Position numbers and translations under genes: made by a program. A DNA stretch of 64,000 nt, taken from sequence record PQ671644.1; one strand, given 5' to 3'. The notes beneath the pieces were generated by a model. The model worked only from the letters and a program-made list of their open reading frames with translations, had not been told where the DNA came from and did not search any database. How positions within the stretch are numbered: position 1 is the stretch's first letter; each line of letters begins with the position of its first letter. Of this stretch, positions 1 through 64,000 are shown piece after piece. Origin of the DNA: Escherichia phage DCP80.

Positions 1-1255
1 AGATGTTCATTGCCACTAACTTCTCTGCATAATCGCCATATATTTCACTCGCCTGGAGTTCCTCAATCAACTTCTTACGAGGTTTCCCCTGGATAACAAC
101 CTTACCGTCAATCACTTCTTTAATAAAGAAGACTTTTGCCCGGGCCAGTTTAAATGCTGCTTCAGTTTCTTTAATCTTACTGTCAATTCGCACTTGAACA
201 TAAGTCTTACGGACATCAACGAAATCGCGAATCAGGTCAAGCGTGTTGGTGTATTCAGCCAGCTTGCCTTTGTGATTAAGCACTGTTAAGTTTTGGGAGA
301 GCTTCTCAATCAGACCAAAGTCTTTCATGATTTTCTCATGATTTTCTTCTTCAGTACCATCCAGCTTGTATTCTTTGCGGAATTTAATCTTAAACCCAAA
401 ACCATGCTCGCCGCAGTTATCTTTCCAGGTGATAAAACCTTTCTCTTCCAGCGGGTCCAGGATTTTACTTGTATACTTTTCTAGGTTCCATTGGACCGGG
501 ATTTCAGTAATTTCCATTTGGGTCCTGGAAGTCATTTTGTACGTGCCATGAAGCTCATACTTACCAGGCTCTTCCAGCTCAACCACTTCACCACGGAATT
601 CTGGATATTTTACTTTCGGCGCAACCGGCTCACGACCTTCCACGATAGCTTTAACAGCTTCCTTGACGTCCTGGAACGAATGAGGAAGAATATCAGTAGC
701 GAAGCCAACAGCAATCCCAGAAGTGGCGTTAAGTAATACAGTAGGAATAACAGGAAGATAAAAAGCAGGAGGCTTATGTTCTTCATCAGGATGGACCGGA
801 GCATATTCTGTATCCTTAAACAAGTTATAAAAGTTCTTTGAAACCCGTGCGAATACATAACGAGCTGATGATGCTTCTGGCACCATTCTGGAACCAAAGT
901 TGCCTTGTCCATCAAACATGGGGTATTCATTTTTATATGTTGCGACCAGACCAGAAGTTGCTTCTTCCGCTGATGCTTCACCATGGTGATAACCATAATC
1001 AGCTACGCCGCCGGCGATGGATGCAACTTTATGGAATTTATTCTTATCACCGCGCGCCAGGTCTAATGCTCTCGCCATAACAAATCTGTGAACTGGTTTA
1101 AAACCATCAATCATGTTTGGGATTGCGCGACCTTCCACAGTGTAGATAGCATATGATAATGCTTCCACATCAATAATGTCTTTTAGACTGCGTGGGTTAA
1201 GGGTCCCCATTGAATCACTGAACTGTTTGGACATCATACTTAAAACGTCAGACAT
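1..1255 (-). CDS. 52: DNA topoisomerase II medium subunit gp52 (GyrA-like), C-terminal part lost at window edge
   Basis: Minus-strand frame from ATG at 1255-1253 to position 1 with no stop; absent from ORF track because no stop lies in the window. Translation MSDVLSMMSKQFSD...AIPNMIDGFKPVHRFV...IAGGVADYGYHHGE...YAPVHPDEEHKPPAFYLP matches T4 gp52 as recalled. Confidence 0.85.
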   Translation of the reverse strand, partial: MSDVLSMMSKQFSDSMGTLNPRSLKDIIDVEALSYAIYTVEGRAIPNMIDGFKPVHRFVMARALDLARGDKNKFHKVASIAGGVADYGYHHGEASAEEATSGLVATYKNEYPMFDGQGNFGSRMVPEASSARYVFARVSKNFYNLFKDTEYAPVHPDEEHKPPAFYLPVIPTVLLNATSGIAVGFATDILPHSFQDVKEAVKAIVEGREPVAPKVKYPEFRGEVVELEEPGKYELHGTYKMTSRTQMEITEIPVQWNLEKYTSKILDPLEEKGFITWKDNCGEHGFGFKIKFRKEYKLDGTEEENHEKIMKDFGLIEKLSQNLTVLNHKGKLAEYTNTLDLIRDFVDVRKTYVQVRIDSKIKETEAAFKLARAKVFFIKEVIDGKVVIQGKPRKKLIEELQASEIYGDYAEKLVAMNI

Positions 1256-1396
1256 ATATCACCTTACCAGATTAACGAATGTACTGCCATTATAGCATCA
1301 GAAATAAAAAGCACAACCTGCACTAATGCAAATACAACTCCATAATATAGCGCTACCAATAAGGCAGCAAGGGCTAACGAGTAGCCCAGGATTTTC

Positions 1397-1579
1397 TTAA
1401 TCATTTTTAATCATCTTAAGTAAACCGACAAAAGTAGAAAGAATCCAGCCAATAAACAGAAAACTTAAGAATAGCGGACCAGGGGTCCAGACTCCTAAAA
1501 AGAAGCAGACTGAACAAACCACGGCAATAATAAGTTCGATAAAAGCCAGAATAATCATATTTTCCTCAAGGGCGTCCAA
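1397..1579 (-). CDS. small hydrophobic membrane protein
   Basis: 60-aa ORF, strongly hydrophobic, in the position of the small membrane ORFs upstream of gene 52 in T4-like phages. Confidence 0.35.
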
Positions 1580-1647
1580 AGACGCCAGTTAATTTAAGAT
1601 TATGGCGATGCCATTGCATCACATGTTCATTATGGAAATTACTCATA

Positions 1648-2097
1648 TTAATAACTCTGCAGAATGAATTTAAAGTTATCAGCAAGCATGCGATTCATTT
1701 CTGAAAGGGTCTGGCAATCAGAACTATGTGAGCGAGTGAACGCCATCGCAATTTGACCTTTACCATAACCAGTTGTCAGGGGTTTCATTTTAGAAACTGG
1801 AACAAACAGGACTTCATAGATAACACCATTGTTCGCCATTGTGCGCGACAGTTGCGAACGCTGTTTGCGGATGTGACTTAATACAGTGTCAAACCCTTGT
1901 TGTGAACGTTGGTTACCAACGTAAAAACGTGCAGCAACAATACGTGATTCGCCTTCACCCTTAACTACAAAATAAAAACCTGGTTGAGTGATAGCTTCTT
2001 TAGTTGGACGCCCTGCAACATAATTACCATTATGGATATAAGCAACAGTGGTAGCGCCAGCATTCAGTACGTCACGACGGGTCATGTAAGTATTCAT
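1648..2097 (-). CDS. ndd: nucleoid disruption protein Ndd
   Basis: 149 aa; PGFYFVV...[14 protein letters not shown]...[11 protein letters not shown]...[20 protein letters not shown]...[12 protein letters not shown] closely matches recalled T4 Ndd; synteny between rIIB region and gene 52. Confidence 0.7.
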
Positions 2098-2140
2098 ATT
2101 AATTTCCTCAGTAAGTTAAAGTTTTGTGCTCCAGTGGGGT

Positions 2141-2170
2141 CATTATACTCTGACCCCAAGAGTATGTACA
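2141..2170 (-). promoter_or_regulatory. early-type promoter with stem-loop around the -10 box
   Basis: Minus-strand TGTACA, 17-nt spacer, TATAAT; GGGTCA/TGACCC inverted repeat flanks the -10 box; lies upstream of ndd. Confidence 0.4.
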
Positions 2171-2515
2171 CTATTTTTGAAGTTGTTCTAAAATAAATCC
2201 GCTGGTGTAAAGGCTTGCATTATACAGGCGGTCAAGAGACAACGAATCCAATCCATAAGCTTCGCGAATTGCATTGATAGCACTCTCATAACTTGTATAA
2301 TAAACATCGCGATAATCGCGGTCCATAGTCATGCGGAACTTAATAAATTTGTAGAAACCAGTTTCAGGGTCCTGATAGAATGCAAATTCTGCAGACATCA
2401 AATTTTTAAGGTTAACAGCTTTTGTACCACCTGAATAACTTAAATCAAATGCTTCTGATACGCTAATCTGTTTAAAGAACATAATGTTGCGATTACCAAA
2501 AAATACTTTAGACAT
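2171..2515 (-). CDS. hypothetical protein
   Basis: 114-aa ORF, same strand and tight spacing as neighbours. Confidence 0.5.
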   Translation of the reverse strand: MSKVFFGNRNIMFFKQISVSEAFDLSYSGGTKAVNLKNLMSAEFAFYQDPETGFYKFIKFRMTMDRDYRDVYYTSYESAINAIREAYGLDSLSLDRLYNASLYTSGFILEQLQK

Positions 2516-2530
2516 AATATTTTCCTCAGC

Positions 2531-2776
2531 TTATTCAGGGTCTACTGCGCCATCCCACAAGTCAACTTCTTCTGATGATTCCATCAGTTCATCAACTGTG
2601 AAGCACTCAGTATTATTTTCAATTGCAAAACGCTTCTGATAAAAAGGATAATCCAAACAGTTTTCAGTGCGCACTGGACGCTCGCTGTTATCCATTAAAG
2701 GCGAAATGCGAATCAGTTGTTGACCATTACCCAGGACAAATTTTTCACCAACTGCAACGTCTTTAAAAAGTTTCAT
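2531..2776 (-). CDS. hypothetical protein
   Basis: 81-aa ORF with ATGA stop/start overlap to upstream ORF. Confidence 0.45.
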   Translation of the reverse strand: MKLFKDVAVGEKFVLGNGQQLIRISPLMDNSERPVRTENCLDYPFYQKRFAIENNTECFTVDELMESSEEVDLWDGAVDPE

Positions 2777-2979
2777 TGCTTAGCTCCATTCCAAATTACA
2801 TCAACAACAGACTTCAAACCATTATCCTGGATTTGTGTGAATACTTCAGCAGCAATCCAGACCTGGAAACCAATCATTGCAATGGCACCAATGAAAATCA
2901 GGATAATCATTGCCACAATAAACTTGAACATAAAGTCAAAGCGACGATTGGATTTCTGAAAGTGTGAATTGTAATTCAT
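2773..2979 (-). CDS. small membrane protein
   Basis: Likely start MNYNSHF at 2979 preceded by GAGGA; hydrophobic core; homolog in second copy at 17644-17790. Confidence 0.45.
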   Translation of the reverse strand: MNYNSHFQKSNRRFDFMFKFIVAMIILIFIGAIAMIGFQVWIAAEVFTQIQDNGLKSVVDVIWNGAKQ

Positions 2980-3251
2980 AATATTATCCTCAAAAGAAAT
3001 AGTTAAAGTAAACACGTACATGGTCAATCATAAAAATAATTGGGAAAATGCTCAGGACAACAAACAATACAAACATGTTCCAAATGGCTTTAAGTAACTT
3101 TTTCATAATCATCTCCAGTAGTTGATAGGTTCATTATACTACAACCACCGGAGATGTACACTCTTTTATGCAAGTTTCATTAATAATAAACTAAAACAAA
3201 CGCAAATTACTGGAATACACAACATCCAGATAAGACACCAGGTTTTGCTGC

Positions 3252-3518
3252 TCAAAATATCACCTCTTTTATTTCAATCAGACCCCTGTGCAATGCGGTG
3301 CGAAGGTCATAAAGAATATCTATGCCATCAACATTATCCAGTTTTCCATCAATAAGCTTTTTTAAATCATGCTTTGATGCAACTAGCGGGCGAAGAAATT
3401 TACATTCAGAAAGAGACAATTCTGTAGTAATATCATCACCATCACCTGACGCATCATACATGGCAGCAACAACCATACCTGTAACTTTGTGCTTGGCGTA
3501 ATATAATTTAATATCCAT
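3252..3518 (-). CDS. hypothetical protein, YYxKHKVTG family
   Basis: 88 aa from MDIKLYYAKHKVTG with GGAAAACAGA RBS; track ORF extends upstream in frame; homolog in second copy at 16949-17215. Confidence 0.5.
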   Translation of the reverse strand: MDIKLYYAKHKVTGMVVAAMYDASGDGDDITTELSLSECKFLRPLVASKHDLKKLIDGKLDNVDGIDILYDLRTALHRGLIEIKEVIF

Positions 3519-3528
3519 TCTGTTTTCC

Positions 3529-3684
3529 TCACGCATAACGATTGTATGTATTTTTACGACAAGCGTAAAATTGACGCTCAGTAACTGCAAAACTTTTTCC
3601 GCGTTGTTGCATTAATTTAAAAAATTCAGTAATATCGCCATTAACTTCAAGGTATAAAGTCATTGCATATTGAGCAGGTTTCAT
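3529..3684 (-). CDS. small hypothetical protein (copy-1-specific)
   Basis: 51-aa ORF MKPAQYAMTLYLEVNGD... translated by eye; below track threshold; the second copy carries a different gene here. Confidence 0.3.
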   Translation of the reverse strand: MKPAQYAMTLYLEVNGDITEFFKLMQQRGKSFAVTERQFYACRKNTYNRYA

Positions 3685-3704
3685 TTTATTCTCCAGTCTG
3701 TTTG

Positions 3705-3760
3705 GTAACTCAGTATGGAATCATTATGCACTGACTCCATACTGATGTACACTACTTTTT
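3705..3760 (-). promoter_or_regulatory. early promoter / stem-loop cassette (PeSL-like)
   Basis: Minus strand aaaaGTAGTGTACA, 17 nt, CATAATG, with CAGTATGGA/TCCATACTG inverted repeat flanking the -10; repeated elsewhere in the window. Confidence 0.45.
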
Positions 3761-3762
3761 AA

Positions 3763-4038
3763 TTAATTGTGCATTTGTTCTTTAACTTCTTTATATGCGC
3801 CAACTGCATTCACGACCCCAGTAAAATCTGCAGTCCCACGATAGAGATAGAAAGCAATTTCAGTCAGGTGGTAGACTTCAAATTCTGAAAGATAAACGAT
3901 AACGTCATAATATGCAACTTGACCCTGGACTTCGTTGAATGCCACATCAAAAATTTCATGGGTTGGAAAATTGATGTTGTTGTTTTTGAGTGCTTGGATA
4001 AGAATTTGTTTGATGTTGTGAGTAGTAACGTGTTCCAT
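3763..4038 (-). CDS. hypothetical protein
   Basis: Probable start MEHVTTHN at 4038 with AAGGA RBS; track ORF 3763-4128 extends into upstream gene. Confidence 0.45.
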   Translation of the reverse strand: MEHVTTHNIKQILIQALKNNNINFPTHEIFDVAFNEVQGQVAYYDVIVYLSEFEVYHLTEIAFYLYRGTADFTGVVNAVGAYKEVKEQMHN

Positions 4039-4085
4039 GATAATGTCCTCATTTGTTGGTATGAGGACATTATTACACGGTTGGT

Positions 4086-4679
4086 TCAGCTTGTAAACCG
4101 GTGATAGGGAAATTTTTCTTCTGAACAAGAACGGAGGTACCAGCCATCCCCTTGTGACTTCTGCACAAGACCAGACTCAGGAACGAAAGCACCAGGCCCA
4201 GCAAGGAATTTTGGTTTAAATCTATAACCTTTGAGAGTCTCTTTTACATCGAGCATAATCATAAGGTCAGCAAGCTTGTGCTGCATAAAAGGACCAAGAT
4301 TAATCCCGTAACCATGCGGATAATCGCCCTGGTGGCCAGTGTGTACGGATATCCATTTGGAACCAGACTGGTGGGTCTTGACTTCGATTCTTACCCCTTC
4401 CTTCGAAACTACATCAAATGCAAAGGAATAAGGATTATCGTAATCTTCGTCGCCGCCACATAAAAAACCAGAAGTCCATTTAGCAATAGCTTGTTCAGCC
4501 ATTGTAGCAACCATGCATCTTTGCATGACTTGCTCACGGTCCTGACCTGGGTCTTTACGCAATGAATACCGGGTAGTGTCTACAATCTTCTGCAGGGATT
4601 CGGGGTTTAAGTCTTCCTTTGTATAAAGAAAGGAGGGCATCTTTTTCAGATGCTCCCAGGTTTTACTCTTCTGAATCAT
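4086..4679 (-). CDS. hypothetical protein (197 aa) in the denB/ndd-region position
   Basis: Long ORF, same-strand synteny; identity with a named T4 protein not established. Confidence 0.55.
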   Translation of the reverse strand: MIQKSKTWEHLKKMPSFLYTKEDLNPESLQKIVDTTRYSLRKDPGQDREQVMQRCMVATMAEQAIAKWTSGFLCGGDEDYDNPYSFAFDVVSKEGVRIEVKTHQSGSKWISVHTGHQGDYPHGYGINLGPFMQHKLADLMIMLDVKETLKGYRFKPKFLAGPGAFVPESGLVQKSQGDGWYLRSCSEEKFPYHRFTS

Positions 4680-4932
4680 TTACGACCTCATCGATACCGA
4701 CGATTCCACGGATGTGAAGCTCACCATAATACAAACGGTCATTAGCATCAAATGTATCAGAATCCGGGTCAGGGAATTCCCCAACAACTACTTCATCACA
4801 TTCCAACCAACCATAGTGAACATCACCTTCATGCTTGATGAGCTTACCGCAGTAAACTATTCCTGCATAATGATGACCCCGGAGATTTGAAACTTTGATG
4901 TCACGGTCTGACACATTGAAATGCTTAATCAT
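4663..4932 (-). CDS. hypothetical protein
   Basis: 89-aa ORF, overlapping stop/start with neighbours. Confidence 0.5.
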   Translation of the reverse strand: MIKHFNVSDRDIKVSNLRGHHYAGIVYCGKLIKHEGDVHYGWLECDEVVVGEFPDPDSDTFDANDRLYYGELHIRGIVGIDEVVNDSEE

Positions 4933-4935
4933 AAT

Positions 4936-5133
4936 TTATTCACCAAAATAAGAGATACGAGTTGCCAGTACATGAGCATAAGCGCCCATCGCGTCTAACT
5001 GTGCAATCAAAAGACCTTGTTGACGAGCATCGAGAGTTTCAAAAACACCGCCCTTAATAAATTCTTCAAGAGCATTGATTTTCAAAACCAGCTGGTCATG
5101 TTCTTCAACTACACGTGCTTGGAAACCTAACAT
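4936..5133 (-). CDS. hypothetical protein
   Basis: 65-aa ORF with GAGG RBS; homolog in second copy at 15231-15440. Confidence 0.5.
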   Translation of the reverse strand: MLGFQARVVEEHDQLVLKINALEEFIKGGVFETLDARQQGLLIAQLDAMGAYAHVLATRISYFGE

Positions 5134-5146
5134 AAAGCCTCATTAG

Positions 5147-5160
5147 GGGCCGAAGCCCCG
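5147..5160 (-). promoter_or_regulatory. C(UUCG)G tetraloop RNA hairpin downstream of rIIB
   Basis: GGGGC-TTCG-GCCCC on the coding strand; no U-run, so a structural or processing element rather than a clear terminator. Confidence 0.4.
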
Positions 5161-5166
5161 ATTAAT

Positions 5167-6141
5167 TTAGAATTGTTCAGTTACATCATCAAGGACCAGG
5201 TAACCACAGACCCTCATCTTACTATCACCATAATCCACCGGGATACTTACAACATCACGCGGGTGAACTTTACAGGATACGATGCGTCCATCACCATGAC
5301 CAAAACCACTTCCAATATAACCTTTAGAGCAAACATGCAACCCAGTTGAACAAGTTTGTTCGTCATTATCGTTCACACGAGAGCGCGGCATTTTAACATA
5401 TTGACCAGGGCTGTTGTCGAATGTATTTGAGTGACAATCTTTGTAAGTTGCACGAACCATTTTCCATGCGATGAAATGACCGTCTTCGGTGATTTCGATA
5501 TCGTTCGCAACCAGGAAGTCAAACAAACGCTGTACGGCTTTCTCACTCGGGTTCTCAAGGAGATTCTCAAGGAACGGCAGATAGAATTCAAAGTCTTCGC
5601 CATTTTGCATTGAATCAATGATACGAGTAACCAGGCCAGAGCGTAGTTCAATTCCCTGATAGAACAGACTACCACCTTCAATACGCACATCGCCTTTCAC
5701 ATATTTTTGTACTGCAGCTTTGATTGAGATAAACTCGATAGCATCATCAAAACGAGATTCAATCAATGCCTGAATAATATCATTAAAGTGTTTATGGTCT
5801 TTTGTGGCGTTCCAGACTGTGCGACCTTCAGTGATGGAAACGAATTTGCTTGATGCGTTCCATACGATTTCTGGGCGGCTACCGCCGATTGTATCTTCAA
5901 CGACCGGAACTTCAACCATTACTGTCACCGGAGCATTAATCGCCACACCAACAGCTGCTTTCAGTGATGCAGAAATGGTTTTAGATAATTTTGATTCTTT
6001 ATCATTTTTCAAAACACGGCGAATGGTGTCAACCGATACACCGAAATTATCTGCTAGTTCCTGTTGGGTATAATTACCAGTTTTATAAAGAGAAACTACC
6101 TGGTTTTGGTCAAATTTGGATAAAGCTTTAATATTAAACAT
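5167..6141 (-). CDS. rIIB: rIIB protein
   Basis: 324 aa; GNYTQQELA...VSVDTIRRVLKN...DVRIEGGSLFYQGIELRSGLV...FYLPFLENLLENPS...LFDFLVANDIEITEDG...QYVKMPRSRVNDNDEQTCSTGLHVCSKGYIGSGFGHGDGRIVSCKVHPRDVVSIPVDY matches recalled T4 rIIB; immediately downstream of rIIA. Confidence 0.85.
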   Translation of the reverse strand: MFNIKALSKFDQNQVVSLYKTGNYTQQELADNFGVSVDTIRRVLKNDKESKLSKTISASLKAAVGVAINAPVTVMVEVPVVEDTIGGSRPEIVWNASSKFVSITEGRTVWNATKDHKHFNDIIQALIESRFDDAIEFISIKAAVQKYVKGDVRIEGGSLFYQGIELRSGLVTRIIDSMQNGEDFEFYLPFLENLLENPSEKAVQRLFDFLVANDIEITEDGHFIAWKMVRATYKDCHSNTFDNSPGQYVKMPRSRVNDNDEQTCSTGLHVCSKGYIGSGFGHGDGRIVSCKVHPRDVVSIPVDYGDSKMRVCGYLVLDDVTEQF

Positions 6142-6142
6142 A

Positions 6143-8377
6143 TTATTCCTTATTGGCCGCTTCCACGGCCTTCATGATTTGAGCAACGTTCTGTACTTGT
6201 TCAGTTGACATAGCGTTACGGTTATATAAAAAGTGTGAAACAATCGGGTGATTCTTTTCAAATTCAAAAACCATTTTATCGCTTGTTACCGAAGCGTTTT
6301 TGGTCAGGTCGTCATAAATCTTATTACAAAGGACCAGCGTTTCCTGCATGGTCTTATCAACCGTTCCACTGTTATATGCGTTATAAGCAAAGAACTTATT
6401 GAACTGCATTAGTTCGGCATAGTCAGTATTCACATCTTTCTGAACATCTTTTGCATAAAAATACTTGAACATAAAATTCAGTTCTGCATATTCAGACAGG
6501 ATAGGAATATAATAACGCGAACGGCTTGAAGCGGCAATGTACTGGTCTGCATCAACCGCATCAATCAATTCCACATAACGATTGACTGCAGCTTCAATCA
6601 GACAATCGCACTGCGCCAGCTTGGTAACCTTTTTCTGAAGCTGTGGACGAATAACACAGAATTCATTGATTTCCAACAGATTCGCCAGTTTGCACAATGT
6701 CTGGGTCCCGAAGGTCGTGGTGCCATATTCTTGATTCAACGGGGAAATGCTACTGCGGTTAATGAATACAGCATAACCATCGATTTCCTCTGCATCAGCT
6801 GCACATGTAAATTCTTCAACAGACTGCCAGCGACCATTGGTTTTAGTCCAACGAATCAATGATGGAGTCTTTGACTTAATGCGCGCTTTCGGGTCAGCAA
6901 CCGGAATCCAGTCTTTTACAAGGGCAGTCAGTTCAGACGTACGATAGATATTAACCGTATCGCCTTCAAATCGTTCCTGGAGTTGAACCATCAACCGTGT
7001 CTGAATTTCGCTGGTCGGGTCAACAAACAGTAAACTACTACCCTGACGAGTCGGGACTTTACCAGATGCAATAAGCTTTTTAGCTTTTGCGCTGGTATCA
7101 TACAACATTGAACTGATACCACGAATCATCGCAATTCGCCCTTTAACATCGTCAATAACAATGTTCAAGGTATCATTCTGAATACCAAACATGCTCGTCA
7201 GACTTGCCGTGTTCGAGCTTGAGCTTGAGTTGCGCAGACGTTTCAGACGAGTGTCACGATAGATATCATAGACAACCCCGGCATTAATAAGGTCTTTGTC
7301 CAGCTCGAACATTTCGTACATCTGGTTAAAGGTCAATTGTGATTTCGTAAATTTCGTTTCAGCATTACGAGCTTTCAGAAAATTACGAGCTTCATAATTC
7401 AGATTCTGCAATTCGCGATATGTATGGCGAAGACATTCTGATTCCTGCCATTTCTTACAATCGTCTTCCATGACTTTCTTATCAAGGGCTTCAATACGTT
7501 CAACGATATTTGCGACCGTACGTTTGTCCAGTGATAACGCTTCGCGAGAAGGTGCAATATCCAACGAACCCATCGGGAACTTAATAAAGACAACATCATT
7601 TTTGGCAGTCATCCAGGTTTTCTTGGTGTAACCATCACCAATCGGATAAACAATTCCGCCATAAATTGCATAAAGTCCATAACGTTCTGGACTGCTATAA
7701 TTAATACGCGCTGGAGCATAGTAATCATCAAATTCCGGGAAGTATTCAATTTCGCCAGCGCCTTGCACTTCAGCCAGCCCAGCAAATGGACGCATGATAT
7801 ACGCAATCTCGTAGCGGAACTTACCAAAATCATTACTATCAACCGGGACAACAACTTCAATCCCTGTGCGGTCACCAGGTTTCATTGGTTCACTAAAGGT
7901 TGGCTTAATCTGTGGACCATCGCCGTCCATATAAGCGACATATCCATTAACTTGACCATCATGATATGAAATCAGGCTAAACGTCTCGGTATAACTGAAC
8001 GGAGATTTAGAACCCAGACCAAAGCCACCAATAAAATCGTTGGATTCGGCCTTGGATGATGCAAAGAAACTGTTATACAGACCTGGAGTATTTTCATCAC
8101 CACGAATCTGGAAATCACTCATACCCGGACCAAAGTCACGACATACAAAACGTGGGTCCAGTTCACCAGGAGCTTGCACAATGAATTTATCCTGACATCC
8201 ATTGAGCATATGAGCATCAATCATATTGGTAATCAGCTCACGAACAACCGCGCGCACCTTGTTTGTATAAAGGTCGCTGGTCAGAATCTTAAACACCTTT
8301 GGAGATGCCTGGATTGTGAATGCTGATGCCTTGGCACCATTACCAAGGATTGTTTCCTTTTCAGTTTCTAAAATCAT
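6143..8377 (-). CDS. rIIA: rIIA protein
   Basis: 744 aa; N-terminus ETEKETILGNG...SPKVFKILTSDLYTNKVRAVVRELITNMIDAH...DPRFVCRDFGPGMSDF...FIGGFGLGSKSPFSYT matches recalled T4 rIIA. Confidence 0.9.
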   Translation of the reverse strand: MILETEKETILGNGAKASAFTIQASPKVFKILTSDLYTNKVRAVVRELITNMIDAHMLNGCQDKFIVQAPGELDPRFVCRDFGPGMSDFQIRGDENTPGLYNSFFASSKAESNDFIGGFGLGSKSPFSYTETFSLISYHDGQVNGYVAYMDGDGPQIKPTFSEPMKPGDRTGIEVVVPVDSNDFGKFRYEIAYIMRPFAGLAEVQGAGEIEYFPEFDDYYAPARINYSSPERYGLYAIYGGIVYPIGDGYTKKTWMTAKNDVVFIKFPMGSLDIAPSREALSLDKRTVANIVERIEALDKKVMEDDCKKWQESECLRHTYRELQNLNYEARNFLKARNAETKFTKSQLTFNQMYEMFELDKDLINAGVVYDIYRDTRLKRLRNSSSSSNTASLTSMFGIQNDTLNIVIDDVKGRIAMIRGISSMLYDTSAKAKKLIASGKVPTRQGSSLLFVDPTSEIQTRLMVQLQERFEGDTVNIYRTSELTALVKDWIPVADPKARIKSKTPSLIRWTKTNGRWQSVEEFTCAADAEEIDGYAVFINRSSISPLNQEYGTTTFGTQTLCKLANLLEINEFCVIRPQLQKKVTKLAQCDCLIEAAVNRYVELIDAVDADQYIAASSRSRYYIPILSEYAELNFMFKYFYAKDVQKDVNTDYAELMQFNKFFAYNAYNSGTVDKTMQETLVLCNKIYDDLTKNASVTSDKMVFEFEKNHPIVSHFLYNRNAMSTEQVQNVAQIMKAVEAANKE

Positions 8378-8384
8378 GTTTTTC

Positions 8385-8594
8385 TCACTTTATGTTACGT
8401 TTGATTAATTCTGCAACTTCAAGAAGTTCATCCTTTGTTGCGGTGTCTGAAGCTATTTTAATACGGATTTCTTTGAAGCGTTCTTTAAACTCTTCAGCTT
8501 CTCTTATATCAAAAAAACGTTGGATAACACGGTATTCTTTATGGATAGCCTTATCAAACAGTTCCATATTAACTTTGAAGTTCGTCATTTCCAA
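8385..8594 (-). CDS. hypothetical protein
   Basis: 69-aa ORF between gene 39 region and rIIA; conserved in second copy. Confidence 0.5.
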   Translation of the reverse strand: MEMTNFKVNMELFDKAIHKEYRVIQRFFDIREAEEFKERFKEIRIKIASDTATKDELLEVAELIKRNIK

Positions 8595-8853
8595 TCTCCT
8601 GTAATATTTTTCTCATACTACGCATGGTAGCTTTATGTTCTTGGTCATGGTATATCAATGCAAGGAGTGCTTCAATTCGCTCCTCAGGGACCTTCTGGCC
8701 AGCCTTAATTCTCATGGCTGATGTTCTTACAGCTAACAAGTAACTTCGCTTCCTGTCGTTATCTGGGAGCCCCTGCACTTTCCTCAGACCTGCTTCCATA
8801 ATACACCGTGCGACATTTTGCAGATTAACTAAACTTCCGTCAGACATAATCAT
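8569..8853 (-). CDS. hypothetical protein
   Basis: 94-aa ORF; conserved in second copy at 11065-11349. Confidence 0.5.
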   Translation of the reverse strand: MIMSDGSLVNLQNVARCIMEAGLRKVQGLPDNDRKRSYLLAVRTSAMRIKAGQKVPEERIEALLALIYHDQEHKATMRSMRKILQEIGNDELQS

Positions 8854-8900
8854 ATTTTCACCTCAAAGACATCTTAACACACTTTTTGTGGCTTGTACAT

Positions 8901-8926
8901 AATAAAAAGGTCTCCCGAAGGAGACC
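8901..8926 (-). terminator. rho-independent terminator with UUCG tetraloop
   Basis: Minus strand GGTCTCC-TTCG-GGAGACC followed by TTTTTATT. Confidence 0.6.
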
Positions 8927-8936
8927 AAATTTTATT

Positions 8937-8993
8937 CTACTTTATAGACTTGACCATACGCCATGAAAGTTTCACCTTCCCAGGTTTCGCACG
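8937..8993 (-). CDS. 3' end of small ORF downstream of gene 39 (cut by gap)
   Basis: Encodes ...CETWEGETFMAYGQVYKVE, identical to the end of the ORF at 10842-10986. Confidence 0.4.
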   Translation of the reverse strand, partial: RAKPGKVKLSWRMVKSIK

Positions 8994-9040
8994 NNNNNNN
9001 NNNNNNNNNNNNNNNNNNNNNNNNNNNNNNNNNNNNNNNN
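8994..9040. other. assembly gap (N-run); junction between inverted homologous blocks
   Basis: 47 Ns; flanking sequence truncates gene 39 and its downstream ORF. Confidence 0.95.
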
Positions 9041-9044
9041 ATTC

Positions 9045-10793
9045 TTGTTTGGTGAATATAAGTCCGTAAGCTATGTTCCTGGTATTGTAAAACTGATTGA
9101 TGAAATTATCGATAACTCTGTTGATGAAGCAATTCGCACCAGTTTTAAATTCGCCAATAAAATTGATGTTCAAATTAAAGGCAATAAGGTTATCGTTGAA
9201 GATAACGGACGCGGTATTCCACAAGCAATGGTTGTCGACCAGACCGGTGAACAAATACCTGGCCCTGTCGCGGCATGGACTATTCCAAAGGCCGGTGGCA
9301 ACTTCGGTGATGATGCTGAGCGTAAAACTGGCGGGATGAATGGCGTTGGTAGTAGTTTAACCAACATCTTCTCTGTAACATTTGCGGGTGCAACTTGTGA
9401 TGGTGAGAATGAAATTGTCGTACGTTGTTCTAACGGAATGGAAAATAAGAGCTGGAATAAAGTTCCCGCTTCGAAGAAAGAACATGTGAAGGCTAAGACT
9501 GGTACGGTTGTTTCCTTTATTCCCGAATTCAGCCATTTTGAAACTAATGGACTCGACGAGACTTATGACGCCATCACATTGGACCGTCTACAGACTCTTG
9601 CGGTTGTTTATCCGGATATTCAGTTTACCTTTAATGGCAAAAAGGTTGATGGTAACTTCAAGAAGTTCGCCAAGCAATTTGGAACCGAAGTTGTTATCCA
9701 GGAAACTGATACGGTATCGATGGCCTTTACGACTAGCCCGGATGGTTTCCGTCAGTTGACTTATGTCAACAACATTCATACAAAGAATGGCGGACACCAC
9801 GTTGAATGTGTTATGGATGATATCTGTGAACATCTTCAACCAGCCATTAAACGCAAATATAAAGGCATCGAGGTGACCAAGGCACGAGTTAAAGAATGTC
9901 TCACCATGCTTATGTTCATCCGCGATATGAGCAACATGCGATTTGATTCCCAGACCAAAGAGCGATTGACTTCTCCGGCTGGTGAAATTCGAAATCACAT
10001 TAAGATTGATGCTAAGAAAATCGCGCAAGCTATTCTGAAAAATGAACCGCTGATTATGCCGATTGTTGAAGCTGCATTAGCCCGTAAATTGGCTGCAGAA
10101 AAAGCAGCAGAGACTAAAGCGAATAAGAAAGCTTCGAAGGCTAAGGTACAAAAGCATATCAAAGCCAACGAATGGGGTAACGACAAACTTGAAACGACTC
10201 TATTCCTGACCGAAGGGGATTCTGCAACGGGTCCATTTATCAAGGTTCGCGACCGTGAATTGCAAGGTGCTTATCCATTACGTGGTAAGTTTAAAAACAC
10301 ATGGGGTCTGAAAGCTGTTGACGTTATGAAGAACGCTGAAGCCTTTGATGTGTGTGCAATTACTGGGTTAACGATTGGACAACCGGCCAAGAATATGAAT
10401 TACCGAAACATTGCTATCATGACAGATGCGGATGTGGATGGTGTCGGTAGTATCTATCCATCGTTATTGGCGTTTTTCAGTAACTGGCCAGAGCTGTTCC
10501 ATGAAGGACGAATTCGCTTTGTGAAAACTCCTGTTATTATTGCGCAGCTCAAAGACAAACAAGAATGGTTCTATTCTCTTCCTGACTATGAAGAAGCTAA
10601 GGATAAACTTCCGAAGCACACCATCCGATATATCAAGGGGCTTGGTTCTCTGGAAGATTCCGAGTATAAACGCGTATTGCTCGAACCAGTATTCGAAGTT
10701 GTCCAATTGCCTGATAACTGGAAAGAACTGTTCGAAATGTTATTCGGTAAAGATTCACAACAGCGTAAAGATTGGATGAATGCGACGCTATAA
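9045..10793 (+). CDS. 39: DNA topoisomerase II large subunit gp39 (fused 39/60 form), N-terminus lost in gap
   Basis: 582 aa; VPGIVKLIDEIIDNSVDEAIRT...VEDNGRGIPQ...GPVAAWTIPKAGGNFGDD...GGMNGVGSSLTNIFS (GHKL ATPase) and AIMTDADVDGVGSI (Toprim) match recalled T4 gp39/gp60. Confidence 0.85.
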   Translation: MFGEYKSVSYVPGIVKLIDEIIDNSVDEAIRTSFKFANKIDVQIKGNKVIVEDNGRGIPQAMVVDQTGEQIPGPVAAWTIPKAGGNFGDDAERKTGGMNGVGSSLTNIFSVTFAGATCDGENEIVVRCSNGMENKSWNKVPASKKEHVKAKTGTVVSFIPEFSHFETNGLDETYDAITLDRLQTLAVVYPDIQFTFNGKKVDGNFKKFAKQFGTEVVIQETDTVSMAFTTSPDGFRQLTYVNNIHTKNGGHHVECVMDDICEHLQPAIKRKYKGIEVTKARVKECLTMLMFIRDMSNMRFDSQTKERLTSPAGEIRNHIKIDAKKIAQAILKNEPLIMPIVEAALARKLAAEKAAETKANKKASKAKVQKHIKANEWGNDKLETTLFLTEGDSATGPFIKVRDRELQGAYPLRGKFKNTWGLKAVDVMKNAEAFDVCAITGLTIGQPAKNMNYRNIAIMTDADVDGVGSIYPSLLAFFSNWPELFHEGRIRFVKTPVIIAQLKDKQEWFYSLPDYEEAKDKLPKHTIRYIKGLGSLEDSEYKRVLLEPVFEVVQLPDNWKELFEMLFGKDSQQRKDWMNATL

Positions 10794-10841
10794 ATAGATG
10801 TGGGAGAATATTCTCCCGCTACTAGGAGACAATATGACTAA

Positions 10842-10986
10842 ATACTGGATTACACTCGCTACCGGTGAATATGGTTTTCTCTGGGCAGAGAAAAAGCCTT
10901 TGTTTGCAGAATTTGTAACAATCACGTGCGAAACCTGGGAAGGTGAAACTTTCATGGCGTATGGTCAAGTCTATAAAGTAGAATAA
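10842..10986 (+). CDS. small hypothetical protein
   Basis: ATG at 10842 after AGGAGA RBS; preceded by 16-bp palindrome GGGAGAATATTCTCCC at 10802-10817. Confidence 0.4.
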
Positions 10987-10991
10987 AATTT

Positions 10992-11016
10992 GGTCTCCTT
11001 CGGGAGACCTTTTTAT
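10992..11016 (+). terminator. rho-independent terminator with UUCG tetraloop
   Basis: GGTCTCC-TTCG-GGAGACC followed by TTTTTATT. Confidence 0.6.
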
Positions 11017-11064
11017 TATGTACAAGCCACAAAAATTGTGTTAAGATGTCTTTGAGGTGAAAAT

Positions 11065-11349
11065 ATGATTATGTCTGACGGAAGTTTAGTTAATCTGCAG
11101 AATGTCGCACGGTGTATTATGGAAGCAGGCCTGAGGAAGGTACAGGAGCTCCCAGATAGCGACAGGAAGCGAAGTTACTTGTTAGCTGTAAGAACAGCAG
11201 CCATGAGCATTAAGGCTGGCCAGAAGGTCCCTGAGGAGCGAATTGAAGCACTTCTTGCATTGATATACCATGACCAAGAACATAAAGCTACCATGCGTAG
11301 TATGAGAAAAATATTACAGGAGATTGGAAATGACGAACTTCAAAGTTAA
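11065..11349 (+). CDS. hypothetical protein
   Basis: 94 aa, homolog of 8569-8853. Confidence 0.5.
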   Translation: MIMSDGSLVNLQNVARCIMEAGLRKVQELPDSDRKRSYLLAVRTAAMSIKAGQKVPEERIEALLALIYHDQEHKATMRSMRKILQEIGNDELQS

Positions 11350-11533
11350 TATGGAGCTGTTTGATAAAGCTGTTCATAAAGAATACCGCGTTATCCAACG
11401 ATTTTTTGATATAAGAGAAGCTGAAGAGTTTAAAGAACGCTTCAAAGAAATCCGTATTAAAATAGCTTCAGACACCGCAACAAAGGATGAACTTCTTGAA
11501 GTTGCAGAATTAATCAAACGTAACATAAAGTGA
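11324..11533 (+). CDS. hypothetical protein
   Basis: 69 aa, homolog of 8385-8594. Confidence 0.5.
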   Translation: MEMTNFKVNMELFDKAVHKEYRVIQRFFDIREAEEFKERFKEIRIKIASDTATKDELLEVAELIKRNIK

Positions 11534-11540
11534 GAAAAAC

Positions 11541-13775
11541 ATGATTTTAGAAACTGAAAAGGAAACAATCCTTGGTAATGGTGCCAAGGCATCAGCATTC
11601 ACAATCCAGGCATCTCCAAAGGTGTTTAAGATTCTGACCAGCGACCTTTATACAAACAAGGTGCGCGCGGTTGTTCGTGAGCTGATTACCAATATGATTG
11701 ATGCTCATATGCTCAATGGCTGTCAGGATAAATTCATTGTTCAAGCTCCTGGTGAACTGGACCCACGTTTTGTGTGTCGTGACTTTGGTCCAGGTATGAG
11801 TGATTTCCAGATTCGTGGTGATGAAAATACGCCAGGTCTGTATAACAGTTTCTTTGCATCATCCAAGGCTGAATCCAATGATTTTATTGGTGGCTTCGGC
11901 TTGGGTTCTAAATCTCCGTTTAGTTATACAGAGACGTTTAGCCTGATTTCATATCATGATGGACAAGTTAATGGTTATGTCGCTTATATGGACGGTGATG
12001 GTCCACAGATTAAGCCAACCTTTAGCGAACCAATGAAACCTGGTGACCGCACAGGGATTGAAGTTGTTGTCCCGGTTGATAGTAATGATTTCGGTAAGTT
12101 CCGTTATGAGATTGCATATATCATGCGTCCATTTGCTGGACTGGCTGAAGTGCAAGGCGTAGGCGAAATTAATTACTTCCCAGAATTTGATGATTATTAT
12201 GCTCCAGCGCGTATTAATTATAGCAGTCCAGAACGTTATGGACTTTATGCAATTTATGGTGGAATTGTTTATCCGATTGGTGATGGTTACACCAAGAAAA
12301 CCTGGATGACTGCCAAAAATGATGTTGTCTTTATTAAGTTCCCAATGGGTTCGCTGGATATTGCACCTTCTCGCGAAGCGTTATCACTGGACAAACGTAC
12401 GGTCGCAAATATCGTTGAACGTATTGAAGCCCTTGATAAGAAAGTCATGGAAGATGATTGTAAGAAATGGCAGGAATCAGAATGTCTCCGCCATACATAT
12501 CGCGAATTGCAGAATCTGAATTATGAAGCTCGTAATTTTCTGAAAGCTCGTAATGTTGAAACGAAATTTACGAAATCACAATTGACCTTTAACCAGATGT
12601 ACGAAATGTTCGAGCTGGACAAAGACCTTATTAATGCCGGGGTTGTCTATGATATCTATCGCGATACTCGTCTGAAACGTCTGCGTAACGCAAGCTCAAG
12701 CTCGAACACGGCAAGTCTGACGCGCATGTTTGGTATTCAGACTGATACCTTGAACATTGTTATTGATGATGCTAAAGGGCGAATTGCGATGATTCGTGGT
12801 ATCAGTTCAATGTTGTATGATACCAGCGCGAAAGCTAAAAAGCTTATTGCATCTGGTAAAGTCCCGACTCGTCAGGGTAGTAGTTTACTGTTTGTTGACC
12901 CAACCAGCGAAATTCAAACACGGTTGATGGTTCAACTCCAGGAACGATTTAAAGGCGATACGGTTAATATCTATCGTACGTCTGAACTGACTGCCCTTGT
13001 AAAAGACTGGATTCCGGTTGCTGACCCGAAAGCGCGCGTTAAGTCAAAGACTCCATCATTGATTCGTTGGACTAAAACTAATGGTCGCTGGCAGTCTGTT
13101 GAAGAATTTACATGTGCAGCTGATGCAGAGGAAATCGATGGTTATGCTGTATTCATTAACCGCAGTAGCATTTCCCCGTTGAATCAAGAATACGGCACCA
13201 CGACCTTCGGGACCCAGACATTGTGTAAACTGGCAAACCTGTTGGAAATCAATGAATTCTGTGTTATTCGTCCACAGCTTCAGAAAAAGGTTACCAAGCT
13301 GGCGCAGTGCGATTGTCTGATTGAAGCTGCAGTCAATCGTTATGTGGAATTGATTGATGCGGTTGATGCGGACCAGTACATTGCCGCTTCAAGCCGTTCG
13401 CGTTATTATATTCCTATCCTGTCTGAATATGCAGAACTGAATTTTATGTTCAAGTATTTTTATGCAAAAGATGTTCAGAAAGATGTGAATACTGACTATG
13501 CCGAACTAATGCAGTTCAATAAGTTCTTTGCTTATAACGCATATAACAGTGGAACAGTTGATAAGACCATGCAGGAAACATTGGTCCTTTGTAATAAGAT
13601 TTATGACGACCTGACCAAAAACGCTTCGGTAACAAGCGATAAAATGGTTTTTGAATTTGAAAAGAATCACCCGATTGTTTCACACTTTTTATATAACCGT
13701 AACGCTATGTCAACTGAACAAGTACAGAACGTTGCTCAAATCATGAAGGCCGTGGAAGCGGCCAATAAGGAATAA
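11541..13775 (+). CDS. rIIA: rIIA protein (second copy)
   Basis: 744 aa, near-identical to 6143-8377 with scattered substitutions. Confidence 0.9.
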   Translation: MILETEKETILGNGAKASAFTIQASPKVFKILTSDLYTNKVRAVVRELITNMIDAHMLNGCQDKFIVQAPGELDPRFVCRDFGPGMSDFQIRGDENTPGLYNSFFASSKAESNDFIGGFGLGSKSPFSYTETFSLISYHDGQVNGYVAYMDGDGPQIKPTFSEPMKPGDRTGIEVVVPVDSNDFGKFRYEIAYIMRPFAGLAEVQGVGEINYFPEFDDYYAPARINYSSPERYGLYAIYGGIVYPIGDGYTKKTWMTAKNDVVFIKFPMGSLDIAPSREALSLDKRTVANIVERIEALDKKVMEDDCKKWQESECLRHTYRELQNLNYEARNFLKARNVETKFTKSQLTFNQMYEMFELDKDLINAGVVYDIYRDTRLKRLRNASSSSNTASLTRMFGIQTDTLNIVIDDAKGRIAMIRGISSMLYDTSAKAKKLIASGKVPTRQGSSLLFVDPTSEIQTRLMVQLQERFKGDTVNIYRTSELTALVKDWIPVADPKARVKSKTPSLIRWTKTNGRWQSVEEFTCAADAEEIDGYAVFINRSSISPLNQEYGTTTFGTQTLCKLANLLEINEFCVIRPQLQKKVTKLAQCDCLIEAAVNRYVELIDAVDADQYIAASSRSRYYIPILSEYAELNFMFKYFYAKDVQKDVNTDYAELMQFNKFFAYNAYNSGTVDKTMQETLVLCNKIYDDLTKNASVTSDKMVFEFEKNHPIVSHFLYNRNAMSTEQVQNVAQIMKAVEAANKE

Positions 13776-13776
13776 T

Positions 13777-14754
13777 ATGTTTAATATCAAATGTATGTCT
13801 AAAGCCGAACAAGAACGAGTTGTCTCTCTTTATGAATCTGGTAACTATACGCAAGACGAACTTGCACTCGGTTTCGGCGTTTCGGTTGACACCATTCGTC
13901 GCGTTTTGAAAAATGACAAAGAATCAAAATTAGCTAAAACCATTTCTGCATCACTGAAAGCCGCTGTCGGGGTGGCGATTAATGCTCCAGTGACAGTAAC
14001 AGTTGAAGCCCCGGTTGAAGCCACAATCGGTGGAAGCCGCCCGGAAATCGTATGGAATGCATCAAGTAAATTCGTTTCCATTACTGAAGGTCGTACAGTC
14101 TGGAATGCAACAAAAGACCATAAACACTTTGATGATATTATTCAGGCACTCAAAGAATCTCGTTTTGATGATGCTATTGAGTATATCTCAATCAAAGCTG
14201 CAGTACAAAAATATGTGAAAGGCGATGTGCGTATTGAAGGTGGTAGTCTGTTCTATCAGGGAATTGAACTGCGCTCTGGCCTGGTTACTCGTATCATTGA
14301 TTCAATGCAAAATGGCGAAGACTTTGAATTCTATCTGCCATTCCTTGAGAATCTCCTTGAGAACCCGAGTGAGAAAGCCGTACAGCGTTTGTTTGACTTC
14401 CTGGTTGCGAACGATATCGAAATCACCGAAGACGGCCATTTCATCGCATGGAAAATGGTTCGTGCAACCTACAAAGATTGTCACTCAAACACATTCGACA
14501 ACAGCCCTGGCCAATATGTTAAAATGCCACGCTCTCGTGTGAATGACAATGACGAACAAACTTGTTCGACTGGTCTGCACGTTTGCTCTAAAGGCTATAT
14601 CGGAAGTGGTTTTGGTCATGGTGATGGACGCATCGTATCCTGTAAAGTTCACCCGCGTGATGTTGTAAGTATCCCGGTGGATTATTCCGATAGTAAGATG
14701 AGGGTTTGCGGTTACCTGGTTCTTGAAGATGTGACCGAACGTTTCAATGATTAA
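13777..14754 (+). CDS. rIIB: rIIB protein (second copy)
   Basis: 325 aa; conserved core as in 5167-6141, N-terminal third diverged. Confidence 0.85.
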   Translation: MFNIKCMSKAEQERVVSLYESGNYTQDELALGFGVSVDTIRRVLKNDKESKLAKTISASLKAAVGVAINAPVTVTVEAPVEATIGGSRPEIVWNASSKFVSITEGRTVWNATKDHKHFDDIIQALKESRFDDAIEYISIKAAVQKYVKGDVRIEGGSLFYQGIELRSGLVTRIIDSMQNGEDFEFYLPFLENLLENPSEKAVQRLFDFLVANDIEITEDGHFIAWKMVRATYKDCHSNTFDNSPGQYVKMPRSRVNDNDEQTCSTGLHVCSKGYIGSGFGHGDGRIVSCKVHPRDVVSIPVDYSDSKMRVCGYLVLEDVTERFND

Positions 14755-15238
14755 ACAAACAATTGCTAAAGATGGCTCGGCTCGTGGTATTGTCCACGGG
14801 CTAGGTCACACGCCTGAATACATTGTATGGATTGGCATGAAAGCTCGGTGTTGCAATCCAACACATATTAGTTATTCTCGATATGGCGGTCGGGGTATCA
14901 CTGTTTGCGATGAATGGCTGCATGATTTTGAAAGATTTTATACAGATATGGGGCCACGACCCACTGACAAACATCAACTTGACCGAACAGATAACGATAA
15001 AGGGTACTCTCCCGATAACTGCAGATGGGTTAGTCCAGGCGAGAATGCTTTAAATAAGCGCCCGTATAATAACAACAAGTCTGGATTTAAAGGAGTCTCG
15101 TTTGATAAACGAGCTTTGAATAAACCATGGCGAGCCACTATTATGCGAAATAAAAAACAAATTCAAGTCGGAGCTTTTGCAACTCCAGAAGAAGCAAATG
15201 AAGCTCGATTAAAATATATGGAAGAACACAATGTCTAA
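14747..15238 (+). mobile_element. free-standing HNH homing endonuclease with AP2-type DNA-binding domain
   Basis: 163 aa; HNH-like DRTDNDKGYSPDNCRWVSPGEN followed by AP2-like SGFKGVSFDKRALNKPWRATIMRNKKQIQVGAFATPEEANEARLKYMEEH; start overlaps rIIB stop (ATGATTAA); absent from the other copy. Confidence 0.7.
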
Positions 15239-15440
15239 AGAAATGTTAGGTTTCCAAGCACGTGTAGTTGAAGAACATGACCAGCTGGTTTTGAAAATTA
15301 ATGCTCTTGAAGAATTTATTAAGGGCGGAGTTTTTGAAACTCTCGATGCTCGTCAACAAGGTCTTTTGATTGCCCAGTTAGATGCAATGGGTGCATATGC
15401 TCATATACTGGCAACTCGTATCTCTTATTTTGGTGAATAA
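15231..15440 (+). CDS. hypothetical protein
   Basis: 69 aa, homolog of 4936-5133; start overlaps HNH stop. Confidence 0.5.
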   Translation: MSKEMLGFQARVVEEHDQLVLKINALEEFIKGGVFETLDARQQGLLIAQLDAMGAYAHILATRISYFGE

Positions 15441-15443
15441 ATT

Positions 15444-15713
15444 ATGATTAAGCATTTCAATGTGTCAGACCGTGACATCAAAGTTTCAAATCTCCGGGGT
15501 CATCATTATGCGGGAATAGTTTACTGCGGTAAGCTCATCAAGCATGAAGGTGATGTTCACTATGGTTGGTTGGAATGTGATGAAGTAGTTGTTGGGGAAT
15601 TCCCTGACCCGAATTCTGATACATTTGATGCTAATGACCGTTTGTATTATGGCGAGCTTCACATCCGTGGAATCGTCGGTATCGATGAGGTCGTAAATGA
15701 TTCAGAAGAGTAA
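15444..15713 (+). CDS. hypothetical protein
   Basis: 89 aa, homolog of 4663-4932. Confidence 0.5.
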   Translation: MIKHFNVSDRDIKVSNLRGHHYAGIVYCGKLIKHEGDVHYGWLECDEVVVGEFPDPNSDTFDANDRLYYGELHIRGIVGIDEVVNDSEE

Positions 15714-16290
15714 AACCTGGGAGCATTTGAAAAAGATGCCCTCCTTTCTTTATACGAAGGAAGACTTAACCCCCGAATCCCTACAAAAGATTGTAGACAC
15801 TGCCAGATATTCATTGCGTAAAGACCCAGGTCAGGACCGTGAGCAAGTCATGCAAAGATGTATGGTGGCCACAATGGCTGAACAAGCTATTGCTAAATGG
15901 ACCTCCGGTTTTTTATGTGGCGGTGATGAAGATTACGATAATCCTTATTCCTTTGCATTTGATGTAGTTTCGAAGGAAGGGGTGAGAATCGAAGTCAAGA
16001 CCCACCAGTCTGGGTCCAAATGGATATCCGTGCATACTGGCCACCAGGGCGATTATCCACATGGTTACGGGATTAATCTTGGTCCTTTTATGCAACACAA
16101 GCTTGCTGACCTTATGATTATGCTCGATGTAAAAGAGACTCTCAAAGGTTATAGATTTAAACCAAAATTCCTTGCTGGACCCGGTGCTTTCGTTCCTGAG
16201 TCTGGTCTTGTGCAGAAGTCACAAGGGGATGGCTGGTACCTCCGTTCTTGTTCAGAAGAAAAATTTCCCTATCACCGGTTTACAAGCTGA
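15697..16290 (+). CDS. hypothetical protein (197 aa)
   Basis: Homolog of 4086-4679. Confidence 0.55.
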   Translation: MIQKSKTWEHLKKMPSFLYTKEDLTPESLQKIVDTARYSLRKDPGQDREQVMQRCMVATMAEQAIAKWTSGFLCGGDEDYDNPYSFAFDVVSKEGVRIEVKTHQSGSKWISVHTGHQGDYPHGYGINLGPFMQHKLADLMIMLDVKETLKGYRFKPKFLAGPGAFVPESGLVQKSQGDGWYLRSCSEEKFPYHRFTS

Positions 16291-16337
16291 ACCAACTGTG
16301 TAATAATGTCCTCATACCAACAAATAAGGACATTATC

Positions 16338-16613
16338 ATGGAACACGTTACTACTCACAACATCAAACAAATTCTTATCCAAGCACTCAAAAACAACAAC
16401 ATCAATTTTCCAACCCATGAAATTTTTGATGTGGTATTCAACGAAGTCCAGGGTCAAGTTGCATATTATGACGTTATCGTTTATCTTTCAGAATTTGAAG
16501 TCTACCATCTGACTGAAATTGCTTTCTATCTCTATCGTGGGACTGCAGATTTTACTGGGGTCGTGAATGCAGTTGGCGCATATAAAGAAGTTAAAGAGCA
16601 AATGCACAATTAA
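16338..16613 (+). CDS. hypothetical protein
   Basis: Probable start MEHVTTHN after AAGGA RBS; homolog of 3763-4038. Confidence 0.45.
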   Translation: MEHVTTHNIKQILIQALKNNNINFPTHEIFDVVFNEVQGQVAYYDVIVYLSEFEVYHLTEIAFYLYRGTADFTGVVNAVGAYKEVKEQMHN

Positions 16614-16672
16614 TTAAAAAGTAGTGTACATCAGTATGGAGTCAGTGCATAATGATTCCATACTGAGTTACC
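16612..16672 (+). promoter_or_regulatory. early promoter / stem-loop cassette (PeSL-like)
   Basis: TGTACA 16625-16630, 17-nt spacer, CATAAT 16648-16653; CAGTATGGA 16632-16640 pairs with TCCATACTG 16657-16665. Confidence 0.45.
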
Positions 16673-16688
16673 AACCTGGAGAAACAAA

Positions 16689-16952
16689 ATGAAATTTAAA
16701 TTTTATTATATTAAGCATAAAGTTACTGGGGAGTTTATTGCATTTACAACTTCATCCAATAATCAAGGTGATACTTTTACTTCATTGTTCTTATCTAGAT
16801 GGGATTCAGACCAGCCTTATTTGTCCACAAAAGAGCATCTTCAACGTATGGCGAAGGGCGAGCTAAACGATTCTTGGGATAATATTGTGAATAATTGTAT
16901 CAAGAAAGCTATCCAAGAAAATCAACTTGAAATCATTGAGGTGGAATTGTGA
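16689..16952 (+). CDS. hypothetical protein, YYxKHKVTG family paralog (copy-2-specific)
   Basis: 87 aa MKFKFYYIKHKVTG...; tandem paralog of the next gene; not present at the equivalent site in copy 1. Confidence 0.5.
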   Translation: MKFKFYYIKHKVTGEFIAFTTSSNNQGDTFTSLFLSRWDSDQPYLSTKEHLQRMAKGELNDSWDNIVNNCIKKAIQENQLEIIEVEL

Positions 16953-17215
16953 ATATTAAATTATATTACGCCAAGCACAAAGTTACAGGTATGGTTGTTG
17001 CTGCTATGTATGACGCGTCAGGCGATGGTGATGATGTTATTACAGAGTTATCTCTTTCTGATTGTAAATTTCTTCGCCCGTTGGTTGCATCAAAGCGTGA
17101 TTTAAAAAAGCTTATTGATGGTAAGCTGGACAATATTGATGGTATAGATATTTTTTATGACCTCCGCGTCGCATTGTCTGATGGATTGATTGAAATCAAA
17201 GAGGTGATATTTTGA
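16949..17215 (+). CDS. hypothetical protein, YYxKHKVTG family
   Basis: 88 aa, homolog of 3252-3518. Confidence 0.5.
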   Translation: MNIKLYYAKHKVTGMVVAAMYDASGDGDDVITELSLSDCKFLRPLVASKRDLKKLIDGKLDNIDGIDIFYDLRVALSDGLIEIKEVIF

Positions 17216-17304
17216 GCAGCAAAACCTGGTGTCTTATCTGGATGTTGTGTATCCCAGTAATTTGCGTTTGTTTTAGTTTATTATTAATGAAACTTGCATA
17301 AAGA

Positions 17305-17332
17305 GTGTACATCTCCGGTGGTTGTAGTATAA
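17305..17332 (+). promoter_or_regulatory. early-type promoter
   Basis: GTGTACAT, 17-nt spacer, TATAAT; mirror of the copy-1 element near 3130-3160. Confidence 0.4.
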
Positions 17333-17486
17333 TGAACCTATCAACTACTGGAGATGATTATGAAAAAGTTACTTAAAGCCATTTGGAACATGTTTATACT
17401 GTTTGTTGTCCTGAGCATTTTCCCAATTGTTTTTATGATTGACCATGTACGTGTTTACTTTAACTATTTCTTTTGAGGATAATACT

Positions 17487-17633
17487 ATGATAGTTATGAA
17501 AAAGTTTAAAGAATATCATTGCTATGAATGTGGCAAAAAGATTGATTCTATTCATTCATTAAACGTCTTTTCTTTTGATAATTTAAACTATGCACACATT
17601 TGGTGCCTTCGTGGAATGACTAAATTTAACTGA
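17487..17633 (+). CDS. small zinc-ribbon-like protein (copy-2-specific cassette)
   Basis: 48 aa MIVMKKFKEYHCYECGKK...HIWC (CxxC...HxxC spacing); flanked by duplicated GAGGATAATA(C/T)TATG junction. Confidence 0.4.
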   Translation: MIVMKKFKEYHCYECGKKIDSIHSLNVFSFDNLNYAHIWCLRGMTKFN

Positions 17634-17643
17634 GGATAATATT

Positions 17644-17790
17644 ATGAATTACAATTCACACTTTCAGAAATCCAATCGCCGCTTTGACTTTATGTTCAAG
17701 TTTATTGTGGCAATGATTATCCTGATTTTCATTGGTGCCATTGCAATGATTGGTTTCCAGGTCTGGATTGCTGCTGAAGTATTCACACAA
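17644..17790 (+). CDS. small membrane protein, 3' end lost in gap
   Basis: MNYNSHFQKSNRRFDFMFKF..., homolog of 2773-2979. Confidence 0.45.
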
Positions 17791-17800
17791 NNNNNNNNNN
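17791..17800. other. assembly gap (N-run)
   Basis: 10 Ns; gene content changes abruptly across it. Confidence 0.95.
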
Positions 17801-17831
17801 TTTACAATTGAGTTAACTCCCAAGGATTAAT

Positions 17832-18143
17832 ATGCAAGCTCCAGATATTTCTCAACTGACCGATAAGCAGATTGAAGAAGCACAGGAACGTCTCGAAGAA
17901 GCGAACGCACTTGAAGCACGCAGTCAAGCAGCGAAGATTCTGAAAAAGAATGCTCGTGAAATTGCACGACTGAATAAGCATGCTCAAGGGGCAGTGCTGG
18001 AAAACAATTTTGAAGCATACAAATATGCTTTAGTTAAACTGCGTGGAATTTACCGCCAACCAGTTACGGAAGACCTGATTAAGTTGATGTGGGAAACTAC
18101 TCGCAAACAAATTTGGGAAATCGTAAATGGCATTAGTAAATAA
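17832..18143 (+). CDS. hypothetical protein
   Basis: 103-aa ORF upstream of gene 47. Confidence 0.45.
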   Translation: MQAPDISQLTDKQIEEAQERLEEANALEARSQAAKILKKNAREIARLNKHAQGAVLENNFEAYKYALVKLRGIYRQPVTEDLIKLMWETTRKQIWEIVNGISK

Positions 18144-18333
18144 ACCGTTTAAGCGGCTTCGTGTAGGGGCCGCTTTCAGATTTCGCTCATATGGTGATAT
18201 CTGTATCAAGCAGACCGAAACCGAATGTAAGCTCCTTGGCCCTTATGGTGTTCCAAAAGGTATTGTTAAAATTGAGCCGACATCCAAAGTTTGGGTGGAT
18301 TCACACCAACTTAAGAAATGGTGGCAACGATGA
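18127..18333 (+). CDS. hypothetical protein
   Basis: 68-aa ORF, basic. Confidence 0.4.
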   Translation: MALVNKPFKRLRVGAAFRFRSYGDICIKQTETECKLLGPYGVPKGIVKIEPTSKVWVDSHQLKKWWQR

Positions 18334-18390
18334 TAACATGGACAGCAGGCTAATGAAAGACGAATACGAAAAAGTTTAAGAGGTTGTATG

Positions 18391-18564
18391 AATGACGAAT
18401 TCGATGGATTTTGATAAGATTAAATCTGACAAAAATGAGATGTTGCTTAAATTTGAAGCCGCTCGTATTAAAGCAGAAAATGAAGGTACTATTACCTATA
18501 AGCCTATCAAGTTCAGGTCTTCTCATGAACCTCTGTATGGTGTATTAATTGGAAAGGAAGCCTA
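18391..18564 (+). CDS. small hypothetical protein
   Basis: 57-aa ORF translated by eye, ends inside terminator loop. Confidence 0.3.
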
Positions 18565-18578
18565 GTGCTTCCTTTTTT
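18556..18578 (+). terminator. rho-independent terminator
   Basis: GGAAGC-CTAGT-GCTTCC followed by TTTTTT. Confidence 0.55.
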
Positions 18579-18762
18579 GCTTTATATTCGGGATGATAAA
18601 ATGAACCAACTGAGGAGAACATATGGAATTATTTTTAGGATATGTCGTGCTATTCATGGCATTCTATACATTCACACGAGCTTGTTGGATAGGATTCTTT
18701 TCCACTCCTGACGGGTTCATTTCAATAATTTTATTTTGCATTGCGATAACGGTGCTTGGCTT

Positions 18763-19782
18763 ATGAAAATTTTAAATTTAGGTGATTGGCACTTGGGTGT
18801 CAAAGCTGACGACCCATGGGCTCAAAACATTCAACGCGATGGTATTTTACAGGCGATTGCGTATTCCAAAGCGAATGGGATTAAAGTCTGGATTCAATAT
18901 GGCGATATTTTTGACGTCCGTAAGGCCGTAACGCATAAGACGATGGAATTCAGCCGTGAGATTATGGAACTCCTTCGTGAAGCAGGAATTACTATGCACA
19001 CGATAGTCGGGAACCATGACATGAATCTGAAGAATAAGATTCATCCTAATGCTATCACTGAACTCCTGAATAAGTATGACCATGTTAAAATCTACGACAA
19101 GCCAACGACTGTTGATTTTGACGGTTGTCAGATTGATATGATTCCATGGATGTGTGACGAGAACGCAACTGACATTCACCAACATATCAAAACTTCTGGT
19201 GCTGAATATTGCATCGGTCACTGGGAATTAACCGGGTTTTATTTCTATAAAGGATTGAAATCCCACGGACTTGAGCCTGATTTCCTTAAGAAGTACAAGC
19301 AAGTTTGGTCTGGTCACTTCCACACAATTTCAGAAGCTGCGAACGTTAAGTACATAGGAACACCATGGACATTAACAGCAGGTGATGAGAACGACCCACG
19401 CGGGTTCTGGGAATTTGATACCGAAACCGAAGAGATGAAATTTATTCCGAATGAAACCACCTGGCATCGGAAGATTTTTTATCCAAACGAAACTATTAAC
19501 TACGACGACTTCAAAGACTTATCAGTCCGTGTTATTGTAGAAAAAGTCGATAAAGACCTGACCAAGTTCGAATCCGAATTAGAAAAGCGTGTGCATGAAT
19601 TGCGTGTTGTCAATAAGGTTGATAACAGTGTTGATACGACTGACTCCGAAGAAGAGTTAGACATAAAACGCTTAACTGATATGATGGCAGAATATATTGA
19701 TGCATTACCTGACACCAATGAGAAAGAATCAAAAGCTCTTAAAGCATTGGCCAACAAATTATATCTTGAGGTGCAACCGTGA
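18763..19782 (+). CDS. 47: recombination endonuclease subunit gp47 (Mre11-like)
   Basis: MKILNLGDWHLGVKADD...IQYGDIFDVRKA...HTIVGNHD...GHWELTGFYFYKGLKSHGLEPDFLKKYKQVWSGHFHTISEAANVKYIGTPWTLTAGDENDPRGFW matches recalled T4 gp47; track ORF starts at upstream TTG. Confidence 0.85.
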   Translation: MKILNLGDWHLGVKADDPWAQNIQRDGILQAIAYSKANGIKVWIQYGDIFDVRKAVTHKTMEFSREIMELLREAGITMHTIVGNHDMNLKNKIHPNAITELLNKYDHVKIYDKPTTVDFDGCQIDMIPWMCDENATDIHQHIKTSGAEYCIGHWELTGFYFYKGLKSHGLEPDFLKKYKQVWSGHFHTISEAANVKYIGTPWTLTAGDENDPRGFWEFDTETEEMKFIPNETTWHRKIFYPNETINYDDFKDLSVRVIVEKVDKDLTKFESELEKRVHELRVVNKVDNSVDTTDSEEELDIKRLTDMMAEYIDALPDTNEKESKALKALANKLYLEVQP

Positions 19783-20042
19783 AACTTTATGATTTTAATG
19801 AAGCGGGGCTTGAACATATCCGCGAATGTGATGTGGTTGACGACGATAATCAACCGAATACTATTAAGTATTGGTTTGAAGCTATCACTGACCGGGAAAC
19901 CGGTCAACTTATCAAAGTCTATGTAGTCACCGATTGGGCCGTAGAATTTAGTTTTAATGTAATGGAAGATGATACTCCAGAAACATTAATTCATATGGCT
20001 GAATCATGCATCAAGGATGCTTATAATGATGAAAATGTATAA
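19779..20042 (+). CDS. hypothetical protein
   Basis: 87-aa ORF between 47 and 46, overlapping stop/start. Confidence 0.45.
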   Translation: MKLYDFNEAGLEHIRECDVVDDDNQPNTIKYWFEAITDRETGQLIKVYVVTDWAVEFSFNVMEDDTPETLIHMAESCIKDAYNDENV

Positions 20043-20237
20043 ACATGATTTTCATATTGGCGATGGCTGGTTCGGTAATGTAGAATGGGACGTGGATGGT
20101 TCTTGGTATACCGGAACTATGTATGTCACTTCTGAATATTCTGAAGGTGTTTCATGGGCCATGGAACTTGACGACGTGTTTGCTTCTTCCGAAGAAATGC
20201 TAGAATATGCTGAACAAACAATTCGTGAGAACAATAC

Positions 20238-21920
20238 ATGAAAACGTTTAAGCTAAAGAAAGTAACGTATAAAAATATTATGTCTGTAGGCCAGCAGCCT
20301 ATTACAATCCAACTTGATAAGGTCCAAAAGACCTTAGTCACTGGTAAAAATGGCGCTGGTAAATCGACATTCCTTGAAGCTGTTACTTTTGCTTTATTTG
20401 GTAAGCCTTTTCGTGATGTTAAGAAAGGGCAATTAATTAACTCAAGTAACAAGAAAGACCTTTTGGTCGAACTGTGGATGGAATATGATGGAAAAGAATA
20501 CTATATCAAGCGCGGGCAAAAACCCAACGTTTTTGAAATCTCTTGTGGCGGTGAACGTCTTGATGAATCTGCCAGCAGTAAAGACTTCCAAGCGGAATTT
20601 GAACAGCTCATCGGAATGTCCTATGCGAGCTTCAAACAGATTGTCGTACTCGGCACAGCTGGATATACCCCTTTTATGGGCCTATCCACTCCTGCAAGAA
20701 GAAAACTTGTCGAAGACCTTTTAGAGGTTTCTGTACTGGCCGATATGGATAAGCTGAACAAATCTCTTATCCGTGAAGTCAATAGTCAAATCCAGGTGAT
20801 GGATGTGCAGCATGACGGGATTGTTCAACAGATTAAAATCTATCAGGACAACGAAGACCGTCAAAGAAAATTATCAGGCGATAATCTGTTGCGACTGCAA
20901 ACGATGTATGATGAACTTGCCACAGAAGCACGTGGAATCAAGGCAACTATCGAAGAAGCAACGACAAGACTGACCGAGATAATCTTGGGAGAAGACCCTG
21001 AGCACGAACTCACAAAGTTAAAGCAGGAATCATTCCTGATTAAATCGAAGATTGACGATTATCGAAAGGTTGTTGGTCTGTACGAGAAAGGTGGTTGTTG
21101 TCAGACCTGTGCTAGTCAGTTGCATCCAGGAGACCCTATTGTCGCCAGGATTGAGTCAAAGATTGAAGAATGTAATGCATCGGCTGATAAGCATAAAGCT
21201 CGCCAGAATGCTGTTCAGGAGCAATTTGATGCGTATACCAAGGCAAGACAAAACCAGCGTACAATAGCTCAAGACATTCAAACCAAGAAACAAACCTTAG
21301 TCCAGACTGTCGAAAAAGCTAAAAAGGTTAAAGCATTAATCGAGCAAGCCAAGTCAGAATTCATCGACCATGCAGCAGACATTAAAATGCTTCAAGACCA
21401 GCTTGATAAAATAGTCAAACAGAAATCTGACCTTGTGATGGAAAAATATCAACGTGGCATCCTAACGGATATGTTGAAAGATTCCGGTATCAAAGGTGCG
21501 ATTATTAAGAAATATATTCCTATCTTTAATAAGCAGATAAACGCTTACCTTAAAGTTATGGAAGCTGATTATAGTTTTACGTTAGATGAAGAGTTCAACG
21601 AAACGATTAAATCTCGTGGACGTGAAGACTTCAGCTATGCATCATTTAGCCAGGGTGAAAAAGCTCGTATCGATATTGCATTGCTGTTTACATGGCGTGA
21701 TATTGCTGCGAAAGTATCTGGTGTTAATATTAACACCTTGATTCTGGATGAAGTTTTTGACTCGGCCACCGATGTAGAGGGTGTTAAAGCAATTGCTACC
21801 ATCCTGAACAAATTGGAAGACACCAACATCTTTATTATCAGTCACCGAGACCATGACCCGGAAGCATACGGGCAACATCTCCAGATGAAAAAAGTTGGTC
21901 GATTCACTGTTATGGAATAA
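20238..21920 (+). CDS. 46: recombination endonuclease subunit gp46 (Rad50/SbcC-like ATPase)
   Basis: 560 aa; Walker A GKNGAGKST, ...GKPFRDVKKGQLINSSNKK..., C-terminal FSQGEKARIDIALLFTWRDIA...LILDEVFD match recalled T4 gp46. Confidence 0.9.
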   Translation: MKTFKLKKVTYKNIMSVGQQPITIQLDKVQKTLVTGKNGAGKSTFLEAVTFALFGKPFRDVKKGQLINSSNKKDLLVELWMEYDGKEYYIKRGQKPNVFEISCGGERLDESASSKDFQAEFEQLIGMSYASFKQIVVLGTAGYTPFMGLSTPARRKLVEDLLEVSVLADMDKLNKSLIREVNSQIQVMDVQHDGIVQQIKIYQDNEDRQRKLSGDNLLRLQTMYDELATEARGIKATIEEATTRLTEIILGEDPEHELTKLKQESFLIKSKIDDYRKVVGLYEKGGCCQTCASQLHPGDPIVARIESKIEECNASADKHKARQNAVQEQFDAYTKARQNQRTIAQDIQTKKQTLVQTVEKAKKVKALIEQAKSEFIDHAADIKMLQDQLDKIVKQKSDLVMEKYQRGILTDMLKDSGIKGAIIKKYIPIFNKQINAYLKVMEADYSFTLDEEFNETIKSRGREDFSYASFSQGEKARIDIALLFTWRDIAAKVSGVNINTLILDEVFDSATDVEGVKAIATILNKLEDTNIFIISHRDHDPEAYGQHLQMKKVGRFTVME

Positions 21921-22146
21921 TGCTTTAAACAAGGATGTTATAATAGAGGCTATTATGGCTGACTTCTTAACCGGGCAGCATTTACTGGCTGTCCCTGAAA
22001 TTAAACGGTATGTGTTAGTTAATACCTTTTCGAAAGATGAACACCTTGTTACTGAACGTGACTTACAAAACGCTTTCGGTGAAGAATATGTTAAAATAAT
22101 CGCGAACAGACACAATGCCTGGTTCGCATATGAATACTTTGATTAA
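21895..22146 (+). CDS. hypothetical protein
   Basis: 83-aa ORF between 46 and 45. Confidence 0.4.
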   Translation: MVDSLLWNNALNKDVIIEAIMADFLTGQHLLAVPEIKRYVLVNTFSKDEHLVTERDLQNAFGEEYVKIIANRHNAWFAYEYFD

Positions 22147-22578
22147 TTGATAATGAATAGAGAGAATATTATGAACAACGTAACTGCTAAAGATATCCAA
22201 GTTAAAACCATCCGCACCGACGCTAACCCACATAACCAAAACCGCATCCGCAAATCCTGGGTCCTGGCGTGTGATGAAGTATCTGCCACCCGTCTGCAGT
22301 CTCTGCCGCAAGAAGTTAAATTCATGTTGTATGGTGTTATCGATACTGATGTATCTGATAAGTGGATTGAACTGATGCAACGTCATTACAACGATTCACT
22401 GGCTGCTGGTGCTAAACTGGTTATCGACCGTGACGGTTCCGAACGTCTTGAAGATGATTACTGTGTTAACTCTGACGACCATCTGGTGCAAGCTGGTTCT
22501 ATTATTGCTGCGCAACTTCCAGAGTATATTGAATCTCTTCCGGAAGCTATCCACAAACAAATGGCAGTTGTTGCTTAA
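22147..22578 (+). CDS. hypothetical protein, RpbA-like by position only
   Basis: 143-aa ORF in the position T4 rpbA occupies upstream of gene 45; sequence identity not verified. Confidence 0.4.
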   Translation: MIMNRENIMNNVTAKDIQVKTIRTDANPHNQNRIRKSWVLACDEVSATRLQSLPQEVKFMLYGVIDTDVSDKWIELMQRHYNDSLAAGAKLVIDRDGSERLEDDYCVNSDDHLVQAGSIIAAQLPEYIESLPEAIHKQMAVVA

Positions 22579-22608
22579 TTAATTTTGATTTGAATAAAAG
22601 GTAATTAA

Positions 22609-23304
22609 ATGAAATTCTCTAAAGACACTATCGCAGTTTTGAAAAACTTCACCTCCATCTACTCTGGCATTATGCTTAAACCAGGCAATACCATCCTGAC
22701 TCGTTCTGTAACTGGAGCGTCATATGGCGAATCCGAAATCAATGATACAATTGACTTTGAAGCTGCGATTTATGACCTGAACGGCTTCTTAAGTATCCTG
22801 GGCCTGGTAACTGACCAAGCTGAAGTATCTCTGGCTGAAGACGCATCAAATATCATTATCAAAGACCAACGTTCAACGATTCACTGGCCTGCGGCTGACC
22901 CGAGCACTATCGTGTTCCCTGCTAAGAAGATTCCTTTCCCGGTAGCTAAGGTTATCTTCGACCTGAAAGGCAGTGACCTGCAGCAGCTTCTGCGTGTGGC
23001 TGGTGGTTTGTCTCTGGACACTTTTGCAATCACCAACAAAGACGGTAAGATTGTTATCCATGGTTATAACCAGCTCGAAGATAAAGAATTAGCGCGTCCA
23101 TTGTATTCCCTGGTGTGTGGTGATTACGAAGGCGATGCAGCGTTTAAATTTATCATTAACAAACTGAACATGAAAATGATTCCGGCTGATTACCGTGTTA
23201 TGCTTTGGGCAAAAGATGATAAATTTGCTACGAAGTTTGAAGGCACACAAGCAAGCTATGTGATTGCAATGGAACAAGGCTCTAGCCACGAATTCCAAGA
23301 TTAA
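22609..23304 (+). CDS. 45: sliding clamp gp45
   Basis: 231 aa; LKNFTSIYSGIMLK...IDFEAAIYDLNGFL...IHWPAADPSTIVFP...KIPFPVA...DLQQLLRV...WAKDDKFATKFEG matches recalled T4 gp45. Confidence 0.9.
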   Translation: MKFSKDTIAVLKNFTSIYSGIMLKPGNTILTRSVTGASYGESEINDTIDFEAAIYDLNGFLSILGLVTDQAEVSLAEDASNIIIKDQRSTIHWPAADPSTIVFPAKKIPFPVAKVIFDLKGSDLQQLLRVAGGLSLDTFAITNKDGKIVIHGYNQLEDKELARPLYSLVCGDYEGDAAFKFIINKLNMKMIPADYRVMLWAKDDKFATKFEGTQASYVIAMEQGSSHEFQD

Positions 23305-23307
23305 TAA

Positions 23308-23325
23308 ATGGGGCTTCGGCCCCAT
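23308..23325 (+). promoter_or_regulatory. C(UUCG)G tetraloop RNA hairpin between genes 45 and 44
   Basis: ATGGGGC-TTCG-GCCCCAT, no U-run. Confidence 0.45.
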
Positions 23326-23360
23326 GGAGTACAAAGTAGAAACTAATATGAGGAAAATAT

Positions 23361-24320
23361 ATGTTAACGGTTAATGACAAAGAATTCATGTGGGAACAAA
23401 AATACCGCCCAGGTACATTATCAGAGTGTATTCTCCCGGCTCATGATAAAGAAACATTAGAGGCGATTGTTAAAAAAGGTTTGATTCCTAACTTGATTCT
23501 GGTCAGTAGTTCCCCTGGTACTGGTAAGACAACAGTTGCAAAAGCTATGTGCGCAGATACGAATTCTGATATGCTGTTTGTTAACGGCTCCGATTGCCGA
23601 ATTGACTTTGTGCGTAATGAATTGACTCGCTTTGCATCATCCAAATCAATCGAAGGTCGCCGTAAGGTAATTGTTATCGATGAGTTCGACCGTGCAGGTC
23701 TGGCAGAATCACAACGGCATCTTCGTAGCTTTATGGAAGCTTATTCAAGCAACTGTTCAATCATTATGACCGCGAACAATATTGATGGCATCATCACTCC
23801 GTTGCAGTCTCGTTGTCGCGTCATTAAGTTTGGTGAAGCAACTCCGGCTGACCAGACTACCATGATGAAAGAGATGATTCATCGTGCAGTCGCGATATGT
23901 AAAAACGAAGGCGTTGAAATCGAAGACCTGAAAGTTGTTGCTGCTTTGGTTAAGCATAACTTCCCGGACCTGCGTAAGACAATTAATGAGCTTGACCGTT
24001 ACTCTGCAAAGGGTGTTATCGATTCCGGTATTCTAAGCATCGTGACAAACAATCGCACGCCAATTGATGATGTGATTGATGCCCTTAAGGACCGTAACTT
24101 TAAAGTTCTCCGTGGTCTGGCTCCTAAGCATGCAAATGATTATTCAAGCTTCATTGCAAAGCTGGCTGATGAAATGTATGGCAAACTGACTGGTGCAAGT
24201 ATTATCCGCATGTATGAGATTGTAGGTGAGAATAATCAGTATCATGGCATTGCAGCCAATACCGAAGTTCACTTGACTTATCTGTTTGCTCAACTGGCTG
24301 GGGAAATGAAATGGCTGTAA
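23361..24320 (+). CDS. 44: clamp loader large subunit gp44 (AAA+)
   Basis: 319 aa; WEQKYRP, Walker A SPGTGKTT, Walker B VIVIDEFDR, sensor SRC; synteny 45-44-62. Confidence 0.9.
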   Translation: MLTVNDKEFMWEQKYRPGTLSECILPAHDKETLEAIVKKGLIPNLILVSSSPGTGKTTVAKAMCADTNSDMLFVNGSDCRIDFVRNELTRFASSKSIEGRRKVIVIDEFDRAGLAESQRHLRSFMEAYSSNCSIIMTANNIDGIITPLQSRCRVIKFGEATPADQTTMMKEMIHRAVAICKNEGVEIEDLKVVAALVKHNFPDLRKTINELDRYSAKGVIDSGILSIVTNNRTPIDDVIDALKDRNFKVLRGLAPKHANDYSSFIAKLADEMYGKLTGASIIRMYEIVGENNQYHGIAANTEVHLTYLFAQLAGEMKWL

Positions 24321-24742
24321 GTCTCTTTGATGATGACGTTCAATTAAACGAACATGAGGTTGCGTGGAAATCACGCGACTTTAACAAAATTCAGGAATTG
24401 TCCGATTCATACAAAGAGAAAGCAGAAAATGAATTGTTCGCGATTCTTAACGACATAACCGTTAGCAAAAAACCACGGAACCTGATTCAATCGGAAAACT
24501 ACAATAAATTCTGGCTGGACAATGCCTTGAGTCAACATGTCGATTGCATCATGCAGGTGAACGTGATGAACTTAATCGGTTCTGGATTAACAGACCAACA
24601 GCATTATAATTATTTGCTGCATGCGGTTCCACAAGGCAAGCGTTATGGCAAATGGGCGAAGGCTGAACCGGATGTAGTCAGCGTCCAGCTTGTGTTAAAG
24701 CTTTTGATGAAATATTATACAATTAATGCAGATGATGCTTTG
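24311..24742 (+). CDS. 62: clamp loader small subunit gp62, 3' end lost in gap
   Basis: MAVSLFDDDVQLNEHEVAW...KEKAENE...MNLIGSGL...NYLLHAVPQGKRYGKWAK matches recalled T4 gp62; ATG overlaps gp44 stop. Confidence 0.8.
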
Positions 24743-24760
24743 NNNNNNNNNNNNNNNNNN
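24743..24760. other. assembly gap (N-run)
   Basis: 18 Ns; strand and gene content switch across it. Confidence 0.95.
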
Positions 24761-24910
24761 ACGAATCTGACGTTTAGTCGGTCGCGCAACGTAAGCTTGT
24801 GTAGTTACTCGTCCAAAAACACCATACTTAGGCGAAGGAGTATCAATAAAGACTTCCCACTGGCAAGAGTAGCTATATATTGCTTTAGAGAATTGGGTCA
24901 AAACAAACAT
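24761..24910 (-). CDS. hypothetical protein, 3' end lost in gap
   Basis: MFVLTQFSKAIYSYS...; ATG embedded in TTAATATG junction with upstream gene. Confidence 0.4.
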
Positions 24911-24911
24911 A

Positions 24912-25271
24912 TTAACCTCGCTTCATGAAGGCATTAAAAATCTGGTCATCAATATCAGTAGGCGGTTCTTGAGCTTTGACCCAAGCCCCTTCCAGAATGT
25001 CATTCGCTTCAGTAGATAACATGACCCCAATTTCGGGGTTTCCCGTTATCCAGGCGGCGCAATCACGTACATTCTTTTTATCAAATGGATAGCCACGAGT
25101 ATCTTCATAAGGTCCATTCATTACCAGGAATGAGCGAGCCTTTATGATAATATCATCTTTAACGATAATATAACCAATCGCTTGATTAAACTGAGGGTCG
25201 CGGAATTCATAATGAGCATTACCATCATTATTGCTCGCCAGTTCAAAATTCAGAAAATTGTAATCATTCAT
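24912..25271 (-). CDS. hypothetical protein with shared C-terminal module DDQIFNAFMKR
   Basis: 119-aa ORF; last 13 codons plus stop/start junction are nucleotide-identical to the end of the upstream gene. Confidence 0.5.
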   Translation of the reverse strand: MNDYNFLNFELASNNDGNAHYEFRDPQFNQAIGYIIVKDDIIIKARSFLVMNGPYEDTRGYPFDKKNVRDCAAWITGNPEIGVMLSTEANDILEGAWVKAQEPPTDIDDQIFNAFMKRG

Positions 25272-25272
25272 A

Positions 25273-25707
25273 TTAATCTCGCTTCATGAAGGCATTAAAA
25301 ATCTGGTCGTCAACTGAATATACAGGGGTTTCCAGAAGTTTCAAAAGACTGTTTTTGATGTACTTACCCGGGATACCCTTAACAATACTGTCATTCAACT
25401 CATTATCAGGGTTGATGTCTTTAAATTCAAACCCGTCAAACTCAACCTTGTCAGGAATACCGTCAGCGAAAAAATAAACCAATTGGTGCATTGTATTGCG
25501 CGAAAATAATTTAGACTTGACCGCAATAAGTTCTTGCCAATGGTTTAATTCTTTGTTAAGAAGTTTATGAGCAAACGTAATTCTATTATCACTATCAACA
25601 AGAAAATAACCCAGGTATTGAATCTCGTCGCTCCAAAACACCCTGTATGCCTGCGCATTTGGATTTTTACAACGAAGTTTTTTGATAACCAAATTTCTGT
25701 TAATCAT
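25273..25707 (-). CDS. hypothetical protein with shared C-terminal module DDQIFNAFMKR
   Basis: Probable start MINRNLVIKK at 25707, 1 nt after sp stop, GGTGA RBS; track ORF extends into sp. Confidence 0.5.
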   Translation of the reverse strand: MINRNLVIKKLRCKNPNAQAYRVFWSDEIQYLGYFLVDSDNRITFAHKLLNKELNHWQELIAVKSKLFSRNTMHQLVYFFADGIPDKVEFDGFEFKDINPDNELNDSIVKGIPGKYIKNSLLKLLETPVYSVDDQIFNAFMKRD

Positions 25708-25708
25708 T

Positions 25709-26002
25709 TTATTCACCTGTAACCCATTGAACAATTTTGCTATTGTCAAATGAAGCATCGCAATACAGAATATAGTTATACTGCATAACGTCACCAGAAG
25801 ACAATTGGTCAGATACTTCTTTAACCATATCAGGGCGGTCACGTTTGGTTATGTTCATGATATCAGCACGAATCTGGGTTTCAACTTCAGATTGCTCTGC
25901 TGTCATAGACCATTCACAAAGGTTTTTATCAAGCCCAGCAGTAACTGGAGCTGTACCACATGATGCTACGGTAAGAATTGCTGCAATAATTAACTTTTTC
26001 AT
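25709..26002 (-). CDS. sp: Spackle-like periplasmic protein (lysozyme inhibitor / superinfection exclusion)
   Basis: 97 aa; signal peptide MKKLIIAAILTVASC, then ...DKNLCEWSMTAEQSEVETQIRADIMNI...GDVMQYNYILYCD resembles recalled T4 Sp; lies between 41 and 61. Confidence 0.6.
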   Translation of the reverse strand: MKKLIIAAILTVASCGTAPVTAGLDKNLCEWSMTAEQSEVETQIRADIMNITKRDRPDMVKEVSDQLSSGDVMQYNYILYCDASFDNSKIVQWVTGE

Positions 26003-26062
26003 AATGTTCTCCTCAGTAGTTGATATGGATAATATACTGCATTATCCCTTTGATGTAAACTG

Positions 26063-26266
26063 TTATTTTTCGTTAGAACGATAATCACATTCAAAAACTT
26101 TATTGCCATTAACAAAGGCTTTAACCAGCGCATTATTCACTTCTGCATACTGCACTGTAACCCATTCAATCATATTTTTGTCACTGACATCCAGGGCGGT
26201 TTCTTTGGTAAACATATTACCATTTTCAAACCAACCAATAAACACTACGTTCTCTAATTTATACAT
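26063..26266 (-). CDS. dmd: Dmd-like antitoxin (discriminator of mRNA degradation)
   Basis: 67 aa; VVFIGWFENGNMFTKE...QYAEVNNALVKAFV resembles recalled T4 Dmd; synteny near sp. Confidence 0.5.
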   Translation of the reverse strand: MYKLENVVFIGWFENGNMFTKETALDVSDKNMIEWVTVQYAEVNNALVKAFVNGNKVFECDYRSNEK

Positions 26267-26584
26267 TTAGATTTCCTCACAAAACGCCCAAGCGGCGTGA
26301 TAAACTGTTGCGCCTTTAGTATCATTTAAACAAACCACGTCAACAGGTGCAATCACACGATAAAGACGGGGTTCTCCTCCATATGAGCGAGCTGCTCTTC
26401 CTGCATAGATACGCGCCAAACCAATATCTTCAGTAAAAAACACACGCCCTAAATTTTTCTTACGTCCAACTTCTGACAGAACACCAGTTGCATCAGGAGG
26501 ACAAAGCATATTTTGGATTCCAGCATTAGAGCTTGACCCATGATAATAAACTTTGTATTCTGCCTTGCAATCAATGGTTTTCAT
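26267..26584 (-). CDS. small protein with PARP-like NAD-binding motifs (candidate minimal ADP-ribosyltransferase-fold protein)
   Basis: 105 aa; YYHGSSSNAGI (H-G-S), GRVFFTEDIGLARIYAG (aromatic-rich strand), GGEPRLYRV (candidate catalytic E); motif-level only. Confidence 0.35.
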   Translation of the reverse strand: MKTIDCKAEYKVYYHGSSSNAGIQNMLCPPDATGVLSEVGRKKNLGRVFFTEDIGLARIYAGRAARSYGGEPRLYRVIAPVDVVCLNDTKGATVYHAAWAFCEEI

Positions 26585-26620
26585 TTTATTCTCCAGTAGT
26601 TGATAGAGTCATTATAACAT

Positions 26621-26644
26621 AAGAAAAAGGGGCTGTAAGCCCCT
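26621..26644 (-). terminator. rho-independent terminator
   Basis: Minus strand AGGGGC-TTACA-GCCCCT followed by TTTTTCTT. Confidence 0.5.
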
Positions 26645-26652
26645 TTGTTCAC

Positions 26653-26955
26653 TTACGCCAACTCATAGTTGTGCATAGTCAGACAACGAATTTTCCCAGT
26701 AGTTGGGTGCATAACAGTCACACTAATTGTGTAATCATCACACACGTTAACAAAAGGTTCAGCGATAACATATACTGCCCCACCCGCCAACAGGTATTCA
26801 CGAAGAGAGCTGCGAACAGATGAAGGTTGAACATCGCTTTTGAGCTTTATTAATTTACCAGTTTGAATGCCTGATGCGATAAGAGCAGCACAGTTTTCAT
26901 CACGGCGAGCGAATTGTCCAAAATAGTAACGATTCATGTCGGTTTGATTAAACAT
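26653..26955 (-). CDS. hypothetical protein
   Basis: 100-aa ORF. Confidence 0.45.
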   Translation of the reverse strand: MFNQTDMNRYYFGQFARRDENCAALIASGIQTGKLIKLKSDVQPSSVRSSLREYLLAGGAVYVIAEPFVNVCDDYTISVTVMHPTTGKIRCLTMHNYELA

Positions 26956-27033
26956 ATGGTTTTCCTTTTAACAGTTGGTTTATTGTGTAACTCAGTATGA
27001 AATCATTATGTCCTAAGACAAGGGGCTTGTACA

Positions 27034-27282
27034 CTATTTTAATTCATTAATTAAATGAAAATCTTGTGCATTGAAAGTAATGAAAAAATAATCATTCCCT
27101 TCAACTGAAGCATGACAGGCAACACTACACCAGCGCCTTGCTCTGTTCAAGGAGCAATCCAAAATTTTAAAAGGCTTCAGACCAACAATGGCAGCTGTTC
27201 TTTTATTATGCTCACAAATATCAGCATACTTTTGGAGAGCTTCTTCAGATTTGAACTGGTAATGCACATTAACTAATAACAT
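27034..27282 (-). CDS. hypothetical protein
   Basis: 82-aa ORF, Cys-rich. Confidence 0.45.
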   Translation of the reverse strand: MLLVNVHYQFKSEEALQKYADICEHNKRTAAIVGLKPFKILDCSLNRARRWCSVACHASVEGNDYFFITFNAQDFHLINELK

Positions 27283-27347
27283 TTTATTATCCTCATCAGT
27301 AGTTGATGGGATAATAGTACACCCTTTTTATGGTGATGTAAACCTCT

Positions 27348-27376
27348 AAAATGAAAAAGACCCGAAGGGTCTTTAG
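27348..27376 (-). terminator. rho-independent terminator with UUCG tetraloop after gene 41
   Basis: Minus strand AAAGACCC-TTCG-GGTCTTT then TTCATTT; overlaps gp41 stop. Confidence 0.5.
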
Positions 27377-28812
27377 AATTTCATTTGAGCAGCAAGGTCG
27401 TCCAGGTCGCTCCTGTTGACCCTGGTTTGTCTATTCATTTCAGCCTGGCGATTCATCTCACCGGTGGCTTCTTTAACCGTAGGGCCTTGTTTAGGAGCTG
27501 AATCATCATCAACCTCGTACCAGCGCTGATTACCTTTCTTAACACCCATCTTGAATTTATTATAGTAGTTCTTATCGCCATAACGAGACTTAAGCTGTTT
27601 GATTAACTGCAGACCCATTTGAGCGAATTCTTCAGTCTCAACAACACCCAACATAAAGTCGGCCGTGTGAGCAATACCAAAGGATTCTGCGATGTCAGCC
27701 ATATCAATCTCAGCTGCAACGTTCGCGCCCCTGGTTGTCTGTGCTGCAGTCCACAGGACCACATTTTTCTCAACAGCCAGACCACGAAGTTCTTCTGCAA
27801 CCATCTTAATCAGGCCGTAACTGTTTTCGGTAAACGTTTTCAGTCTTGAGCTTGCACAGATTGCCAGGTAGTCAACAATAATCACATCCGGCACAAACCC
27901 TTGCTTCAGTTTGTATTCATTCAATAATGCACGGAAGGTATCTGCATGAGCACCGCCAGTTGGATATTGTTTTATCTTCAGAGTCCCAAGAGTCCCTGAT
28001 GCCCGCCATTTTTCCATCTTAGCTTTGTATTCTGCCCATGATATATGACCTTCATCAATATCATCCAGAGACACATCCAGCAAGTTGGCATCAATACGTT
28101 TGGCACATACTTCTTCAGCCATTTCCATGCTTATATAAAGCACGTTATGACCAGTCTGAAGATAGTCGGCCGCTAACGAACAAAGTCCCAGAGATTTCCC
28201 GACGTTTGTCCCGGCCAGTAAAACGTTCTCTGTGCCGTACTCAACTCCACCCTTCGTAATTTTATTCAGGATGTTAATACGGAACGGAACCTTCTTCGAT
28301 TTGTTCAGATAAGTCTGGAATCGAGCTTCGTAATCGTTTAACCAGTCATGGCCCAGTGCAGAGTCAAAACAGATAGACAATGCATCGCGCATGATATCAG
28401 GGATAGCACCAATATCTGGGATTCGTTTATCACGTTTATCTTTCGGAAGTTCGGCATTACTCTGGATTTCGATAATCCTGGATGTGGCATTGAACATCGC
28501 AGACTTCTGTACATACTTCTCGGTTTCTCTAACCAACCATTCCTGGTCTTCTGGAGTATCAGCCAGAACTCCTAAGAGTTTCTTTGTGCCTTCATATTCG
28601 ACTTCAGAAAGGTCAGAACTGTCAAGCGCAATATCAAGTGCAGTCTTAGTTGGTACCGCTTGATATTCTTTTACGTGTTCGTTAATCGTATTAAAAAGGG
28701 TCTTTGCAGGACCCTTTTCAAAATATGTGTTATTCAGATATGGCCAGACTTTAACAAAATATTCCTTGTTAAAGAGTAGCTGGGATAAAATAGTTTCTAC
28801 CACTTCCACCAC
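27373..28812 (-). CDS. 41: replicative DNA helicase gp41 (DnaB-like)
   Basis: 479 aa; Walker A GTNVGKS, Walker B IIVDYL, ...LGTLKIKQYPTGGA..., RecA-like C-terminal domain; matches recalled T4 gp41. Confidence 0.9.
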   Translation of the reverse strand: MVEVVETILSQLLFNKEYFVKVWPYLNNTYFEKGPAKTLFNTINEHVKEYQAVPTKTALDIALDSSDLSEVEYEGTKKLLGVLADTPEDQEWLVRETEKYVQKSAMFNATSRIIEIQSNAELPKDKRDKRIPDIGAIPDIMRDALSICFDSALGHDWLNDYEARFQTYLNKSKKVPFRINILNKITKGGVEYGTENVLLAGTNVGKSLGLCSLAADYLQTGHNVLYISMEMAEEVCAKRIDANLLDVSLDDIDEGHISWAEYKAKMEKWRASGTLGTLKIKQYPTGGAHADTFRALLNEYKLKQGFVPDVIIVDYLAICASSRLKTFTENSYGLIKMVAEELRGLAVEKNVVLWTAAQTTRGANVAAEIDMADIAESFGIAHTADFMLGVVETEEFAQMGLQLIKQLKSRYGDKNYYNKFKMGVKKGNQRWYEVDDDSAPKQGPTVKEATGEMNRQAEMNRQTRVNRSDLDDLAAQMKF

Positions 28813-29141
28813 CTCTTTTTCATTTTAATTTTATCAATTTCATCTTGTATTTGCATTGTAACACACTTTTCTACATGCACTGCAAGCTCCGCTTTGCGGT
28901 CTTCAGAAGGGGTGCCGAAATCAACTGAAACTTTTCCAGATGGTTCAATTTTAATTCCGGTTACGTACACAATGTGACTGGACCCATCAGGGAGTGATAA
29001 CAGAATTTCCTGCCGTACAGTTCCCATGGATTGCCGGATAATCTCCAAACTTTTTTCGTAGTAAGGTACAGAAGGAGCCTTAGCTCCCTCCGCATCTTTC
29101 TCGAAATTATCTAAATCAGATAAATCGATATCATTCATCAA
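28797..29141 (-). CDS. 40: gp40-like protein
   Basis: 114-aa ORF between uvsX and 41 with overlapping junctions; synteny-based. Confidence 0.55.
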   Translation of the reverse strand: MMNDIDLSDLDNFEKDAEGAKAPSVPYYEKSLEIIRQSMGTVRQEILLSLPDGSSHIVYVTGIKIEPSGKVSVDFGTPSEDRKAELAVHVEKCVTMQIQDEIDKIKMKKRWWKW

Positions 29142-30309
29142 GGTCTTCCATCATATCTAAATCGTTTTCGATATCTGCCGCAGACGGTTTTGTCTTACCT
29201 TCAGGAGCAGTGTATTTTTCAACCTTGGAGGCAATAAGCGCATCAACTTCGGCATCAACAACAGCATTGCTATCGATTGCACCCAGTTGGTAATGGCGTT
29301 TGATTGCATCACGGAAAGGTTCGTGCTTGAACAGCGGGCCCCAGAATTCGGTGCAGTTAGTATCTTTTGCGCGCCATGATTTTTCTTCGCGGACCATTTC
29401 ACCGGTCTCAACATCAAGATATTCACGGTTATACCAACCAACTTTTGGTTTCACCACAAATCCGATTTCCATTGCCATATCAAGCAGGCCAGAATACGGG
29501 TCAATCCCACCATCGAATTTTACATCAATGAAGAATTTACTTTTCTCTTTGACCATACGAGATTTTTCGGCGTTCAGAACAAATTGGAAGCCTTCAAGTT
29601 CTTTACCAGTTTCTTTAATCTGGCGTTTGCCGATAATGAATACGGTGTCCGCAGAATACATAACACCTGTACCGCCGGTCATAACGGTTTTACTGTACAT
29701 CTCAATCGTCTCGATTGTATGGTTAACCGCGACACAAGGAATATCCTTGATGCTAAAATACGGGGTAACAATACGGAACAGAGATTTCAGGGATTTGGCA
29801 CGAGTCATATCACCAACGACTTTTTCGTTCATCGCATCTTCTGTTTCTTTTTTCGACGCCATGTTACCGATTGAGTCAATAAAAATAATGACTTTTTCAC
29901 CACGCTCAATTGCTTCAAGCTGGTTAACCATATCAACTTTCAATTGTTCAACCGACTGGATTGGTGTATGGATAACACGTTCCGGGTCAACTTTCATTGC
30001 ACGAAGATATGCTTCTGTGATACCAAATTCTGAATCATAGAACAAACAGATTGCATCGGGGTATTTGTTCATATATGCAGAGACCATCGTTAAACCCATA
30101 TTGGATTTAAAGTGTTTTGACGGACCAGCAAAAATAGTCAAACCTGACTGCATACCACCATCTAGTGCACCGCTGATTGCAATGTTCAGCATCGGGATTT
30201 TTGTACGAACTACATCTTTACCATTAAAGAACTTGGACTTGGTAAGAGTCGCGGTCATTTTGGATGTAGAAGCTTTAATCAAACGGGATTTCAAATCTGC
30301 AATAGACAT
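29131..30309 (-). CDS. uvsX: recombinase UvsX (RecA-like)
   Basis: 392 aa; LKSRLIKASTSK...KIPMLNIAISGALDGGMQSGLTIFAGPSKHFKSN...LFYDSEFGIT...MVREEKSWRAKDTNCTEFWGPLFKHEPFRDAIKRHYQLG matches recalled T4 UvsX. Confidence 0.9.
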   Translation of the reverse strand: MSIADLKSRLIKASTSKMTATLTKSKFFNGKDVVRTKIPMLNIAISGALDGGMQSGLTIFAGPSKHFKSNMGLTMVSAYMNKYPDAICLFYDSEFGITEAYLRAMKVDPERVIHTPIQSVEQLKVDMVNQLEAIERGEKVIIFIDSIGNMASKKETEDAMNEKVVGDMTRAKSLKSLFRIVTPYFSIKDIPCVAVNHTIETIEMYSKTVMTGGTGVMYSADTVFIIGKRQIKETGKELEGFQFVLNAEKSRMVKEKSKFFIDVKFDGGIDPYSGLLDMAMEIGFVVKPKVGWYNREYLDVETGEMVREEKSWRAKDTNCTEFWGPLFKHEPFRDAIKRHYQLGAIDSNAVVDAEVDALIASKVEKYTAPEGKTKPSAADIENDLDMMEDLDE

Positions 30310-30362
30310 TCATTTTTTCCATAGGCACCATCATATTTTTCTCACAGGTTTAAGATAGGATA

Positions 30363-30389
30363 ATTATATCACTGTATTTTTAGAGCAAT
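30363..30389 (-). promoter_or_regulatory. possible middle promoter (MotA-box-like plus -10) upstream of uvsX
   Basis: Minus strand TTGCTCTA, 12 nt, TATAAT; one mismatch to the recalled MotA box consensus. Confidence 0.3.
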
Positions 30390-30651
30390 TAACGATTGAA
30401 TCCACGATTAATTGCACGTTCAACAATCTTCCGGGTCTGACGTTTGTCCCACCAGTACATAAACCCAATACCAAATGCAGACAACAGCCATAAGCTAATC
30501 AATAACATACCAATCATAATATTCTTCTCACAGTTCAGGGAAATTTAGTAAACGTTACCACGTTTCCAGTTTTCTTCAGCCAAATGCTTATTACGCTTTT
30601 CTAATAGCAACAAACCAATTACTGTTACAACAATCAGAAGTAATAATAACA

Positions 30652-30886
30652 TCAGTTAATACCTTGGCGTGCTTTCTCTTTAGCTACACATTTATTAATA
30701 TAGCTCAGACGGTTTTGAGCAGAACGCTGATACATATCACGATACTCATTAGCTTTTGGAGAACCCGTCTCCGCTGCCTGATAAGCTTCCGCGCGCATGA
30801 TGTTTATCTGCATATTGATGTATGACATGCAGACCTGCGAAATCTGGTTAACAGTATCCAGGTCATTTTGTCGCTTGGTTTCTGCT
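30652..30886 (-). CDS. 3' end of unidentified gene, 5' part lost in gap
   Basis: Open frame ending at stop 30652, running into N-run. Confidence 0.35.
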
Positions 30887-30940
30887 NNNNNNNNNNNNNN
30901 NNNNNNNNNNNNNNNNNNNNNNNNNNNNNNNNNNNNNNNN
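30887..30940. other. assembly gap (N-run)
   Basis: 54 Ns. Confidence 0.95.
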
Positions 30941-31093
30941 AGATTGGTTGCAAGACTGTGCTCACCAACAAGCCATAATGAGTATGTTTGAACATCCAGA
31001 CCATAATTTCTGTCTTTATGAACTCGTACACCCATTACTTCAAATTGTTCACTCGCCTTTTCTACTGCATCCAGGAAATCATCTTTAGTCATG

Positions 31094-31531
31094 TTAGACC
31101 CCAAAAGTTGCTTTAATCAGTGCAATGACTTCTGCTGCATTTTTGTGATTGACTTGCACATGAATGGTTTGAGTATCAACATCAGGAGCATCACCATCAA
31201 CTTCCAGGAAGTGACAGAATTCCCATTCAGCGAGTTCAAAGTACTCATCAACATCACCCATACTATTCAGGATGGTGCCATCTTTCATTTCAACTTTTTC
31301 AACAAAATAATCACCTTCAATATAACACATATCCAGGACTTTGAAGGAATTGCCATGTTGTTCCATCAACTTGACCATGCACGAATTATCATCAGGACTA
31401 CCAGCGATGAATTGTTTTTTAGCAGCAGGGTCTAATACGTAAAATTTACCAGTTTCCATCATTTTAATTTCCTCATTTTTGTTGAGGGAACATATTATCA
31501 TGTTCCCGTTGGTTTGTATATTAAGCTTCAA
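31094..31531 (-). CDS. hypothetical protein, paralog family with 31811-32173
   Basis: 145 aa; shares [11 protein letters not shown] and C-terminal (V/I)IxLIKA motifs with the 120-aa ORF. Confidence 0.5.
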
Positions 31532-31748
31532 TCAAATTCATATAAAATTTAGCGTCTTCCGGGTGCATCCCTTCGCAATATTCATTTTGCATAAAGCGGG
31601 TAAGGTCTTCAAGAGGACCTTGAACTTCAATTTGAATACTAAAGAATTGGGTATCTTTAATGTAAGTCATACACAAAGAAGGATACCGATTACGAATAAC
31701 TTCGTAAGTGTATTCAAAATCAACGATATCAATATTAACCTTAGCCAT
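31521..31748 (-). CDS. hypothetical protein
   Basis: 75-aa ORF. Confidence 0.4.
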
Positions 31749-31810
31749 TTTATTTTCCTCATGTAGTTGATAGGTCTATAATAACATAATCATAGACCCG
31801 TTGTAAACTG

Positions 31811-32173
31811 CTATTTGAAAGCTTTTTGCAGAAGTTCAATGATTTGGTCGACGTTATTAGCATCTACAACACAATTAATAGAAACCGCCCCCGAAGGTGT
31901 TTTTGTATAATTGGAGTATTCACGGAAGCAATAAAACTCTTCTTCACTAAGTTCAAAATAATCATCACCCATACCATCATCATTATAGATTGCACCATTA
32001 GCACAAATGATTTCGGTTACATAATCATAGCCGTCTGCACTTGATATTGATTTAACTTCAAACCAACCGCCATTTTCTTGGATGATGTCGACCATACTAG
32101 CATTCGATGAACTAATATCAATGAAAGATTTAATACGATGTGGATTGAACTCATATTTTTTGCCGATTTCCAT
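31811..32173 (-). CDS. hypothetical protein, paralog family with 31094-31531
   Basis: 120 aa; DDYFELSEEEF and C-terminal IIELLQKAF. Confidence 0.5.
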   Translation of the reverse strand: MEIGKKYEFNPHRIKSFIDISSSNASMVDIIQENGGWFEVKSISSADGYDYVTEIICANGAIYNDDGMGDDYFELSEEEFYCFREYSNYTKTPSGAVSINCVVDANNVDQIIELLQKAFK

Positions 32174-32250
32174 TTTTATTTCCTCAGTTGTTATCAGTAG
32201 TTGATGGAACCATTATGCCTTAGCTCAAGGGACTTGTACACTACTTTTTG

Positions 32251-32278
32251 AAAATAAAAAAGGGACCCGAAGGTCCCC
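32251..32278 (-). terminator. rho-independent terminator with UUCG tetraloop after gene 32
   Basis: Minus strand GGGACC-TTCG-GGTCCC followed by TTTTTTATTTT. Confidence 0.6.
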
Positions 32279-32283
32279 TTATA

Positions 32284-33195
32284 TTAAAGGCCAGCCAGAA
32301 GGTCGTCAAGACCATCATCAGAAGGCTCTGGAGTGCTTGGAGCAGTCGCAGTGCGTTCAGACTTAGCAGGTTTGCTGGAAGTGAAGTCTTCCATATCTTT
32401 ATCAAAATCGTCCAGGTCAGCACCCAGTTTATCGGCTTGCGCAGCAGCTTTAGAAGCAGCACCACCGAGAGCAGCTGTACCCATTACTTTAGAGAATTTC
32501 TTCTGATTCTCTTCAAGAGATTTAAATACCAGCAATTCATTCAGGTCAGACATTTCGTCCCAAAGTTTTTTCTGGAATGCTTCATCATTGATGCCAGCGA
32601 TTTCAGACTGGTTCATGAATTTGGAATCATCGTAGTTTTTATAACCGGAAACCATTTTAGATTTCAGTACGAAGTTCGCACCTTCAAAAGGACAGGTTAC
32701 ATCAATAGCTGTTTCGCCCATGTCAACATCGACTTCAACCATCTGGTTGATTTTGTCCATGATTTTCTTACCAAAGCGATATTTGAATACTTGGCCTTCG
32801 TTAGACGGAACAGCAGGGTCTTTAATGACCAGGATGTTAGCCCAGTAAGAAGTATTACGCTTCAGTTTACGATATTCGGATTCGTTTGTGTTGTACAGGT
32901 CATTCTTGTTCATGTACGCACACACAGGGCAGTTTTCATAATCGCCGTGGGTAGAAGTACAGTTTTCAATATACCATTGACCGCCATTTTTAAAGCCGTG
33001 GTTAACGAGCTTGATGAACGGAGATGGATTTTCTTCATTCTTAGAAGGTAGGAAACGAATAACCGCAGAGCCGACGCCATCAGTATCTTTCAGTTTCCAT
33101 TCTTTTTTATCGTCAGAAGAGAAACCAGCACCACCTTTAAGAGCGTTAAGGGAAGCGGCGAGGTCAGCTGGGTTTTTACGTTTAAACATAGACAT
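32284..33195 (-). CDS. 32: single-stranded DNA-binding protein gp32
   Basis: 303 aa; WKLK...AVIRFLPSK...[21 protein letters not shown] (zinc site)...TSYWANILV...FKYRFGKKI...[11 protein letters not shown]; acidic C-terminus; matches recalled T4 gp32. Confidence 0.9.
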
Positions 33196-33255
33196 ATGAT
33201 TTTCCTTAGATTATTTGATTTTTAGCAGTTGTTTTGATTACGTATTAATTATACT

Positions 33256-33924
33256 TCAAAGTGTTTGAAGCGTTATTTGACAGTTTTTAACGGTCTCGAT
33301 GAACAATTTACGAGCTTCAAGAGAATCTATATTTAAGATTTTCTTATAGGCATTTAGTTTGGTTGAATACTTTTCCCAAACCAAGTCGTTAGTCTGTTCA
33401 TCATGTTTATTTATAATACCTAAAAATGAATCAAGCAAACAAAACGTTTCAAATGAGATAACATTCGATTGGAGAAGTTTGAAAATATAACTTGTATTCA
33501 CTTTAGTATTATATTCGAAAATCTCTTGGAGCGATTTGACTTCGACTTTCTTACTGAAGTAATAGATGTTCTTTATATCATCTTCGTATACTTGTCTAAT
33601 TCTTTTAAGTCTGCCAATGTATTCTCTATAAAATATCAGAGCATCAGCATCACTTATATCGCCTATCCATGCATCCTGGTTTGCGACCAGGTTTGACATG
33701 AATATTAACGTTAATTCTTTAAGAGTGTACTTATCGCTAAGCTTTTCGAAAAAATACTTATCGCGACGTTTTTGATAAGCACTATCGGAGATTCGCATGG
33801 TCCAGTTATATTTGATAATATCATAACGACCCGAAAAATGCTGTTTGATGGATAAGTACAGTTGGTATACTGATTTACCATTTATATATCGGTTGTTATT
33901 TGGAGGCATGCGAATCGTAATCAT
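33256..33924 (-). CDS. 59: helicase loader gp59
   Basis: 222 aa; YINGKSVYQLYLSIKQH..YDIIKYNW.MR.SD.AYQKRRDKYFFEKLSDKY.LKEL.LIF.SNLVANQDAWIGDISDADAL.FYREYIGRLK matches recalled T4 gp59. Confidence 0.85.
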   Translation of the reverse strand: MITIRMPPNNNRYINGKSVYQLYLSIKQHFSGRYDIIKYNWTMRISDSAYQKRRDKYFFEKLSDKYTLKELTLIFMSNLVANQDAWIGDISDADALIFYREYIGRLKRIRQVYEDDIKNIYYFSKKVEVKSLQEIFEYNTKVNTSYIFKLLQSNVISFETFCLLDSFLGIINKHDEQTNDLVWEKYSTKLNAYKKILNIDSLEARKLFIETVKNCQITLQTL

Positions 33925-34214
33925 AACAAAAAGTCCAGCGTATTAGTTTTCTGTGTACGAGACATACTCGGACGAAGCAGGTTATCATCATATGCTTCAT
34001 TCATAATCTTATCGACGATTCCCGCAGGGATATATCGCGCAAAATTGCCCTCAGGAATTCCACGTTCTTCCAACCAGGCAGTTGTAGCTTCCAGATAAGA
34101 CATTTCAGTTGACTCAACCATGGCTTCAATATCAAGCCCGTTTTGCTGCTTACTAATCGCCCCGGAAGGCGATTCAGTTTTCTGTGTATCAAAATTAACT
34201 AAAGAGGACATCAT
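33921..34214 (-). CDS. 33: late transcription co-activator gp33 (start uncertain)
   Basis: C-terminal ...MSYLEATTAWLEERGIPEGNFARYIPAGIVDKI...NLLRPS....KTNTLDFLL matches recalled T4 gp33; track ORF extends upstream into dsbA. Confidence 0.6.
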   Translation of the reverse strand: MMSSLVNFDTQKTESPSGAISKQQNGLDIEAMVESTEMSYLEATTAWLEERGIPEGNFARYIPAGIVDKIMNEAYDDNLLRPSMSRTQKTNTLDFLL

Positions 34215-34464
34215 AGAGCTCCACAGCTTCGGTTTTTTCATCTTCAAAACGCTCACGGGTGCCTTTATGATACAGGCCGAGCTGTGTATTGAACATCTTA
34301 CCGTCAACGCCTAATTCGGTTTTTGCCTTGTCTTTAAGGTCTTTAATTTCGTCTGCATATGCTTCCATTTTTAATTTGGTATCGGAAGCAGCTTTAATCA
34401 GCTTGGCTAGTTCAGCGCCATGAGTATCAGGACAAAATTCAACTTTCACTTTTTTCTCTTTCAT
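34195..34464 (-). CDS. dsbA: dsDNA-binding protein DsbA
   Basis: 89 aa; ...ELGVDGKMFN..L.LYHK......E.E..E.VELYD..FS matches recalled T4 DsbA; synteny rnh-dsbA-33-59-32. Confidence 0.65.
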   Translation of the reverse strand: MKEKKVKVEFCPDTHGAELAKLIKAASDTKLKMEAYADEIKDLKDKAKTELGVDGKMFNTQLGLYHKGTRERFEDEKTEAVELYDVLFS

Positions 34465-34472
34465 AATATACC

Positions 34473-35417
34473 TTAATAAAATTCAGCAATGTTTGCAGTT
34501 AGTTTAGACAGACCAGACTTAACAAAGTAAGGATAAACTTTACTTTTGGCTGGGATAACGTAGTTATTATATCGTTCTAAGATTGAAGCAGATATTTCCG
34601 TTGGGATAAAGTCCATATCAATCAACAATTGGTTTTCACAGAATCTATTATATTGCTCTTCTGTTAAAAGCGTTTTCAGCACGTCATGGTCGTAATAGTT
34701 GAGCGCAATTTGTTCAAGCTCGGCGGCACGTGTCGGTGGAGTACGTTCACCTTCTTCGTGAGTGTAATAAAAATCACCACGAACCTTGATGCTCGACACG
34801 TTATCTTTTTTGTCACCTTTAACAACCTTTGTCACGCAATCCATAAGGGCATCGCCTGATTTGGTTTTGACATATTTTTTCTGCATCGGGGACCATTGTT
34901 TCACCCCAGGGAATTTATGTAACTGGGTAAAGTCACCATCTGAAGAAACAACCATAACCGGATGGCCGAGACCAGTGAGCAATTTTGTTAATACCGCAAT
35001 ATGGTCATCAGCCTCGACTTTATCTATATTCATCACGATGTAAGGCATATGTTTTTCCATTTCATCGATGATGATGTGCATGGCAGCATGTAGACCTTCC
35101 CAATCGAATTGAGACTCTTCACGAGCTTTCGCACGGTTTTTCTTATAATAATAAGATTTAGTCCGCCGCCAATAGCCATTCTTCGAGTTATCAACACAAA
35201 TAATTGGAATCGTATAACCGAGCTTCTTGAACTGCACAATATTTTTTCTGATGGAGTTCAGAACCAGGTGTCTGGTCATTGCAGTTGTTACCTTCGGAAA
35301 GCCTGCGTCTTTGCCGAATTCCTGGAAGGCTGCAGCCATGATGAGCTGACTAAAATCGAGTAACTGAAAACCATCTTTTTGACGGTCTTCTTCAGGGAGT
35401 AAAAAATCTAAATTCAT
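34473..35417 (-). CDS. rnh: RNase H (5'-3' exonuclease, FEN-1 family)
   Basis: 314 aa; ...GYWRR..YYYKKNR.KAREES.WDWEG...MPYIVM.IDK.EADDHIAVL.......SSDGDFTQLHK.P.VKQWSPM.KK.VK...GDKKDNV.S.KVR.DF...EGERTP...VKSGLSKLT matches recalled T4 RNase H. Confidence 0.85.
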   Translation of the reverse strand: MNLDFLLPEEDRQKDGFQLLDFSQLIMAAAFQEFGKDAGFPKVTTAMTRHLVLNSIRKNIVQFKKLGYTIPIICVDNSKNGYWRRTKSYYYKKNRAKAREESQFDWEGLHAAMHIIIDEMEKHMPYIVMNIDKVEADDHIAVLTKLLTGLGHPVMVVSSDGDFTQLHKFPGVKQWSPMQKKYVKTKSGDALMDCVTKVVKGDKKDNVSSIKVRGDFYYTHEEGERTPPTRAAELEQIALNYYDHDVLKTLLTEEQYNRFCENQLLIDMDFIPTEISASILERYNNYVIPAKSKVYPYFVKSGLSKLTANIAEFY

Positions 35418-35474
35418 ATGAACCTCTGTTCAATTAGTTGACTCGATTATATTAGCATAAAATTTTTAAAGCAA

Positions 35475-35482
35475 TATAAATA
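35475..35482 (+). promoter_or_regulatory. late promoter TATAAATA upstream of gene 34
   Basis: Exact TATAAATA about 30 nt upstream of the gene 34 ATG. Confidence 0.55.
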
Positions 35483-35512
35483 CACGTATACCAATCAATA
35501 AGGATAAAGCAC

Positions 35513-36510
35513 ATGGCCGATATTTTAAAACCAGCATTCAGAGCAACATCCGGTCTCGATGCTGCTGGTGAGAAAGTCATTAATGTCGCGAAAGCTGATT
35601 ACTCAGTTTTATCAGACGGCGTTAACGTAGATTTCTTTATAGAAGAAAACACAGTTCAACAATATGATGCGACACGAGGATACAAAAAGAACTTTGCAGT
35701 TATTAACGATAACCGTATTTGGGTTGCTCAACGTGATATCGCGGCTCCGGCAGGAGCATTTACCCCTCAGTATTGGTTAGCAACCCGTACTGACCCGAAA
35801 TGGGAAACTGTTGCATCTCCAACTCGTCAGCTTAGCTCGGGTGAATTTATCGCGGTCGACTCAGCTGCAAGCTTTACCACATTTACATTGCCTCCGAACC
35901 CGACTGATGGTGATACCATCGTTATTAAAGATATCGGTGGCAATACCGGTTATAATGAAATCAAAGTTCAATCGAGCAATGTACCTGGTCAAGGTAACCA
36001 AAAGATTGTTCGTTTCGGTAACCAATTTACTGAAATATTAATCAGTAAGCCGTTCTCTTATAATATGCTTATTTTCTCTAACCGCTTATGGCAGTTCTGG
36101 GAAGCAGGTAACGAAGAACGCGGAATAAGAATTGAACCAAGCTCTGGCAAATATCGTGCACAGGCAGCAGACTTTATTATGCGCCATTACACGACCGCAG
36201 AGAAGATTACATTTGTTCTTCCTAAGTATGCTAACCAAGGCGATATTGTCAAATCAGTAGATATAGATGGATTAGGGCCATTATACCACCTGGATGTTGA
36301 AACGTTTGACGAGTCAAGTTCTCTGGGTAAACAAGGCCAACACAGTATGGAATTCCGTACTACTGGTGATGGTTTCTTCGTTTATAATGCCACCGAAAAA
36401 TTGTGGGTGACCTGGGACGGTGATAATAAAACTCGTTTGCGTGTAATTCGTGACAATGTAAAATTGTTACCAAACGAAAGTATCATCGTGTTCGGTAATG
36501 ATAACAACAC
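35513..36510 (+). CDS. 34: long tail fiber proximal subunit gp34, N-terminal ~332 aa only (cut by gap)
   Basis: ...GLDAAGEKVINVA...DGVNVDFFIEENTVQQYDATRGY...PAGAF...IVIKDIGG...LIFSNRLWQ...LWVTWDGDNKTRLRVI matches recalled T4 gp34 N-terminus; divergent from rnh as in T4. Confidence 0.8.
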
Positions 36511-36520
36511 NNNNNNNNNN
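36511..36520. other. assembly gap (N-run)
   Basis: 10 Ns; cuts gene 34. Confidence 0.95.
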
Positions 36521-36600
36521 TTAGAAACACGTACAATATCACCAGCTTCAACTTTCATAATTTTCTCTCTTGGTTAATAAGTTTATTCTCCAGCAGGGTC

Positions 36601-36629
36601 ATTATACTCTGACCCCAAGAGTTTGTACA
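36601..36629 (-). promoter_or_regulatory. early-type promoter with stem-loop
   Basis: Minus strand TGTACA, 17 nt, TATAAT with GGGGTCAGAG/GACCC partial inverted repeat. Confidence 0.4.
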
Positions 36630-36632
36630 CAC

Positions 36633-37388
36633 TTAATTAAAAATTTCAACAACCATGGAACGTGGGACGACAGTAAATTCACCAGCATGGACAACGTTCA
36701 GGAGTTCAACACCATCTTCAATCCACTGATCTGTTACCCAACCACAAATGGAACTGTTAAATGGGCGTTTGATTTGAACTGGTTTACATAGCAAGTCAAT
36801 AGGGTCACCCAGTTCGCTAACTTCTTTCAGCAGTACAGATTCACGCGGATAAAGGATAGCTTCAAGATTGTCACCTGATTCATTAACCGCAGTAAATTCA
36901 AAGATGCTTTGGTGATTGTGGTACTTAACTGTTTTAACGGTAAATGGAGCAAATCCAAAAATACCTTTTAGTACACGCCAACCAGCATGCATTGCAACGG
37001 TCTTTCCAAACTGACTGGCATCTTCAATAAGCTGATAGGTTTTACCAACTTTGATAGGAGTTTCTTCAACTTCTTTGAAGAGTTCAATCTCAGCTTCATA
37101 AACCATAATTTTTTCTACTTCATTTGTATCAAGGCGACGTGCATGTAGAATATATGCTTTATCAAACCAGTTACTTTTTACAAAAGTTTCAACAATAAAT
37201 TCACCTTCGCCTAAAGCATCAGTCAGAGTATTATACCCAGAAACCATAGCTGCGTTTTGAATAATAGGTTCAATCAGTTGATAAGTTTTGTTAATTTCAA
37301 TAGTCATATTTTGTTTCTCAAGTTTTAATGGTTTAATTGGACGAACATACATACTTACAATATCAAAGTCAATAAATTCTGGTTTCAT
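36633..37388 (-). CDS. hypothetical protein with internal tandem repeat
   Basis: 251 aa; two KTYQLIE-containing modules (INKTYQLIEPIIQNA... and VGKTYQLIEDASQFG...). Confidence 0.55.
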   Translation of the reverse strand: MKPEFIDFDIVSMYVRPIKPLKLEKQNMTIEINKTYQLIEPIIQNAAMVSGYNTLTDALGEGEFIVETFVKSNWFDKAYILHARRLDTNEVEKIMVYEAEIELFKEVEETPIKVGKTYQLIEDASQFGKTVAMHAGWRVLKGIFGFAPFTVKTVKYHNHQSIFEFTAVNESGDNLEAILYPRESVLLKEVSELGDPIDLLCKPVQIKRPFNSSICGWVTDQWIEDGVELLNVVHAGEFTVVPRSMVVEIFN

Positions 37389-37693
37389 TATGCAACCTTA
37401 TTGAACATCGCCAGTTGATTAGGTTGTACAACCATAATTTCACGACGACCTTTTGCGTTTGACACGTTTAGGTAGATGCCTTTGTTCATGTCTGTTTCTT
37501 TATCATATACCGCAATTTTATTGACAGTAAAGATTTTACCACGAATATTTGCAAATGCACATTCAAACGCTTTAGTCAGACCTGCTTCAGCAGCTTGAAG
37601 AGCAGACATTTCATATTGTTGGCCAATTTCAAAAGAAGTAATCATTTTGTTGTCCTCATCAGTAGTTGATGAGATGATTATGTCTCTTTCCAT
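37388..37693 (-). CDS. hypothetical protein
   Basis: 101-aa ORF downstream of dexA. Confidence 0.45.
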   Translation of the reverse strand: MERDIIISSTTDEDNKMITSFEIGQQYEMSALQAAEAGLTKAFECAFANIRGKIFTVNKIAVYDKETDMNKGIYLNVSNAKGRREIMVVQPNQLAMFNKVA

Positions 37694-37712
37694 TGACCTT
37701 GTACACTACTTT

Positions 37713-38396
37713 TTATCGTTTTTTCGGTAAAGATAACGGGTCTGCATCTTCTTCGGAAGGAACTTCATCCAAACCAAGGGCATAGCGCTGGGCATACTTC
37801 AACATCAAAATATCTTTCGCGCAGTCATGTACCGAATCGTGCGCCACGAATCCATCTAAAGCCCCTTTCGGTAATGGGGTTTCACACATCTTACGGACGA
37901 GTGACAAGGCTTCGATTGCCGTCCTGATATCACGCTGGTTCCAGAATACAACCGGCTCCAGGCCATAAGTGTTCAATTCACGCTCAGGAATCCCCTCATT
38001 GCGCTGTAGGTCGCGGATAAGGTCGACAAACAACGGGAAGTCAAAAGACATTCCACGGCACCACATAAGGCTTTCGTATTTGTTAATTCCATTACCGTTC
38101 AGATAGTCAATCGCCTGTTGGATACCGGTCAGAGTATCAACATCATGTGCAGAAGGAGCCAGGTTAACACGAGCTTCTGCTGATTGCTTTTTCCACCAAC
38201 CCATGGTTGTTGTGTCGAACAGACGCTTACCTTTTTGATATTCGAGACTGAACTTAATACGTTTGCCGCGATTAACCAGGGTTTCGAATGATTCCACAAT
38301 AGCAGGGTCAGATTCGAATGTAATCAGAGCCAGGTCAATAACGGCTCCCTTCGAGCCGTTTCCCAGAGTTTCAAAGTCAATAATAGCATCAATCAT
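37713..38396 (-). CDS. dexA: exonuclease A DexA (DnaQ-like 3'-5' exonuclease)
   Basis: 227 aa; IIDFETLG...AVIDLA, WCRGMSFDFP.LVDLIRD, FWNQRDIRT.IEAL.LVR, LDGFVAHDS.HDCAKDI.MLKYA.RYA.GL...PSEE..DPLSLP match recalled T4 DexA. Confidence 0.85.
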   Translation of the reverse strand: MIDAIIDFETLGNGSKGAVIDLALITFESDPAIVESFETLVNRGKRIKFSLEYQKGKRLFDTTTMGWWKKQSAEARVNLAPSAHDVDTLTGIQQAIDYLNGNGINKYESLMWCRGMSFDFPLFVDLIRDLQRNEGIPERELNTYGLEPVVFWNQRDIRTAIEALSLVRKMCETPLPKGALDGFVAHDSVHDCAKDILMLKYAQRYALGLDEVPSEEDADPLSLPKKR

Positions 38397-38664
38397 CGCA
38401 CATCTCTTTTAATTTCTGAATTTCGCCAGCAACATAGTCGGAGATAAAAATCCCTGGCTCTTCATTGTTAAAATATTCAATCGCGGCCATACGTTTCCGA
38501 ATAAGGTCCAGTTCCAGTAAAACGTAATTGCCCTGTTGGACGATAGTCGGATTATCTTCGAAAAATTCAACGGCATCTTTAATACCGTAGATGAGATTAT
38601 CTAAATCTTCTTTATGTACCTTATACATAATATGCGTCGTACCTCGCTCGTGTGATTCCAACAT
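38389..38664 (-). CDS. hypothetical protein
   Basis: 91-aa ORF between dda and dexA. Confidence 0.45.
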   Translation of the reverse strand: MLESHERGTTHIMYKVHKEDLDNLIYGIKDAVEFFEDNPTIVQQGNYVLLELDLIRKRMAAIEYFNNEEPGIFISDYVAGEIQKLKEMCDD

Positions 38665-39949
38665 AAGCCAACTGGCTCGCTAATGAAGCTTCGGCCATAT
38701 GGATGCATGGAGTATAGATGAATGCTTTGTCCACTGAAACGCCCTGGGCCTTGTGGATTGTACTAACCGGAAGAGCACGAACTTTCAAGAAGGTCCGGCG
38801 AGCTTTCCAGAAGTCTTTCCACTCTGGACGTTTACCAGCGGCTTTCATCTGTTTGTATGTGTCAGCAACTTTAGCCAGATATGCCTGGAATTTCGGTTGC
38901 TGGTCTTCTGGTAAAACTTTGATGCGGTCAACCTGATATTCTTCATCTTCATCAATTGACTCAACTTCCAGGTCCCAGTAATTAATCACTAACTGGTGCG
39001 ATTCACCTTTACAACGGAGAATTGTGGAAGTGTATTTGCAATCCTTGATGCGAACCAACTGACCATTATTAAAAATGGTTTCGCTGAATTTCTTGCCTTC
39101 AAATTCCAGCTCTTTCATGTGTGGCTCTTGCATAACCAGGACTTCATACGGTAAAAATGCTTTATCCGTTTCATAGAGCTTGCGACGAATAATATTGTTC
39201 AGTTTTTCAACTGATTTATTCGTGTACGCATACATCCTGTTTTCCATCAACATATCAGCATCTTTTACAATACCGAAATAGTTTACCATGAAATCCTTTA
39301 AAGCGGTTTGTGAGGTAAAACCCTGCACACCATGACCATCATACATACAGTCGCGGAACCAACCACCATTGCGAATTTCTGTCGCCACTTCAATGATAGG
39401 AGCATTGCTTCGCATGACTTCAGTCAGATGAATCTGTTTGAACTTAGGATGCGTAAAGAATGGGCTTATCTTTTGTTGTGTGCTTCCTGGGTCAACTGGC
39501 TGCAGCTGGTGCATATCACCAATCCCAAGAATAGTACACCATTCAGGAACAGAGTTAAGAATAATCTTAAACAGAGCCCCGTCATACATACTTGCTTCAT
39601 CACAAACCAGAACATTGCATTTTGACATGTCAGGCATTTCGCGCTGTTCAAAAACGTTTTGGTCTTCATATGTGGTCGGGTTAATCTTCAGAATACTATG
39701 GATTGTATTCGCCGTTTGACCAGACAATTTAGATAAAACTTTTTTCGCCTGGTGAGTTGGTGCAGCAAGTACAATTCCCATAACTCCATTACGCACTAAA
39801 TGGTCAATGACAAATTTTGTCAGAGTAGTTTTACCTGTACCAGCTGGACCATTCAGAGTGATACATTCCCCTGAACGTCGCTGAATAGCTTCAGTGATAT
39901 AATCAAAAGCTTCTTTTTGTCCTGTGTTCAAGTCTTCAAATTTAATCAT
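38621..39949 (-). CDS. dda: Dda DNA helicase (SF1B)
   Basis: 442 aa; Walker A GPAGTGKTTL, ...ILAAPTH.AKK.LSKLSG..A.TIHSILKINP.TYE...FEQ.E.PD...C.VL.CDE.SMYD..LFKI.L...P.WCTI.GIGD..Q..PVDPG, C-terminal ...KAQG.SVD.AFIYTPCIH.......QL.YVG.TR.RYD..YV match recalled T4 Dda. Confidence 0.9.
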   Translation of the reverse strand: MIKFEDLNTGQKEAFDYITEAIQRRSGECITLNGPAGTGKTTLTKFVIDHLVRNGVMGIVLAAPTHQAKKVLSKLSGQTANTIHSILKINPTTYEDQNVFEQREMPDMSKCNVLVCDEASMYDGALFKIILNSVPEWCTILGIGDMHQLQPVDPGSTQQKISPFFTHPKFKQIHLTEVMRSNAPIIEVATEIRNGGWFRDCMYDGHGVQGFTSQTALKDFMVNYFGIVKDADMLMENRMYAYTNKSVEKLNNIIRRKLYETDKAFLPYEVLVMQEPHMKELEFEGKKFSETIFNNGQLVRIKDCKYTSTILRCKGESHQLVINYWDLEVESIDEDEEYQVDRIKVLPEDQQPKFQAYLAKVADTYKQMKAAGKRPEWKDFWKARRTFLKVRALPVSTIHKAQGVSVDKAFIYTPCIHMAEASLASQLAYVGITRARYDAYYV

Positions 39950-40245
39950 GCCAATTTTACTCGCTTAACATATAAAGTATCTAAAACTAATTTCAATTCT
40001 CGTGCGTGTTCTTCAGTAGGAAAAACAGTTTTTGTTTCCCGCTTATCAAACCACCATTTTCTGGGAATATACCGTGTTTCAATACGTCCCATGCGTAAAT
40101 AGCGGTTTGTAGTATATGAATAGTTGGCAAGTTCATACTCTGCGCCCGGTTTTGTGGTGTATAAGGTAACCTTTCCATCATACTCCAATGGGCGTTCAAA
40201 ACCATCTTTATCTTTGTGGACCAGCACATATGCGTAGTACATCAC
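39946..40245 (-). CDS. hypothetical protein
   Basis: 99-aa ORF, ATGA overlap with dda. Confidence 0.45.
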   Translation of the reverse strand: MMYYAYVLVHKDKDGFERPLEYDGKVTLYTTKPGAEYELANYSYTTNRYLRMGRIETRYIPRKWWFDKRETKTVFPTEEHARELKLVLDTLYVKRVKLA

Positions 40246-40246
40246 A

Positions 40247-40990
40247 TTAACCTCTAATCAGTTTAAAAATTGACGCGTTCAAAGGTAGACCTTTTTTCAG
40301 TTTAAGGCGGTCAATGAATGACAACTTATCTAAACGCTCCAGACCTTGAATAATTTTATCATACATATCGTAACGCGTTTCAGCGTCAGATGATTTCATT
40401 TTCAGACGCCAGTCAGGACCACCCATAACCATTTTCAGCCCGCGTTGACTAGTTCCGATGGAAGCCATTTGTCCATGGATACGAGCCTTGACTGCAATCA
40501 CAGAAGGGGTGGTATCTTTAGCGCCACTTTTATAAAGCTCTTTTAAATGTTTTTGACGCTTCTTGATTCCACGTTCGGTATCTTTAATATTTTTAACAAT
40601 TTTGCGAATTTTATAATAGTCAGCAGGAGTTACTTTAAAACTATTGGGCATCTTAGAACCGCCATTAATACGCACCGCCAAACGAGTCTGCGCACGTTTA
40701 AGTTCATCAAGAGATAAATCAGCACGTAAACCGTTGTACTTAGTTTTGACAGGGATAACATTGCCTTCAATATAACCTATATCATTGTTAAAGCGTTCAA
40801 AGGAAACTTTATCTTGAGTTGAATTTTCATCAAAACGTTCACCAGAATACGCACAGAATTCTTGTTTCAAAAGATTGGCGATATACTTACTAGACAGATT
40901 GAAATCCTTGTTACGACGTTTTGCAGACGTTTTGGTATGCTCGCGACGTTTGTAAACTTTCAATTCAAACTCTTCTTTTGACATATTCAT
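40247..40990 (-). CDS. Srd-like protein (position-based)
   Basis: 247-aa ORF between modA-like gene and dda, where T4 srd sits; some resemblance to recalled Srd (SAKRRNKDFNLSSKYIANLL...CAYSG..FD.....DK.SFER.NND.GY..GNVIPVK..YN) and C-terminal LKLKKGLPL. Confidence 0.45.
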   Translation of the reverse strand: MNMSKEEFELKVYKRREHTKTSAKRRNKDFNLSSKYIANLLKQEFCAYSGERFDENSTQDKVSFERFNNDIGYIEGNVIPVKTKYNGLRADLSLDELKRAQTRLAVRINGGSKMPNSFKVTPADYYKIRKIVKNIKDTERGIKKRQKHLKELYKSGAKDTTPSVIAVKARIHGQMASIGTSQRGLKMVMGGPDWRLKMKSSDAETRYDMYDKIIQGLERLDKLSFIDRLKLKKGLPLNASIFKLIRG

Positions 40991-41146
40991 GATATTTTTC
41001 TCATCTTACGGACGATTGAAAACTCAGTATGGATTCATTATACACTATACATCTTTTATGTACACTACTTTTTAGCCTTTAACGCTTTTATTTTTACTGT
41101 GTATAATGGTTCTAAGGTCTTTGGCCTTTTGTTAACCCAGAATACT

Positions 41147-41659
41147 TCAGTAAGAAAGAACGGAAAGATTCCATAATTTATAGTCTTCCCATCTATAAAT
41201 GCTCTCAATAGAGTCCACGCGTAGCGTAGTTCCCGCAGGGAACATCATCTCATCTTCATCATTTACTAATTGTAAGTTTGAAGAACGAGTTATTTCAGGA
41301 TATAGTCCGTTGAACTCTTCAGGAGGTGCCGCACAAATCATTTTAAAAATCGCTTCCTGATAATCAAATGCGAATGGTGCATCATTAATACAGAAAATAT
41401 TTTTGGTTCCATAGAAGCTAAAGGAAGCAAAGTTACGCGCAACACTGAAATCTTTGGAGAAACTCATTACACGGTCAAACTCAATCGTAGCACCAACACA
41501 TCCTACGGTTTCAAGATATGCCAAAGTTTTCTTAGAAATCCCGCGATATAACTTACCAGGCACAGCAGAAGTCAAATTCTTACGAATAATTTTGTTCAAA
41601 GTTTCCTGGATAGTGTCTGGCTTATTTTCCATGCACTGCCAGAGTGTACTCTGTTCCAA
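41147..41659 (-). CDS. ADP-ribosyltransferase, ModA/ModB-like (R-S-E class)
   Basis: 170 aa; KLYRGIS (Arg), SFS/FSFYGTK (S-x-S), NDEDEMMFPAG (E-x-E-like); position upstream of srd-like gene as in T4 modA. Confidence 0.5.
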   Translation of the reverse strand: MEQSTLWQCMENKPDTIQETLNKIIRKNLTSAVPGKLYRGISKKTLAYLETVGCVGATIEFDRVMSFSKDFSVARNFASFSFYGTKNIFCINDAPFAFDYQEAIFKMICAAPPEEFNGLYPEITRSSNLQLVNDEDEMMFPAGTTLRVDSIESIYRWEDYKLWNLSVLSY

Positions 41660-41759
41660 CTCAGAGTAAATTTCATCAATTTCAATCTGGGTATTTTCGC
41701 GAAAATATTCACATTTAACTGCATTGATGTACTCTGCTAATTGGTGACTTGCGTACAGC

Positions 41760-41800
41760 NNNNNNNNNNNNNNNNNNNNNNNNNNNNNNNNNNNNNNNNN
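41760..41800. other. assembly gap (N-run)
   Basis: 41 Ns. Confidence 0.95.
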
Positions 41801-41818
41801 TGGGTCAAAACAAACATA

Positions 41819-42178
41819 TTAACCTCGCTTCATGAAGGCATTAAAAATCTGGTCATCAATATCAGTAGGCGGTTCTTGAGCTTTGACCCAAGCCCCTTCC
41901 AGAATGTCATTTGCTTCAGTAGATATCATGACCCCAATTTCAGGGTTTCCGGTTATCCATACTGCACAATCGCGGACATTCTTTTTATCAAATGGATAAC
42001 CACGATTATCTTCACAAGGCCCATTCATTGTCATAAATGAACGAGCCTTTATGATAACATCATCTTTAACGATAATATAACCAATCGCCTGATTATAACG
42101 AGGCTCACGAAATTCATAGTGAGCATTACCATTATTATTGCTCACCAGTTCAAAATTCAGAAAATTATAATAACTCAT
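41819..42178 (-). CDS. hypothetical protein with shared C-terminal module (copy 2)
   Basis: 119 aa, homolog of 24912-25271. Confidence 0.5.
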   Translation of the reverse strand: MSYYNFLNFELVSNNNGNAHYEFREPRYNQAIGYIIVKDDVIIKARSFMTMNGPCEDNRGYPFDKKNVRDCAVWITGNPEIGVMISTEANDILEGAWVKAQEPPTDIDDQIFNAFMKRG

Positions 42179-42179
42179 A

Positions 42180-42620
42180 TTAATCTCGCTTCATGAAGGC
42201 ATTAAAAATTTGGTCGTCAACTGAATATACAGGGGTTTCCAGAAGTTTCAAAAGACTGTTTTTAATGTACTTACCCGGGATACCCATATTAACAATACTG
42301 TCATTCAATTCATTATCAGGGTTGATGTCTTTAAATTCAAACCCATCAAATTCAACCTTGTCAGGAATACCATCAGCGAAAAAATAAACCAATTGGTGCA
42401 TTGTATTGCGCGAAAATAATTTAGACTTGACCGCAATAAGTTCTTGCCAATGGTTTAATTCTTTGTTAAGAAGTTTATGAGCAAACGTAATTCTATTATC
42501 ACTATCAACAAGAAAATAACCCAGGTATTGAATGGGTTCGTCGCTCCAAAACATCCTGTATGCTTGTGCATTTTGATTTTTACAACGAAGTTTTTTGATA
42601 ACTAGAGTTCTGTTAATCAT
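42180..42620 (-). CDS. hypothetical protein with shared C-terminal module (copy 2)
   Basis: Homolog of 25273-25707 with two in-frame indels (DEPIQY vs DEIQY; VNMGIPG vs VKGIPG). Confidence 0.5.
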   Translation of the reverse strand: MINRTLVIKKLRCKNQNAQAYRMFWSDEPIQYLGYFLVDSDNRITFAHKLLNKELNHWQELIAVKSKLFSRNTMHQLVYFFADGIPDKVEFDGFEFKDINPDNELNDSIVNMGIPGKYIKNSLLKLLETPVYSVDDQIFNAFMKRD

Positions 42621-42621
42621 T

Positions 42622-42915
42622 TTATTCACCTGTAACCCATTGAACAATCTTGCTGTTGTCAAATGAAGCATCGCAATACAGAACATAGTTATACTGCATA
42701 ACATCACCAGAAGTCAATTGGTCAGATACTTCTTTAACCATATCAGGACGGTCACGTTTAGTAATATTCATGATGTCAGCATAAATCTGATGTTCAACAT
42801 CAGCCTGGTCAGCAGTCATGGACCACTCGCAAAGGTCTTTATCAAGTCCAGCAGTAACTGGAGCTGTGCCACATGATGCTACGGTAAGAATTGCTGCGAT
42901 TAATAACTTTTTCAT
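42622..42915 (-). CDS. sp: Spackle-like periplasmic protein (copy 2)
   Basis: 97 aa, homolog of 25709-26002. Confidence 0.6.
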   Translation of the reverse strand: MKKLLIAAILTVASCGTAPVTAGLDKDLCEWSMTADQADVEHQIYADIMNITKRDRPDMVKEVSDQLTSGDVMQYNYVLYCDASFDNSKIVQWVTGE

Positions 42916-42973
42916 TTCAATCTCCTCAGTAGTTGATAGGGATAATATACTGCATTATCCCTATGTTGTACAC

Positions 42974-43177
42974 TTATTTTTCGTTAGAACGATAATCATA
43001 TTCAAAAACTTTATTGTCATTAACAAAGGCTTTAACCAGTGCATTATTCACTTCTGCATACTGCACTGTAATCCATTCAATCATATTTTTGTCACTGACA
43101 TCTAGCGCGGTTTCTTTGGTAAACATATTACCATTTTCAAACCAACCAATAAACACTACGTTCTCTAATTTATACAT
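42974..43177 (-). CDS. dmd: Dmd-like antitoxin (copy 2)
   Basis: 67 aa, homolog of 26063-26266. Confidence 0.5.
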   Translation of the reverse strand: MYKLENVVFIGWFENGNMFTKETALDVSDKNMIEWITVQYAEVNNALVKAFVNDNKVFEYDYRSNEK

Positions 43178-43495
43178 TTAGATTTCCTCACAAAACGCCC
43201 AGGCGGCGTGATAAACTGTTGCACCTTTAGTGTCATTTAAACAAACCACGTCAACAGGTGCAATCACACGATAAAGACGGGGTTCTCCTCCATATGAGCG
43301 AGCTGCTCTTCCTGCATAGATACGCGCCAAACCAATATCTTCAGTAAAAAACACACGCCCTAAATTTTTCTTACGCCCAACTTCTGACAGAACACCAGTT
43401 GCATCAGGAGGACAAAGCATATTTTGGATTCCAGCATTAGAGCTTGAGCCATGATAATAAACTTTGTATTCTGCCTTGCAATCAATGGTTTTCAT
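43178..43495 (-). CDS. PARP-like-motif small protein (copy 2)
   Basis: 105 aa, identical in translation to 26267-26584. Confidence 0.35.
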   Translation of the reverse strand: MKTIDCKAEYKVYYHGSSSNAGIQNMLCPPDATGVLSEVGRKKNLGRVFFTEDIGLARIYAGRAARSYGGEPRLYRVIAPVDVVCLNDTKGATVYHAAWAFCEEI

Positions 43496-43563
43496 TTTAT
43501 TCTCCAGTAGTTGATAGGGTCATTATAACATAAGAAAAAGGGGCTTACAGCCCCTTTGTTCAC

Positions 43564-43866
43564 TTACGCCAACTCATAGTTGTGCATAGTCAGACAACGA
43601 ATTTTCCCAGTAGTTGGGTGCATAACAGTCACACTAATTGTGTAATCATCACACACGTTAACAAAAGGTTCGGCGATAACATATACTGCCCCACCTGCCA
43701 ACAGGTACTCACGAAGAGAGCTGCGAACAGATGAAGGTTGAACATCGCTTTTGAGCTTTATTAATTTACCAGTTTGAATGCCTGATGCGATAAGAGCAGC
43801 ACAGTTTTCATCACGGCGAGCGAACTGACCAAAATAGTAACGGTTCATATCGGTTTGATTAAACAT
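43564..43866 (-). CDS. hypothetical protein (copy 2)
   Basis: 100 aa, homolog of 26653-26955. Confidence 0.45.
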   Translation of the reverse strand: MFNQTDMNRYYFGQFARRDENCAALIASGIQTGKLIKLKSDVQPSSVRSSLREYLLAGGAVYVIAEPFVNVCDDYTISVTVMHPTTGKIRCLTMHNYELA

Positions 43867-43944
43867 ATGGTTTTCCTTTTAACAGTTGGTTTATTGTGTA
43901 ACTCAGTATGGAATCATTATGTCCTAAGACAAGGGGCTTGTACA

Positions 43945-44193
43945 CTATTTTAATTCATTAATTAAATGAAAATCTTGTGCATTGAAAGTAATGAAAAAAT
44001 AATCATTCCCTTCAACTGAAGCATGACAGGCAACACTACACCAGCGCCTTGCTCTGTTCAAGGAGCAATCCAAAATTTTAAAAGGCTTCAGACCAACAAT
44101 GGCAGCTGTTCTTTTATTATGCTCACAAATATCAGCATACTTTTGGAGAGCTTCTTCAGATTTGAACTGGTAATGCACATTAACTAATAACAT
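43945..44193 (-). CDS. hypothetical protein (copy 2)
   Basis: 82 aa, homolog of 27034-27282. Confidence 0.45.
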   Translation of the reverse strand: MLLVNVHYQFKSEEALQKYADICEHNKRTAAIVGLKPFKILDCSLNRARRWCSVACHASVEGNDYFFITFNAQDFHLINELK

Positions 44194-44281
44194 TTTATTA
44201 TCCTCATCAGTAGTTGATGGGATAATAGTACACCCTTTTTATGGTGATGTAAACCTCTAAATGAAAAAGACCCGAAGGTCT

Positions 44282-45721
44282 TTAGAATTTCATTTGAGCA
44301 GCAAGGTCGTCCAGGTCGCTCCTGTTGACCCTGGTTTGTCTATTCATTTCAGCCTGACGATTCATCTCACCGGTGGCTTCTTTAACCGTAGGGCCTTGTT
44401 TAGGAGCTGAATCATCATCAACCTCGTACCAGCGCTGATTACCTTTCTTAACACCCATCTTGAATTTATTATAGTAGTTCTTATCGCCATAACGAGACTT
44501 AAGCTGTTTGATTAACTGTAGTCCCATTTGAGCGAATTCTTCGGTCTCAACAACACCCAACATAAAGTCGGCCGTGTGAGCAATACCAAAGGATTCTGCG
44601 ATGTCAGCCATATCAATCTCAGCTGCAACGTTCGCACCCCTGGTTGTCTGCGCTGCAGTCCACAGGACTACATTTTTCTCAACAGCCAGACCACGAAGTT
44701 CTTCTGCAACCATCTTAATCAGGCCGTAACTGTTTTCGGTAAACGTTTTCAGTCTTGAGCTTGCACAGATTGCCAGGTAGTCAACAATAATCACATCCGG
44801 CACAAACCCTTGCTTCAGTTTGTATTCATTCAATAATGCACGGAAGGTATCTGCATGAGCGCCGCCAGTTGGATATTGTTTTATCTTCAGAGTCCCAAGA
44901 GTCCCGGAAGCACGCCACTTTTCCATCTTAGCTTTATATTCCGCCCATGATATATGACCTTCATCAATATCATCCAGAGATACATCCAGCAAGTTGGCAT
45001 CAATACGTTTGGCACATACTTCTTCAGCCATTTCCATGCTTATATAAAGAACATTATGACCAGTCTGAAGATAGTCAGCAGCTAACGAACAAAGTCCAAG
45101 AGATTTACCGACGTTTGTCCCGGCCAGTAAAACGTTCTCTGTACCGTACTCAACCCCACCCTTTGTGATTTTATTCAGGATGTTAATACGGAACGGAACC
45201 TTCTTCGATTTGTTCAGATAAGTCTGGAATCGAGCTTCGTAATCGTTTAACCAGTCATGGCCCAGAGCAGAGTCAAAACAGATAGACAATGCATCGCGCA
45301 TGATGTCGGGGATAGCACCAATATCCGGGATTCGTTTATCACGTTTATCTTTCGGAAGTTCGGCATTACTCTGGATTTCGATAATCCTGGATGTGGCATT
45401 GAACATCGCAGACTTCTGCACATACTTCTCGGTTTCTTTAACCAACCATTCCTGGTCTTCTGGAGTATCGGCCAGGACTCCTAAGAGTTTCTTTGTGCCT
45501 TCATATTCGACTTCAGAAAGGTCAGAACTGTCGAGCGCGATATCAAGTGCAGTCTTAGTTGGTACCGCTTGATATTCTTTTACGTGTTCGTTAATCGTAT
45601 TAAAAAGAGTCTTCGCGGGACCCTTTTCAAAATATGTGTTATTCAGATACGGCCAGACTTTAACAAAATATTCCTTGTTAAAGAGTAGCTGGGATAAAAT
45701 AGTTTCTACCACTTCCACCAC
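44282..45721 (-). CDS. 41: replicative DNA helicase gp41 (copy 2)
   Basis: 479 aa, near-identical to 27373-28812. Confidence 0.9.
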   Translation of the reverse strand: MVEVVETILSQLLFNKEYFVKVWPYLNNTYFEKGPAKTLFNTINEHVKEYQAVPTKTALDIALDSSDLSEVEYEGTKKLLGVLADTPEDQEWLVKETEKYVQKSAMFNATSRIIEIQSNAELPKDKRDKRIPDIGAIPDIMRDALSICFDSALGHDWLNDYEARFQTYLNKSKKVPFRINILNKITKGGVEYGTENVLLAGTNVGKSLGLCSLAADYLQTGHNVLYISMEMAEEVCAKRIDANLLDVSLDDIDEGHISWAEYKAKMEKWRASGTLGTLKIKQYPTGGAHADTFRALLNEYKLKQGFVPDVIIVDYLAICASSRLKTFTENSYGLIKMVAEELRGLAVEKNVVLWTAAQTTRGANVAAEIDMADIAESFGIAHTADFMLGVVETEEFAQMGLQLIKQLKSRYGDKNYYNKFKMGVKKGNQRWYEVDDDSAPKQGPTVKEATGEMNRQAEMNRQTRVNRSDLDDLAAQMKF

Positions 45722-46050
45722 CTCTTTTTCATTTTAATTTTATCAATTTCATCTTGTATTTGCATTGTAACACACTTTTCTACATGCACAGCAAGCTCCG
45801 CTTTGCGGTCTTCAGAAGGGGTGCCGAAATCAACTGAAACTTTTCCAGATGGTTCAATTTTAATTCCGGTTACGTACACAATGTGACTGGACCCATCAGG
45901 GAGTGATAACAGAATTTCCTGTCGTACGGTTCCCATGGATTGCCGGATAATCTCCAAACTTTTTTCGTAGTAAGGTACAGAAGGAGCCTTAGCTCCCTCC
46001 GCATCTTTCTCGAAATTATCTAAATCAGATAAATCGATATCATTCATCAA
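45706..46050 (-). CDS. 40: gp40-like protein (copy 2)
   Basis: 114 aa, identical in translation to 28797-29141. Confidence 0.55.
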   Translation of the reverse strand: MMNDIDLSDLDNFEKDAEGAKAPSVPYYEKSLEIIRQSMGTVRQEILLSLPDGSSHIVYVTGIKIEPSGKVSVDFGTPSEDRKAELAVHVEKCVTMQIQDEIDKIKMKKRWWKW

Positions 46051-47030
46051 GGTCTTCCATCATATCTAAATCGTTTTCGATATCTGCCGCAGACGGTTTT
46101 GTCTTACCTTCAGGAGCAGTGTATTTTTCAACCTTGGAGGCAATAAGCGCATCAACTTCGGCATCAACAACAGCATTGCTATCGATTGCACCCAGCTGGT
46201 AATGGCGTTTGATTGCGTCACGGAAAGGTTCGTGCTTGAACAACGGGCCCCAGAATTCGGTGCAGTTAGTATCTTTTGCGCGCCATGATTTTTCTTCGCG
46301 GACCATTTCACCGGTCTCAACATCAAGATATTCACGGTTATACCAACCAACTTTCGGTTTCACCACAAATCCGATTTCCATTGCCATATCAAGCAGGCCA
46401 GAATACGGGTCAATACCGCCATCGAATTTTACATCAATGAAGAATTTACTTTTCTCTTTGACCATACGAGATTTTTCGGCGTTCAGAACAAATTGGAAAC
46501 CTTCAAGTTCTTTACCAGTTTCTTTAATCTGGCGTTTGCCGATAATGAATACGGTGTCTGCGGAATACATAACACCTGTACCACCGGTCATAACGGTTTT
46601 GCTATACATCTCAATCGTCTCGATTGTATGGTTAACCGCGACACAAGGAATATCCTTGATGCTAAAATATGGAGTAACAATACGGAACAGAGATTTCAGG
46701 GATTTGGCACGAGTCATATCGCCAACAACTTTTTCGTTCATCGCATCTTCTGTTTCTTTTTTCGACGCCATGTTACCGATTGAGTCAATAAAGATAATGA
46801 CTTTTTCACCACGCTCAATTGCTTCAAGCTGGTTAACCATATCAACTTTCAATTGTTCAACCGACTGGATTGGTGTGTGGATAACACGTTCCGGGTCAAC
46901 TTTCATTGCACGAAGATAGGCTTCTGTGATACCAAATTCTGAATCATAGAACAAACAGATTGCATCGGGGTATTTGTTCATATATGCAGAGACCATCGTT
47001 AAACCCATATTGGATTTAAAGTGTTTTGAC
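46040..47030 (-). CDS. uvsX: recombinase UvsX (copy 2), 5' end lost in gap
   Basis: C-terminal ~330 aa, near-identical to the 29131-30309 copy. Confidence 0.85.
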
Positions 47031-47080
47031 NNNNNNNNNNNNNNNNNNNNNNNNNNNNNNNNNNNNNNNNNNNNNNNNNN
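47031..47080. other. assembly gap (N-run)
   Basis: 50 Ns. Confidence 0.95.
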
Positions 47081-47136
47081 ACGCAACCTCATGTTCGTTT
47101 AATTGAACGTCATCATCAAAGAGACTTACAGCCATT
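47081..47136 (-). CDS. 62: gp62 clamp loader small subunit, first 18 codons only
   Basis: Minus strand MAVSLFDDDVQLNEHEVA, ATG overlapping gp44 stop. Confidence 0.5.
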
Positions 47137-48085
47137 TCATTTCCCCAGCCAGTTGAGCAAACAGATAAGTCAAGTGAACTTCGGTATTGGCCGCAATGCC
47201 ATGATACTGATTGTTCTCACCTACAATCTCATACATGCGGATGATACTTGCACCAGTCAGTTTGCCATACATTTCATCAGCCAGCTTTGCAATGAAGCTT
47301 GAATAATCATTTGCATGTTTAGGAGCCAGACCACGAAGAACTTTAAAGTTACGGTCTTTAAGGGCATCAATCACATCATCAATTGGCGTGCGATTGTTTG
47401 TCACGATACTCAGAATACCAGAATCGATAACACCCTTTGCAGAGTAACGGTCAAGCTCGTTAATTGTCTTACGCAGGTCCGGGAAGTTATGCTTAACCAG
47501 AGCAGCAACAACTTTCAGGTCTTCGATTTCAACGCCTTCGTTTTTACATACCGCAACTGCACGATGAATCATCTCTTTCATCATGGTAGTCTGGTCAGCC
47601 GGAGTTGCTTCACCGAACTTAATGACGCGACAACGAGACTGCAACGGAGTGATAATGCCATCGATATTGTTCGCGGTCATAATGATTGAACAGTTGCTCG
47701 AATAAGCTTCCATAAAGCTACGAAGATGCCGTTGTGATTCGGCCAGACCTGCACGGTCAAACTCATCGATAACGATTACCTTACGGCGACCTTCGATTGA
47801 TTTGGATGATGCAAAGCGAGTCAATTCATTACGCACAAAGTCAATTCGACAATCGGAGCCGTTAACAAACAGCATATCAGAATTCGTATCTGCGCACATA
47901 GCTTTTGCAACTGTTGTCTTACCAGTACCAGGGGAACTACTGACCAGAATCAAGTTAGGAATCAAACCTTTTTTAACAATCGCCTCTAATGTTTCTTTAT
48001 CATGAGCCGGGAGAATACACTCTGATAATGTACCTGGGCGGTATTTTTGTTCCCACATGAATTCTTTGTCATTAACCGTTAACAT
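47126..48085 (-). CDS. 44: clamp loader large subunit gp44 (copy 2)
   Basis: 319 aa, one substitution relative to 23361-24320. Confidence 0.9.
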   Translation of the reverse strand: MLTVNDKEFMWEQKYRPGTLSECILPAHDKETLEAIVKKGLIPNLILVSSSPGTGKTTVAKAMCADTNSDMLFVNGSDCRIDFVRNELTRFASSKSIEGRRKVIVIDEFDRAGLAESQRHLRSFMEAYSSNCSIIMTANNIDGIITPLQSRCRVIKFGEATPADQTTMMKEMIHRAVAVCKNEGVEIEDLKVVAALVKHNFPDLRKTINELDRYSAKGVIDSGILSIVTNNRTPIDDVIDALKDRNFKVLRGLAPKHANDYSSFIAKLADEMYGKLTGASIIRMYEIVGENNQYHGIAANTEVHLTYLFAQLAGEMKWL

Positions 48086-48141
48086 ATATTTTCCTCATAT
48101 TAGTTTCTACTTTGTACTCCATGGGGCCGAAGCCCCATTTA

Positions 48142-48837
48142 TTAATCTTGGAATTCGTGGCTAGAGCCTTGTTCCATTGCAATCACATAGCTTGCTTGTG
48201 TGCCTTCAAACTTCGTAGCAAATTTATCATCTTTCGCCCAAAGCATAACACGGTAATCAGCCGGAATCATTTTCATGTTCAGTTTGTTAATGATAAATTT
48301 AAACGCTGCATCACCTTCGTAATCGCCACACACCAGGGAATACAATGGACGCGCCAATTCTTTATCTTCGAGCTGGTTATAACCATGGATAACAATCTTA
48401 CCGTCTTTGTTGGTGATTGCAAAAGTATCCAGAGACAAACCACCAGCCACACGCAGAAGCTGCTGCAGGTCACTGCCTTTCAGGTCGAAGATAACCTTAG
48501 CTACCGGGAAAGGAATCTTCTTAGCAGGGAACACGATAGTGCTCGGGTCAGCCGCAGGCCAGTGAATCGTTGAACGTTGGTCTTTGATAATGATATTTGA
48601 TGCGTCTTCAGCCAGAGATACTTCAGCTTGGTCAGTTACCAGGCCCAGGATACTTAAGAAGCCGTTCAGGTCATAAATCGCAGCTTCAAAGTCAATTGTA
48701 TCATTGATTTCGGATTCGCCATATGACGCTCCAGTTACAGAACGAGTCAGGATGGTATTACCCGGCTTAAGCATAATGCCAGAGTAAATGGAGGTGAAAT
48801 TTTTCAATACCGCGATTGTGTCCTTTGAGAATTTCAT
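48142..48837 (-). CDS. 45: sliding clamp gp45 (copy 2)
   Basis: 231 aa, same translation as 22609-23304. Confidence 0.9.
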   Translation of the reverse strand: MKFSKDTIAVLKNFTSIYSGIMLKPGNTILTRSVTGASYGESEINDTIDFEAAIYDLNGFLSILGLVTDQAEVSLAEDASNIIIKDQRSTIHWPAADPSTIVFPAKKIPFPVAKVIFDLKGSDLQQLLRVAGGLSLDTFAITNKDGKIVIHGYNQLEDKELARPLYSLVCGDYEGDAAFKFIINKLNMKMIPADYRVMLWAKDDKFATKFEGTQASYVIAMEQGSSHEFQD

Positions 48838-48902
48838 GTAATTACCTTTTATTCAATATTCAGTTAATGAGAATTAATTATACAACGTTTGTTAACAAGC
48901 AG

Positions 48903-49334
48903 TTAAGCAACAACTACCATTTGTTTGCGGATAGCTTCCGGAAGAGATTCAATATACTCTGGAAGTTGCGCAGCAATAATAGAACCAGCTTGCACCAGAT
49001 GGTCGTCCGAGTTAACACAATAATCATCTTCAAGACGTTCGGAACCATCACGGTCGATAACCAGTTTAGCACCAGCGGCCAGTGAATCATTGTAGTGATT
49101 ACGCATCAGTTCAATCCACTTATCAGATACATCAGTATCAATCACACCGTACAGCATGAATTTAATTTCTTGTGGCAGAGACTGCAGACGGGTAGCAGAT
49201 GCTTCATCACATGCCAGGACCCAGGATTTGCGAACACGGTTTTGGTTATGTGGGTTAGCGTCGGTGCGGATGGTTTTAACTTGGATATCTTTAGCAGTTA
49301 CGTTGTTCATAATATTCTCTCTATTCATTATCAA
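48903..49334 (-). CDS. hypothetical protein, RpbA-like by position (copy 2)
   Basis: 143 aa, homolog of 22147-22578. Confidence 0.4.
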   Translation of the reverse strand: MIMNRENIMNNVTAKDIQVKTIRTDANPHNQNRVRKSWVLACDEASATRLQSLPQEIKFMLYGVIDTDVSDKWIELMRNHYNDSLAAGAKLVIDRDGSERLEDDYCVNSDDHLVQAGSIIAAQLPEYIESLPEAIRKQMVVVA

Positions 49335-49586
49335 TTAATCAAAGTATTCATATGCGAACCAGGCATTGTGTCTGTTCGCGATTATTTTAACATATTCTTC
49401 GCCGAAAGCGTTTTGTAAGTCACGTTCAGTAACAAGGTGTTCATCTTTCGAAAAGGTATTAACTAACACATACCGTTTAATTTCAGGGACAGCCAGTAAA
49501 TGCTGCCCGGTTAAGAAGTCAGCCATAATAGCCTCTATTATAACATCCTTGTTTAAAGCATTATTCCATAACAGTGAATCGACCAA
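49335..49586 (-). CDS. hypothetical protein (copy 2)
   Basis: 83 aa, homolog of 21895-22146. Confidence 0.4.
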   Translation of the reverse strand: MVDSLLWNNALNKDVIIEAIMADFLTGQHLLAVPEIKRYVLVNTFSKDEHLVTERDLQNAFGEEYVKIIANRHNAWFAYEYFD

Positions 49587-51243
49587 CTTTTTTCATCTGG
49601 AGATGTTGCCCGTATGCTTCCGGGTCATGGTCTCGGTGACTGATAATAAAGATGTTGGTGTCTTCCAATTTGTTCAGGATGGTAGCAATTGCTTTAACAC
49701 CCTCTACATCCGTAGCCGAGTCAAAAACTTCGTCCAGAATCAAGGTGTTAATATTAACACCAGATACTTTCGCAGCAATATCACGCCATGTAAACAGCAA
49801 TGCAATATCGATACGAGCTTTTTCACCCTGGCTAAATGATGCATAGCTGAAGTCTTCACGTCCACGAGATTTAATCGTTTCGTTGAACTCTTCATCTAAC
49901 GTAAAACTATAATCAGCTTCCATAACTTTAAGATAAGCGTTTATCTGCTTATTAAAGATAGGAATATATTTCTTAATAATCGCACCCTTGATACCAGAAT
50001 CTTTCAACATATCCGTTAGGATACCACGTTGATATTTTTCCATCACAAGGTCAGATTTCTGTTTGACTATTTTATCAAGCTGGTCTTGAAGCATTTTAAT
50101 GTCTGCAGCATGGTCAATGAATTCTGACTTGGCTTGCTCGATTAATGCTTTAACCTTTTTAGCTTTTTCGACAGTCTGGACTAAGGTTTGTTTCTTGGTT
50201 TGAATGTCTTGAGCTATTGTACGCTGGTTTTGTCTTGCCTTGGTATACGCATCAAATTGCTCCTGAACAGCGTTCTGGCGAGCTTTATGGTTATCAGCTG
50301 ATACATTACATTCTTCAATCTTTGACTCAATCCTGGCGACAATAGGGTCTCCTGGATGCAACTGACTGGCACAAGTCTGACAGCAACCACCTTTCTCGTA
50401 CAGACCAACAACCTTTCGGTAATCGTCTATCTTCGATTTAATCAGGAATGATTCCTGCTTTAACTTCGTGAGTTCATGCTCAGGGTCTTCTCCCAAGATT
50501 ATCTCGGTCAGTCTTGTCGTTGCTTCTTCGATAGTCGTCTTGATTCCACGTGCTTCTGTGGCAAGTTCATCATACATCGTTTGCAGCCGCAACAGATTAT
50601 CACCTGATAATTTTCTTTGGCGGTCTTCGTTGTCCTGATAGATTTTAATCTGTTGAACAATACCATCATGCTGCACATCCATCACCTGGATTTGACTATT
50701 GACTTCGCGGATAAGAGATTTGTTCAGCTTATCCATATCGGCCAGTACAGAAACCTCTAAAAGGTCTTCGACAAGTTTTCTTCTTGCAGGAGTGGATAGG
50801 CCCATAAAAGGGGTATATCCAGCTGTGCCGAGTACGACAATCTGTTTGAAGCTTGCATAGGACATTCCGATAAGCTGTTCAAATTCCGCTTGGAAGTCTT
50901 TACTGCTGGCAGATTCATCAAGACGTTTACCGCCACAAGAGATTTCAAAAACATTGGGTTTTTGCCCGCGTTTGATATAGTATTCTTTTCCATCATATTC
51001 CATCCACAATTCAACGAGCATATCTTTTTTATTGCTCGAGTTAATCAGCTGGCCTTTCTTTACATCACGGAAAGGCTTACCGAACATAGCAAAGGTAACC
51101 GCTTCAAGGAACGTAGATTTCCCCGCGCCGTTCTTACCGGTGACCAGAGTTTTCTGGACTTTATCCAGTTCAACAGTAATCGGTTTGGCGCCAACCGACA
51201 TAATATTTTTATAGATAACTTTCTTAAGCTTAAAAGTCTTCAT
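49561..51243 (-). CDS. 46: recombination endonuclease subunit gp46 (copy 2)
   Basis: Start MKTFKLKK at 51243; near-identical to 20238-21920. Confidence 0.9.
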   Translation of the reverse strand: MKTFKLKKVIYKNIMSVGAKPITVELDKVQKTLVTGKNGAGKSTFLEAVTFAMFGKPFRDVKKGQLINSSNKKDMLVELWMEYDGKEYYIKRGQKPNVFEISCGGKRLDESASSKDFQAEFEQLIGMSYASFKQIVVLGTAGYTPFMGLSTPARRKLVEDLLEVSVLADMDKLNKSLIREVNSQIQVMDVQHDGIVQQIKIYQDNEDRQRKLSGDNLLRLQTMYDELATEARGIKTTIEEATTRLTEIILGEDPEHELTKLKQESFLIKSKIDDYRKVVGLYEKGGCCQTCASQLHPGDPIVARIESKIEECNVSADNHKARQNAVQEQFDAYTKARQNQRTIAQDIQTKKQTLVQTVEKAKKVKALIEQAKSEFIDHAADIKMLQDQLDKIVKQKSDLVMEKYQRGILTDMLKDSGIKGAIIKKYIPIFNKQINAYLKVMEADYSFTLDEEFNETIKSRGREDFSYASFSQGEKARIDIALLFTWRDIAAKVSGVNINTLILDEVFDSATDVEGVKAIATILNKLEDTNIFIISHRDHDPEAYGQHLQMKKVGRFTVME

Positions 51244-51493
51244 CGTAATAAGCATCCTTGATACATGATTCAGCCATATGGATTAATGCCTCTGGGGTAT
51301 CATCTTCCATTACATTAAAGCTAAATTCTACGGCCCAATCGGTGACTACATAGACTTTGATAAGTTGACCAGTTTCCCGGTCAGTGATAGCTTCAAACCA
51401 ATACTTAATAGTATTCGGTTGATTATCGTCGTCAACCACATCACATTCGCGGATATGCTCAAGCCCCGCTTCATTAAAATCATAAAGTCTCAT
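51230..51493 (-). CDS. hypothetical protein (copy 2)
   Basis: 87 aa, homolog of 19779-20042. Confidence 0.45.
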   Translation of the reverse strand: MRLYDFNEAGLEHIRECDVVDDDNQPNTIKYWFEAITDRETGQLIKVYVVTDWAVEFSFNVMEDDTPEALIHMAESCIKDAYYDEDF

Positions 51494-52285
51494 GGTTGCA
51501 CCTCAAGATATAATTTGTTGGCCAATGCTTTGAGAGCTTTTGATTCTTTCTCATTGGCGTCAGGTAATGCATCGATATATTCTGCCATCATATCTGTTAA
51601 GCGTTTTATGTCTAACTCTTCATCAGAGTCTGACGTATCAACACTGTTATCAACCTTATTGACAACACGCAATTCGTGCACACGCTTTTCTAATTCAGAT
51701 TCGAACTTGGTCAGGTCTTTATCGACTTTTTCTACAATAACACGGACTGATAAGTCTTTGAAGTCGTCGTAGTTAATAGTTTCGTTTGGATAAAAAATCT
51801 TCCGATGCCAGGTGGTTTCATTCGGAATAAATTTCATCTCTTCGGTTTCTGTATCAAATTCCCAGAATCCGCGCGGGTCATTCTCATCACCTGCTGTTAA
51901 TGTCCATGGCGTTCCTATGTACTTAACGTTCGCAGCTTCTGAAATGGTATGGAAGTGCCCAGACCAAACTTGCTTGTACTTCTTAAGGAAATCAGGCTCA
52001 AGTCCGTGGGATTTCAATCCTTTATAGAAATAAAACCCGGTTAATTCCCAGTGACCGATGCAATATTCGGCACCAGAAGTTTTGATGTGTTGATGAATGT
52101 CAGTCGCGTTCTCGTCACACATCCATGGAATCATATCAATCTGACAACCGTCAAAATCAACAGTCGTTGGCTTATCGTAGATTTTAACATGGTCATACTT
52201 ATTCAGGAGTTCAGTGATAGCATTAGGATGAATCTTATTCTTCAGATTCATGTCATGGTTCCCGACTATCGTGTGCATAGTAATT
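51490..52285 (-). CDS. 47: recombination endonuclease subunit gp47 (copy 2), 5' end lost in gap
   Basis: From ...ITMHTIVGNHDMNL to stop, near-identical to 18763-19782. Confidence 0.85.
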
Positions 52286-52300
52286 NNNNNNNNNNNNNNN
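52286..52300. other. assembly gap (N-run)
   Basis: 15 Ns; joins gene 47 to an unrelated late-gene block. Confidence 0.95.
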
Positions 52301-52383
52301 TTCCCGGTCGCATTATCTTTAAAAATTCTATCAAGAAGTCCAAAAAGTAGGTCTGATAATGAAAATCCTACTTTTGGTTCCAT
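52301..52383 (-). CDS. t: holin t, first 27 codons only
   Basis: MEPKVGFSLSDLLFGLLDRIFKDNATG matches N-terminus of recalled T4 holin T; follows gene 38 as in T4. Confidence 0.7.
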
Positions 52384-52401
52384 ACTTTTCTCCTTTAAAG
52401 A

Positions 52402-52409
52402 TATTTATA
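52402..52409 (-). promoter_or_regulatory. late promoter TATAAATA upstream of holin t
   Basis: Minus strand TATAAATA about 20 nt upstream of the t ATG. Confidence 0.5.
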
Positions 52410-52419
52410 ATATGGGGTA

Positions 52420-53220
52420 TTATACTCTGCTTCCGTATATCGTACCAACGTTTTGCCAGTTAGGAGCATTACCGGCGACTGCTGCCCCAGCATTACCACC
52501 AGCACCAACTTTAAGCACTTTACCTCCATCATTCCAAGCGTTTTGGCCTTTAGCACCGACATTCCCACCAGCACCTGAATGCGCGTTACCATAATTATAA
52601 CCACCACCTGCTCCGGTAAGAGATGCCGCCCCACCGGAGTATCCTCCGCCACCAGCTGCACCAAATGGTCTACCGCCGCCAGCGCCTATATCTTGCCAGT
52701 TAGCACCTGAATGGGGTCTATACGCGATGCCACCACCACCGCCACCACCACCGGCTATAGCGCCATTATTACGGATACGAAGTTTAGTTCCGGCATTGTT
52801 TTGTATGGCTATTCCGCCGGCCTCACCATTACCATTGCCGTCGCTATGGGTCCAGCCTCCTCGGCCTCCTCGACCATAAACGGTAACACCGCTATTAATA
52901 TTAAGTTGTATATAAGCATTAGGTAAGTTGCTAGGGAATTCCAGACATGGGTTTCCGCGGTTGTTAGATACCAAGTCACCAGTAATTGTAATAACAACAG
53001 GCGCACTGCCTTGTGCTCTCATCCAGTTTATAAGGGTGTTTTTATCATAGTTATGATTAGCCCCTATAGATAAGTAAATTTCTTTTGATTGGTTAGCCAT
53101 CGAACCCATCCAACCCGGGACAGCTACACGAACATCTCGCATTGCTGCATCCATCCAACGTTGGCCAGTTTCGTCAACTGCAGATTGTCCGACCCAACCA
53201 GGTAATCCTACAATTGCCAT
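52420..53220 (-). CDS. 38: tail fiber adhesin gp38 (T2-type, glycine-rich motifs)
   Basis: 266 aa; conserved N-terminus ...GQRWMDAAM...INWMRAQGSAPVVITITGDLVS...NAYIQLNI..GVTVYGRGG then poly-Gly motifs (AGGGGGGGG, GAGGGRPFGAAGGGG) and C-terminal TIYGSRV, as in recalled T2-family gp38. Confidence 0.8.
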   Translation of the reverse strand: MAIVGLPGWVGQSAVDETGQRWMDAAMRDVRVAVPGWMGSMANQSKEIYLSIGANHNYDKNTLINWMRAQGSAPVVITITGDLVSNNRGNPCLEFPSNLPNAYIQLNINSGVTVYGRGGRGGWTHSDGNGNGEAGGIAIQNNAGTKLRIRNNGAIAGGGGGGGGIAYRPHSGANWQDIGAGGGRPFGAAGGGGYSGGAASLTGAGGGYNYGNAHSGAGGNVGAKGQNAWNDGGKVLKVGAGGNAGAAVAGNAPNWQNVGTIYGSRV

Positions 53221-53228
53221 AATAAATC

Positions 53229-53246
53229 CTTAGGGCCCGAAGGCCC
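53229..53246 (-). promoter_or_regulatory. C(UUCG)G tetraloop hairpin between genes 37 and 38
   Basis: Minus strand AGGGCC-TTCG-GGCCCT. Confidence 0.4.
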
Positions 53247-53251
53247 TTTTC

Positions 53252-56200
53252 TTAATTTAATTTAGCTTCAAGTTCTCTAACTTTAGCCGACAGGGTTTTA
53301 ACTGCTTCAATTAACAGAGCAACTTGTGCCTGAGTCGAAACTGTCAGAACCATATTTTCCTGCGAATCTAAAGACTCATGCACCGCTTCAGGTAATACTT
53401 CTTTAAGATTCTGAGCAATAACACCTGCTTCAGTTTGAACCGCTTCACCACCGATATATTCAGCTTTATCATAGATTAAACCGTCGAGCTGTTCAACCTT
53501 TTCAAGAGCATTTTCAATAGGCCTGAAGTTTGATTTCAAACGAATGTCAGAACGAATATAAACGTTTGGAGCATTTATATTTTTATATGAGTACAAATCA
53601 CCGTTTTGGAAACGGAAAGTCTGTACGCCATTCGCATATATGTCTAATAATCCATCGCCATTTTGCTTAATACCGGTATCACTATCGCCAATTGTTATAC
53701 TACTTCCACCGAGTGAGTTAGTTGTATTAACACCAAAGGCACTTGTTTGTGGCATCTGTACTTTACCCGGGCAATCTAAAATGCCATCCATTGTAAATCG
53801 CCATCTTGCTTGTTGGCCGTTAGCGTTATCTCCGCGAATACGAATAATACCTTCTCGCCAACCAGCTGTGGTACCAGAGCCGACCCATCCAAATTCAAAG
53901 GTTTGACGATATCCAGAGGAACCATAGTTGCTGTATGCACCTACAATAGGATAATAACTACCTGAATTAGATAAATCACCATGGTCTGCCATAAAGGTGA
54001 TTTTAGATTTCATTGTATCTGAGGTATCTCCCCAACCAGAGGCACCGCGCCAACCTGCAACCACACGAGACGAGATATTGCCTAAACTAGTATTACCACT
54101 GGTGACATTAAGGCCGCCCGCCACGTTCAGACCACCACCAGTAATATTCAGACCACTGCCCATGCCTACACGACCATCAGCCATGTTGATAGAGAAAGGT
54201 CTTAAGCCATTCCACAACCCGTCAGTTGCATTCGGGTTTTCTTCCGTGTTTTTATCCGTAACTAAAATATGAAAATTTTCACCGTCGTTTCTAATCAAAG
54301 CGGCATTAGAACCTATATCATTACCGCTGGATTTGATACGCATACCTTTTTGGTTATTGGTAACGTATTCACCACGTGTAACAATATCCGATTCGCCGGC
54401 AGCAAACATTCCGTCAATGTTGTTCAGCATTCTTACAGATTTACCTACAACATGACCTTCAGGTAATGTTTCTACCAAAGGCTGGACACCGCTATTAATA
54501 CCCACTACGGTTACTTTACTATTGCTACTGCATGTATATTCTACCGCCAAAGAATTAGAATACCCACCTAAGTAAACGTAAATATCATAGGTATCTTCGC
54601 TTGTATTAACAGAAGCAATCTGAGAAATAGCTTCAGAAGTTCTATTCCACAGCGTAGCATTAAGGCCTTTAGGGTTATTATTGCCGGTTCTAAGGACTAT
54701 TTCGGCTATTGAAGCCTGACCATAACTTTTAAAATTAAATCCAGAACCACCTGATATTTTAAAGGATGCTGTACCCGTCGCTTGTGGAATTTCTACAGTA
54801 GCAAATTTATACCAACCTGTAGTAGCGCCGCCAGCCCAACCGCCTGTGTTAACTTTACGGTCTAACGTTGTGTTCAGGTTTTTAAAGTTATCTAATGCAG
54901 TGCTGCCTGTAATATTACCGTCAGGACCAATACGAACATCGGAACCAATTTTAAGTGCCTTGGTTATATCAACAGTATCAGAGTTTAATGCAATACCATG
55001 GGAGTATGTATAGTTATGTAAACGAACAACGTTGCCGCCGTCGCCAATACCGAGATACCATTTTGTAACATCTGCTTTACGTCCTTGGATAAAGTTGGAT
55101 GATGCCTGGGATGAAGCATTTACCACAATGGCATCAGAATCCATATTAACACGCAGTCTACAGTCGGTCTGGACAAATTTACTTACGTTGTCTACTGTAA
55201 AAAGTGGACCATACCCGGCACTTTTATTCCCCATTATAACCGTGCCGGTGGCTAAATTGATAGATAGCGGACGAAGGTCACTTATTCCACCATTTTCTCC
55301 AGCGTTCTGAAGAGTAGGAATAAGATGGAATGAAGCAGAAGAACCTGTTTCTGAACGACGGAAAATCATACCATATTCGGCATTCCAAATTCTTAATGCA
55401 TCAGCGGTACCGCCTATTTTAACTTGACCGTTAAAAGTGGCGCCACCATTTATATTCAATCCGTTTGCTGAAGTGATACTACCTTCCGATGAAATACTAC
55501 CAGCAGTAGTCAATCCACCATTTACACGGAATTGAATAGAACCTACGGTTTGGGAACTTGTGGGAGCAACGCGTTGTGAATAAAAATGCCAACCCTGTCC
55601 ATCGCCTAATTCAAATACAGTTTCTCTGCTTTTATTAGTGTCATCCTCAAATGCGTTACCCCATACTTTCATGGTCACATAGCTTTTGTTCTGACCCGGG
55701 CGGGTGCCTGCGTTCCAAACAATCGTTTTTGTGCCATTGATAGTGGAAGAAGCGCCGAACTTTATACCTTTATTGTTGTTGTTAGTATTAAAAAATAATT
55801 CGTTATCTAATTTAACTGGTTGGGTCGAGGAAACTGTGCCATCGGCTCTAAGATTCAGTTCATTAACCCCGGTTTTAATATTCAAAATACCTGGTTCAAT
55901 AATCATGCCTTCTGCCATAGAAATGGCTACACGACCTGTACCACGGAAATAATGATAAAGTTTACCATTAGAATTATAACCTAAATGGGTTTGGCCATCC
56001 CCAGAGTTATTACCGTCTATTTCGGTTCTAATAGAAACCATAGAAGAGTTCTGGCCAGGCAGAAGCCAAGTAAGACCTTGGTCATTACTACGGCCAAATA
56101 TGGTTTTACTAGTCCCACGGAAGCCGTCGGAAGTAATAGATGCAACGGAATAACCTCCACCAACTAAATCATAAACACCTTGCTTAATATATTTCAGACC

Positions 56201-57004
56201 GGTTACAGTGTCACCGAGAACAAGATACTTATCGCCCATTACACCGACGTTACCATAATCACTAGACGGGAAACCCGTAGTGAATGTACCTAATGCAAGG
56301 CTATTACGGCCTGCCATTCGTCCGTCATTACGAATGCCATATTGTTTAGATGATGGAGTATTACCTGTCCACCATGACATTTCATCAGCTTGACCTGTCT
56401 GGGCGGTGCAAAGCTCATGCCACATAGTGCCACCAGACTTGGCGCGAACTTTACGAAGATAGTTTACACCATTCGTTTCGCCTGTGCCTGGGTATACATA
56501 ATTAACTAATGAATCTGTATCATATACACCAAAGGCTTTGCCACCGTGGATAACTGTATCGACTGCAATGCGTTTAGTTACTAATGAATCTGATGCTAAA
56601 ATACGGTTGGCCTGAAATTCACCACCATTTATAGAACGGAAATAGAATTCACTATTAGCAGTACCTTCTGTCCCCTGTTTAATCCTAATGCGTAATTCAC
56701 CAGCATTTGTAGTTTGAGGACGTGCATATATAACACCGCGTTCACTGCCATCAGCATTTTCAAACCATAAATGGGCATTTGATGTTGTATCGTTTGAAGC
56801 TCTTGAATAAAACGAGCCTTGCAACGCTCTAAAAGTTTGAGCCGAAATACTAGTGCCTGCTGTAATCGACCCGCTTGTAGAAAAGTTTCCAAAATTGTTT
56901 AATGGGCCGTTAATGCGTAAAGTTCCATTAATAGTTACATCCCCGTCAACCTGCCCACCTTTAGCAAAGCCCAAATCAATAATCTGTCCCTGGTCTGACT
57001 TAGT
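53252..57004 (-). CDS. 37: long tail fiber distal subunit gp37, N-terminus lost in gap, with C-terminal intramolecular-chaperone-like domain
   Basis: About 1250 aa of continuous frame; long beta-rich fiber repeats; C-terminus [17 protein letters not shown]...[11 protein letters not shown]...[19 protein letters not shown] resembles self-cleaving peptidase S74 chaperone modules; synteny 37-38-t. Confidence 0.8.
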
Positions 57005-57040
57005 NNNNNNNNNNNNNNNNNNNNNNNNNNNNNNNNNNNN
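57005..57040. other. assembly gap (N-run)
   Basis: 36 Ns. Confidence 0.95.
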
Positions 57041-57056
57041 GCGGAAAGGGGGTGTT

Positions 57057-57224
57057 ATGAAAACATTCAAAGATTTTATCAACGAAGATATGGTTGCAGG
57101 TGATGCAGGTGGAAACCCAACTAATATCACAACAGGTACCACTTCCGGGGCAGTTGTCAATAAAGGCCCTGAACAAATCCCATCAAAAAAGCGTAAGAAC
57201 AAAGACGATAAACCTACAGTATAA
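57057..57224 (+). CDS. small basic protein with N-terminal capsid-targeting-like sequence (candidate internal protein)
   Basis: 55 aa; AAGGGGG RBS; MKTFKDFINE resembles the T4 internal-protein CTS MKTYQEFIAE with an I-x-E cleavage motif; C-terminus KKRKNKDDKPTV. Confidence 0.45.
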   Translation: MKTFKDFINEDMVAGDAGGNPTNITTGTTSGAVVNKGPEQIPSKKRKNKDDKPTV

Positions 57225-57226
57225 TG

Positions 57227-57243
57227 GTCCTTCGGGGCCATTG
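57227..57243 (+). promoter_or_regulatory. UUCG tetraloop hairpin upstream of gene 61
   Basis: TGGTCC-TTCG-GGGCCA (one G-U pair), no U-run, 12 nt before the gene 61 RBS. Confidence 0.35.
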
Positions 57244-57256
57244 AAATGAGGAAACT

Positions 57257-58285
57257 ATGTCATATATTGATAAAGAATTTGCAGTCAGAGCTTTATCGTA
57301 TCAACCACGTTATAGAGAAGTCACCGGGAGCACATTTAAAGCAAACTGCAGATGTAAAGTTTGTGGCGACTCCCAGAAAGATTCACATAAAGCCAGATTC
57401 TGGGCGTATACTAATCCGGCTGATGGCGCGGTTTACGTGAAATGTTTTAACTGTGACTACTCCACGCATATAAGCAAATACATAAAAGAGTTTGAGCCGG
57501 ATTTGCACCGGGAATATATGGTTGAGAAGTACAAGGAGAACGCCTTCGGGCGACAACGCACTGAAGTTGTCGAAACTCCGAAAGAACCAGAAAAAACTCC
57601 GGTTATCGAACAGCTTGCTTTTTGTGAAAGACTCGATACTTTACCAGAAGCACATCCGATAGTTAAGTATGTAAAAAGTCGATGTATTCCAAGCAATGTT
57701 TGGAACCGGTTATGGTTTACAAACCAATGGCCCGCATTAGTTAACTCCGTCAATCCTGGGACGTATAAGAATGAAACGAATGAACCACGCTTGGTTATTC
57801 CTATCTTCAACGGCAAAAAAGAAATCGAATCTTTCCAAGGACGAGCTCTTCGCAAAGATGCACCACAAAAATATATCACAATCAAAGCTCACCCAGAAGC
57901 TTCCAAAGTCTATGGCGTAGACAAGATTGATGAGCGTAAACGCGTATGGGTAATGGAAGGTCCAATTGATAGTTTGTTTATCCCTAACAGCATTGCGATA
58001 ACTGGTGGCACATTGTCATTGGAAGCAGTTCCTTATGCTGAAACCAGAGTATGGGTAATGGACAACGAGCCAAGACATCCGGATACGATTAAACGTATGA
58101 AGAAGCTCGTTGAAGCTGGCGAAGCTGTTATGTTCTGGGACAATGCACCATGGCATACGAAAGACATAAATGAGATGGTTAAATCAGAAGGGGCAACCCC
58201 TGAACAAATCGAATCATATATGGCCGATAACGTTGCTCAAGGATTGATGGCGAGAATGCGACTTTCGAAGTACGCAAAAGTTTAG
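57257..58285 (+). CDS. 61: DNA primase gp61
   Basis: 342 aa; zinc ribbon C..C...C..C, ...IKEFEPDL.REY..., ...EPRLVIPI.N......SFQGRAL.KDAPQKYITI.A.PEA.K.YGV......V.V.EGPIDSLFI.N.IAITGG.L.LE.VP......VWV.DNEPRHPDTIKRM.KLV.AGE.VMFWD..PW..KD.N.M...EGATPEQI..YM..N.AQGLMA.MRLSKYAK match recalled T4 gp61. Confidence 0.9.
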   Translation: MSYIDKEFAVRALSYQPRYREVTGSTFKANCRCKVCGDSQKDSHKARFWAYTNPADGAVYVKCFNCDYSTHISKYIKEFEPDLHREYMVEKYKENAFGRQRTEVVETPKEPEKTPVIEQLAFCERLDTLPEAHPIVKYVKSRCIPSNVWNRLWFTNQWPALVNSVNPGTYKNETNEPRLVIPIFNGKKEIESFQGRALRKDAPQKYITIKAHPEASKVYGVDKIDERKRVWVMEGPIDSLFIPNSIAITGGTLSLEAVPYAETRVWVMDNEPRHPDTIKRMKKLVEAGEAVMFWDNAPWHTKDINEMVKSEGATPEQIESYMADNVAQGLMARMRLSKYAKV

Positions 58286-58393
58286 GAAGGGATTCCGGTA
58301 AAGTAACCGATGATGGAATGAATATGTTCTATTGTGACCTGGGGTAAGTGCACCCCTTGTGTTGCAGCGATAGGCACAACCAGTAAGTTCCAC

Positions 58394-58591
58394 CTATATA
58401 AGGCCGATTAATGCTAGTGAAACATCTACAACTGATTCGAGCGCGACGACTGGCAATATAACACCATGTGCCAATGCAATAGGGGCAACAATGAAATTCC
58501 AGAGTAGAACAAAACAGAGTATCGAAAGGACCAGAATCGTTCGCTTACGACTGCCTTTGATGGCTTGAATTAGACTAGATAGTTTGAGCAT
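58394..58591 (-). CDS. antisense small hydrophobic protein
   Basis: 65-aa ORF on the opposite strand to all neighbours, strong AGGAGG RBS 7 nt upstream, two predicted hydrophobic segments. Confidence 0.35.
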   Translation of the reverse strand: MLKLSSLIQAIKGSRKRTILVLSILCFVLLWNFIVAPIALAHGVILPVVALESVVDVSLALIGLI

Positions 58592-58675
58592 ACATCCTCC
58601 TTTCTTGTATTTATGCTTTAAACCAATATGATATAATTAACATACAAACAATATGAATTGATAAGGAAAAATATA

Positions 58676-59194
58676 ATGGCTCATTTTAACGAGTGTTCTC
58701 AACTGATTGCTGGTGTTGATAAAGCGCAAGATGCGTATAATGATGTCCTAAAAGGCAATGATGACCCTCTGCAGATTATGCTTGATATGCAGAAATCTTT
58801 GCAGGTTCGTCTGGCTACAGAAAAACCAGAATATAACGCACATCCAGATGAATTGGCAACCGCAGGCGATGTTGTTGCATGGCTTCGTAACCAGAAAGAT
58901 TATGTCGACGACGAATTCCGTGAACTTCTGACTTCGCTCGGTGGCATGTCTAATGGTGAGAAAGCCGCATCCAGTTGCTGGAAGCCGTGGAAAGCGCAAC
59001 ATGCTGAATATCGTAATCGTCGTATTGATGAACTGTCTCCTGAAGACCAGCTCGAAATTAAATTCGAAATGATTGATATTCTGCACTTCGTTCTGAATAT
59101 GTTTCAAGGTCTGGGTCTTTCTGCTGAAGAAATCTTTAAACTGTATTACTTGAAAAATGCCGAGAACTTTGCTCGCCAAGACCGAGGTTATTAA
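58676..59194 (+). CDS. 56: dCTP pyrophosphatase gp56
   Basis: MAHFNEC..LI.GVDKAQ..Y.D.L......DPLQ.MLDMQ..LQ.RLA......HPD.L.TAGDVV.W.R.QKD..DDEFRELLTSLG.MS.GEK.AS..WK.WKA........RIDE.SPEDQLEIKFE..DI.HFVLNMF.GLG..AEEIFKLYYLKN.ENFARQDRGY matches recalled T4 gp56; track ORF starts at upstream TTG. Confidence 0.85.
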   Translation: MAHFNECSQLIAGVDKAQDAYNDVLKGNDDPLQIMLDMQKSLQVRLATEKPEYNAHPDELATAGDVVAWLRNQKDYVDDEFRELLTSLGGMSNGEKAASSCWKPWKAQHAEYRNRRIDELSPEDQLEIKFEMIDILHFVLNMFQGLGLSAEEIFKLYYLKNAENFARQDRGY

Positions 59195-59475
59195 TGGCTC
59201 GTTTAAATAAACGTCAACTTAAGAAAGCTCGTAAGAAGCATATTAATGCTATAATTGAAAACGCTAATGTTGAAATCTTTGTAGAACTCTTAGCCAATCA
59301 ACTAAAAAATTTATCTAAACAAGAAATTGATATGAATACTGAAAATGCTAAAAATGTAATCGAAACTCATAATGTTTTTGCTCAAGCTACAGCCGAATAC
59401 ATTGCCAATCCTACTGCTGAAAATCTAGCTAAAATGACTGAAGCCAATAAAGCAGTCCAAGCCGCCAAATTGTAA
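59194..59475 (+). CDS. hypothetical protein
   Basis: 93-aa ORF, ATGA overlap with gene 56 stop. Confidence 0.45.
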   Translation: MARLNKRQLKKARKKHINAIIENANVEIFVELLANQLKNLSKQEIDMNTENAKNVIETHNVFAQATAEYIANPTAENLAKMTEANKAVQAAKL

Positions 59476-59476
59476 G

Positions 59477-59484
59477 TTATAAAT
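59477..59484 (+). promoter_or_regulatory. late promoter TATAAATA upstream of soc
   Basis: Exact TATAAATA about 33 nt upstream of the soc ATG. Confidence 0.55.
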
Positions 59485-59516
59485 ACACCTGTAATTAAAC
59501 AACAAAGGAGTTTATT

Positions 59517-59750
59517 ATGGGTGGTTTCGTTAATATCAAAACCTTCACGCATCCAGCTGGTGAAGGTAAAGAAGTTAAAGGCGTTGAAGTATCAGTTCCG
59601 TTTGAAATCTATTCGAACGAGCACCGTATTGCTGATGCGCACTATCAGACTTTCCCTTCGGCCGTTGCAGCATATACTACTGTAGTGACTGATGCAGCCG
59701 ATTGGCGAACTAAGAACGCGGCAATGTTTACGCCTACCCCAGTAGTTTAA
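59517..59750 (+). CDS. soc: small outer capsid protein Soc
   Basis: 77 aa; GFVNIKTF......GKE..VPFE.YSNEHRIADAHYQTFPS..AAY.TV matches recalled T4 Soc. Confidence 0.75.
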   Translation: MGGFVNIKTFTHPAGEGKEVKGVEVSVPFEIYSNEHRIADAHYQTFPSAVAAYTTVVTDAADWRTKNAAMFTPTPVV

Positions 59751-59755
59751 TTATA

Positions 59756-59780
59756 GGGAACCTTCGGGTTCCCTTTTTTG
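59756..59780 (+). terminator. rho-independent terminator with UUCG tetraloop after soc
   Basis: GGGAACC-TTCG-GGTTCCC followed by TTTTTTGCTTTT. Confidence 0.65.
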
Positions 59781-59827
59781 CTTTTAATAGAGATGGTATA
59801 ATTATTTCAACTACAGAGGAGAATACT

Positions 59828-60025
59828 ATGTTAAACCGTTGGATTAAACCAAATAAAACTTTAGATGAAGTTATTGCCCATGATGTGCATTTTAAGTATG
59901 GTCTGGGTGTGTTTGACGAGGTTGTCGTGCACTCGTTCATGATGCACGATGATGATTCTTTAGAATTCAATATTGAAATCCGTTATGATGATGGTCAAGT
60001 TGAATTTAAACGAGGTTTCCTATGA
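59828..60025 (+). CDS. hypothetical protein
   Basis: 65-aa ORF with GAGGAG RBS. Confidence 0.45.
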   Translation: MLNRWIKPNKTLDEVIAHDVHFKYGLGVFDEVVVHSFMMHDDDSLEFNIEIRYDDGQVEFKRGFL

Positions 60026-60381
60026 TTAGTTGGCTCAAGAATTTATTCAAGACTAAACCTGGTGAAGGGGTGGTTCCTGTTAGCCTGCCAGATGTTAAAC
60101 TAAGAGAATATGTTTACATGGGCGATGGTATGATGGAAGAAGTTCGTCGCCGCCCAGAAAAAGCCGGTAATGTCGGACCAGGCGCATTGCCATTGAATTC
60201 GAAAAAGTTAAAAGAGCATCTGGATTCAAGACGTTCTACAAGCCATGTCGATACTACACCGCATATTGATATGACTCCGATTGTGGTTACTGCGGCCGCT
60301 GTCAGTTCGTGGACTGGTGATTCGTCTTATTCCTCCTATGATTCAGGAAGCTGCGATTCATCTTCCAGCTCGTGTGATTAA
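60022..60381 (+). CDS. hypothetical protein with Ser/Cys-rich C-terminal tail
   Basis: 119-aa ORF; tail DSSYSSYDSGSCDSSSSSCD. Confidence 0.45.
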   Translation: MISWLKNLFKTKPGEGVVPVSLPDVKLREYVYMGDGMMEEVRRRPEKAGNVGPGALPLNSKKLKEHLDSRRSTSHVDTTPHIDMTPIVVTAAAVSSWTGDSSYSSYDSGSCDSSSSSCD

Positions 60382-60576
60382 ATGAGAATTACAAGTTGGC
60401 TTAAAGATTGGTTGGTTACCCCGGGGATTGATGATTCCTGGGTGGCCAGAGCCGAGGAAGAAATGCAGCGCGAAGCTGAAGAATGGGCCGCCGCAAGCGT
60501 CAAAGATATGCAGGAAAAGAAGACCGAACGAGCTGTGCTTAAACTGATGCGTGATATCTACGGAGATAAATCATGA
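60382..60576 (+). CDS. hypothetical protein
   Basis: 64-aa ORF. Confidence 0.4.
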
Positions 60577-60722
60577 CACAAGAAGAAGCTGAACGTCAGG
60601 CAAAAGAAGCACTGGATTTGCTTTTGAAAATTGGCAGTAAAATGATGGAAGAAAATGAAAAGTACATCAAGGAAAATAAAGTTCCTGATGGTCCATTAGT
60701 TGGTAAGAGGAAAACATTATGA
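60573..60722 (+). CDS. small hypothetical protein
   Basis: 49-aa ORF translated by eye, ATGA overlaps on both sides. Confidence 0.3.
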
Positions 60723-61207
60723 AAGTATATGAATTAGAATTCTATGTCCGTGATTCTGCTGGGCAAACACGACCTTACGATGCAACAGCCTGTCTTATCT
60801 TTGCATATAATGGCATGGATTCGGTTACTGAGTTGGAAACAAAATTAATGAACCTGACGATGCCAGAAAATGTCATGATGAAGGTATTTCATAACAAAAA
60901 CGTTAATGTGGCTGAAGGGTGTCCGTTTACTGTTTCCGAAGCTCTACACATTAAAGGCTATCGTCACCCGGACCCTTATGCAGAAGGTACTGCGGATATC
61001 TTCTATAAAGATACCGATAGAATTTCAGAAGAACGCCTTAAAGGTCGCACATATCTGATTTCCACTACCGACGACCTTGCTGAAGTTGAACGTCAGATTT
61101 GGAAGCACTTTGATATCGGTCTGCGCTTTACTTTAACAGAAGAAGCTATTCAAGATACTAAAATGCGTGCTCGTATGTATGGTTACGGTCCGATTGGTGG
61201 TTACTAA
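60719..61207 (+). CDS. hypothetical protein
   Basis: 162-aa ORF. Confidence 0.5.
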
Positions 61208-61383
61208 TGGATTTATTTGAACTTTTTGAAGAGCCTAAAGCTCCCACAGAAGCCCGTGTGGACCTAGTTGACGAACTTGATGCGATTATACAGAAGCACG
61301 GTTTTAGTCTCCCATTGGAAGTTCTGCGCGACCTGGCCTCATATTACGACGACCCACCTCCATGGGCACCATGGAAACAGTAG
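61207..61383 (+). CDS. small hypothetical protein
   Basis: 58-aa [16 protein letters not shown]..., overlaps previous stop. Confidence 0.35.
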   Translation: MDLFELFEEPKAPTEARVDLVDELDAIIQKHGFSLPLEVLRDLASYYDDPPPWAPWKQ

Positions 61384-61504
61384 TTTACTTACTCCCCTCC
61401 TAATGACATAATGACCTTTCTTACAACAGAGAGGTCATTATGAACATCATCAAATCTGATACCGAACCCAACCAGTTAAAATTTAGTGAAATGGAGATAG
61501 CTTC

Positions 61505-61540
61505 ANNNNNNNNNNNNNNNNNNNNNNNNNNNNNNNNNNN
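61505..61540. other. assembly gap (N-run)
   Basis: 36 Ns. Confidence 0.95.
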
Positions 61541-61756
61541 ACTGAAGGCACAAGCCCCGGTGGCCAAGGTTCAAGTCAATCAGCAGGCCCTTCTAATGGT
61601 TCTGCACATGCATCACATTCTCAAGGTATAGAGAATATTAAATCCAGCTATGTAAATACCACTCACGGTAAAGCACAGGAAGCATGGGCGAAAGGTAGAG
61701 TAGTTACTGATTCTGTTTTCTGTCATATGCCAAAATATGTTGGTTGTAAGAAATAA
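61541..61756 (+). CDS. 3' end of unidentified gene (Gly/Ser-rich segment), 5' part lost in gap
   Basis: Open frame from gap to TAA at 61754-61756, followed by a terminator. Confidence 0.35.
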   Translation, partial: TEGTSPGGQGSSQSAGPSNGSAHASHSQGIENIKSSYVNTTHGKAQEAWAKGRVVTDSVFCHMPKYVGCKK

Positions 61757-61760
61757 TCTA

Positions 61761-61786
61761 AGGACCCTTCGGGGTCCTTTTTTATT
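61761..61786 (+). terminator. rho-independent terminator with UUCG tetraloop
   Basis: GGACCC-TTCG-GGGTCC followed by TTTTTTATTTT. Confidence 0.65.
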
Positions 61787-61797
61787 TTAAAAAGTAG

Positions 61798-61850
61798 TGT
61801 ACAACCAGATGGTCATAAGACATAATGATTCCATACTGAGTTACCAAATA
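61798..61850 (+). promoter_or_regulatory. early promoter / stem-loop cassette (PeSL-like)
   Basis: TGTACA 61798-61803, 17-nt spacer, CATAAT 61821-61826, then conserved GATTCCATACTGAGTTACCAA leader. Confidence 0.45.
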
Positions 61851-61867
61851 AACAAACGGAGAATAAA

Positions 61868-62074
61868 ATGTTAGAATTAATCAAAGCTGCTGGTGAAAAA
61901 GGTCTGATGGTTAACACTCGTGACCCTGAGCAACGTCAAGCATTTGGTGAGTTAAAAGCCAAAGGTCTGGTTAAAGCATCCCTTGGTATTGGTAATGCTT
62001 TGCGTGTGACTTTGACCCCTGCAGGTAAAGCAATGTTCTTCCCTAAACCATTACCAAAACGTCGTCGCAAGTGA
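61868..62074 (+). CDS. hypothetical small basic protein
   Basis: 68-aa ORF, basic C-terminus KRRRK, GGAGAATAAAATG RBS context. Confidence 0.45.
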   Translation: MLELIKAAGEKGLMVNTRDPEQRQAFGELKAKGLVKASLGIGNALRVTLTPAGKAMFFPKPLPKRRRK

Positions 62075-62080
62075 GGAATT

Positions 62081-62383
62081 ATGAAGAAGTATGAACTTGA
62101 CATGATTGAGGCATGTCTGAAATCTGCTGACCATTTTAAGTTGAAAATGCACAAGTTAAGAGGAATGGTCAAAACTCCAGAAGAGAAGAAGCGATATGCT
62201 CTTAAGGAGAAATGTAAAGCTCTTATCATGATGGATAAGCTGCAAATGGTCGCCGCAGAAGCTCACAGGACACGTAAAGCCGAGGCCCTTGGTGTTTATA
62301 TGGCAGAGCAGCTTCATCGTGCACAGCAAGCCGTTAAGAGCGTCTGGTTCAGCGGTGAAAATACTGAAAGAACTTTTAATTAA
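62081..62383 (+). CDS. hypothetical protein
   Basis: 100-aa ORF. Confidence 0.45.
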   Translation: MKKYELDMIEACLKSADHFKLKMHKLRGMVKTPEEKKRYALKEKCKALIMMDKLQMVAAEAHRTRKAEALGVYMAEQLHRAQQAVKSVWFSGENTERTFN

Positions 62384-62386
62384 ATG

Positions 62387-62440
62387 TGTACATAGTATGG
62401 GGATAGACGTATAATGTTCCCATACTGAGTTACCAAATAC
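62387..62440 (+). promoter_or_regulatory. early promoter / stem-loop cassette (PeSL-like)
   Basis: TGTACA 62387-62392, 17-nt spacer, TATAAT 62410-62415; CATAGTATGGGGA pairs with TTCCCATACTGAG. Confidence 0.45.
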
Positions 62441-62451
62441 TGGAGAATAAA

Positions 62452-62976
62452 ATGGACGCAAAATCAATCTTTAATCTGATTAATTACAATAATGGTAATT
62501 TTAAATCAGAAGCGCAAAGCAAGTTCTTTAATGATGTTGCTTGTGCAGGTGAGATTACAGTATCAGGTGGTCAGACTTATAAAAACGCCTGGAACTGGAT
62601 TGTGACTGTTGATTCAGTTGGTATTGTTGATGTGTATAAAAACACCAACAAAAACCGCTCTTTGTTCTGGTCAAGAGAGACTAATGCAGAATATCAAGCG
62701 ACAAGAGCGAAGAAAAATATGCCTACTGAATCTGATGTACAAAACATCAAATCAGATATCCAATATTATGATGGTCTGATTGCTGAACAACAAGCGGTGC
62801 TTGATAAGTTCAATGAAATCAAGGCGTGTAAAGAGATTCCTGAATTCATGAGGGAATCAGTTAATGAACAATACAATCTCACTTCAGAGCGTATTGAAAC
62901 CTATACCAAACAAAGAGCAGAGCGCCAGGTACTCCTTCAGAAGTTTGAAGAGCGTTTAAAGACGGTTCTCGCATAA
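62452..62976 (+). CDS. hypothetical protein
   Basis: 174-aa ORF. Confidence 0.5.
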   Translation: MDAKSIFNLINYNNGNFKSEAQSKFFNDVACAGEITVSGGQTYKNAWNWIVTVDSVGIVDVYKNTNKNRSLFWSRETNAEYQATRAKKNMPTESDVQNIKSDIQYYDGLIAEQQAVLDKFNEIKACKEIPEFMRESVNEQYNLTSERIETYTKQRAERQVLLQKFEERLKTVLA

Positions 62977-63039
62977 ACGCTTTATACCAAGGATGGTATA
63001 ATGGTTCTGACCTTTGATTAATCTATTGAGGAAATTATT

Positions 63040-63882
63040 ATGTCACAAGCAATTAATGAAATTCGTTCTGAAGTTAAAAAAGTTATTAAATTTGGTCGTA
63101 TTCCAAGCACTAAAGATGTGGTTGAAAAGGTTCTATATATGATGTGGGACAAGTTCAATGTTTGTACTGTTAAAAATGACTTCACTAAAATCTTTGACAA
63201 GACTAAAGGTTCGTTTACATTAGAAGACCGAGTCATGAAAACTCTTCGTAAAACAGGTATGTTGTCTCGTGCTAATGCCAAAATTATTCTTAAAAAATAT
63301 AACAAAGGCTACGACCTTTATGGTCGTGCGATTAACACCATGACGTTTGATGAAGTGGTTAAAGACCTTCATGCCAACCAACGACGTTTACTAGCACTAG
63401 GTGCTCGCCTTGCAAAAGGTCAAGATAAACAAATGACCTTTAAAACCAATAATTCTTTAGATTATAAAGTATTCAATGTTATTAAAGGTCAAAATGAAGG
63501 CGAATACAGTATTTCTTCTTTTAGTGGTTGTCAATATGACAACTGGAAGTTCCATCTCCGATTGGCCTTGTCTGAATTAGAACAGCACGGTGTTCTTAGT
63601 TTTGGTGATGCCGAAACTGGAGCAGGTCAGCGTATTAAACTTTATAAAATTAAAGACCTGGCTGAAGACTCTTCAGAACAAGCTCCTAAAATGGAACCTG
63701 TTCCAGTGCGAAGCAATGAAAAATATTCAGAGCAAATTGAGCTTTTCACTAAACAGATTGAAGAGCTTAACATCACCATCCAGCAGCAAGATGATGAAAT
63801 TTTCCGCCTGTCAGGACTGAACGGCGCGGCAAAAGCTGAACGTCAGAAACTGATGGACGTTATTAAATTGCTTAAGGCTTAA
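63040..63882 (+). CDS. hypothetical protein (280 aa)
   Basis: Long ORF, predicted coiled-coil C-terminus. Confidence 0.5.
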   Translation: MSQAINEIRSEVKKVIKFGRIPSTKDVVEKVLYMMWDKFNVCTVKNDFTKIFDKTKGSFTLEDRVMKTLRKTGMLSRANAKIILKKYNKGYDLYGRAINTMTFDEVVKDLHANQRRLLALGARLAKGQDKQMTFKTNNSLDYKVFNVIKGQNEGEYSISSFSGCQYDNWKFHLRLALSELEQHGVLSFGDAETGAGQRIKLYKIKDLAEDSSEQAPKMEPVPVRSNEKYSEQIELFTKQIEELNITIQQQDDEIFRLSGLNGAAKAERQKLMDVIKLLKA

Positions 63883-63883
63883 T

Positions 63884-64000
63884 ATGACCATTTTGATTAT
63901 CAGTATTATTTTTGGTTATCTTGTGACGGGTTTTATTACTACCCTGTTGCTTCACAAGTTTGATAGTCCCTACGAAAGTGGGGACGAGTATGATGCGGTG
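63884..64000 (+). CDS. hydrophobic protein, 3' end beyond window
   Basis: MTILIISIIFGYLVTGFITTLLL...; ATG overlaps previous stop (TAATATG). Confidence 0.35.
   Translation, partial: MTILIISIIFGYLVTGFITTLLLHKFDSPYESGDEYDAV

Follow-up and report, generated by a model that had tools for sequence, protein, structure and literature searches.

The minus-strand gene at 41147..41759 of the window, a 64,000-nucleotide stretch of Escherichia phage DCP80 (PQ671644.1), very probably encodes a member of the Mod family with ADP-ribosyltransferase chemistry, as its homology, invariant catalytic motif, predicted fold and synteny all indicate. The gene is already known: identical or nearly identical genomes of other phages carry it under the name modA or ADP-ribosylase. 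The gene, its downstream neighbours and the run of undetermined bases that cuts it off are placed as follows:

38621-39949, minus strand: Dda helicase, in a T4-like early region
39946-40245, minus strand: Dda.1/Y01A, in the same T4-like early region
40247-40990, minus strand: srd, downstream neighbour of the Mod gene (PHROG 1400 'Srd anti-sigma factor', E 2e-89)
41147..41759, minus strand: coding sequence of the Mod-family ADP-ribosyltransferase (open frame; SP18/P896 identity; PHROG 832)
41760..41800, no strand: run of 41 N that cuts off the start of the Mod gene (N-run listing; alignment to P896 and SP18)

Judged by its nucleotide sequence, the window is from an SP18-like Gaprivervirus (Tevenvirinae), with 99.5% DNA identity to Escherichia phage P896 to the left of this gap and 99.4% to Shigella phage SP18 to its right. 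The order of dda, dda.1, srd and the Mod gene matches that in T4, SP18, P896, VR5 and HX01, and the syntenic position of the Mod gene is fixed because srd is its downstream neighbour; the synteny is visible on the srd side, the upstream side lying behind the gap. The Gaprivervirus relatives SP18, P896, P479 and vB_EcoM_RZ have the same gene with the same neighbours (srd, dda.1 and dda), but in the window copy, unlike those of SP18 and P896, two bases of the ATG and everything upstream are replaced by the N-run. Residues 3-136 of Srd also match PHROG families of endonucleases, HNH endonucleases and endonuclease VII (E 2e-15 to 2e-4), which suggests that this 'anti-sigma factor' has an HNH/EndoVII-like N-terminal module.

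The Mod protein of the window is identical at 204/204 positions to residues 12-215 of SP18 modA (YP_003934644.1), and the two genes agree at 610 of 613 nucleotides, all three differences being synonymous. A single substitution, A66V, separates the window protein from that of P896; the 'ADP-ribosylase' proteins of P479 and RZ (vB_EcoM_RZ) match it at 100% identity, and an identical 204-aa cluster is present in a large protein database as 'ADP-ribosylase [Escherichia phage P479]'. Homologues were found by tblastn in 1075 phage records, ten of them with at least 99% identity and annotated ADP-ribosylase or modA; the srd-proximal gene is named modA in SP18 and VR5.

The first-pass annotation had described a 170-aa ORF upstream of the srd-like gene. 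The ORF is real and lies directly upstream of srd; its length and start were wrong. It ends at 41147, and translation in the same frame shows it open for 203 codons back to the N-run at 41760-41800, making the TTG at 41659 an internal codon of the Mod ORF; the shorter length arose because the program listing ORFs begins each at the first codon that resembles a start. What can be read of the coding sequence runs from the final base of codon 1 through codon 204 to the stop (41147-41149); the other two bases of the ATG fall in the N-run. The 203 readable codons and the lost ATG give a single-domain protein of 204 aa, the same size as its P896 counterpart (95203-95817, 204 aa; window 41759 corresponds to P896 95815). 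In P896 as well as SP18 a GAGGA stands 7 nt before this ATG, and the SP18 annotation of modA begins at an in-frame ATG 11 codons farther upstream, giving 215 aa. The earlier impression that the protein is shorter than T4 ModA was an artefact of the gap: at 204 aa it stands between T4 ModA (200 aa) and T4 ModB (207 aa).

The right edge of the gap (window 41801) corresponds to P896 101428 and SP18 17626, and the 41 Ns stand in for approximately 5.55-5.6 kb relative to these two genomes. In SP18 and P896 the interval contains a ModB-like gene, modA.2, modA.3, srh, mrh.1/.2, soc, gene 56, gene 61 and 61.1. Gene 56 encodes dCTPase and gene 61 primase. The ModB-like gene, a second Mod gene of 186 aa annotated 'ADP-ribosylase', lies immediately upstream of the Mod gene in both relatives and inside the gap interval, and on this alignment the partner gene of the window is masked by the gap rather than absent. 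That only one Mod gene had been seen before the gap was likewise an artefact, the second gene of the relatives falling within the ~5.55 kb that was replaced. That the second Mod gene has truly been deleted was considered and rejected, as the same interval holds the essential genes 56 and 61 in SP18 and P896, and their presence there argues that the gap is missing data.

The window contains ten N-runs of 10-54 bases, set ~5-9 kb apart, and the last position of each is a multiple of 20:

8994-9040
17791-17800
24743-24760
30887-30940
36511-36520
41760-41800
47031-47080
52286-52300
57005-57040
61506-61540

The remaining runs may also conceal kilobases, and gene adjacency across any of them is not to be trusted.

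Two readings would deny the region a working transferase gene. With the start codon and upstream region outside the readable window, the gene could in principle be a degenerate or inactive Mod paralogue (a pseudo-enzyme), or be disrupted by a real 5' lesion under the gap. This is very improbable, since the catalytic residues are all intact and invariant in the family alignment, the 203 codons contain neither stop nor frameshift, and the protein is 100% identical to that of SP18 with only synonymous differences between the genes; a disruption also fits poorly with the joint absence of the essential genes 56 and 61 at the gap, which points to lost data instead. Still further from credible is a chance origin of the ORF, with an antisense ORF on the plus strand, at 41199-41360 or 41454-41669, as the true feature. 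Such ORFs, of 53 and 71 aa, do overlap the Mod region, but the minus-strand product has strong homology, a confidently predicted fold and family-wide conservation, whereas nothing supports either plus-strand ORF and an Rfam scan of 40000-44000 matched no RNA family in the region.

The assignment of the minus-strand product as a ModA/ModB-like ADP-ribosyltransferase, first made from the letters alone, held up, with PHROG 832, BLASTP to T4 ModA and ModB, the alignment of the R-S-ExE motif and the predicted ADP-ribosyltransferase (ART) fold in agreement. The HMM search proposed as a check on the ART family returned phrog_832, 'RNA polymerase ADP-ribosylase', in the PHROGs profile search at E 4e-42. 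In BLASTP the protein has 38% identity to T4 ModA (NP_049635.1) over 153 aa (E 8e-21, 72.8 bits) and 36% identity to T4 ModB (NP_049636.1) over 154 aa (E 4e-25, 84.3 bits), and the catalytic R-S-ExE positions line up in both, as had been anticipated. The alignment to T4 Alt, suggested at the same time, did not bear out: the Mod profile against Alt was not significant in hhalign (probability 0.3%, E 0.19) and covered the ExE region only.

Searches with the single Mod protein against local Pfam (E<=1), NCBIfam and PDB sequences gave no match, and for the C3/VIP2-like Pfam family ADPrib_exo_Tox the protein was not above the gathering threshold and had no match at E<=1. All homologues have a precomputed assignment to Pfam family PF26816.1, a family absent from the local Pfam result for the window protein. 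In a profile search the Mod family is compact, with 137 of 1.84 billion cluster representatives at E<=1e-3, and at its weak end it takes in proteins fused to MuF and others that carry ADPrib_exo_Tox. A profile search of the PDB gave only sub-threshold matches (E 0.4-2), to XopAI and VsdC/VahC at the ExE region.

The motifs quoted in the first-pass annotation, KLYRGIS, MSFS/ASFSFYGTK and NDEDEMMF, are present in the minus-strand ORF exactly as given. As candidates for the R-S-E arrangement, the arginine in KLYRGIS, the glutamate in NDEDEMMF and the first SFS were confirmed; FSFYGTK is not the serine motif. The three elements, read from the sequence, are:

41540..41548, minus strand: Y72-R73-G74 (tat cgc ggg), in KLYRGIS
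41456..41464, minus strand: S100-F101-S102, the 'STS'-type serine motif, in VMSFSKD
41249..41257, minus strand: E169-D170-E171, the ExE motif, in NDEDEMMF

R73, G74, S100, E169 and E171 are invariant in family alignments of 9 and 22 sequences, and S100 and F101 are both invariant in the larger one. The 22 sequences include members down to 26% identity to the window protein, and the motifs are therefore not due to chance, the R, G, S, E and E columns remaining invariant over that range. The corresponding residues in the family alignment are:

Window Mod protein: R73 / S100-F-S102 / E169-D-E171
T4 ModA: R72 / S96-A-S98 / E163-Q-E165
T4 ModB: R73 (R73-G74) / S99-F-T101 / E171-Q-E173

An E-x-E rather than a Q-x-E motif is the signature of arginine-specific R-S-E transferases. 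By this correspondence R73 would be the NAD-binding arginine of the R-S-E motif and E171 the catalytic glutamate, with E169 as the residue characteristic of transferases that act on arginine. The R-S-EXE motif is stated for this transferase family in PMC10468400, in which the ModB double substitution R73A/G74A is catalytically inactive, and PMC11404850 gives ModA E165A as catalytically dead.

The protein is also predicted to have the R-S-E ADP-ribosyltransferase fold. An AlphaFold2 model built from the 22-sequence alignment has a mean pLDDT of 92.2 and a pTM of 0.86, and its top Foldseek matches in the PDB are all R-S-E ARTs (E 2.5e-7 to 1e-5, probability 1.0, TM 0.4-0.5), including HopU1, XopAI, Plx2A, C3bot, Certhrax, VahC, CDTa/iota Ia, Tre1 and ExoS/T. 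No Mod-family protein was among the matches in either PDB search; among predicted viral structures the model comes closest to ModB from Serratia phage CBH8 (TM 0.88), followed by ModA from Shigella phage Sf22 (TM 0.85). The C3/VIP2-type R-S-E toxins (HopU1, C3bot, Certhrax, iota Ia/CDTa and ExoS/T) have the same fold as that predicted here and the same catalytic triad, but the resemblance is at TM 0.4-0.5 and 10-18% identity, and the window protein is without their secretion, translocation and binding components. The kinship of Mod to ADPrib_exo_Tox is visible only through the predicted fold and intermediate sequences.

T4 Alt, a head-packaged ART of 682 aa, belongs to the same superfamily, its E575-M-E577 lines up with E169-D-E171, and PHROG 832 pools it with the Mod proteins; it differs from the window protein in being three times larger and in entering the host together with the injected DNA. 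Membership of the Alt family was rejected on size (204 aa against ~680 aa) and for want of significant sequence similarity.

Within the Mod family, two genes are present in Tequatrovirus, Mosigvirus (HX01), Dhakavirus (VR5) and Gaprivervirus, and one in Moonvirus, Jiaodavirus, Mosugukvirus and Kanagawavirus. The T4 order is srd, modA, modB, and the Mod gene of the window adjoins srd; being srd-proximal, as modA is in T4, it corresponds to modA by position. A bootstrapped NJ tree unites the srd-proximal genes of the window, VR5 and HX01 in one clade with 100% support; this clade joins T4 ModA at a bootstrap of only 62%, and the pairwise BLASTP score is somewhat higher against ModB. In P896 the distal paralogue is nearer ModB than ModA (81 vs 52 bits), and summed scores prefer the pairing of proximal with ModA and distal with ModB (154 vs 137 bits). 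The similarity is unevenly distributed along the protein: residues 35-102 have 32/68 identities to ModB against 23/68 to ModA, while residues 103-136 and the ExE region are nearer ModA (DEDEMMFPAG in the window, DEQEVMIPAG in ModA). The gene is accordingly regarded, with moderate confidence, as the orthologue in the modA slot; the choice of ModA over ModB is weak. T4 ModA shares with it the srd-proximal slot, a similar size, the R-S-ExE motif and a similar C-terminal catalytic region, but overall identity is 33-38%, and the N-terminal helical region is less like ModA than ModB. T4 ModB has R73-G74 at identical residue numbers and the segments EQSxLWQCME and LYRGISK in common with the window protein, but holds the srd-distal slot, which in SP18 and P896 is occupied by the separate 186-aa gene, a better ModB match.

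These opposing similarities leave some weight on a protein with the same fold and chemistry but a ModB-like function, which would modify S1, EF-Tu, trigger factor and L2 and might RNAylate, using NAD-capped RNA. The higher BLASTP score to ModB (84.3 vs 72.8 bits), the near identity of EQSTLWQCME and LYRGISK to EQSVLWQCME and LYRGISK of ModB, the closeness of residues 35-102 to ModB and the label 'modB' given to close homologues in UniRef and some GenBank records all point that way. The N-terminal motifs do not discriminate, however, because they represent the consensus of the whole family and it is T4 ModA that has drifted away from it, and for the same reason a chimeric (recombinant) ModB/ModA origin is unnecessary. 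The gene also occupies the modA slot next to srd, ModB is matched better by the other paralogue in the relatives, the summed scores prefer that pairing, and the catalytic C-terminal part is nearer ModA, so that a ModB-like function is on balance unlikely, if worth keeping in view. Position speaks against orthology to ModB, since the gene abuts srd and the distal slot of SP18 and P896 holds the gene nearer ModB. Somewhat more doubtful still is that the srd-proximal clade of Gaprivervirus, Dhakavirus and Mosigvirus represents a functionally distinct third Mod type, an idea that arises because its members are 33-38% identical to both T4 Mods and join an N-terminal helical region resembling that of ModB to a catalytic half resembling that of ModA.

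To the right of the gap lie the following genes:

41819-42178, minus strand: ORF downstream of spackle (sp)
42180-42707, minus strand: adjacent ORF, also downstream of spackle
42974-43177, minus strand: dmd, downstream of the 105-aa ORF
43178-43495, minus strand: conserved 105-aa protein (phrog_2110, 'unknown function'), its stop abutting the dmd start

The two ORFs downstream of spackle end in the same tail (DDQIFNAFMKRG and DDQIFNAFMKRD) and occupy the adfA/61.2 position of T4 and RB69. The tail is that found at the C-terminus of AdfA: Pfam AdfA, anti-DarT factor A (T4 gp61.2), matches only the last 14 residues, at E 1.5e-4 and below cut-off. The two ORFs may represent AdfA-like anti-defence genes that have diverged or been split and have a functional C-terminal peptide in common. 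An RB69 adfA primer in PMC11257639 decodes to ...IFNAFMNRG*.

In the 105-aa protein H15-G16 and Y60 are invariant and E103 is near-invariant. The best match of its AF2 model (pLDDT 84.5) is Arr, the rifampin ADP-ribosyltransferase, and is weak (E 0.039, probability 0.98, TM 0.53); KptA/Tpt1, RES and ParT also match the model, which weakly suggests a minimal H-Y-E-type ART fold. A pair of 'p0068-family ART toxin + Dmd antitoxin' was predicted by Iyer et al. 2022 (PMC9503650), and the 105-aa ORF with dmd fits that prediction. If this p0068-type reading is true, the phage has a further ART-fold gene besides its Mod genes.

Promoter and terminator scans around the Mod gene and in SP18 gave sites no more frequent than in shuffled sequence. 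The Mod stop and the srd start are 156 bp apart, and in this spacer TGTACA-16 nt-TATAAT at 41037-41064 on the minus strand (10/12 match) is placed to drive srd independently and is conserved in SP18, but is no commoner than in shuffles and only a lead. A TTTACT-17-CATAAT site upstream of SP18 modB likewise has a match frequency no higher than shuffles.

By analogy with the family, the window protein would be a 204-aa single-domain NAD+-dependent arginine-specific mono-ADP-ribosyltransferase of the R-S-E clade, probably made early. R73 and S100-F-S102 would bind and position NAD+, E171 would stabilise the oxocarbenium-like transition state once nicotinamide leaves, and E169 would steer transfer to the arginine guanidinium of a host protein. 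The target of T4 ModA is Arg265 of RNA polymerase alpha, with the attendant contact loss and shift in transcription (PMC2988021), whereas T4 ModB acts on S1, L2, EF-Tu and trigger factor, both by ADP-ribosylation and by RNAylation. By position the likeliest target of the window protein is Arg265 of the RNA polymerase alpha subunits, an assignment for which the chances appear about even. If the protein is ModA-like, both alpha C-terminal domains would be modified, abolishing contacts with UP elements and activators, and transcription would shift away from host and early promoters.

The main yield of this analysis is a set of corrections to the annotation: a protein of 204 aa, a serine motif at S100-F-S102 and a partner gene behind a gap of ~5.5 kb. 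The label 'RNA polymerase' ADP-ribosylase is, for the srd-proximal clade, an extrapolation from a T4 protein with 33-38% identity. Should this clade be a third Mod type, its target set or its capacity for NAD-RNA (RNAylation) would be unlike that of T4 ModA.

Follow-up and report, generated by a model that had tools for sequence, protein, structure and literature searches.

The 64,000-nt stretch of Escherichia phage DCP80 (PQ671644.1) analyzed here, hereafter the window, contains two versions of a small gene that differ from each other by in-frame indels, and each version lies within a longer block of sequence which occurs twice. This raises the question of what the two versions are: paralogs within one phage genome, products of sequencing or assembly error, or alleles from different phages. 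An earlier note on this DNA had taken the blocks to be duplicated, and had argued from the absence of frameshifts and stops that both haplotypes are functional genomes under selection. In order to answer the question, we compared the copies with each other, with cultured phages and with metagenomic assemblies, and we analyzed the blocks in which they lie.

The two copies of the target gene differ by two one-codon indels

The copies of the target gene, and the indels between them, are located as follows.

42180-42620, minus strand: target gene copy 2, 146 aa, a homologue of SP18_gp036 (phrog_8539), carrying SDEPIQY and SIVNMGIPG
25273-25707, minus strand: target gene copy 1, 144 aa, carrying SDEIQY and SIVKGIPG
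42534-42536, minus strand: indel 1, CCC on the gene strand (GGG on the plus strand), an in-phase additional Pro29 in copy 2
42286-42288, minus strand: indel 2, an out-of-phase TAT (gene strand), with AAG (K) in one copy vs AAT ATG (NM) in the other

Both copies were translated, and the reading frame of copy 2 runs from an ATG at 42620 to a stop at 42180. The two pairs of peptides by which the earlier note had described the difference are present exactly as quoted. Its sizing of the indels as one and two codons stands in its first part only, as both events are 3 nt in length and thus one codon each. By nucleotide alignment the copies are 14 substituted positions and two 3-nt gaps apart, and an exact-identity run of 161 nt is located between indel 1 and indel 2.

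The window is a list of contigs

Self-comparison of the window by BLAST gave three pairs of repeats at 95-97% identity.

2833-8993 vs 10925-17790: repeat pair 1, inverted
18987-24365 vs 47081-52285: repeat pair 2, inverted
24894-30121 vs 41801-47030: repeat pair 3, direct

Every break in collinearity coincides with one of ten N runs (10-54 nt), which divide the window into 11 contigs.

8994-9040, 17791-17800, 24743-24760, 30887-30940 and 36511-36520: N runs
41760-41800, 47031-47080, 52286-52300, 57005-57040 and 61506-61540: N runs

From the first contig to the last, the lengths fall strictly (8993, 8750, 6942, 6126, 5570, 5239, 5230, 5205, 4704, 4465 and 2460+ nt). Because of the N runs and these strictly falling lengths, the window is an assembler's sorted contig list with spacers and not one molecule. 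Mapping to Shigella phage SP18 (Gaprivervirus, 170.6 kb) showed each contig to be collinear internally with that genome, while the order and orientation between contigs are scrambled. Identity to SP18 was 87-100%, with the exception of contig 9 (gp37 tail-fibre region) at 73%. The contigs that make up the repeat pairs are the following.

1-8993: contig 1, ndd-denB-rIIB-rIIA region, overlapping contig 2 in opposite orientation
9041-17790: contig 2, allelic partner of contig 1
17801-24742: contig 3, allelic partner of contig 8
24761-30886: contig 4, gp61.x-sp-dmd-gp41-gp40-uvsX region, equivalent to SP18 17493-23364
41801-47030: contig 7, alternative branch of contig 4, equivalent to SP18 17626-22856, flanked by the N runs 41760-41800 and 47031-47080
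47081-52285: contig 8, gp44-gp45-rpbA-gp46-gp47 region, with both ends sharing exactly 111 nt with contig 3

Each repeated block ends on either side in a run of perfect identity, which is exactly 111 nt long in all six cases. In contigs 1 and 2 each 3' end shares such a run with the partner (8883-8993 vs 10925-11035; 17680-17790 vs 2833-2943), and the runs at the two ends of contig 7, 41801-41911 and 46920-47030, are equal to 24894-25004 and 30011-30121 in contig 4. For the remaining contig ends, no match to any other contig was found. At bubbles in a de Bruijn graph, alternative branches become separate contigs with identical ends of length k. The fixed overlap of 111 nt at the branch points therefore indicates a de Bruijn assembly with k or k-1 equal to 111. 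Together with the N borders, the fixed ends indicate that the copies represent each genomic interval by two alleles from a mixed population. Thus, the framing of these sequences as duplicated blocks was mistaken: each is a contig of its own between N runs, and the pairs are allelic branches of an assembly graph. Since the window is a concatenation of allelic contigs, its long-range repeats, palindromes, duplications and synteny breaks are artefacts. The practical value of this result is chiefly that the window must not be taken as one genome.

Outside the repeated blocks, contig 9 (52301-57004) carries the gene for the distal subunit of the long tail fibre (gp37-like, phrog_1699), which aligns only in part with SP18 gp37, at ~73% identity. 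An ORF listed at 53252-57241 on the minus strand (1329 aa) crosses the N gap at 57005-57040, and the true gene is cut by the contig end; the 5' end of this ORF is an artefact because it crosses the gap. The flanks of the last N gap (61374-61784, the end of contig 10 and the start of contig 11) did not match SP18 when the window was mapped by blastn.

Both alleles recur in cultured phages and in metagenomes

As a substitute for the read-level phasing proposed in the earlier note, we looked for the alleles in other sequences, and searched both proteins by tblastn against 50,697 phage records. The copy 1 protein has a 100% match in Escherichia phage P896 (duck sewage, China), and the copy 2 protein has 100% matches in Shigella phage SP18 and Escherichia phage 212. 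At the nucleotide level, copy 2 is identical to SP18 18005-18445 (441/441 nt) and copy 1 agrees with P896 at 433 of 435 nt. In an alignment with nine isolates, the additional proline is common only to copy 2, SP18 and 212. The K state is common only to copy 1 and P896, the sole isolate of the nine-phage panel with the NM-to-K deletion, and the rest have NM and no proline. Because the +Pro and K states segregate by lineage, the two indels are independent derived events on two lineages. By the alignment, +Pro is a derived insertion of the SP18/212 lineage and NM-to-K is a derived deletion of the P896 lineage.

SP18 (NC_014595) shares with the window the copy 2 allele, SP18_gp036, in both its +Pro and NM states, as well as the gene neighborhood (gp41, dmd, sp, gp036, gp035, gp61). 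It differs in overall identity, which is 99.0% for contig 7 and 87-97% for the other contigs. Escherichia phage 212 likewise has the +Pro and the 146-aa protein of copy 2. P896 (OL451225) encodes the copy 1 protein as UHS65254, but contig 4 overall is 98.0-98.5% identical to this phage.

The alleles were also found beyond these isolates. The exact 144-aa protein is encoded on nine contigs: one is P896, one is from an ENA metagenome, and seven are Logan assemblies of SRA runs, of which six are among the matches listed and one is a similar place. Four contigs, which include three further metagenome/SRA assemblies, encode the exact 146-aa protein. In comparisons with metagenome and SRA contigs, which covered about 1.4-2.2 kb, contig 7 was 99.8-99.9% identical to two independent SRA-derived contigs over ~2 kb, and contig 4 was 99.3-99.4% identical to two other independent contigs carrying the same allele as itself. 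A 34-mer of the K allele had no exact match in viral_contigs, genome_contigs or metagenome_contigs, and a 32-mer of the +Pro allele had none in viral_contigs, the only collection scanned with it.

The best matches of the six contigs searched (1-4, 7 and 8) are Gaprivervirus isolates at 95-99% identity, and by these matches, as by the collinearity with SP18, the window is genomic DNA of Gaprivervirus (Tevenvirinae, Straboviridae). The other duplicated contigs have mosaic best matches, at 95-97.5%, to various Gaprivervirus isolates, and the best-matching isolate shifts between contigs among SP18, P896, 212, TH44 and TH57. The alleles of the target gene were already known, as both occur in GenBank isolates, and they are ordinary strain-level diversity of a known genus.

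Strains assembled together most probably account for the two haplotypes

We are highly confident that the window consists of length-sorted, N-joined contigs of a de Bruijn assembly that contained at least two Gaprivervirus strains, and that the copies are alleles. A sample holding at least two close strains of this genus (T4-like, Straboviridae) would have been assembled from short reads by means of a de Bruijn graph. Where the strains differ, the assembler would have written the alleles as separate contigs, with 111 identical bases shared at the branch points. Strain-level de Bruijn bubbles of mixed viral populations have k-length identical ends and 5-9 kb fragmentation, as is found in the window, which differs from them in nothing of kind. 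The alleles of the target gene would have acquired their two 3-nt indels independently, one on the SP18/212 lineage and one on the P896 lineage. These indels would be tolerated in a predicted turn and a linker, while the gene stays under purifying selection. We infer that the sampled population held both strains in viable form. The co-assembly does not account for the variable length of the N runs, from 10 to 54.

An alternative is that the contigs are a chimeric consensus of more than two strains, in which case the haplotypes as written would never have been single genomes. Exact-identity runs longer than 111 nt, up to 385 nt, occur inside every block, among them the 161-nt run within the target gene. 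Because these runs exceed 111 nt, phase across each contig hinges on the assembler's use of read pairs. The change in best-matching isolate from contig to contig also favors a chimera, as does the divergence along the repeated blocks, which varies widely, from 0 to 57 mismatches per 200 nt. Nevertheless, a mosaic of best matches is also a normal outcome of recombination in T4-like phages, and the uneven divergence is consistent with a recombination mosaic. Additionally, the haplotypes of the target gene are equal to natural ones, with 0 and 2 nt differences, contig 7 is nearly identical over ~2 kb to contigs assembled independently, and no part of the window occurs in a third version. We thus regard a chimeric consensus as improbable, though some of the contigs could combine sequence from three or more strains.

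Genuine segmental duplications within one genome, that is, 5-6 kb repeats, some inverted and some direct, that are ~96% identical and whose paralogs diverge under selection, deserve very little credence. Such duplications would account for three large repeat pairs within 64 kb in the self-BLAST and for the fact that every gene is intact in both copies. However, each block border is an N run with no junction read through, the contigs are sorted by length, and the exact 111-nt overlaps at the six block ends are the signature of an assembler. The order of the segments is moreover scrambled with respect to SP18 and all other T4-type genomes examined, and queries from contigs 3 and 8 match one place per record in the cultured Gaprivervirus genomes examined. 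With no sequenced junction that joins the blocks on one molecule, duplication in one genome is effectively refuted. A foldback chimera on one molecule was considered as well, and was rejected.

The differences between the alleles bear the mark of purifying selection

To measure selection, we carried out the codon-aware alignment proposed in the earlier note and calculated dN/dS by the Nei-Gojobori method on 25 gene pairs annotated in SP18. The pooled pairs are under strong purifying selection, with a dS of 0.145, a dN of 0.010 and an omega of 0.07 (Fisher p = 2.6e-180), and per-gene omega ranges from 0 to 0.22 across all real gene pairs. For the target gene itself, Sd = 11 and Nd = 4, giving an omega of 0.08 (Fisher p = 4.5e-6). 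Third codon positions hold 426 of the 592 substitutions in aligned ORFs. As an internal negative control, spurious out-of-frame ORFs inside rIIA, rIIB and gp46 gave omega values of at least 1. No internal stop or frameshift was found in any of the 25 gene pairs, so that the claim of intact genes in both haplotypes was borne out.

The short indels follow the same division between coding and non-coding sequence. The short coding indels number three, of which the target gene has two and rIIB one; all are multiples of 3 nt, vs two of the six short non-coding indels, and the indels of 1-2 nt between copies are all intergenic. Clustering of differences at homopolymers, which the earlier note had named as evidence that would count against real divergence, was not seen in coding sequence, where none of the three indels is a change in homopolymer length. 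It is next to impossible that the indels and substitutions arose by error, whether of sequencing or of assembly, in redundant contigs from one strain: three 1-nt indels do lie in short homopolymers, but these fall between genes without exception, each coding indel is 3 nt long and not a homopolymer change, the ~4% divergence with a dN/dS of 0.07 and an excess at third positions is beyond what error can produce, and each allele recurs exactly or almost so in independent isolates and assemblies. Thus, the dN/dS values, the 3-nt coding indels and the presence of the alleles in independent isolates support real divergence between functional haplotypes under selection, as had been argued at the outset.

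The three intergenic 1-nt indels, at about 3167 (vs 17300), 27369 and 27351 (vs 44278 and 44261), are length changes of A, C and T runs of 3-4 nt. Two of the three lie in or beside a terminator-like hairpin 3' of gp41 (AAAGACCCTTCGGGTCTTT). These three homopolymer differences could be real or could be errors.

Other gene pairs and gene content

The remaining differences that the earlier note had listed, a one-codon length difference in rIIB and conservative substitutions in gp46 and rIIA, were found largely as described. The rIIB copies are 324 vs 325 aa, which is the net result of the internal codon V80 and of two added C-terminal residues in the other copy. Most changes in gp46 and rIIA are conservative, with BLOSUM62 scores of at least 0 for 9 of 11 substitutions between the gp46 copies and for 8 of 9 between the rIIA copies. 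The difference in annotated length of gp46 (564 vs 560 aa) is a mere choice of upstream ATG. The larger indels between copies are differences in gene content, examples of which are an HNH-endonuclease-like ORF and a 74-aa ORF, present in one haplotype each.

about 5902-5904, minus strand: one-codon indel in rIIB (GTC, Val80), present in contig 1 and missing from contig 2
14747-15238, plus strand: HNH-endonuclease-like ORF, 163 aa, 3' of rIIB in contig 2 only and without counterpart in contig 1 (phrog_374, E = 8e-59)
20017-20241, plus strand: 74-aa ORF (phrog_2327, unknown function), found in contig 3 alone, where it lies between gp46.2 and gp46

The HNH ORF is probably a homing-endonuclease presence/absence polymorphism. 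The 74-aa ORF sits within a 209-nt insertion of contig 3 that is missing from both contig 8 and SP18. Taken together, the window represents two co-occurring Gaprivervirus genotypes separated by ~3-5% sequence difference and a few mobile or accessory genes, with purifying selection throughout. Such a pattern of divergence is the one expected for T4-like phages.

Several smaller features were noted in these regions. The HNH ORF of contig 2 is linked with the differing 3' end of rIIB. Contig 2 has 157 nt more than contig 1 at ~17317-17474 (at ~2992 in contig 1). This extra sequence in the ndd.x region opens with a TGAGGATAATA… motif, as does the sequence after it, which suggests a tandem duplication or an additional small ORF. 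Lastly, an 82-aa ORF homologous to SP18_gp041 (27034-27282 vs 43945-44193) has the same nucleotide sequence in both haplotypes, and its neighbors differ synonymously.

The target protein belongs to a narrow family with length-variable sites

The target gene is a small early gene located directly downstream of spackle (sp) and upstream of the primase gene cluster. Its protein matches phrog_8539, a family of unknown function, over its full length (E = 3.4e-91, residues 1-146 vs profile positions 1-145 of 145), and a Pfam search returned no match. The family is narrow: our search gave 35 clusters, all but one of which are at least 72% identical, with one distant. Full-length members are 143-148 aa in length, and both indel sites fall in length-variable parts of the family alignment.

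An AlphaFold2 model of the target protein, built from 18 shallow sequences, reached a mean pLDDT of 69, which is of medium confidence. In this model a β-rich N-terminal domain (residues 1-100, pLDDT 71-87) is followed by a low-confidence linker (103-129) and then by a short C-terminal helix (134-143). Pro29 is placed in a predicted turn of a β-hairpin, between strands 19-25 and 31-38, while N111 and M112 fall in the low-confidence linker. Because one site is in a predicted hairpin turn and the other in a flexible linker, changes in length by one residue would be tolerated there, and we infer from the model that these loops accommodate the indels.

A C-terminal tail is shared across the slot downstream of spackle

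The gene downstream of the target gene encodes a protein of 119 aa, which has only a C-terminal tail in common with it. The two copies of this neighbor and the positions of the tail are listed below.

41819-42178, minus strand: downstream neighbor copy 2, 119 aa, a homologue of SP18_gp035 (phrog_4122), dN/dS 0.19
24912-25271, minus strand: downstream neighbor copy 1
42176-42220, minus strand: 45-nt shared tail, …DDQIFNAFMKRD, followed by the stop and the ATG of the next gene
41815-41859, 25269-25313 and 24908-24952: further copies of the tail in the window; in T4 (L013), 2133-2203

The last 15 residues of the target protein, …DDQIFNAFMKR(D/G) (DDQIFNAFMKRG/D), and the 45 nt that encode them recur where the adjacent 119-aa gene ends. 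A sigma-70 promoter and terminator scan and a search for local repeats around the target gene gave nothing specific except this 45-nt repeat. The tail also matches Pfam AdfA and phrog_3781, in each at the very C-terminus. In P0035, a distant family member, the body of the protein is highly diverged while the last 31 residues are nearly identical.

AdfA is anti-DarT factor A (Pfam PF23813), which counteracts the DarT toxin of the DarTG defence. In the strain table of a 2024 preprint, T4 gp61.2 is equated with adfA (PMC11257639). T4 gp61.2 occupies the same genomic slot as the target gene, immediately downstream of sp, and its C-terminus, SIDDQIFNAFMNRG, has the tail …DDQIFNAFM(K/N)R(G/D), with ~90% nucleotide identity over ~50 nt. 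The two proteins differ in that their bodies are unrelated, with BLASTP similarity confined to the last 15-60 residues. Membership of the target protein in the AdfA family was considered and set aside, as it has no Pfam match and BLASTP aligns it with T4 gp61.2 at the C-terminal end only. The 119-aa neighbor scored 21.7 bits against the AdfA profile (PF23813), below the 27-bit cut-off, over profile positions 198-211 of 211. An anti-DarT activity of the target protein cannot be inferred from these alignments.

The DNA of the tail is conserved across genera: it is ~90% identical among T4, JS98, VR26 and the window, and this identity extends to synonymous sites and to the TAATATG stop/start junction. 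With the tail repeat on either side, the 119-aa gene is a cassette that is present in some phages and absent in others. JS98 and VR26 are without this gene, and in both phages the tail of the gp036 homologue joins the same downstream gene directly. Judged by sequence, this is the arrangement that would be expected if recombination between tails inserts or deletes one cassette. We raise, tentatively and with more doubt than conviction, the broader possibility that the genes of the spackle-primase slot (T4 gp61.2/AdfA, phrog_8539 and phrog_4122) are modular cassettes in which unrelated N-terminal bodies are joined by a flexible linker to a common C-terminal helix (…DDQIFNAFMKRG), with the target gene as an alternative occupant of an anti-defence slot. 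The tail could be a putative recombination handle for the insertion, deletion or swapping of cassettes, a putative peptide or helix that binds a shared partner, or a putative cis signal for the downstream gene. Within the window, the shared tail across the AdfA slot is the sole element that might repay further work. The tail is present at 901 places in 706 phage records, nearly all of which are T-even-type by name.

Follow-up and report, generated by a model that had tools for sequence, protein, structure and literature searches.

Whether the genes at positions 52420-57004 of the Escherichia phage DCP80 record PQ671644.1 encode a receptor-binding fiber tip, and which receptor this tip would recognize, is the question raised by this locus. 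The window analyzed here is the whole stretch of 64,000 nucleotides, and an initial annotation had described in it a gp37 with a chaperone-like C-terminus next to a T2-type glycine-rich adhesin, gp38. We are highly confident that this module represents the distal tip of a T2-type long tail fiber from a T-even coliphage (Straboviridae, Tevenvirinae). The domain identities, motif conservation, predicted fold, gene order and mosaic structure are observed directly, and the cleavage, the capping stoichiometry and the receptor are what we infer.

In such a tip, gp37 would trimerize to form the distal half-fiber, with its last 99 residues serving as a Peptidase_S74-type intramolecular chaperone that helps the trimer to fold. 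Via a Ser/Lys pair this chaperone would sever itself from the fiber at the Arg-Ser bond of NVYIR^SDIRLK, which would expose the docking face for gp38. The gp37 trimer would be capped by a single gp38, which attaches via an N-terminal domain bearing Trp residues; from the polyglycine-II "sandwich" of gp38 the hypervariable loops would protrude and bind an outer-membrane protein.

Both genes were found on the minus strand at the positions initially assigned to them. They are located on a single contig (52301-57004, here the fiber piece) among the N-joined contigs of the window, which carries on the minus strand the 5'-truncated g37, g38 and the first 27 codons of the holin gene t:

52286-52300, no strand: N spacer, a contig joint and not sequence; flanks t and gp47, which are not neighbors in SP18, P896 and T2
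52301-52383, minus strand: holin gene t, interrupted after its first 27 codons by the end of the contig; MEPKVGFSLSDLLFGLLDRIFKDNATG aligns to the holins of IME341 and T2
52402-52409, minus strand: box TATAAATA, which resembles a T4 late promoter and lies 18 nt ahead of the start codon of t
52420-53220, minus strand: g38, T2-type receptor-binding adhesin, 266 aa plus stop (PF21721, PF05268, phrog_2056, PDB, AF2)
53233-53246, minus strand: hairpin GGGCC-UUCG-GGCCC in the spacer of 31 nt between g37 and g38; a Shine-Dalgarno-like AAGGA and the ATG of g38 come next
53252-57004, minus strand: g37, long tail fiber distal subunit, 5'-truncated (phrog_1699, 4.1e-277; Pfam gp37_trimer, Gp34_trimer and Peptidase_S74)
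57005-57040, no strand: N spacer, a contig joint and not sequence; the primase/dCTPase/soc region beyond it is the next piece

The window contains ten N runs, every one of which ends at a multiple of 20, and the flanks joined by them are non-neighbors in related genomes, for example t beside gp47. These N runs are contig joints, therefore open reading frames and gene neighborhoods crossing them are artifacts. This applies to two long frames of the mechanical list, 53252..57241 and 51490..52383, which read through N spacers, as well as to the apparently unusual order gp47-g38-g37-primase, which was rejected as a product of the joining. That the window consists of concatenated contigs, and that g37 is truncated at a contig end (position 57004, followed by 36 N), had been missed by the initial annotation.

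The hairpin in the g37-g38 spacer folds with -12.7 kcal/mol, which at a z-score of -1.0 against shuffled sequences is not unusual, and it appeared terminator-like on the plus strand in the terminator scan; over the whole fiber piece, promoter and terminator scans gave counts at or below the shuffle expectation. The sequence TATAAATA occurs five times in the window against 4.6 expected, and since this is not above chance, it is position alone that speaks for the box upstream of t. An Rfam scan of the whole window found nothing.

The adhesin g38 runs from 53220 to 52420 (266 codons plus stop), and its identity is carried by several matches. PF21721 (Gp38_N) covers aa 1-42 with 5.8e-16, PF05268 (GP38) covers aa 47-266 with 3.6e-67 and 226.8 bits against a cut-off of 25, and phrog_2056 matches the full length with 1.3e-98. 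Among known structures, the sequence matches 6f45_D (6e-42) and 9v85_A (1.7e-40). An AF2 model (pLDDT 87.6, pTM 0.81) was matched to S16 6f45_D with an E-value of 4.2e-22 and TM-scores of 0.78/0.84, and to PP01 9v85 with TM-scores of 0.70/0.83 (9v85_C, E 2.2e-21), so that a polyglycine-II sandwich plus beta-helix fold is predicted. PF21721 and an alignment of 40 gp38 homologues (A1) delimit the following parts:

53095-53220, minus strand: N-terminal attachment domain, aa 1-42, T2/Dhakavirus subtype (PF21721; W9, W22 and W37)
52423-52878, minus strand: specificity domain, aa 115-266, with glycine-rich motifs and four hypervariable segments (HVS)
52822-52854, minus strand: HVS1, aa 123-133
52729-52752, minus strand: run of eight glycines (G8)
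52687-52728, minus strand: HVS2, aa 165-178
52576-52641, minus strand: HVS3, aa 194-215
52507-52551, minus strand: HVS4, aa 224-238

Here, 50 columns are invariant, mostly Gly, and the variation is confined to the four segments, which lie between five glycine-rich motifs. Glycine makes up 33.6% of aa 115-266 and 9.6% of aa 1-114; the G8 run occupies aa 157-164, and three shorter ones lie at 181-183, 190-193 and 205-207. Of the tryptophans, W9 shows no variation, W22 reaches at least 90% conservation and W37 occurs here as well. The conserved N-terminal attachment domain and the polyglycine motifs between variable segments, both noted earlier, are thus recovered, and profile matches, crystal-structure match, predicted fold and architecture agree on an adhesin of the T2 type. 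This label holds for the scaffold of the protein; it does not hold for the loops, which are of the OmpA "type 1" kind and not T2-like, a point likewise overlooked by the initial annotation.

The comparison with relatives makes this mosaic visible. Within aa 1-114, gp38 shares 107 of 114 residues with IME341, 97 with T2 and 54 with RB32, and the glycine framework likewise is closer to T2 (73/90) than to RB32 (64/90). The order is reversed in the hypervariable segments, of which 53 of 62 residues are identical to RB32, 50 to FL08 and 51 to AV119 (81-85%), in contrast to 18 of 62 (29%) for T2, a FadL-dependent phage from which all four segments differ. Thus, the tip of T2 and of the IME341/IME08/JS10-type Dhakaviruses resembles the one described here in the N-terminal half of gp38 (85-94% identical) and in the glycine framework. 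The "type 1" adhesins of RB32/RB33, FL08 and AV119, and also of SH7, wV7 and fFiEco06, resemble it in the loops, whereas their N-terminal half is 38-47% identical and belongs to another attachment and beta-helix subtype, and their framework between the loops is unlike the T2-like one found here. Within 450 nt of g38, at least eight such switches of type occur, located at the borders of glycine-rich motifs and leaving the frame intact. This mosaic of a T2/Dhakavirus N-terminal half and framework with OmpA-type loops is the one new detail of the locus. The closest adhesin of a named phage is 64% identical and a look-up found no record of the exact sequence; the best matches of the specificity domain in the phage database are all of the "type 1" OmpA kind, 75-78% identical overall. 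Since the loop-coding DNA is just 63-78% identical to that of the "type 1" phages, the loop set is no recent transfer from them.

Because the hypervariable segments resemble those of the OmpA-dependent phages RB32, FL08 and AV119, we infer OmpA as the most likely receptor of gp38, perhaps with a contribution of LPS. The "type 1" OmpA-binding Gp38 variants are a class of Lutz et al. (2025), and the grouping with FL08 and AV119 was made by residue identity (50-51 of 62). That variable segments determine specificity, as the initial annotation had assumed, has been established experimentally for relatives (PMC3157838, PMC12892980, PMC12032242). RB32, an LPS-sensitive phage, depends on OmpA, and a hypervariable block of 400 bp carries this specificity over to RB5 (PMC3157838); FL08 and AV119 are OmpA-dependent as well (PMC12032242). 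Furthermore, the residues R165, R181 and R262 of FL08 are kept as R168, R184 and R265.

It is nevertheless possible, though less probable than binding of OmpA, that the architecture is as described and the receptor is a different one (OmpC, Tsx, OmpF or FadL), or that two receptors are used. Small changes in the loops switch receptors among gp38 adhesins, two or three substitutions being sufficient from T2 to SV76 and from T6 to PST (PMC3157838), and compared with RB32, FL08 and AV119, 9-12 of the 62 hypervariable residues are changed here, on a framework that is T2-like and not RB32/FL08-like. For further carriers of the loop type, among them wV7, O157 typing phage 7, SH7 and the Salmonella phages SG1 and Jbel, the literature consulted gave no receptor assignment. 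Against this stand two independent experimental sets that link the loop type to OmpA, one of RB32 with its chimeras and one of FL08 and AV119, and the near identity of HVS2 (12-13/14) and HVS4 (13/15) to the OmpA-type adhesins. The loops are moreover unlike those of T2 (FadL) and of the OmpC binders S16 and PP01. [quoted passage not shown] The PP01 gp38 (PDB 9V85) shares the fold and the glycine lattice and displays five loops, A-E, of unrelated sequence, and a PP01/AR1-type OmpC specificity was rejected on this ground. OmpA is therefore retained as the favored receptor.

As to the fiber that gp38 would cap, the gene g37 runs from 57004 to 53252 with 1250 codons plus stop and lacks about 39 N-terminal codons, as the match to phrog_1699 begins at profile position 40 and gp37 of IME341 has 1289 aa. 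Compared with the Dhakaviruses IME341 and IME08, the fiber piece is 90-92% identical on DNA level over 71% of its length. The gene is a fine-scale mosaic, in which segments resemble IME341, fDHCT2, SP18 and T2; identity over the last 200 aa or so amounts to 90-98% with IME341 and to about 85% with T2, and over approximately the last 250 aa it is 85-98% with the T2 and Dhakavirus tips, whereas the shaft is a different patchwork from that of IME341, with aa 12-185 and 386-525 being just 45-70% identical.

The C-terminal strings quoted in the initial annotation are present in gp37, and the profile search it had proposed for an S74 module gave a match above threshold:

53255-53551, minus strand: intramolecular chaperone (Peptidase_S74), predicted released fragment of 99 aa (PF13884; alignment to 6f45_A and 7dc3)

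PF13884 matches aa 1152-1209 of the partial protein over the full profile (1-58) with 1e-15 and 58.2 bits, against a Pfam gathering threshold of 22 bits. The domain starts 99 aa before the stop codon, and upstream of it Pfam places fiber trimerization domains. At this start lies a catalytic-type Ser with a Lys five residues downstream (S-D-x-R-x-K), and the predicted cut falls between Arg (53552-53554) and Ser (53549-53551), so that the fragment would begin with Ser1152 of the partial protein, approximately Ser1191 at full length. The C-terminus aligns to the S16 gp37 distal chain 6f45_A with an E-value of 1.5e-10, and SDIRLK (aa 1152-1157) is placed on SDRRIK of S16 and on ADLRAK of the self-cleaving domain of MYRF (7dc3). 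The latter alignment extends across the cleavage motif, with the Lys in register and an Ala at the position of the Ser, presumably due to a Ser-to-Ala construct. Endosialidase tailspikes, the T5 L-shaped fiber protein pb1 and MYRF carry chaperones of the same Pfam family, although their passenger domains differ from gp37; as in gp37, the S74 domain of these proteins, endoNF and pb1 among them, is C-terminal and follows a trimeric fiber. The motif NVYIR^SDIRLKSNF is identical in gp37 of T2 and IME341, and the T2 and IME341/IME08/JS10-type tips likewise have a 99-aa chaperone. Pfam together with the S16 and T2 alignments settles, at the level of sequence, the assignment of this domain to S74.

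For T2 and T6, cleavage of gp37 has been published (PMC3157838). The S16 chaperone of 113 aa cleaves itself at S^SDRRIKK and thereby exposes the docking surface for gp38 (PMC7917993). As in the S16 gp37-gp38 tip (PDB 6F45), the S74 chaperone is C-terminal here and a cut before SDxRxK is predicted for it, although the distal region is weakly similar and the chaperone is 99 instead of 113 aa long. Self-cleavage of gp37 is predicted by analogy to these systems. Sequence alone cannot prove catalysis, and the S74-like domain might be kept in the mature fiber as a non-cleaving structural or chaperone remnant, with gp38 binding elsewhere. This is very unlikely, since Ser and Lys are present in the canonical SDxRxK spacing and T2, for which processing was shown, has exactly this site, which also aligns to the mapped site of S16. 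For the last 159 aa, AF2 run on the single sequence gave a model (pLDDT 53.3, pTM 0.36) with helices after the site that is too unreliable to compare. A gp37 C-terminus of the T2 subtype is found here together with a gp38 N-terminus of the T2 subtype, and a lock-and-key match between these termini has been described (PMC3157838).

The fiber piece shares the order g37-g38-t with IME341, T2, RB32, fDHCT2 and PSD2001. Its neighboring contigs are Gaprivervirus-like, the 5' end of t is 100% identical on DNA level to the Gapriverviruses SP18 and P896, and so is a 111-nt stretch including the TATAAATA box. The sample behind the window is mixed and contains at least two strains, which share about 96% identity; therefore the backbone carrying the module is assigned only tentatively. 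This mixture, and the fact that the contig ends lie in conserved sequence on both sides, would also allow g38 to be no real gene but a chimera misassembled from two phages that occur together. We regard this as highly improbable, because an assembly error would hardly account for the many switches at glycine-rich borders within an intact frame. Moreover, a 999-bp Logan contig from another run, SRR31021174, carries the same mosaic gene (P0001) at 95.9% DNA and 98% protein identity, with almost no gene context, and in P0005, gp38 parts of these kinds are naturally combined into a further mosaic. That gp38 is a T4-type assembly chaperone outside the virion, as might be thought since the nearest backbone relatives SP18 and P896 carry an unrelated T4-type tip, in which gp38 has 181 aa and the tip of gp37 is His-rich, can practically be dismissed: gp38 has no similarity to the 181-aa protein and matches adhesin profiles and crystal structures, gp37 ends in an S74 domain and not in a His-rich needle, and the tests of sequence and fold refute a T4-type pair (gp38 chaperone of about 180 aa, gp37 ending in HxH repeats).

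A T2-type module in a Gaprivervirus is no novelty and was rejected as such, since both T4-type and T2-type tips are already represented in the genus, the latter by PSD2001, whose PP01-like loops are absent here. The proposal that all four loops of the OmpA "type 1" kind are a natural graft on the scaffold and glycine framework of the T2/Dhakavirus type, paired with a gp37 tip of the T2 subtype within a Gaprivervirus backbone, we consider evenly poised.

The biology of this tip module is already known and its architecture is ordinary and well studied. No new mechanism is added, since both gp37 chaperones that cleave themselves and gp38 adhesins rich in glycine have been known from the 1980s onward, and crystal structures exist. 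The practical value is modest: the receptor, probably OmpA, can be predicted from the sequence of the module. The locus represents a further example of the reshuffling of T-even fiber genes at the borders of glycine-rich motifs, which bears on choosing and engineering phages for therapy. If the loop graft is true and OmpA is bound via the grafted loops, nature itself would have demonstrated that complete loop sets can be moved from one gp38 scaffold to another across genera, which is the design principle that host-range engineering relies on.

The fibre module lies on one contig of the assembly, where g37 and g38 are placed as the initial annotation had claimed and where the strings it quoted from the C-terminus of gp37 were found:

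52301-57004, fibre contig, 4704 bp, a single contig
57004-53252, minus strand, g37, 1250 codons from the contig end to the stop at 53252
31 nt, spacer between g37 and g38
53220-52420, minus strand, g38, 266 codons
36 nt, spacer between g38 and t
5' end of the holin gene t, minus strand, first 27 codons

The order g37-g38-t is shared with IME341, T2, RB32, fDHCT2 and PSD2001. Here, gp37 lacks about 39 N-terminal residues: the PHROG profile match starts at position 40, and the gp37 of IME341 has 1289 aa. Between g37 and g38 a hairpin with a UUCG tetraloop is present (GGGCC-UUCG-GGCCC, 53233-53246, minus strand), whose stability is ordinary in comparison to shuffled sequences. Read on the plus strand, the stem leads into a T-rich tail and obtains a terminator-like score in a terminator scan; in this direction it might be a candidate stop for antisense early transcription.

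The adhesin gp38 had been proposed to be glycine-rich and of the T2 type, and this is supported. Pfam matches cover Gp38_N (aa 1-42, 5.8e-16) and GP38 (aa 47-266, 3.6e-67), and glycine accounts for 33.6% of aa 115-266 compared with 9.6% of aa 1-114, including a run of eight glycines at aa 157-164. Using phmmer against the PDB, gp38 of S16 (6f45_D, 6e-42) and the receptor-binding domain of PP01 gp38 (9v85, 1.7e-40) were detected. An AlphaFold model calculated with a 40-sequence alignment as input (pLDDT 87.6, pTM 0.81) superimposes on 6f45_D (E 4e-22, TM 0.78/0.84) as well as on 9v85 (TM 0.70/0.83), and the structure search with this model gave no meaningful match beyond these two. The alignment of the 40 sequences displays clustered invariant glycines and four variable blocks, which is the layout of five motifs and four segments described by Trojet et al. 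(PMC3157838) and is equivalent to loops A-E in the PP01 structure (PMC12892980).

For gp37, an S74-like C-terminus had been suggested, and the HMM search identified Peptidase_S74 at aa 1152-1209 of the partial protein (1e-15, 58.2 bits, with a Pfam gathering score of 22), preceded by Pfam fibre trimerisation domains. The last ~150 residues align to the distal fragment of S16 gp37 (PDB 6F45 chain A, 1.5e-10) and also to human MYRF in its self-cleaving domain (7dc3), placing SDIRLK of gp37 in register with SDRRIK (S16) and ADLRAK (MYRF). The final 250 residues are 90–98% identical to Dhakavirus IME341 and ~85% identical to T2, and the motif NVYIR/SDIRLKSNF is identical in both phages. For T2 and T6, cleavage of gp37 has been published (PMC3157838). 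According to PMC7917993, citing Dunne et al. 2018, the last 113 residues of S16 gp37 form an intramolecular chaperone, whose autocleavage at DLNVS^SDRRIKK uncovers the docking surface for gp38. From this likeness we infer that gp37 would be cleaved as well, with a predicted cut between Arg (53552-53554) and Ser1152 (53549-53551) releasing a predicted fragment of 99 residues. AlphaFold, run on this region as a single sequence, gave a model (pLDDT 53) that was too poor for use.

Within gp38, the N-terminal half and the loops have different relatives.

Identical residues between gp38 of DCP80 and gp38 of named phages
aa 1-114: IME341 107/114, T2 97/114, RB32 54/114, FL08 48/114, AV119 43/114
Four hypervariable segments: T2 18/62, RB32 53/62, FL08 50/62, AV119 51/62
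Framework between and after these segments: T2 73/90, RB32 64/90, FL08 63/90, AV119 63/90

On sequence level, gp38 is thus a mosaic of a T2/Dhakavirus scaffold and OmpA-type loops. The loop-coding windows of g38 share only 63–78% DNA identity with RB32, and the loop set therefore represents an old lineage rather than a recent gain from this phage. Chimeric misassembly of g38 is disfavored by an independent 999-bp contig from SRR31021174, which encodes a 98% relative of gp38 and is 95.9% identical on DNA level over g38 and its flanks. Among 5.8 billion proteins, the 98% cluster from the Logan assemblies is the sole close match, followed by a protein with 72% identity, and the nearest full-length adhesin among named phages reaches 64%. 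Further natural mosaics are present in the databases: one homologue on a 25-kb ENA contig (P0005) combines a Dhakavirus-type attachment domain (aa 1-47) with an RB32-type remainder, and two from Logan (P0002 and P0003) have the N-terminal half in common with gp38 of DCP80 but carry different loop sets. The exchange points recur at domain borders and at the borders of the glycine motifs.

The variable segments between the glycine motifs had been named as likely determinants of specificity. This role is borne out by RB32, whose 400-bp hypervariable block carried the RB32 specificity along when moved into RB5; RB32 requires OmpA, and the LPS composition matters as well (PMC3157838). FL08 and AV119, both with 'type 1' adhesins, are OmpA-dependent as seen by plating on deletion mutants (PMC12032242), and their loop type is the same as in gp38 of DCP80. 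Furthermore, R165, R181 and R262 of FL08, named in an interaction analysis (PMC12032242), are kept as R168, R184 and R265. In contrast, the loops of PP01 and S16 (both OmpC) and T2 (FadL) are unrelated. Taken together, these likenesses suggest with moderate confidence that OmpA is the receptor. Among T2-type gp38 adhesins, two or three loop substitutions can suffice for a receptor switch (PMC3157838).

The shaft of gp37 is a patchwork too, as expected for T-even fibre genes. Compared with IME341, aa 186-385 and 525-1250 are 90–100% identical, whereas aa 12-185 and 386-525 reach 45–70%, and in successive 150-nt windows of g37 the best match alternates among IME341, fDHCT2, SP18 and T2.

Ten runs of N, 10–54 bases long and each ending at a multiple of 20, interrupt the 64-kb window:

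8994-9040
17791-17800
24743-24760
30887-30940
36511-36520
41760-41800
47031-47080
52286-52300
57005-57040
61506-61540

Their flanks are non-adjacent in related genomes; at 52286-52300, codons 1-27 of t face the interior of gp47, and at 57005-57040 the g37 reading frame faces the primase/dCTPase/soc region. These runs are contig joints and not masked sequence, and therefore reading frames and gene neighborhoods spanning them are artefacts. Two entries of a mechanical ORF list, 53252..57241 and 51490..52383, were rejected because they read through the spacers. On the next contig, directly upstream of the primase gene, lies a small ORF (57058-57227, plus strand; MKTFKDFINEDMVAGDAGGNPTNITTGTTSGAVVNKGPEQIPSKKRKNKDDKPTV), whose N-terminus we take to resemble the sequence that targets internal head proteins of T4 to the capsid.

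When the eleven pieces were compared with each other, three contig pairs with 94–99% identity emerged, each pair being two versions of one genome region (rIIB-ndd, gp44-gp47 and one third region):

1-8993 and 9041-17790
17801-24742 and 47081-52285
24761-30886 and 41801-47030

The window is therefore a string of contigs, joined end to end, from an assembly with at least two closely related T-even phages of the Gaprivervirus-like kind, and this accounts for the contig breaks at the conserved borders of variable genes. The gene gp34, for the proximal subunit of the long tail fibre, is the second fibre gene that was broken in the assembly: the stretch 33286-36510, 98.2% identical to SP18 (1170-4395 of the matched SP18 stretch), stops ~1 kb into it.

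The neighboring contigs 47081-52285 and 57041-61505 are 97–98% identical to the Gapriverviruses SP18, P896, phage 212 and PSD2001. The fibre contig itself matches best Dhakavirus IME341/IME08 and the unclassified fDHCT2, and its only Gaprivervirus-identical part is the t end, where 111 nt (52301-52411) are 100% identical to SP18 and P896. Given this identity, the most likely backbone of the tip module is a Gaprivervirus-like one. In SP18 and P896 the tip is of the alternative T4 type, with a His-rich gp37 needle and a 181-aa gp38 chaperone, and in PSD2001 it is of the T2 type, with a gp38 of 261 aa and a gp37 ending in S74, so both architectures are already known in the genus.

The observation made in the initial annotation is confirmed and its interpretation holds as well. 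The mechanism of the tip is textbook for T2-type phages, with crystal structures behind it. What sets this sequence apart is a mix of known parts that had not been named before, a T2/Dhakavirus scaffold with OmpA-type loops, together with a truncated g37.

Follow-up and report, generated by a model that had tools for sequence, protein, structure and literature searches.

A short open reading frame (ORF) ahead of a T4-type primase gene encodes a peptide that opens like an injected phage internal protein (IP). The ORF lies in a 64,000-nucleotide stretch of Escherichia phage DCP80 (PQ671644.1; hereafter the window), and a first-pass annotation, made from the sequence alone, had read it as a new IP-like member at a different locus and a candidate injected anti-defence protein. 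We confirmed the 55-codon ORF at positions 57057-57224 of the plus strand (translation MKTFKDFINEDMVAGDAGGNPTNITTGTTSGAVVNKGPEQIPSKKRKNKDDKPTV), upstream of primase gene 61 (from 57257) as that annotation had it, and the short remainder behind its leader does end in the basic tail that had been pointed out, Lys/Arg-rich over residues 39-55 (Table 1).

By sequence and position, the ORF is orthologous to T4 gene 61.1, the product of which is annotated as 'gp61.1 hypothetical protein' (NP_049649, UniProt P39228; 54 aa, MKTFKEFIKEDMVAGDSGGNPENISIGTTSGAVVNKGPEQIPKKKKEESKEKEE, with the N-terminal part MKTFKEFIKEDMVAGDSGG). The window protein matched phrog_1823, which represents the short form of the family (E 8.2e-32, residues 1-52), as well as phrog_2086, which represents the long form (E 1.1e-15, residues 7-51). 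It is about 80% identical to T4 gp61.1, with a leader of the same type (MKTFKEFIKE in T4), the same core and the same genomic position; the tail, by contrast, differs (KKKKEESKEKEE versus KKRKNKDDKPTV). Closer relatives were found in phage P896 (100% amino-acid identity) and in VR7 (98%), and the nucleotide identity of the segment was 97.9% to P896 and 94-97% to SP18, VR7, VR20, VR25 and VR26. VR7 is classified as a Gaprivervirus (Tevenvirinae); the phage of the window is likewise T4-type and VR7-like (Gaprivervirus), and the ORF encodes its member of the gp61.1 family. A tblastn search with the peptide returned matches in 1,020-1,180 phage records; among Escherichia-phage records, those with 61.1 were equal in number to those with a gp23-type capsid gene (607 each), and the gene is near-universal in enterobacterial T4-like phages.

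The position of the gene is equally stable. 61.1 lies directly 5' of gene 61 in the window, T4, VR7, KM16, Konradin, Cronus and VMC01/03, the exception being JSE, where two small ORFs lie between them. The gene order is 41 ... dmd ... sp ... 61.2, 61.4, ORF036c, 61.1, 61, then 56 and soc in the complete VR7 genome, and 41, dmd, 61.4, sp, 61.2, 61.1, 61 in T4, in which the stop codon of 61.1 is only 2 nt from the start of gene 61; the upstream neighbours in complete relatives are small early-region ORFs. Given that T4 and more than 1,000 phage records carry 61.1 beside gene 61, neither the gene nor the locus is new, which contradicts the idea of a new member at a different locus. The concern of the first-pass annotation over what precedes the ORF can now be settled: the left flank of the N-run at 57005-57040 is a fragment of a distal long-tail-fibre gene (gp37 type), a gene that complete genomes carry at a large distance from gene 61, and the gap links this fragment to the 61.1-61 segment, the native arrangement of which is the one seen in complete VR7 and T4. 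The window contains ten N-runs as well as pairs of segments that are 95-98% identical in differing orientations, and as a whole it is not one contiguous genome. A 1329-aa ORF on the minus strand over the same region was rejected as an artefact, existing only because its frame reads through the N-run.

The pattern of codon change marks 61.1 as a genuine gene. Across the 27-codon core, 15 codons differ only synonymously between the window and T4 as opposed to 4 replacements, i.e., the sequence is under strong purifying selection, and this pattern together with the conservation of the gene rules out a chance ORF or a gene remnant. The purine run preceding the start codon is unchanged in VR7, VR20, VR25 and VR26. 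The gene is an annotated member of an uncharacterised family: we found no functional study of gp61.1 in the searchable literature, only mentions in gene tables, and the main text of the CRISPRi-ART preprint does not mention 61.1.

Table 1. Features of the 61.1 locus in the window, with the position of the late-promoter box in related phages (relative to the 61.1 start codon).
Feature	Position	Strand	Basis or remark
N-run (36 N)	57005..57040	.	Joins two pieces that are non-adjacent in the genome
Shine-Dalgarno-like purine run GGAAAGGGGG	57043..57052	+	Ends 4 nt 5' of the ATG; read from the sequence
Gene 61.1 ortholog, 55 aa + stop	57057..57224	+	phrog_1823 match, identity to P896 and VR7, T4 61.1 translation
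CTS-like leader MKTFKDFINE, residues 1-10, ending in I-N-E	57057..57086	+	Predicted prohead-protease cut after E10
Core DMVAGDAGGNPTNITTGTTSGAVVNKGP, residues 11-38, gp23* N-fist paralog (gp23 residues 66-93)	57087..57170	+	BLASTP, PDB phmmer, profile, hhalign
Basic variable tail EQIPSKKRKNKDDKPTV, residues 39-55	57171..57221	+	
Hairpin UAAUGGUCC-UUCG-GGGCCAUU, overlapping the stop codon, between 61.1 and gene 61	57222..57243	+	-12.8 kcal/mol
DNA primase gene 61, downstream neighbour	57257..58285	+	
Late-promoter box TATAAATA in VR7, VR20, VR25, VR26	-24		
Late-promoter box TATAAATA in VR5, JS98	-21		
Late-promoter box TATAAATA in one further lineage	-21		
Late-promoter box TATAAATA in one more distant lineage	-32		

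We compared the leader with the capsid targeting sequences (CTSs) of known IPs. T4 IPII and IPIII start with MKTYQEFIAE↓A (the arrow marks the cleavage site), exactly the sequence that the first-pass annotation had given, and T4 IPI starts with MKTFKEF...ITE↓A. The internal proteins of VR7, of which there are eight different ones, start with MKTYQEFITE↓S, MKTYQEFINE↓S or T, MLTYQEFITE↓A and MKTFNELFNE↓S. The leader type of the window protein, MKTFKDFINE↓D, is shared with T4 IPI, IPII and IPIII, as had been claimed; it is identical to VR7 Ip6 (MKTYQEFINE) at 7 of 10 positions and closer to such IPs of its own genus than to T4 IPII/IPIII (MKTYQEFIAE). According to suppressor mutagenesis of IPIII, residues 4 and 7 matter for targeting, and residues 8 and 10 for processing (PMC9026906). 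All four are present in the leader (the aromatic F4 and F7, I8 and E10), including the I-x-E motif noticed in the first pass, here I-N-E ending at residue 10. In a six-frame scan of the window together with 58 kb from VR7 and 42 kb from T4, the motif M[KR][TS][FYW].[DEQ]F was found only in IP genes and 61.1, and by a rough composition estimate the full 10-residue motif would arise by chance in about 1e-8 of ORFs. A recent exchange between 61.1 and ipI was considered, as the first 22 nt of the two genes are identical in T4, yet AT-biased codon usage could account for that identity and we did not retain the idea.

A CTS-like N-terminus is by itself insufficient for calling an anti-defence effector, and beyond the leader gp61.1 differs from IPs. 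T4-type IPs and the VR7 Ip6/7/9/10 cassettes share a leader of about 10 residues, MKT[YF]x[ED]F[IL]xE, that is cut after [LI]-x-E; their cargos are globular and diverse, 70-190 aa long, and the loci that encode them are hypervariable. By contrast, gp61.1 has no such cargo: what follows its leader is a conserved, unstructured, gp23-homologous peptide of 45 residues. Rather than residing in a hypervariable cassette of the IP type (near e/denV or the 57B/tRNA genes), 61.1 is fixed beside gene 61, and in VR7 the IP cassettes are located away from it.

The origin of the mature part became apparent from its similarity to the major capsid protein gp23. Specifically, residues 2-38 of T4 gp61.1 align without gaps with residues 57-93 of T4 gp23 (BLASTP, 46% identity, E 6e-9; KTFKEFIKE↓DMVAGDSGGNPENISIGTTSGAVVNKGP in gp61.1 and QAFGSFLTE↓AEIGGDHGYNATNIAAGQTSGAVTQIGP in gp23). 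Searches of PDB sequences, which include T4 head entries 5VF3, 7VS5, 6UZC and 7VRT, returned gp23 as the sole significant match both with the window protein (phmmer, E 2.8e-4) and with the family profile (E 3.3e-5), and an hhalign comparison between the gp61.1 family and gp23 N-termini from 13 divergent phages gave 98% probability and E 1.5e-13 over 51 columns. On the gp23 side, the homology extends from about residue 51 to about residue 101 and takes in both the maturation site and the N-fist: the maturation site, L-T-E65↓A66, is matched by the I-x-E of the leader and gp23* residues 66-93 by the core, the two proteins sharing the pattern F-[LI]-x-E ↓ x-x-[IV]-[GA]-G-D-x-G-x-N-x-x-N-I-x-x-G-x-T-S-G-A-V-x-x-x-G-P. 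In gp23, a 65-residue propeptide ends at LTE65↓A66 and is followed by the N-fist and the N-arm, whereas gp61.1 ends in its basic tail at the point where gp23 enters the N-arm. We thus identify the core of gp61.1, from these alignments, as a paralog of the cleavage-site/N-fist segment of gp23. The IP-like reading of the ORF is supported for the leader, but it had overlooked the homology at residues 2-38. The resemblance further suggests that the CTS of IPs, the segment preceding the gp23 cleavage site (AFGSFLTE↓) and the gp61.1 leader may be versions of one ancestral docking-and-cleavage module.

Before expansion, the 25-residue N-fist itself (gp23 residues 66-91; PMC7136217) is disordered and located on the inside of the head, probably in contact with the scaffold; once the head has expanded, it contacts four neighbouring subunits and contributes, along with the linkers of the I-domain, to the Soc site (PMC7136217, PMC9546572, PMC9958956). 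When we looked for co-evolution of the 61.1 core with the gp23 of the same phage, we found the N-fist segment of gp23 to be nearly invariant among phages. Homologs of gp61.1 carry database names such as 'major capsid (domain-containing) protein', the similarity having been picked up by automatic pipelines. These names are misleading because the protein lacks both an HK97 body, being 55 aa long in the window, and a match to Pfam Gp23; no Pfam match was found for the window protein even at E 10, nor for the short or long forms.

Across the family, this gp23-like stretch is the constant part and its surroundings vary. Short forms of 53-58 aa occur in T4, VR7, JS98, RB69, JSE and Jiaodavirus, and long forms of about 155 aa (phrog_2086) occupy the same position in many genera, among them Moonvirus, Roskildevirus and the Acinetobacter Lazarusvirus; published gene tables place a 159-aa gp61.1 at this position in KVP40 as well. 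In long forms, a helical N-terminal domain of about 105 residues precedes a junction and core like those of short forms (...PLFE↓DMVAGD or ...LIKE↓DMVAGD), the junction being present in 28 of them, and some distant members (P0154, P0174 and P0175) continue past the core into a further C-terminal domain of about 100 aa. The constant module reads [LIVM]-x-E ↓ (D/E/S)M(V/T)AGD.GG...NI..G.T.G...N.GP followed by a Lys/Arg cluster, and the window protein carries it in the form [LIVM]-x-E + (D/E)MVAGD..NI..G.T.G...N.GP with its basic cluster; E10, A14, G15, D16, I24, G27, G31, N35 and P38 are invariant. Other leaders include MKTYKEFVNE, MKSFKEVMNE, MKTYKEFVKLNE and MIGFKQFVEENKLKE. In the tail, a KKRK-type cluster is kept and the residues beyond it are variable, while the core is highly conserved among phages of Escherichia, Acinetobacter and Vibrio. 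An exhaustive profile search of 1.84 billion representative proteins yielded only 54 proteins at E <= 1e-3, which marks the family as small and restricted to this type of phage. The best match of this search, a repetitive protein of 1126 aa (P0140), was unrelated and discarded.

Structure prediction gave no fold for the window protein (AF2, pTM 0.15), and in the long-form model (pLDDT 63) the core was disordered. Going by these models, the absence of a fold is what would be expected of a peptide that becomes ordered only upon binding a partner, as the N-fist of gp23 does. A fold search with the same long-form model yielded nothing beyond members of the family and unnamed viral proteins, and a profile search with the long-form N-terminal domain returned only proteins of the same family of about 155-175 aa. 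We also considered that the ORFs upstream of 61.1 in T4 and VR7 might be the long-form N-terminal domain encoded as a split gene; no similarity was found.

Signals around the gene bear on when it is expressed. A perfect T4 late-promoter box, TATAAATA, was found 21-32 nt 5' of the start codon in four lineages that differ in the sequences flanking it (Table 1); TATAAATA has a background density of about 1e-4 per nt in these loci, and its remaining copies lie mostly close to soc, a true late gene. In VR7-type phages the upstream sequence runs ...GTTGTATAAATAGCGGAAAGGGGGTGTTATG, and the window resumes at GCGGAAAGG after the N-run, so that the box would fall inside the N-run. Boxes with one mismatch occur in T4-type genomes (TATGAATA) and Acinetobacter phages (CATAAATA). 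On the other side of the gene, a hairpin anchored on ATGG directly follows the stop codon in nine lineages. In a table of anchored pairs built from the 61.1-61 spacers of these nine lineages, pairing at stem positions 3-7 is kept through two-sided changes (C-G, T-A, A-T); MAFFT with RNAalifold on the same spacer gave no structure, the variable loops being misaligned. A T-run follows the hairpin in two lineages, and the VR7 hairpin is not a canonical terminator. Unlike VR7-type phages, T4 has only the one-mismatch late box and no 3' hairpin.

Taken as sequence signals, promoter and hairpin look like a small late transcription unit within the early replication cluster, as is the case for soc, although the late promoter could alternatively drive late expression of the primase. 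The soc gene, a few kb downstream of 61.1 and embedded among the same early genes, is likewise a short late gene with its own TATAAATA promoter; Soc, by contrast, is a decoration protein that folds and undergoes no proteolytic processing, and it has no sequence relationship to gp61.1.

Evidence at the protein level came from published LC-MS/MS data (PMC13119998) on two Klebsiella Jiaodaviruses, ValerieMcCarty03 and ValerieMcCarty04, the virions of which had been purified in CsCl. The 61.1 homolog of ValerieMcCarty04 (WKM80554.1, 'putative capsid protein'; MKTFKEFVKLNEEMVAGDAGGNPQNIASGTTSGAVVNKGPETLPKKKRDKSKPET) is represented by the peptides E.EMVAGDAGGNPQNIASGTTSGAVVNK.G (2 PSM, scores 89.9 and 65.2) and E.MVAGD...NK.G (1 PSM, score 54.4) in Supplementary Data S2 of that study, where, judging from the rows for Soc, one flanking residue is given on each side of a peptide. 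The peptides and their flanking residues place the main N-terminus exactly after L-N-E12, the predicted protease site; the uncleaved, fully tryptic peptide LNEEMV... is absent from the table for this phage. The I-x-E processing motif noticed in the first pass thus has a counterpart, L-x-E, behind which the virion N-terminus of a homolog begins. Cytoplasmic contaminants in the same table score 15-40, and Soc has ragged N-termini in this data set. The total of 3 PSM is below the 15-PSM cut-off that the authors applied to virion proteins, for a protein that offers essentially one observable peptide. ValerieMcCarty04 belongs to a different genus from the window phage, and the peptide was seen in one of the two phages, the stored data for the sister phage ValerieMcCarty03 containing nothing of the homolog. 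Processing of gp61.1 and its presence in virions thus have thin support, from a Jiaodavirus homolog. In a whole-cell time course of T4, the 61.1 transcript was classed as early and the protein went undetected; the transcripts of IPII and IPIII were likewise classed as early, with the proteins appearing late (PMC9697503 Table S2). In the accessible part of the literature on T4 head mass spectrometry and cleavage sites, the lists do not mention gp61.1. The anatomy of gp61.1 (CTS-type leader, protease site, N-fist paralog and basic tail), its late-unit signals and its processed virion peptide appear not to have been described before.

The account that we favour, and hold to be rather probable, is that gp61.1 is a late-made, prohead-targeted and protease-processed small head peptide. 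It would be made late from its own late promoter, the box seen in relatives presumably being present in the window phage as well. The CTS-like leader and the gp23-like segment would then dock gp61.1 to the scaffolding core or the inner shell, much as is presumed for IP leaders and the N-terminus of gp23; how proteins localise to the T4 scaffolding core is still called mysterious (PMC9958956). The prohead protease gp21 would cut after I-N-E10, as the virion N-terminus of the relative suggests, and a basic peptide of about 45 residues, consisting of a free-standing copy of the gp23* N-fist and a Lys/Arg-rich tail, would stay in the filled head, where it would most likely bind the capsid lattice, DNA or both. 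Similarly small products cut by gp21 after [LI]-x-E inside the prohead are gp67, gp68 and the 10-residue leader of gp24, MAKINELLRE↓S (PMC9546572, PMC9026906); genes 67 and 68 are part of the head gene cluster, unlike 61.1 beside the primase gene. In a more specific and clearly more tentative version, gp61.1 might be an overlooked head component of T4-like phages, T4 included, i.e., a free-standing N-fist that is delivered by a CTS, released by the maturation protease and then either occupies N-fist-type sites on the lattice or scaffold (e.g., where the gp23 N-fist is unavailable) or accompanies the DNA through its basic tail.

The data can be read in other ways. One is the IPI-type effector of the first-pass annotation, which would enter the head by means of its CTS, undergo cleavage there and leave with the DNA to neutralise a host defence; IPI*, which acts against GmrSD, is an example of such an anti-defence protein. 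The CTS-like leader with its I-x-E site, the basic mature part (as in IPs), the processed form in the virion preparation of a relative and the cargo-like C-terminal domain of about 100 aa in P0154, P0174 and P0175 would all be in keeping with it. We nevertheless consider it improbable, because a mature part of 45 residues has no domain or fold of its own and is conserved across very different hosts, from Escherichia to Acinetobacter and Vibrio phages and at one locus, whereas IP cassettes are hypervariable (PMC9026906). Furthermore, the mature part is paralogous in sequence to an element of the capsid lattice, the PHROG internal-virion-protein match to the window protein is insignificant (E 0.31), and we found no sequence or fold likeness to any characterised defence inhibitor. 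The proposal of a candidate injected anti-defence protein is therefore unsupported, and we would infer a structural or morphogenetic role in preference to that of a host-specific effector.

A further reading takes gp61.1 to be an unpackaged, cytoplasmic mimic of the gp23 N-terminus, acting as a competitive substrate or regulator of the prohead protease, as a regulator of gp23 handling or as a decoy for a host sensor of the major capsid protein. Host systems that sense gp23 peptides exist, e.g., Lit, which senses the Gol peptide (gp23 residues 93-122, just downstream of the 61.1-like segment), but the gp23-like segment does not overlap the Gol region. The homology does span exactly the gp23 maturation site and its flanks, and T4 has an early transcript from a gene that lies within the early replication cluster; against this, only the cleaved form was seen, in purified virions, and several lineages have a dedicated cassette of late promoter and hairpin, which makes such a mimic unlikely. 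The same late promoter, the hairpin or terminator that separates 61.1 from gene 61 in most lineages and the detection of the peptide in a virion preparation also speak against a replication accessory peptide tied to the primase gp61 (e.g., one with a basic DNA-binding tail at the primosome). Its homology, moreover, is to a capsid protein and to no replication protein, and even though 61.1 adjoins gene 61 in every lineage examined, mostly immediately 5' (2 nt away in T4), and has a Lys/Arg-rich tail, we regard such a role as highly improbable. Both the cytoplasmic mimic and the primase-linked peptide are possible readings that fit the data less well than a processed head peptide.

Few morphogenetic pathways have been studied as closely as T4 head assembly. 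If the peptide were confirmed in heads, the T4 head parts list would gain one component, studies of targeting and gp21 cleavage would gain a natural minimal substrate, and a link would be drawn between the targeting sequence of IPs and the propeptide of the capsid protein itself. The present analysis also corrects the database labels 'major capsid protein' and 'hypothetical protein', both of which mislead.

Published near-atomic maps of the T4 capsid report no extra N-fist-like density. A map of the expanded head contains unexplained helical density under gp24*, for which its authors suggest a cleaved leader or another core fragment (PMC9546572), and we raise it here as a speculative point in connection with gp61.1. 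For the window protein, the semi-tryptic peptide of the cleaved form would be DMVAGDAGGNPTNITTGTTSGAVVNK, and the uncleaved form would give FINEDMVAGD...

Some members of the 61.1 family are closer to gp23, the T4 major capsid protein, than is the window protein itself, among them P0171 (71 aa) and the product encoded at 2189-2656 of the Erwinia phage Cronus locus L008 (e.g., IVEAE|ISGDAGG and MVAGDSGYNAQNISSGVTSGAVT). Judged from sequence, this closeness makes the family consistent with descent from an N-terminal fragment of gp23. Some distant members carry, after the basic cluster, an additional conserved domain at the C-terminus, roughly 100 residues long (…FKQFVE…SFSFKAIGANSVVVEA…VWK), which looks like cargo carried behind the module of targeting, cleavage and N-fist (residues 66-91 in gp23). 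As for the leader, T4 61.1 and T4 ipI share their initial 22 nt without a mismatch (ATGAAAACATTTAAAGAATTTA), which could reflect either leader exchange via recombination or merely AT-biased codon usage.

A conserved hairpin lies between 61.1 and the primase gene 61, and five of its stem positions carry compensatory changes across nine lineages. The TATAAT-like sequence immediately 5' of the hairpin is likewise conserved. A T-run follows the hairpin in some lineages only, and T4-type genomes lack the hairpin. Beyond the primase gene, an opposite-strand small ORF is annotated at the site matching that of a 65-aa window ORF in VR7 (ORF033w), KM16 and the ValerieMcCarty phages. The window ORF therefore looks like a conserved small membrane protein in antisense orientation.

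Coordinates of features in the window and in the loci compared (P-numbers, family proteins; L-numbers, loci)
Feature	Location	Strand or orientation	Remarks
Conserved hairpin	57222-57243		between 61.1 stop and gene 61; anchor (T)ATAATGG
Hairpin counterparts	L010-L031, L005, L006, L104		directly 3' of 61.1 stop
Hydrophobic ORF, 65 aa	58394-58591	-	between primase and dCTPase genes
61.1-family members with appended C-terminal domain	P0154, P0174, P0175; L029:2710-3447		
N-runs (ten), starts	8994, 17791, 24743, 30887, 36511, 41760, 47031, 52286, 57005, 61506		separate window pieces
Duplicated piece pair	5175-8993 vs 14740-10925	opposite	95-98% identity class
Duplicated piece pair	24894-30121 vs 41801-47030		95-98% identity class

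The window (1-64000) is a patchwork. Several of its pieces are present twice, at 95-98% identity and in differing orientations, and the whole looks like joined contigs of two related phages. To the left of the gap at 57005, the true gene encodes a gp37-type distal subunit of the long tail fibre; this gene is more divergent than the remaining segment, given that its best matches (phages fDHCT2, APCEc01, C6 and K3) are just 87-92% identical. A 1329-aa ORF at 53252-57241 (minus strand) was rejected as an artefact: its frame runs across the N-run and continues on the strand antisense to gene 61.1.
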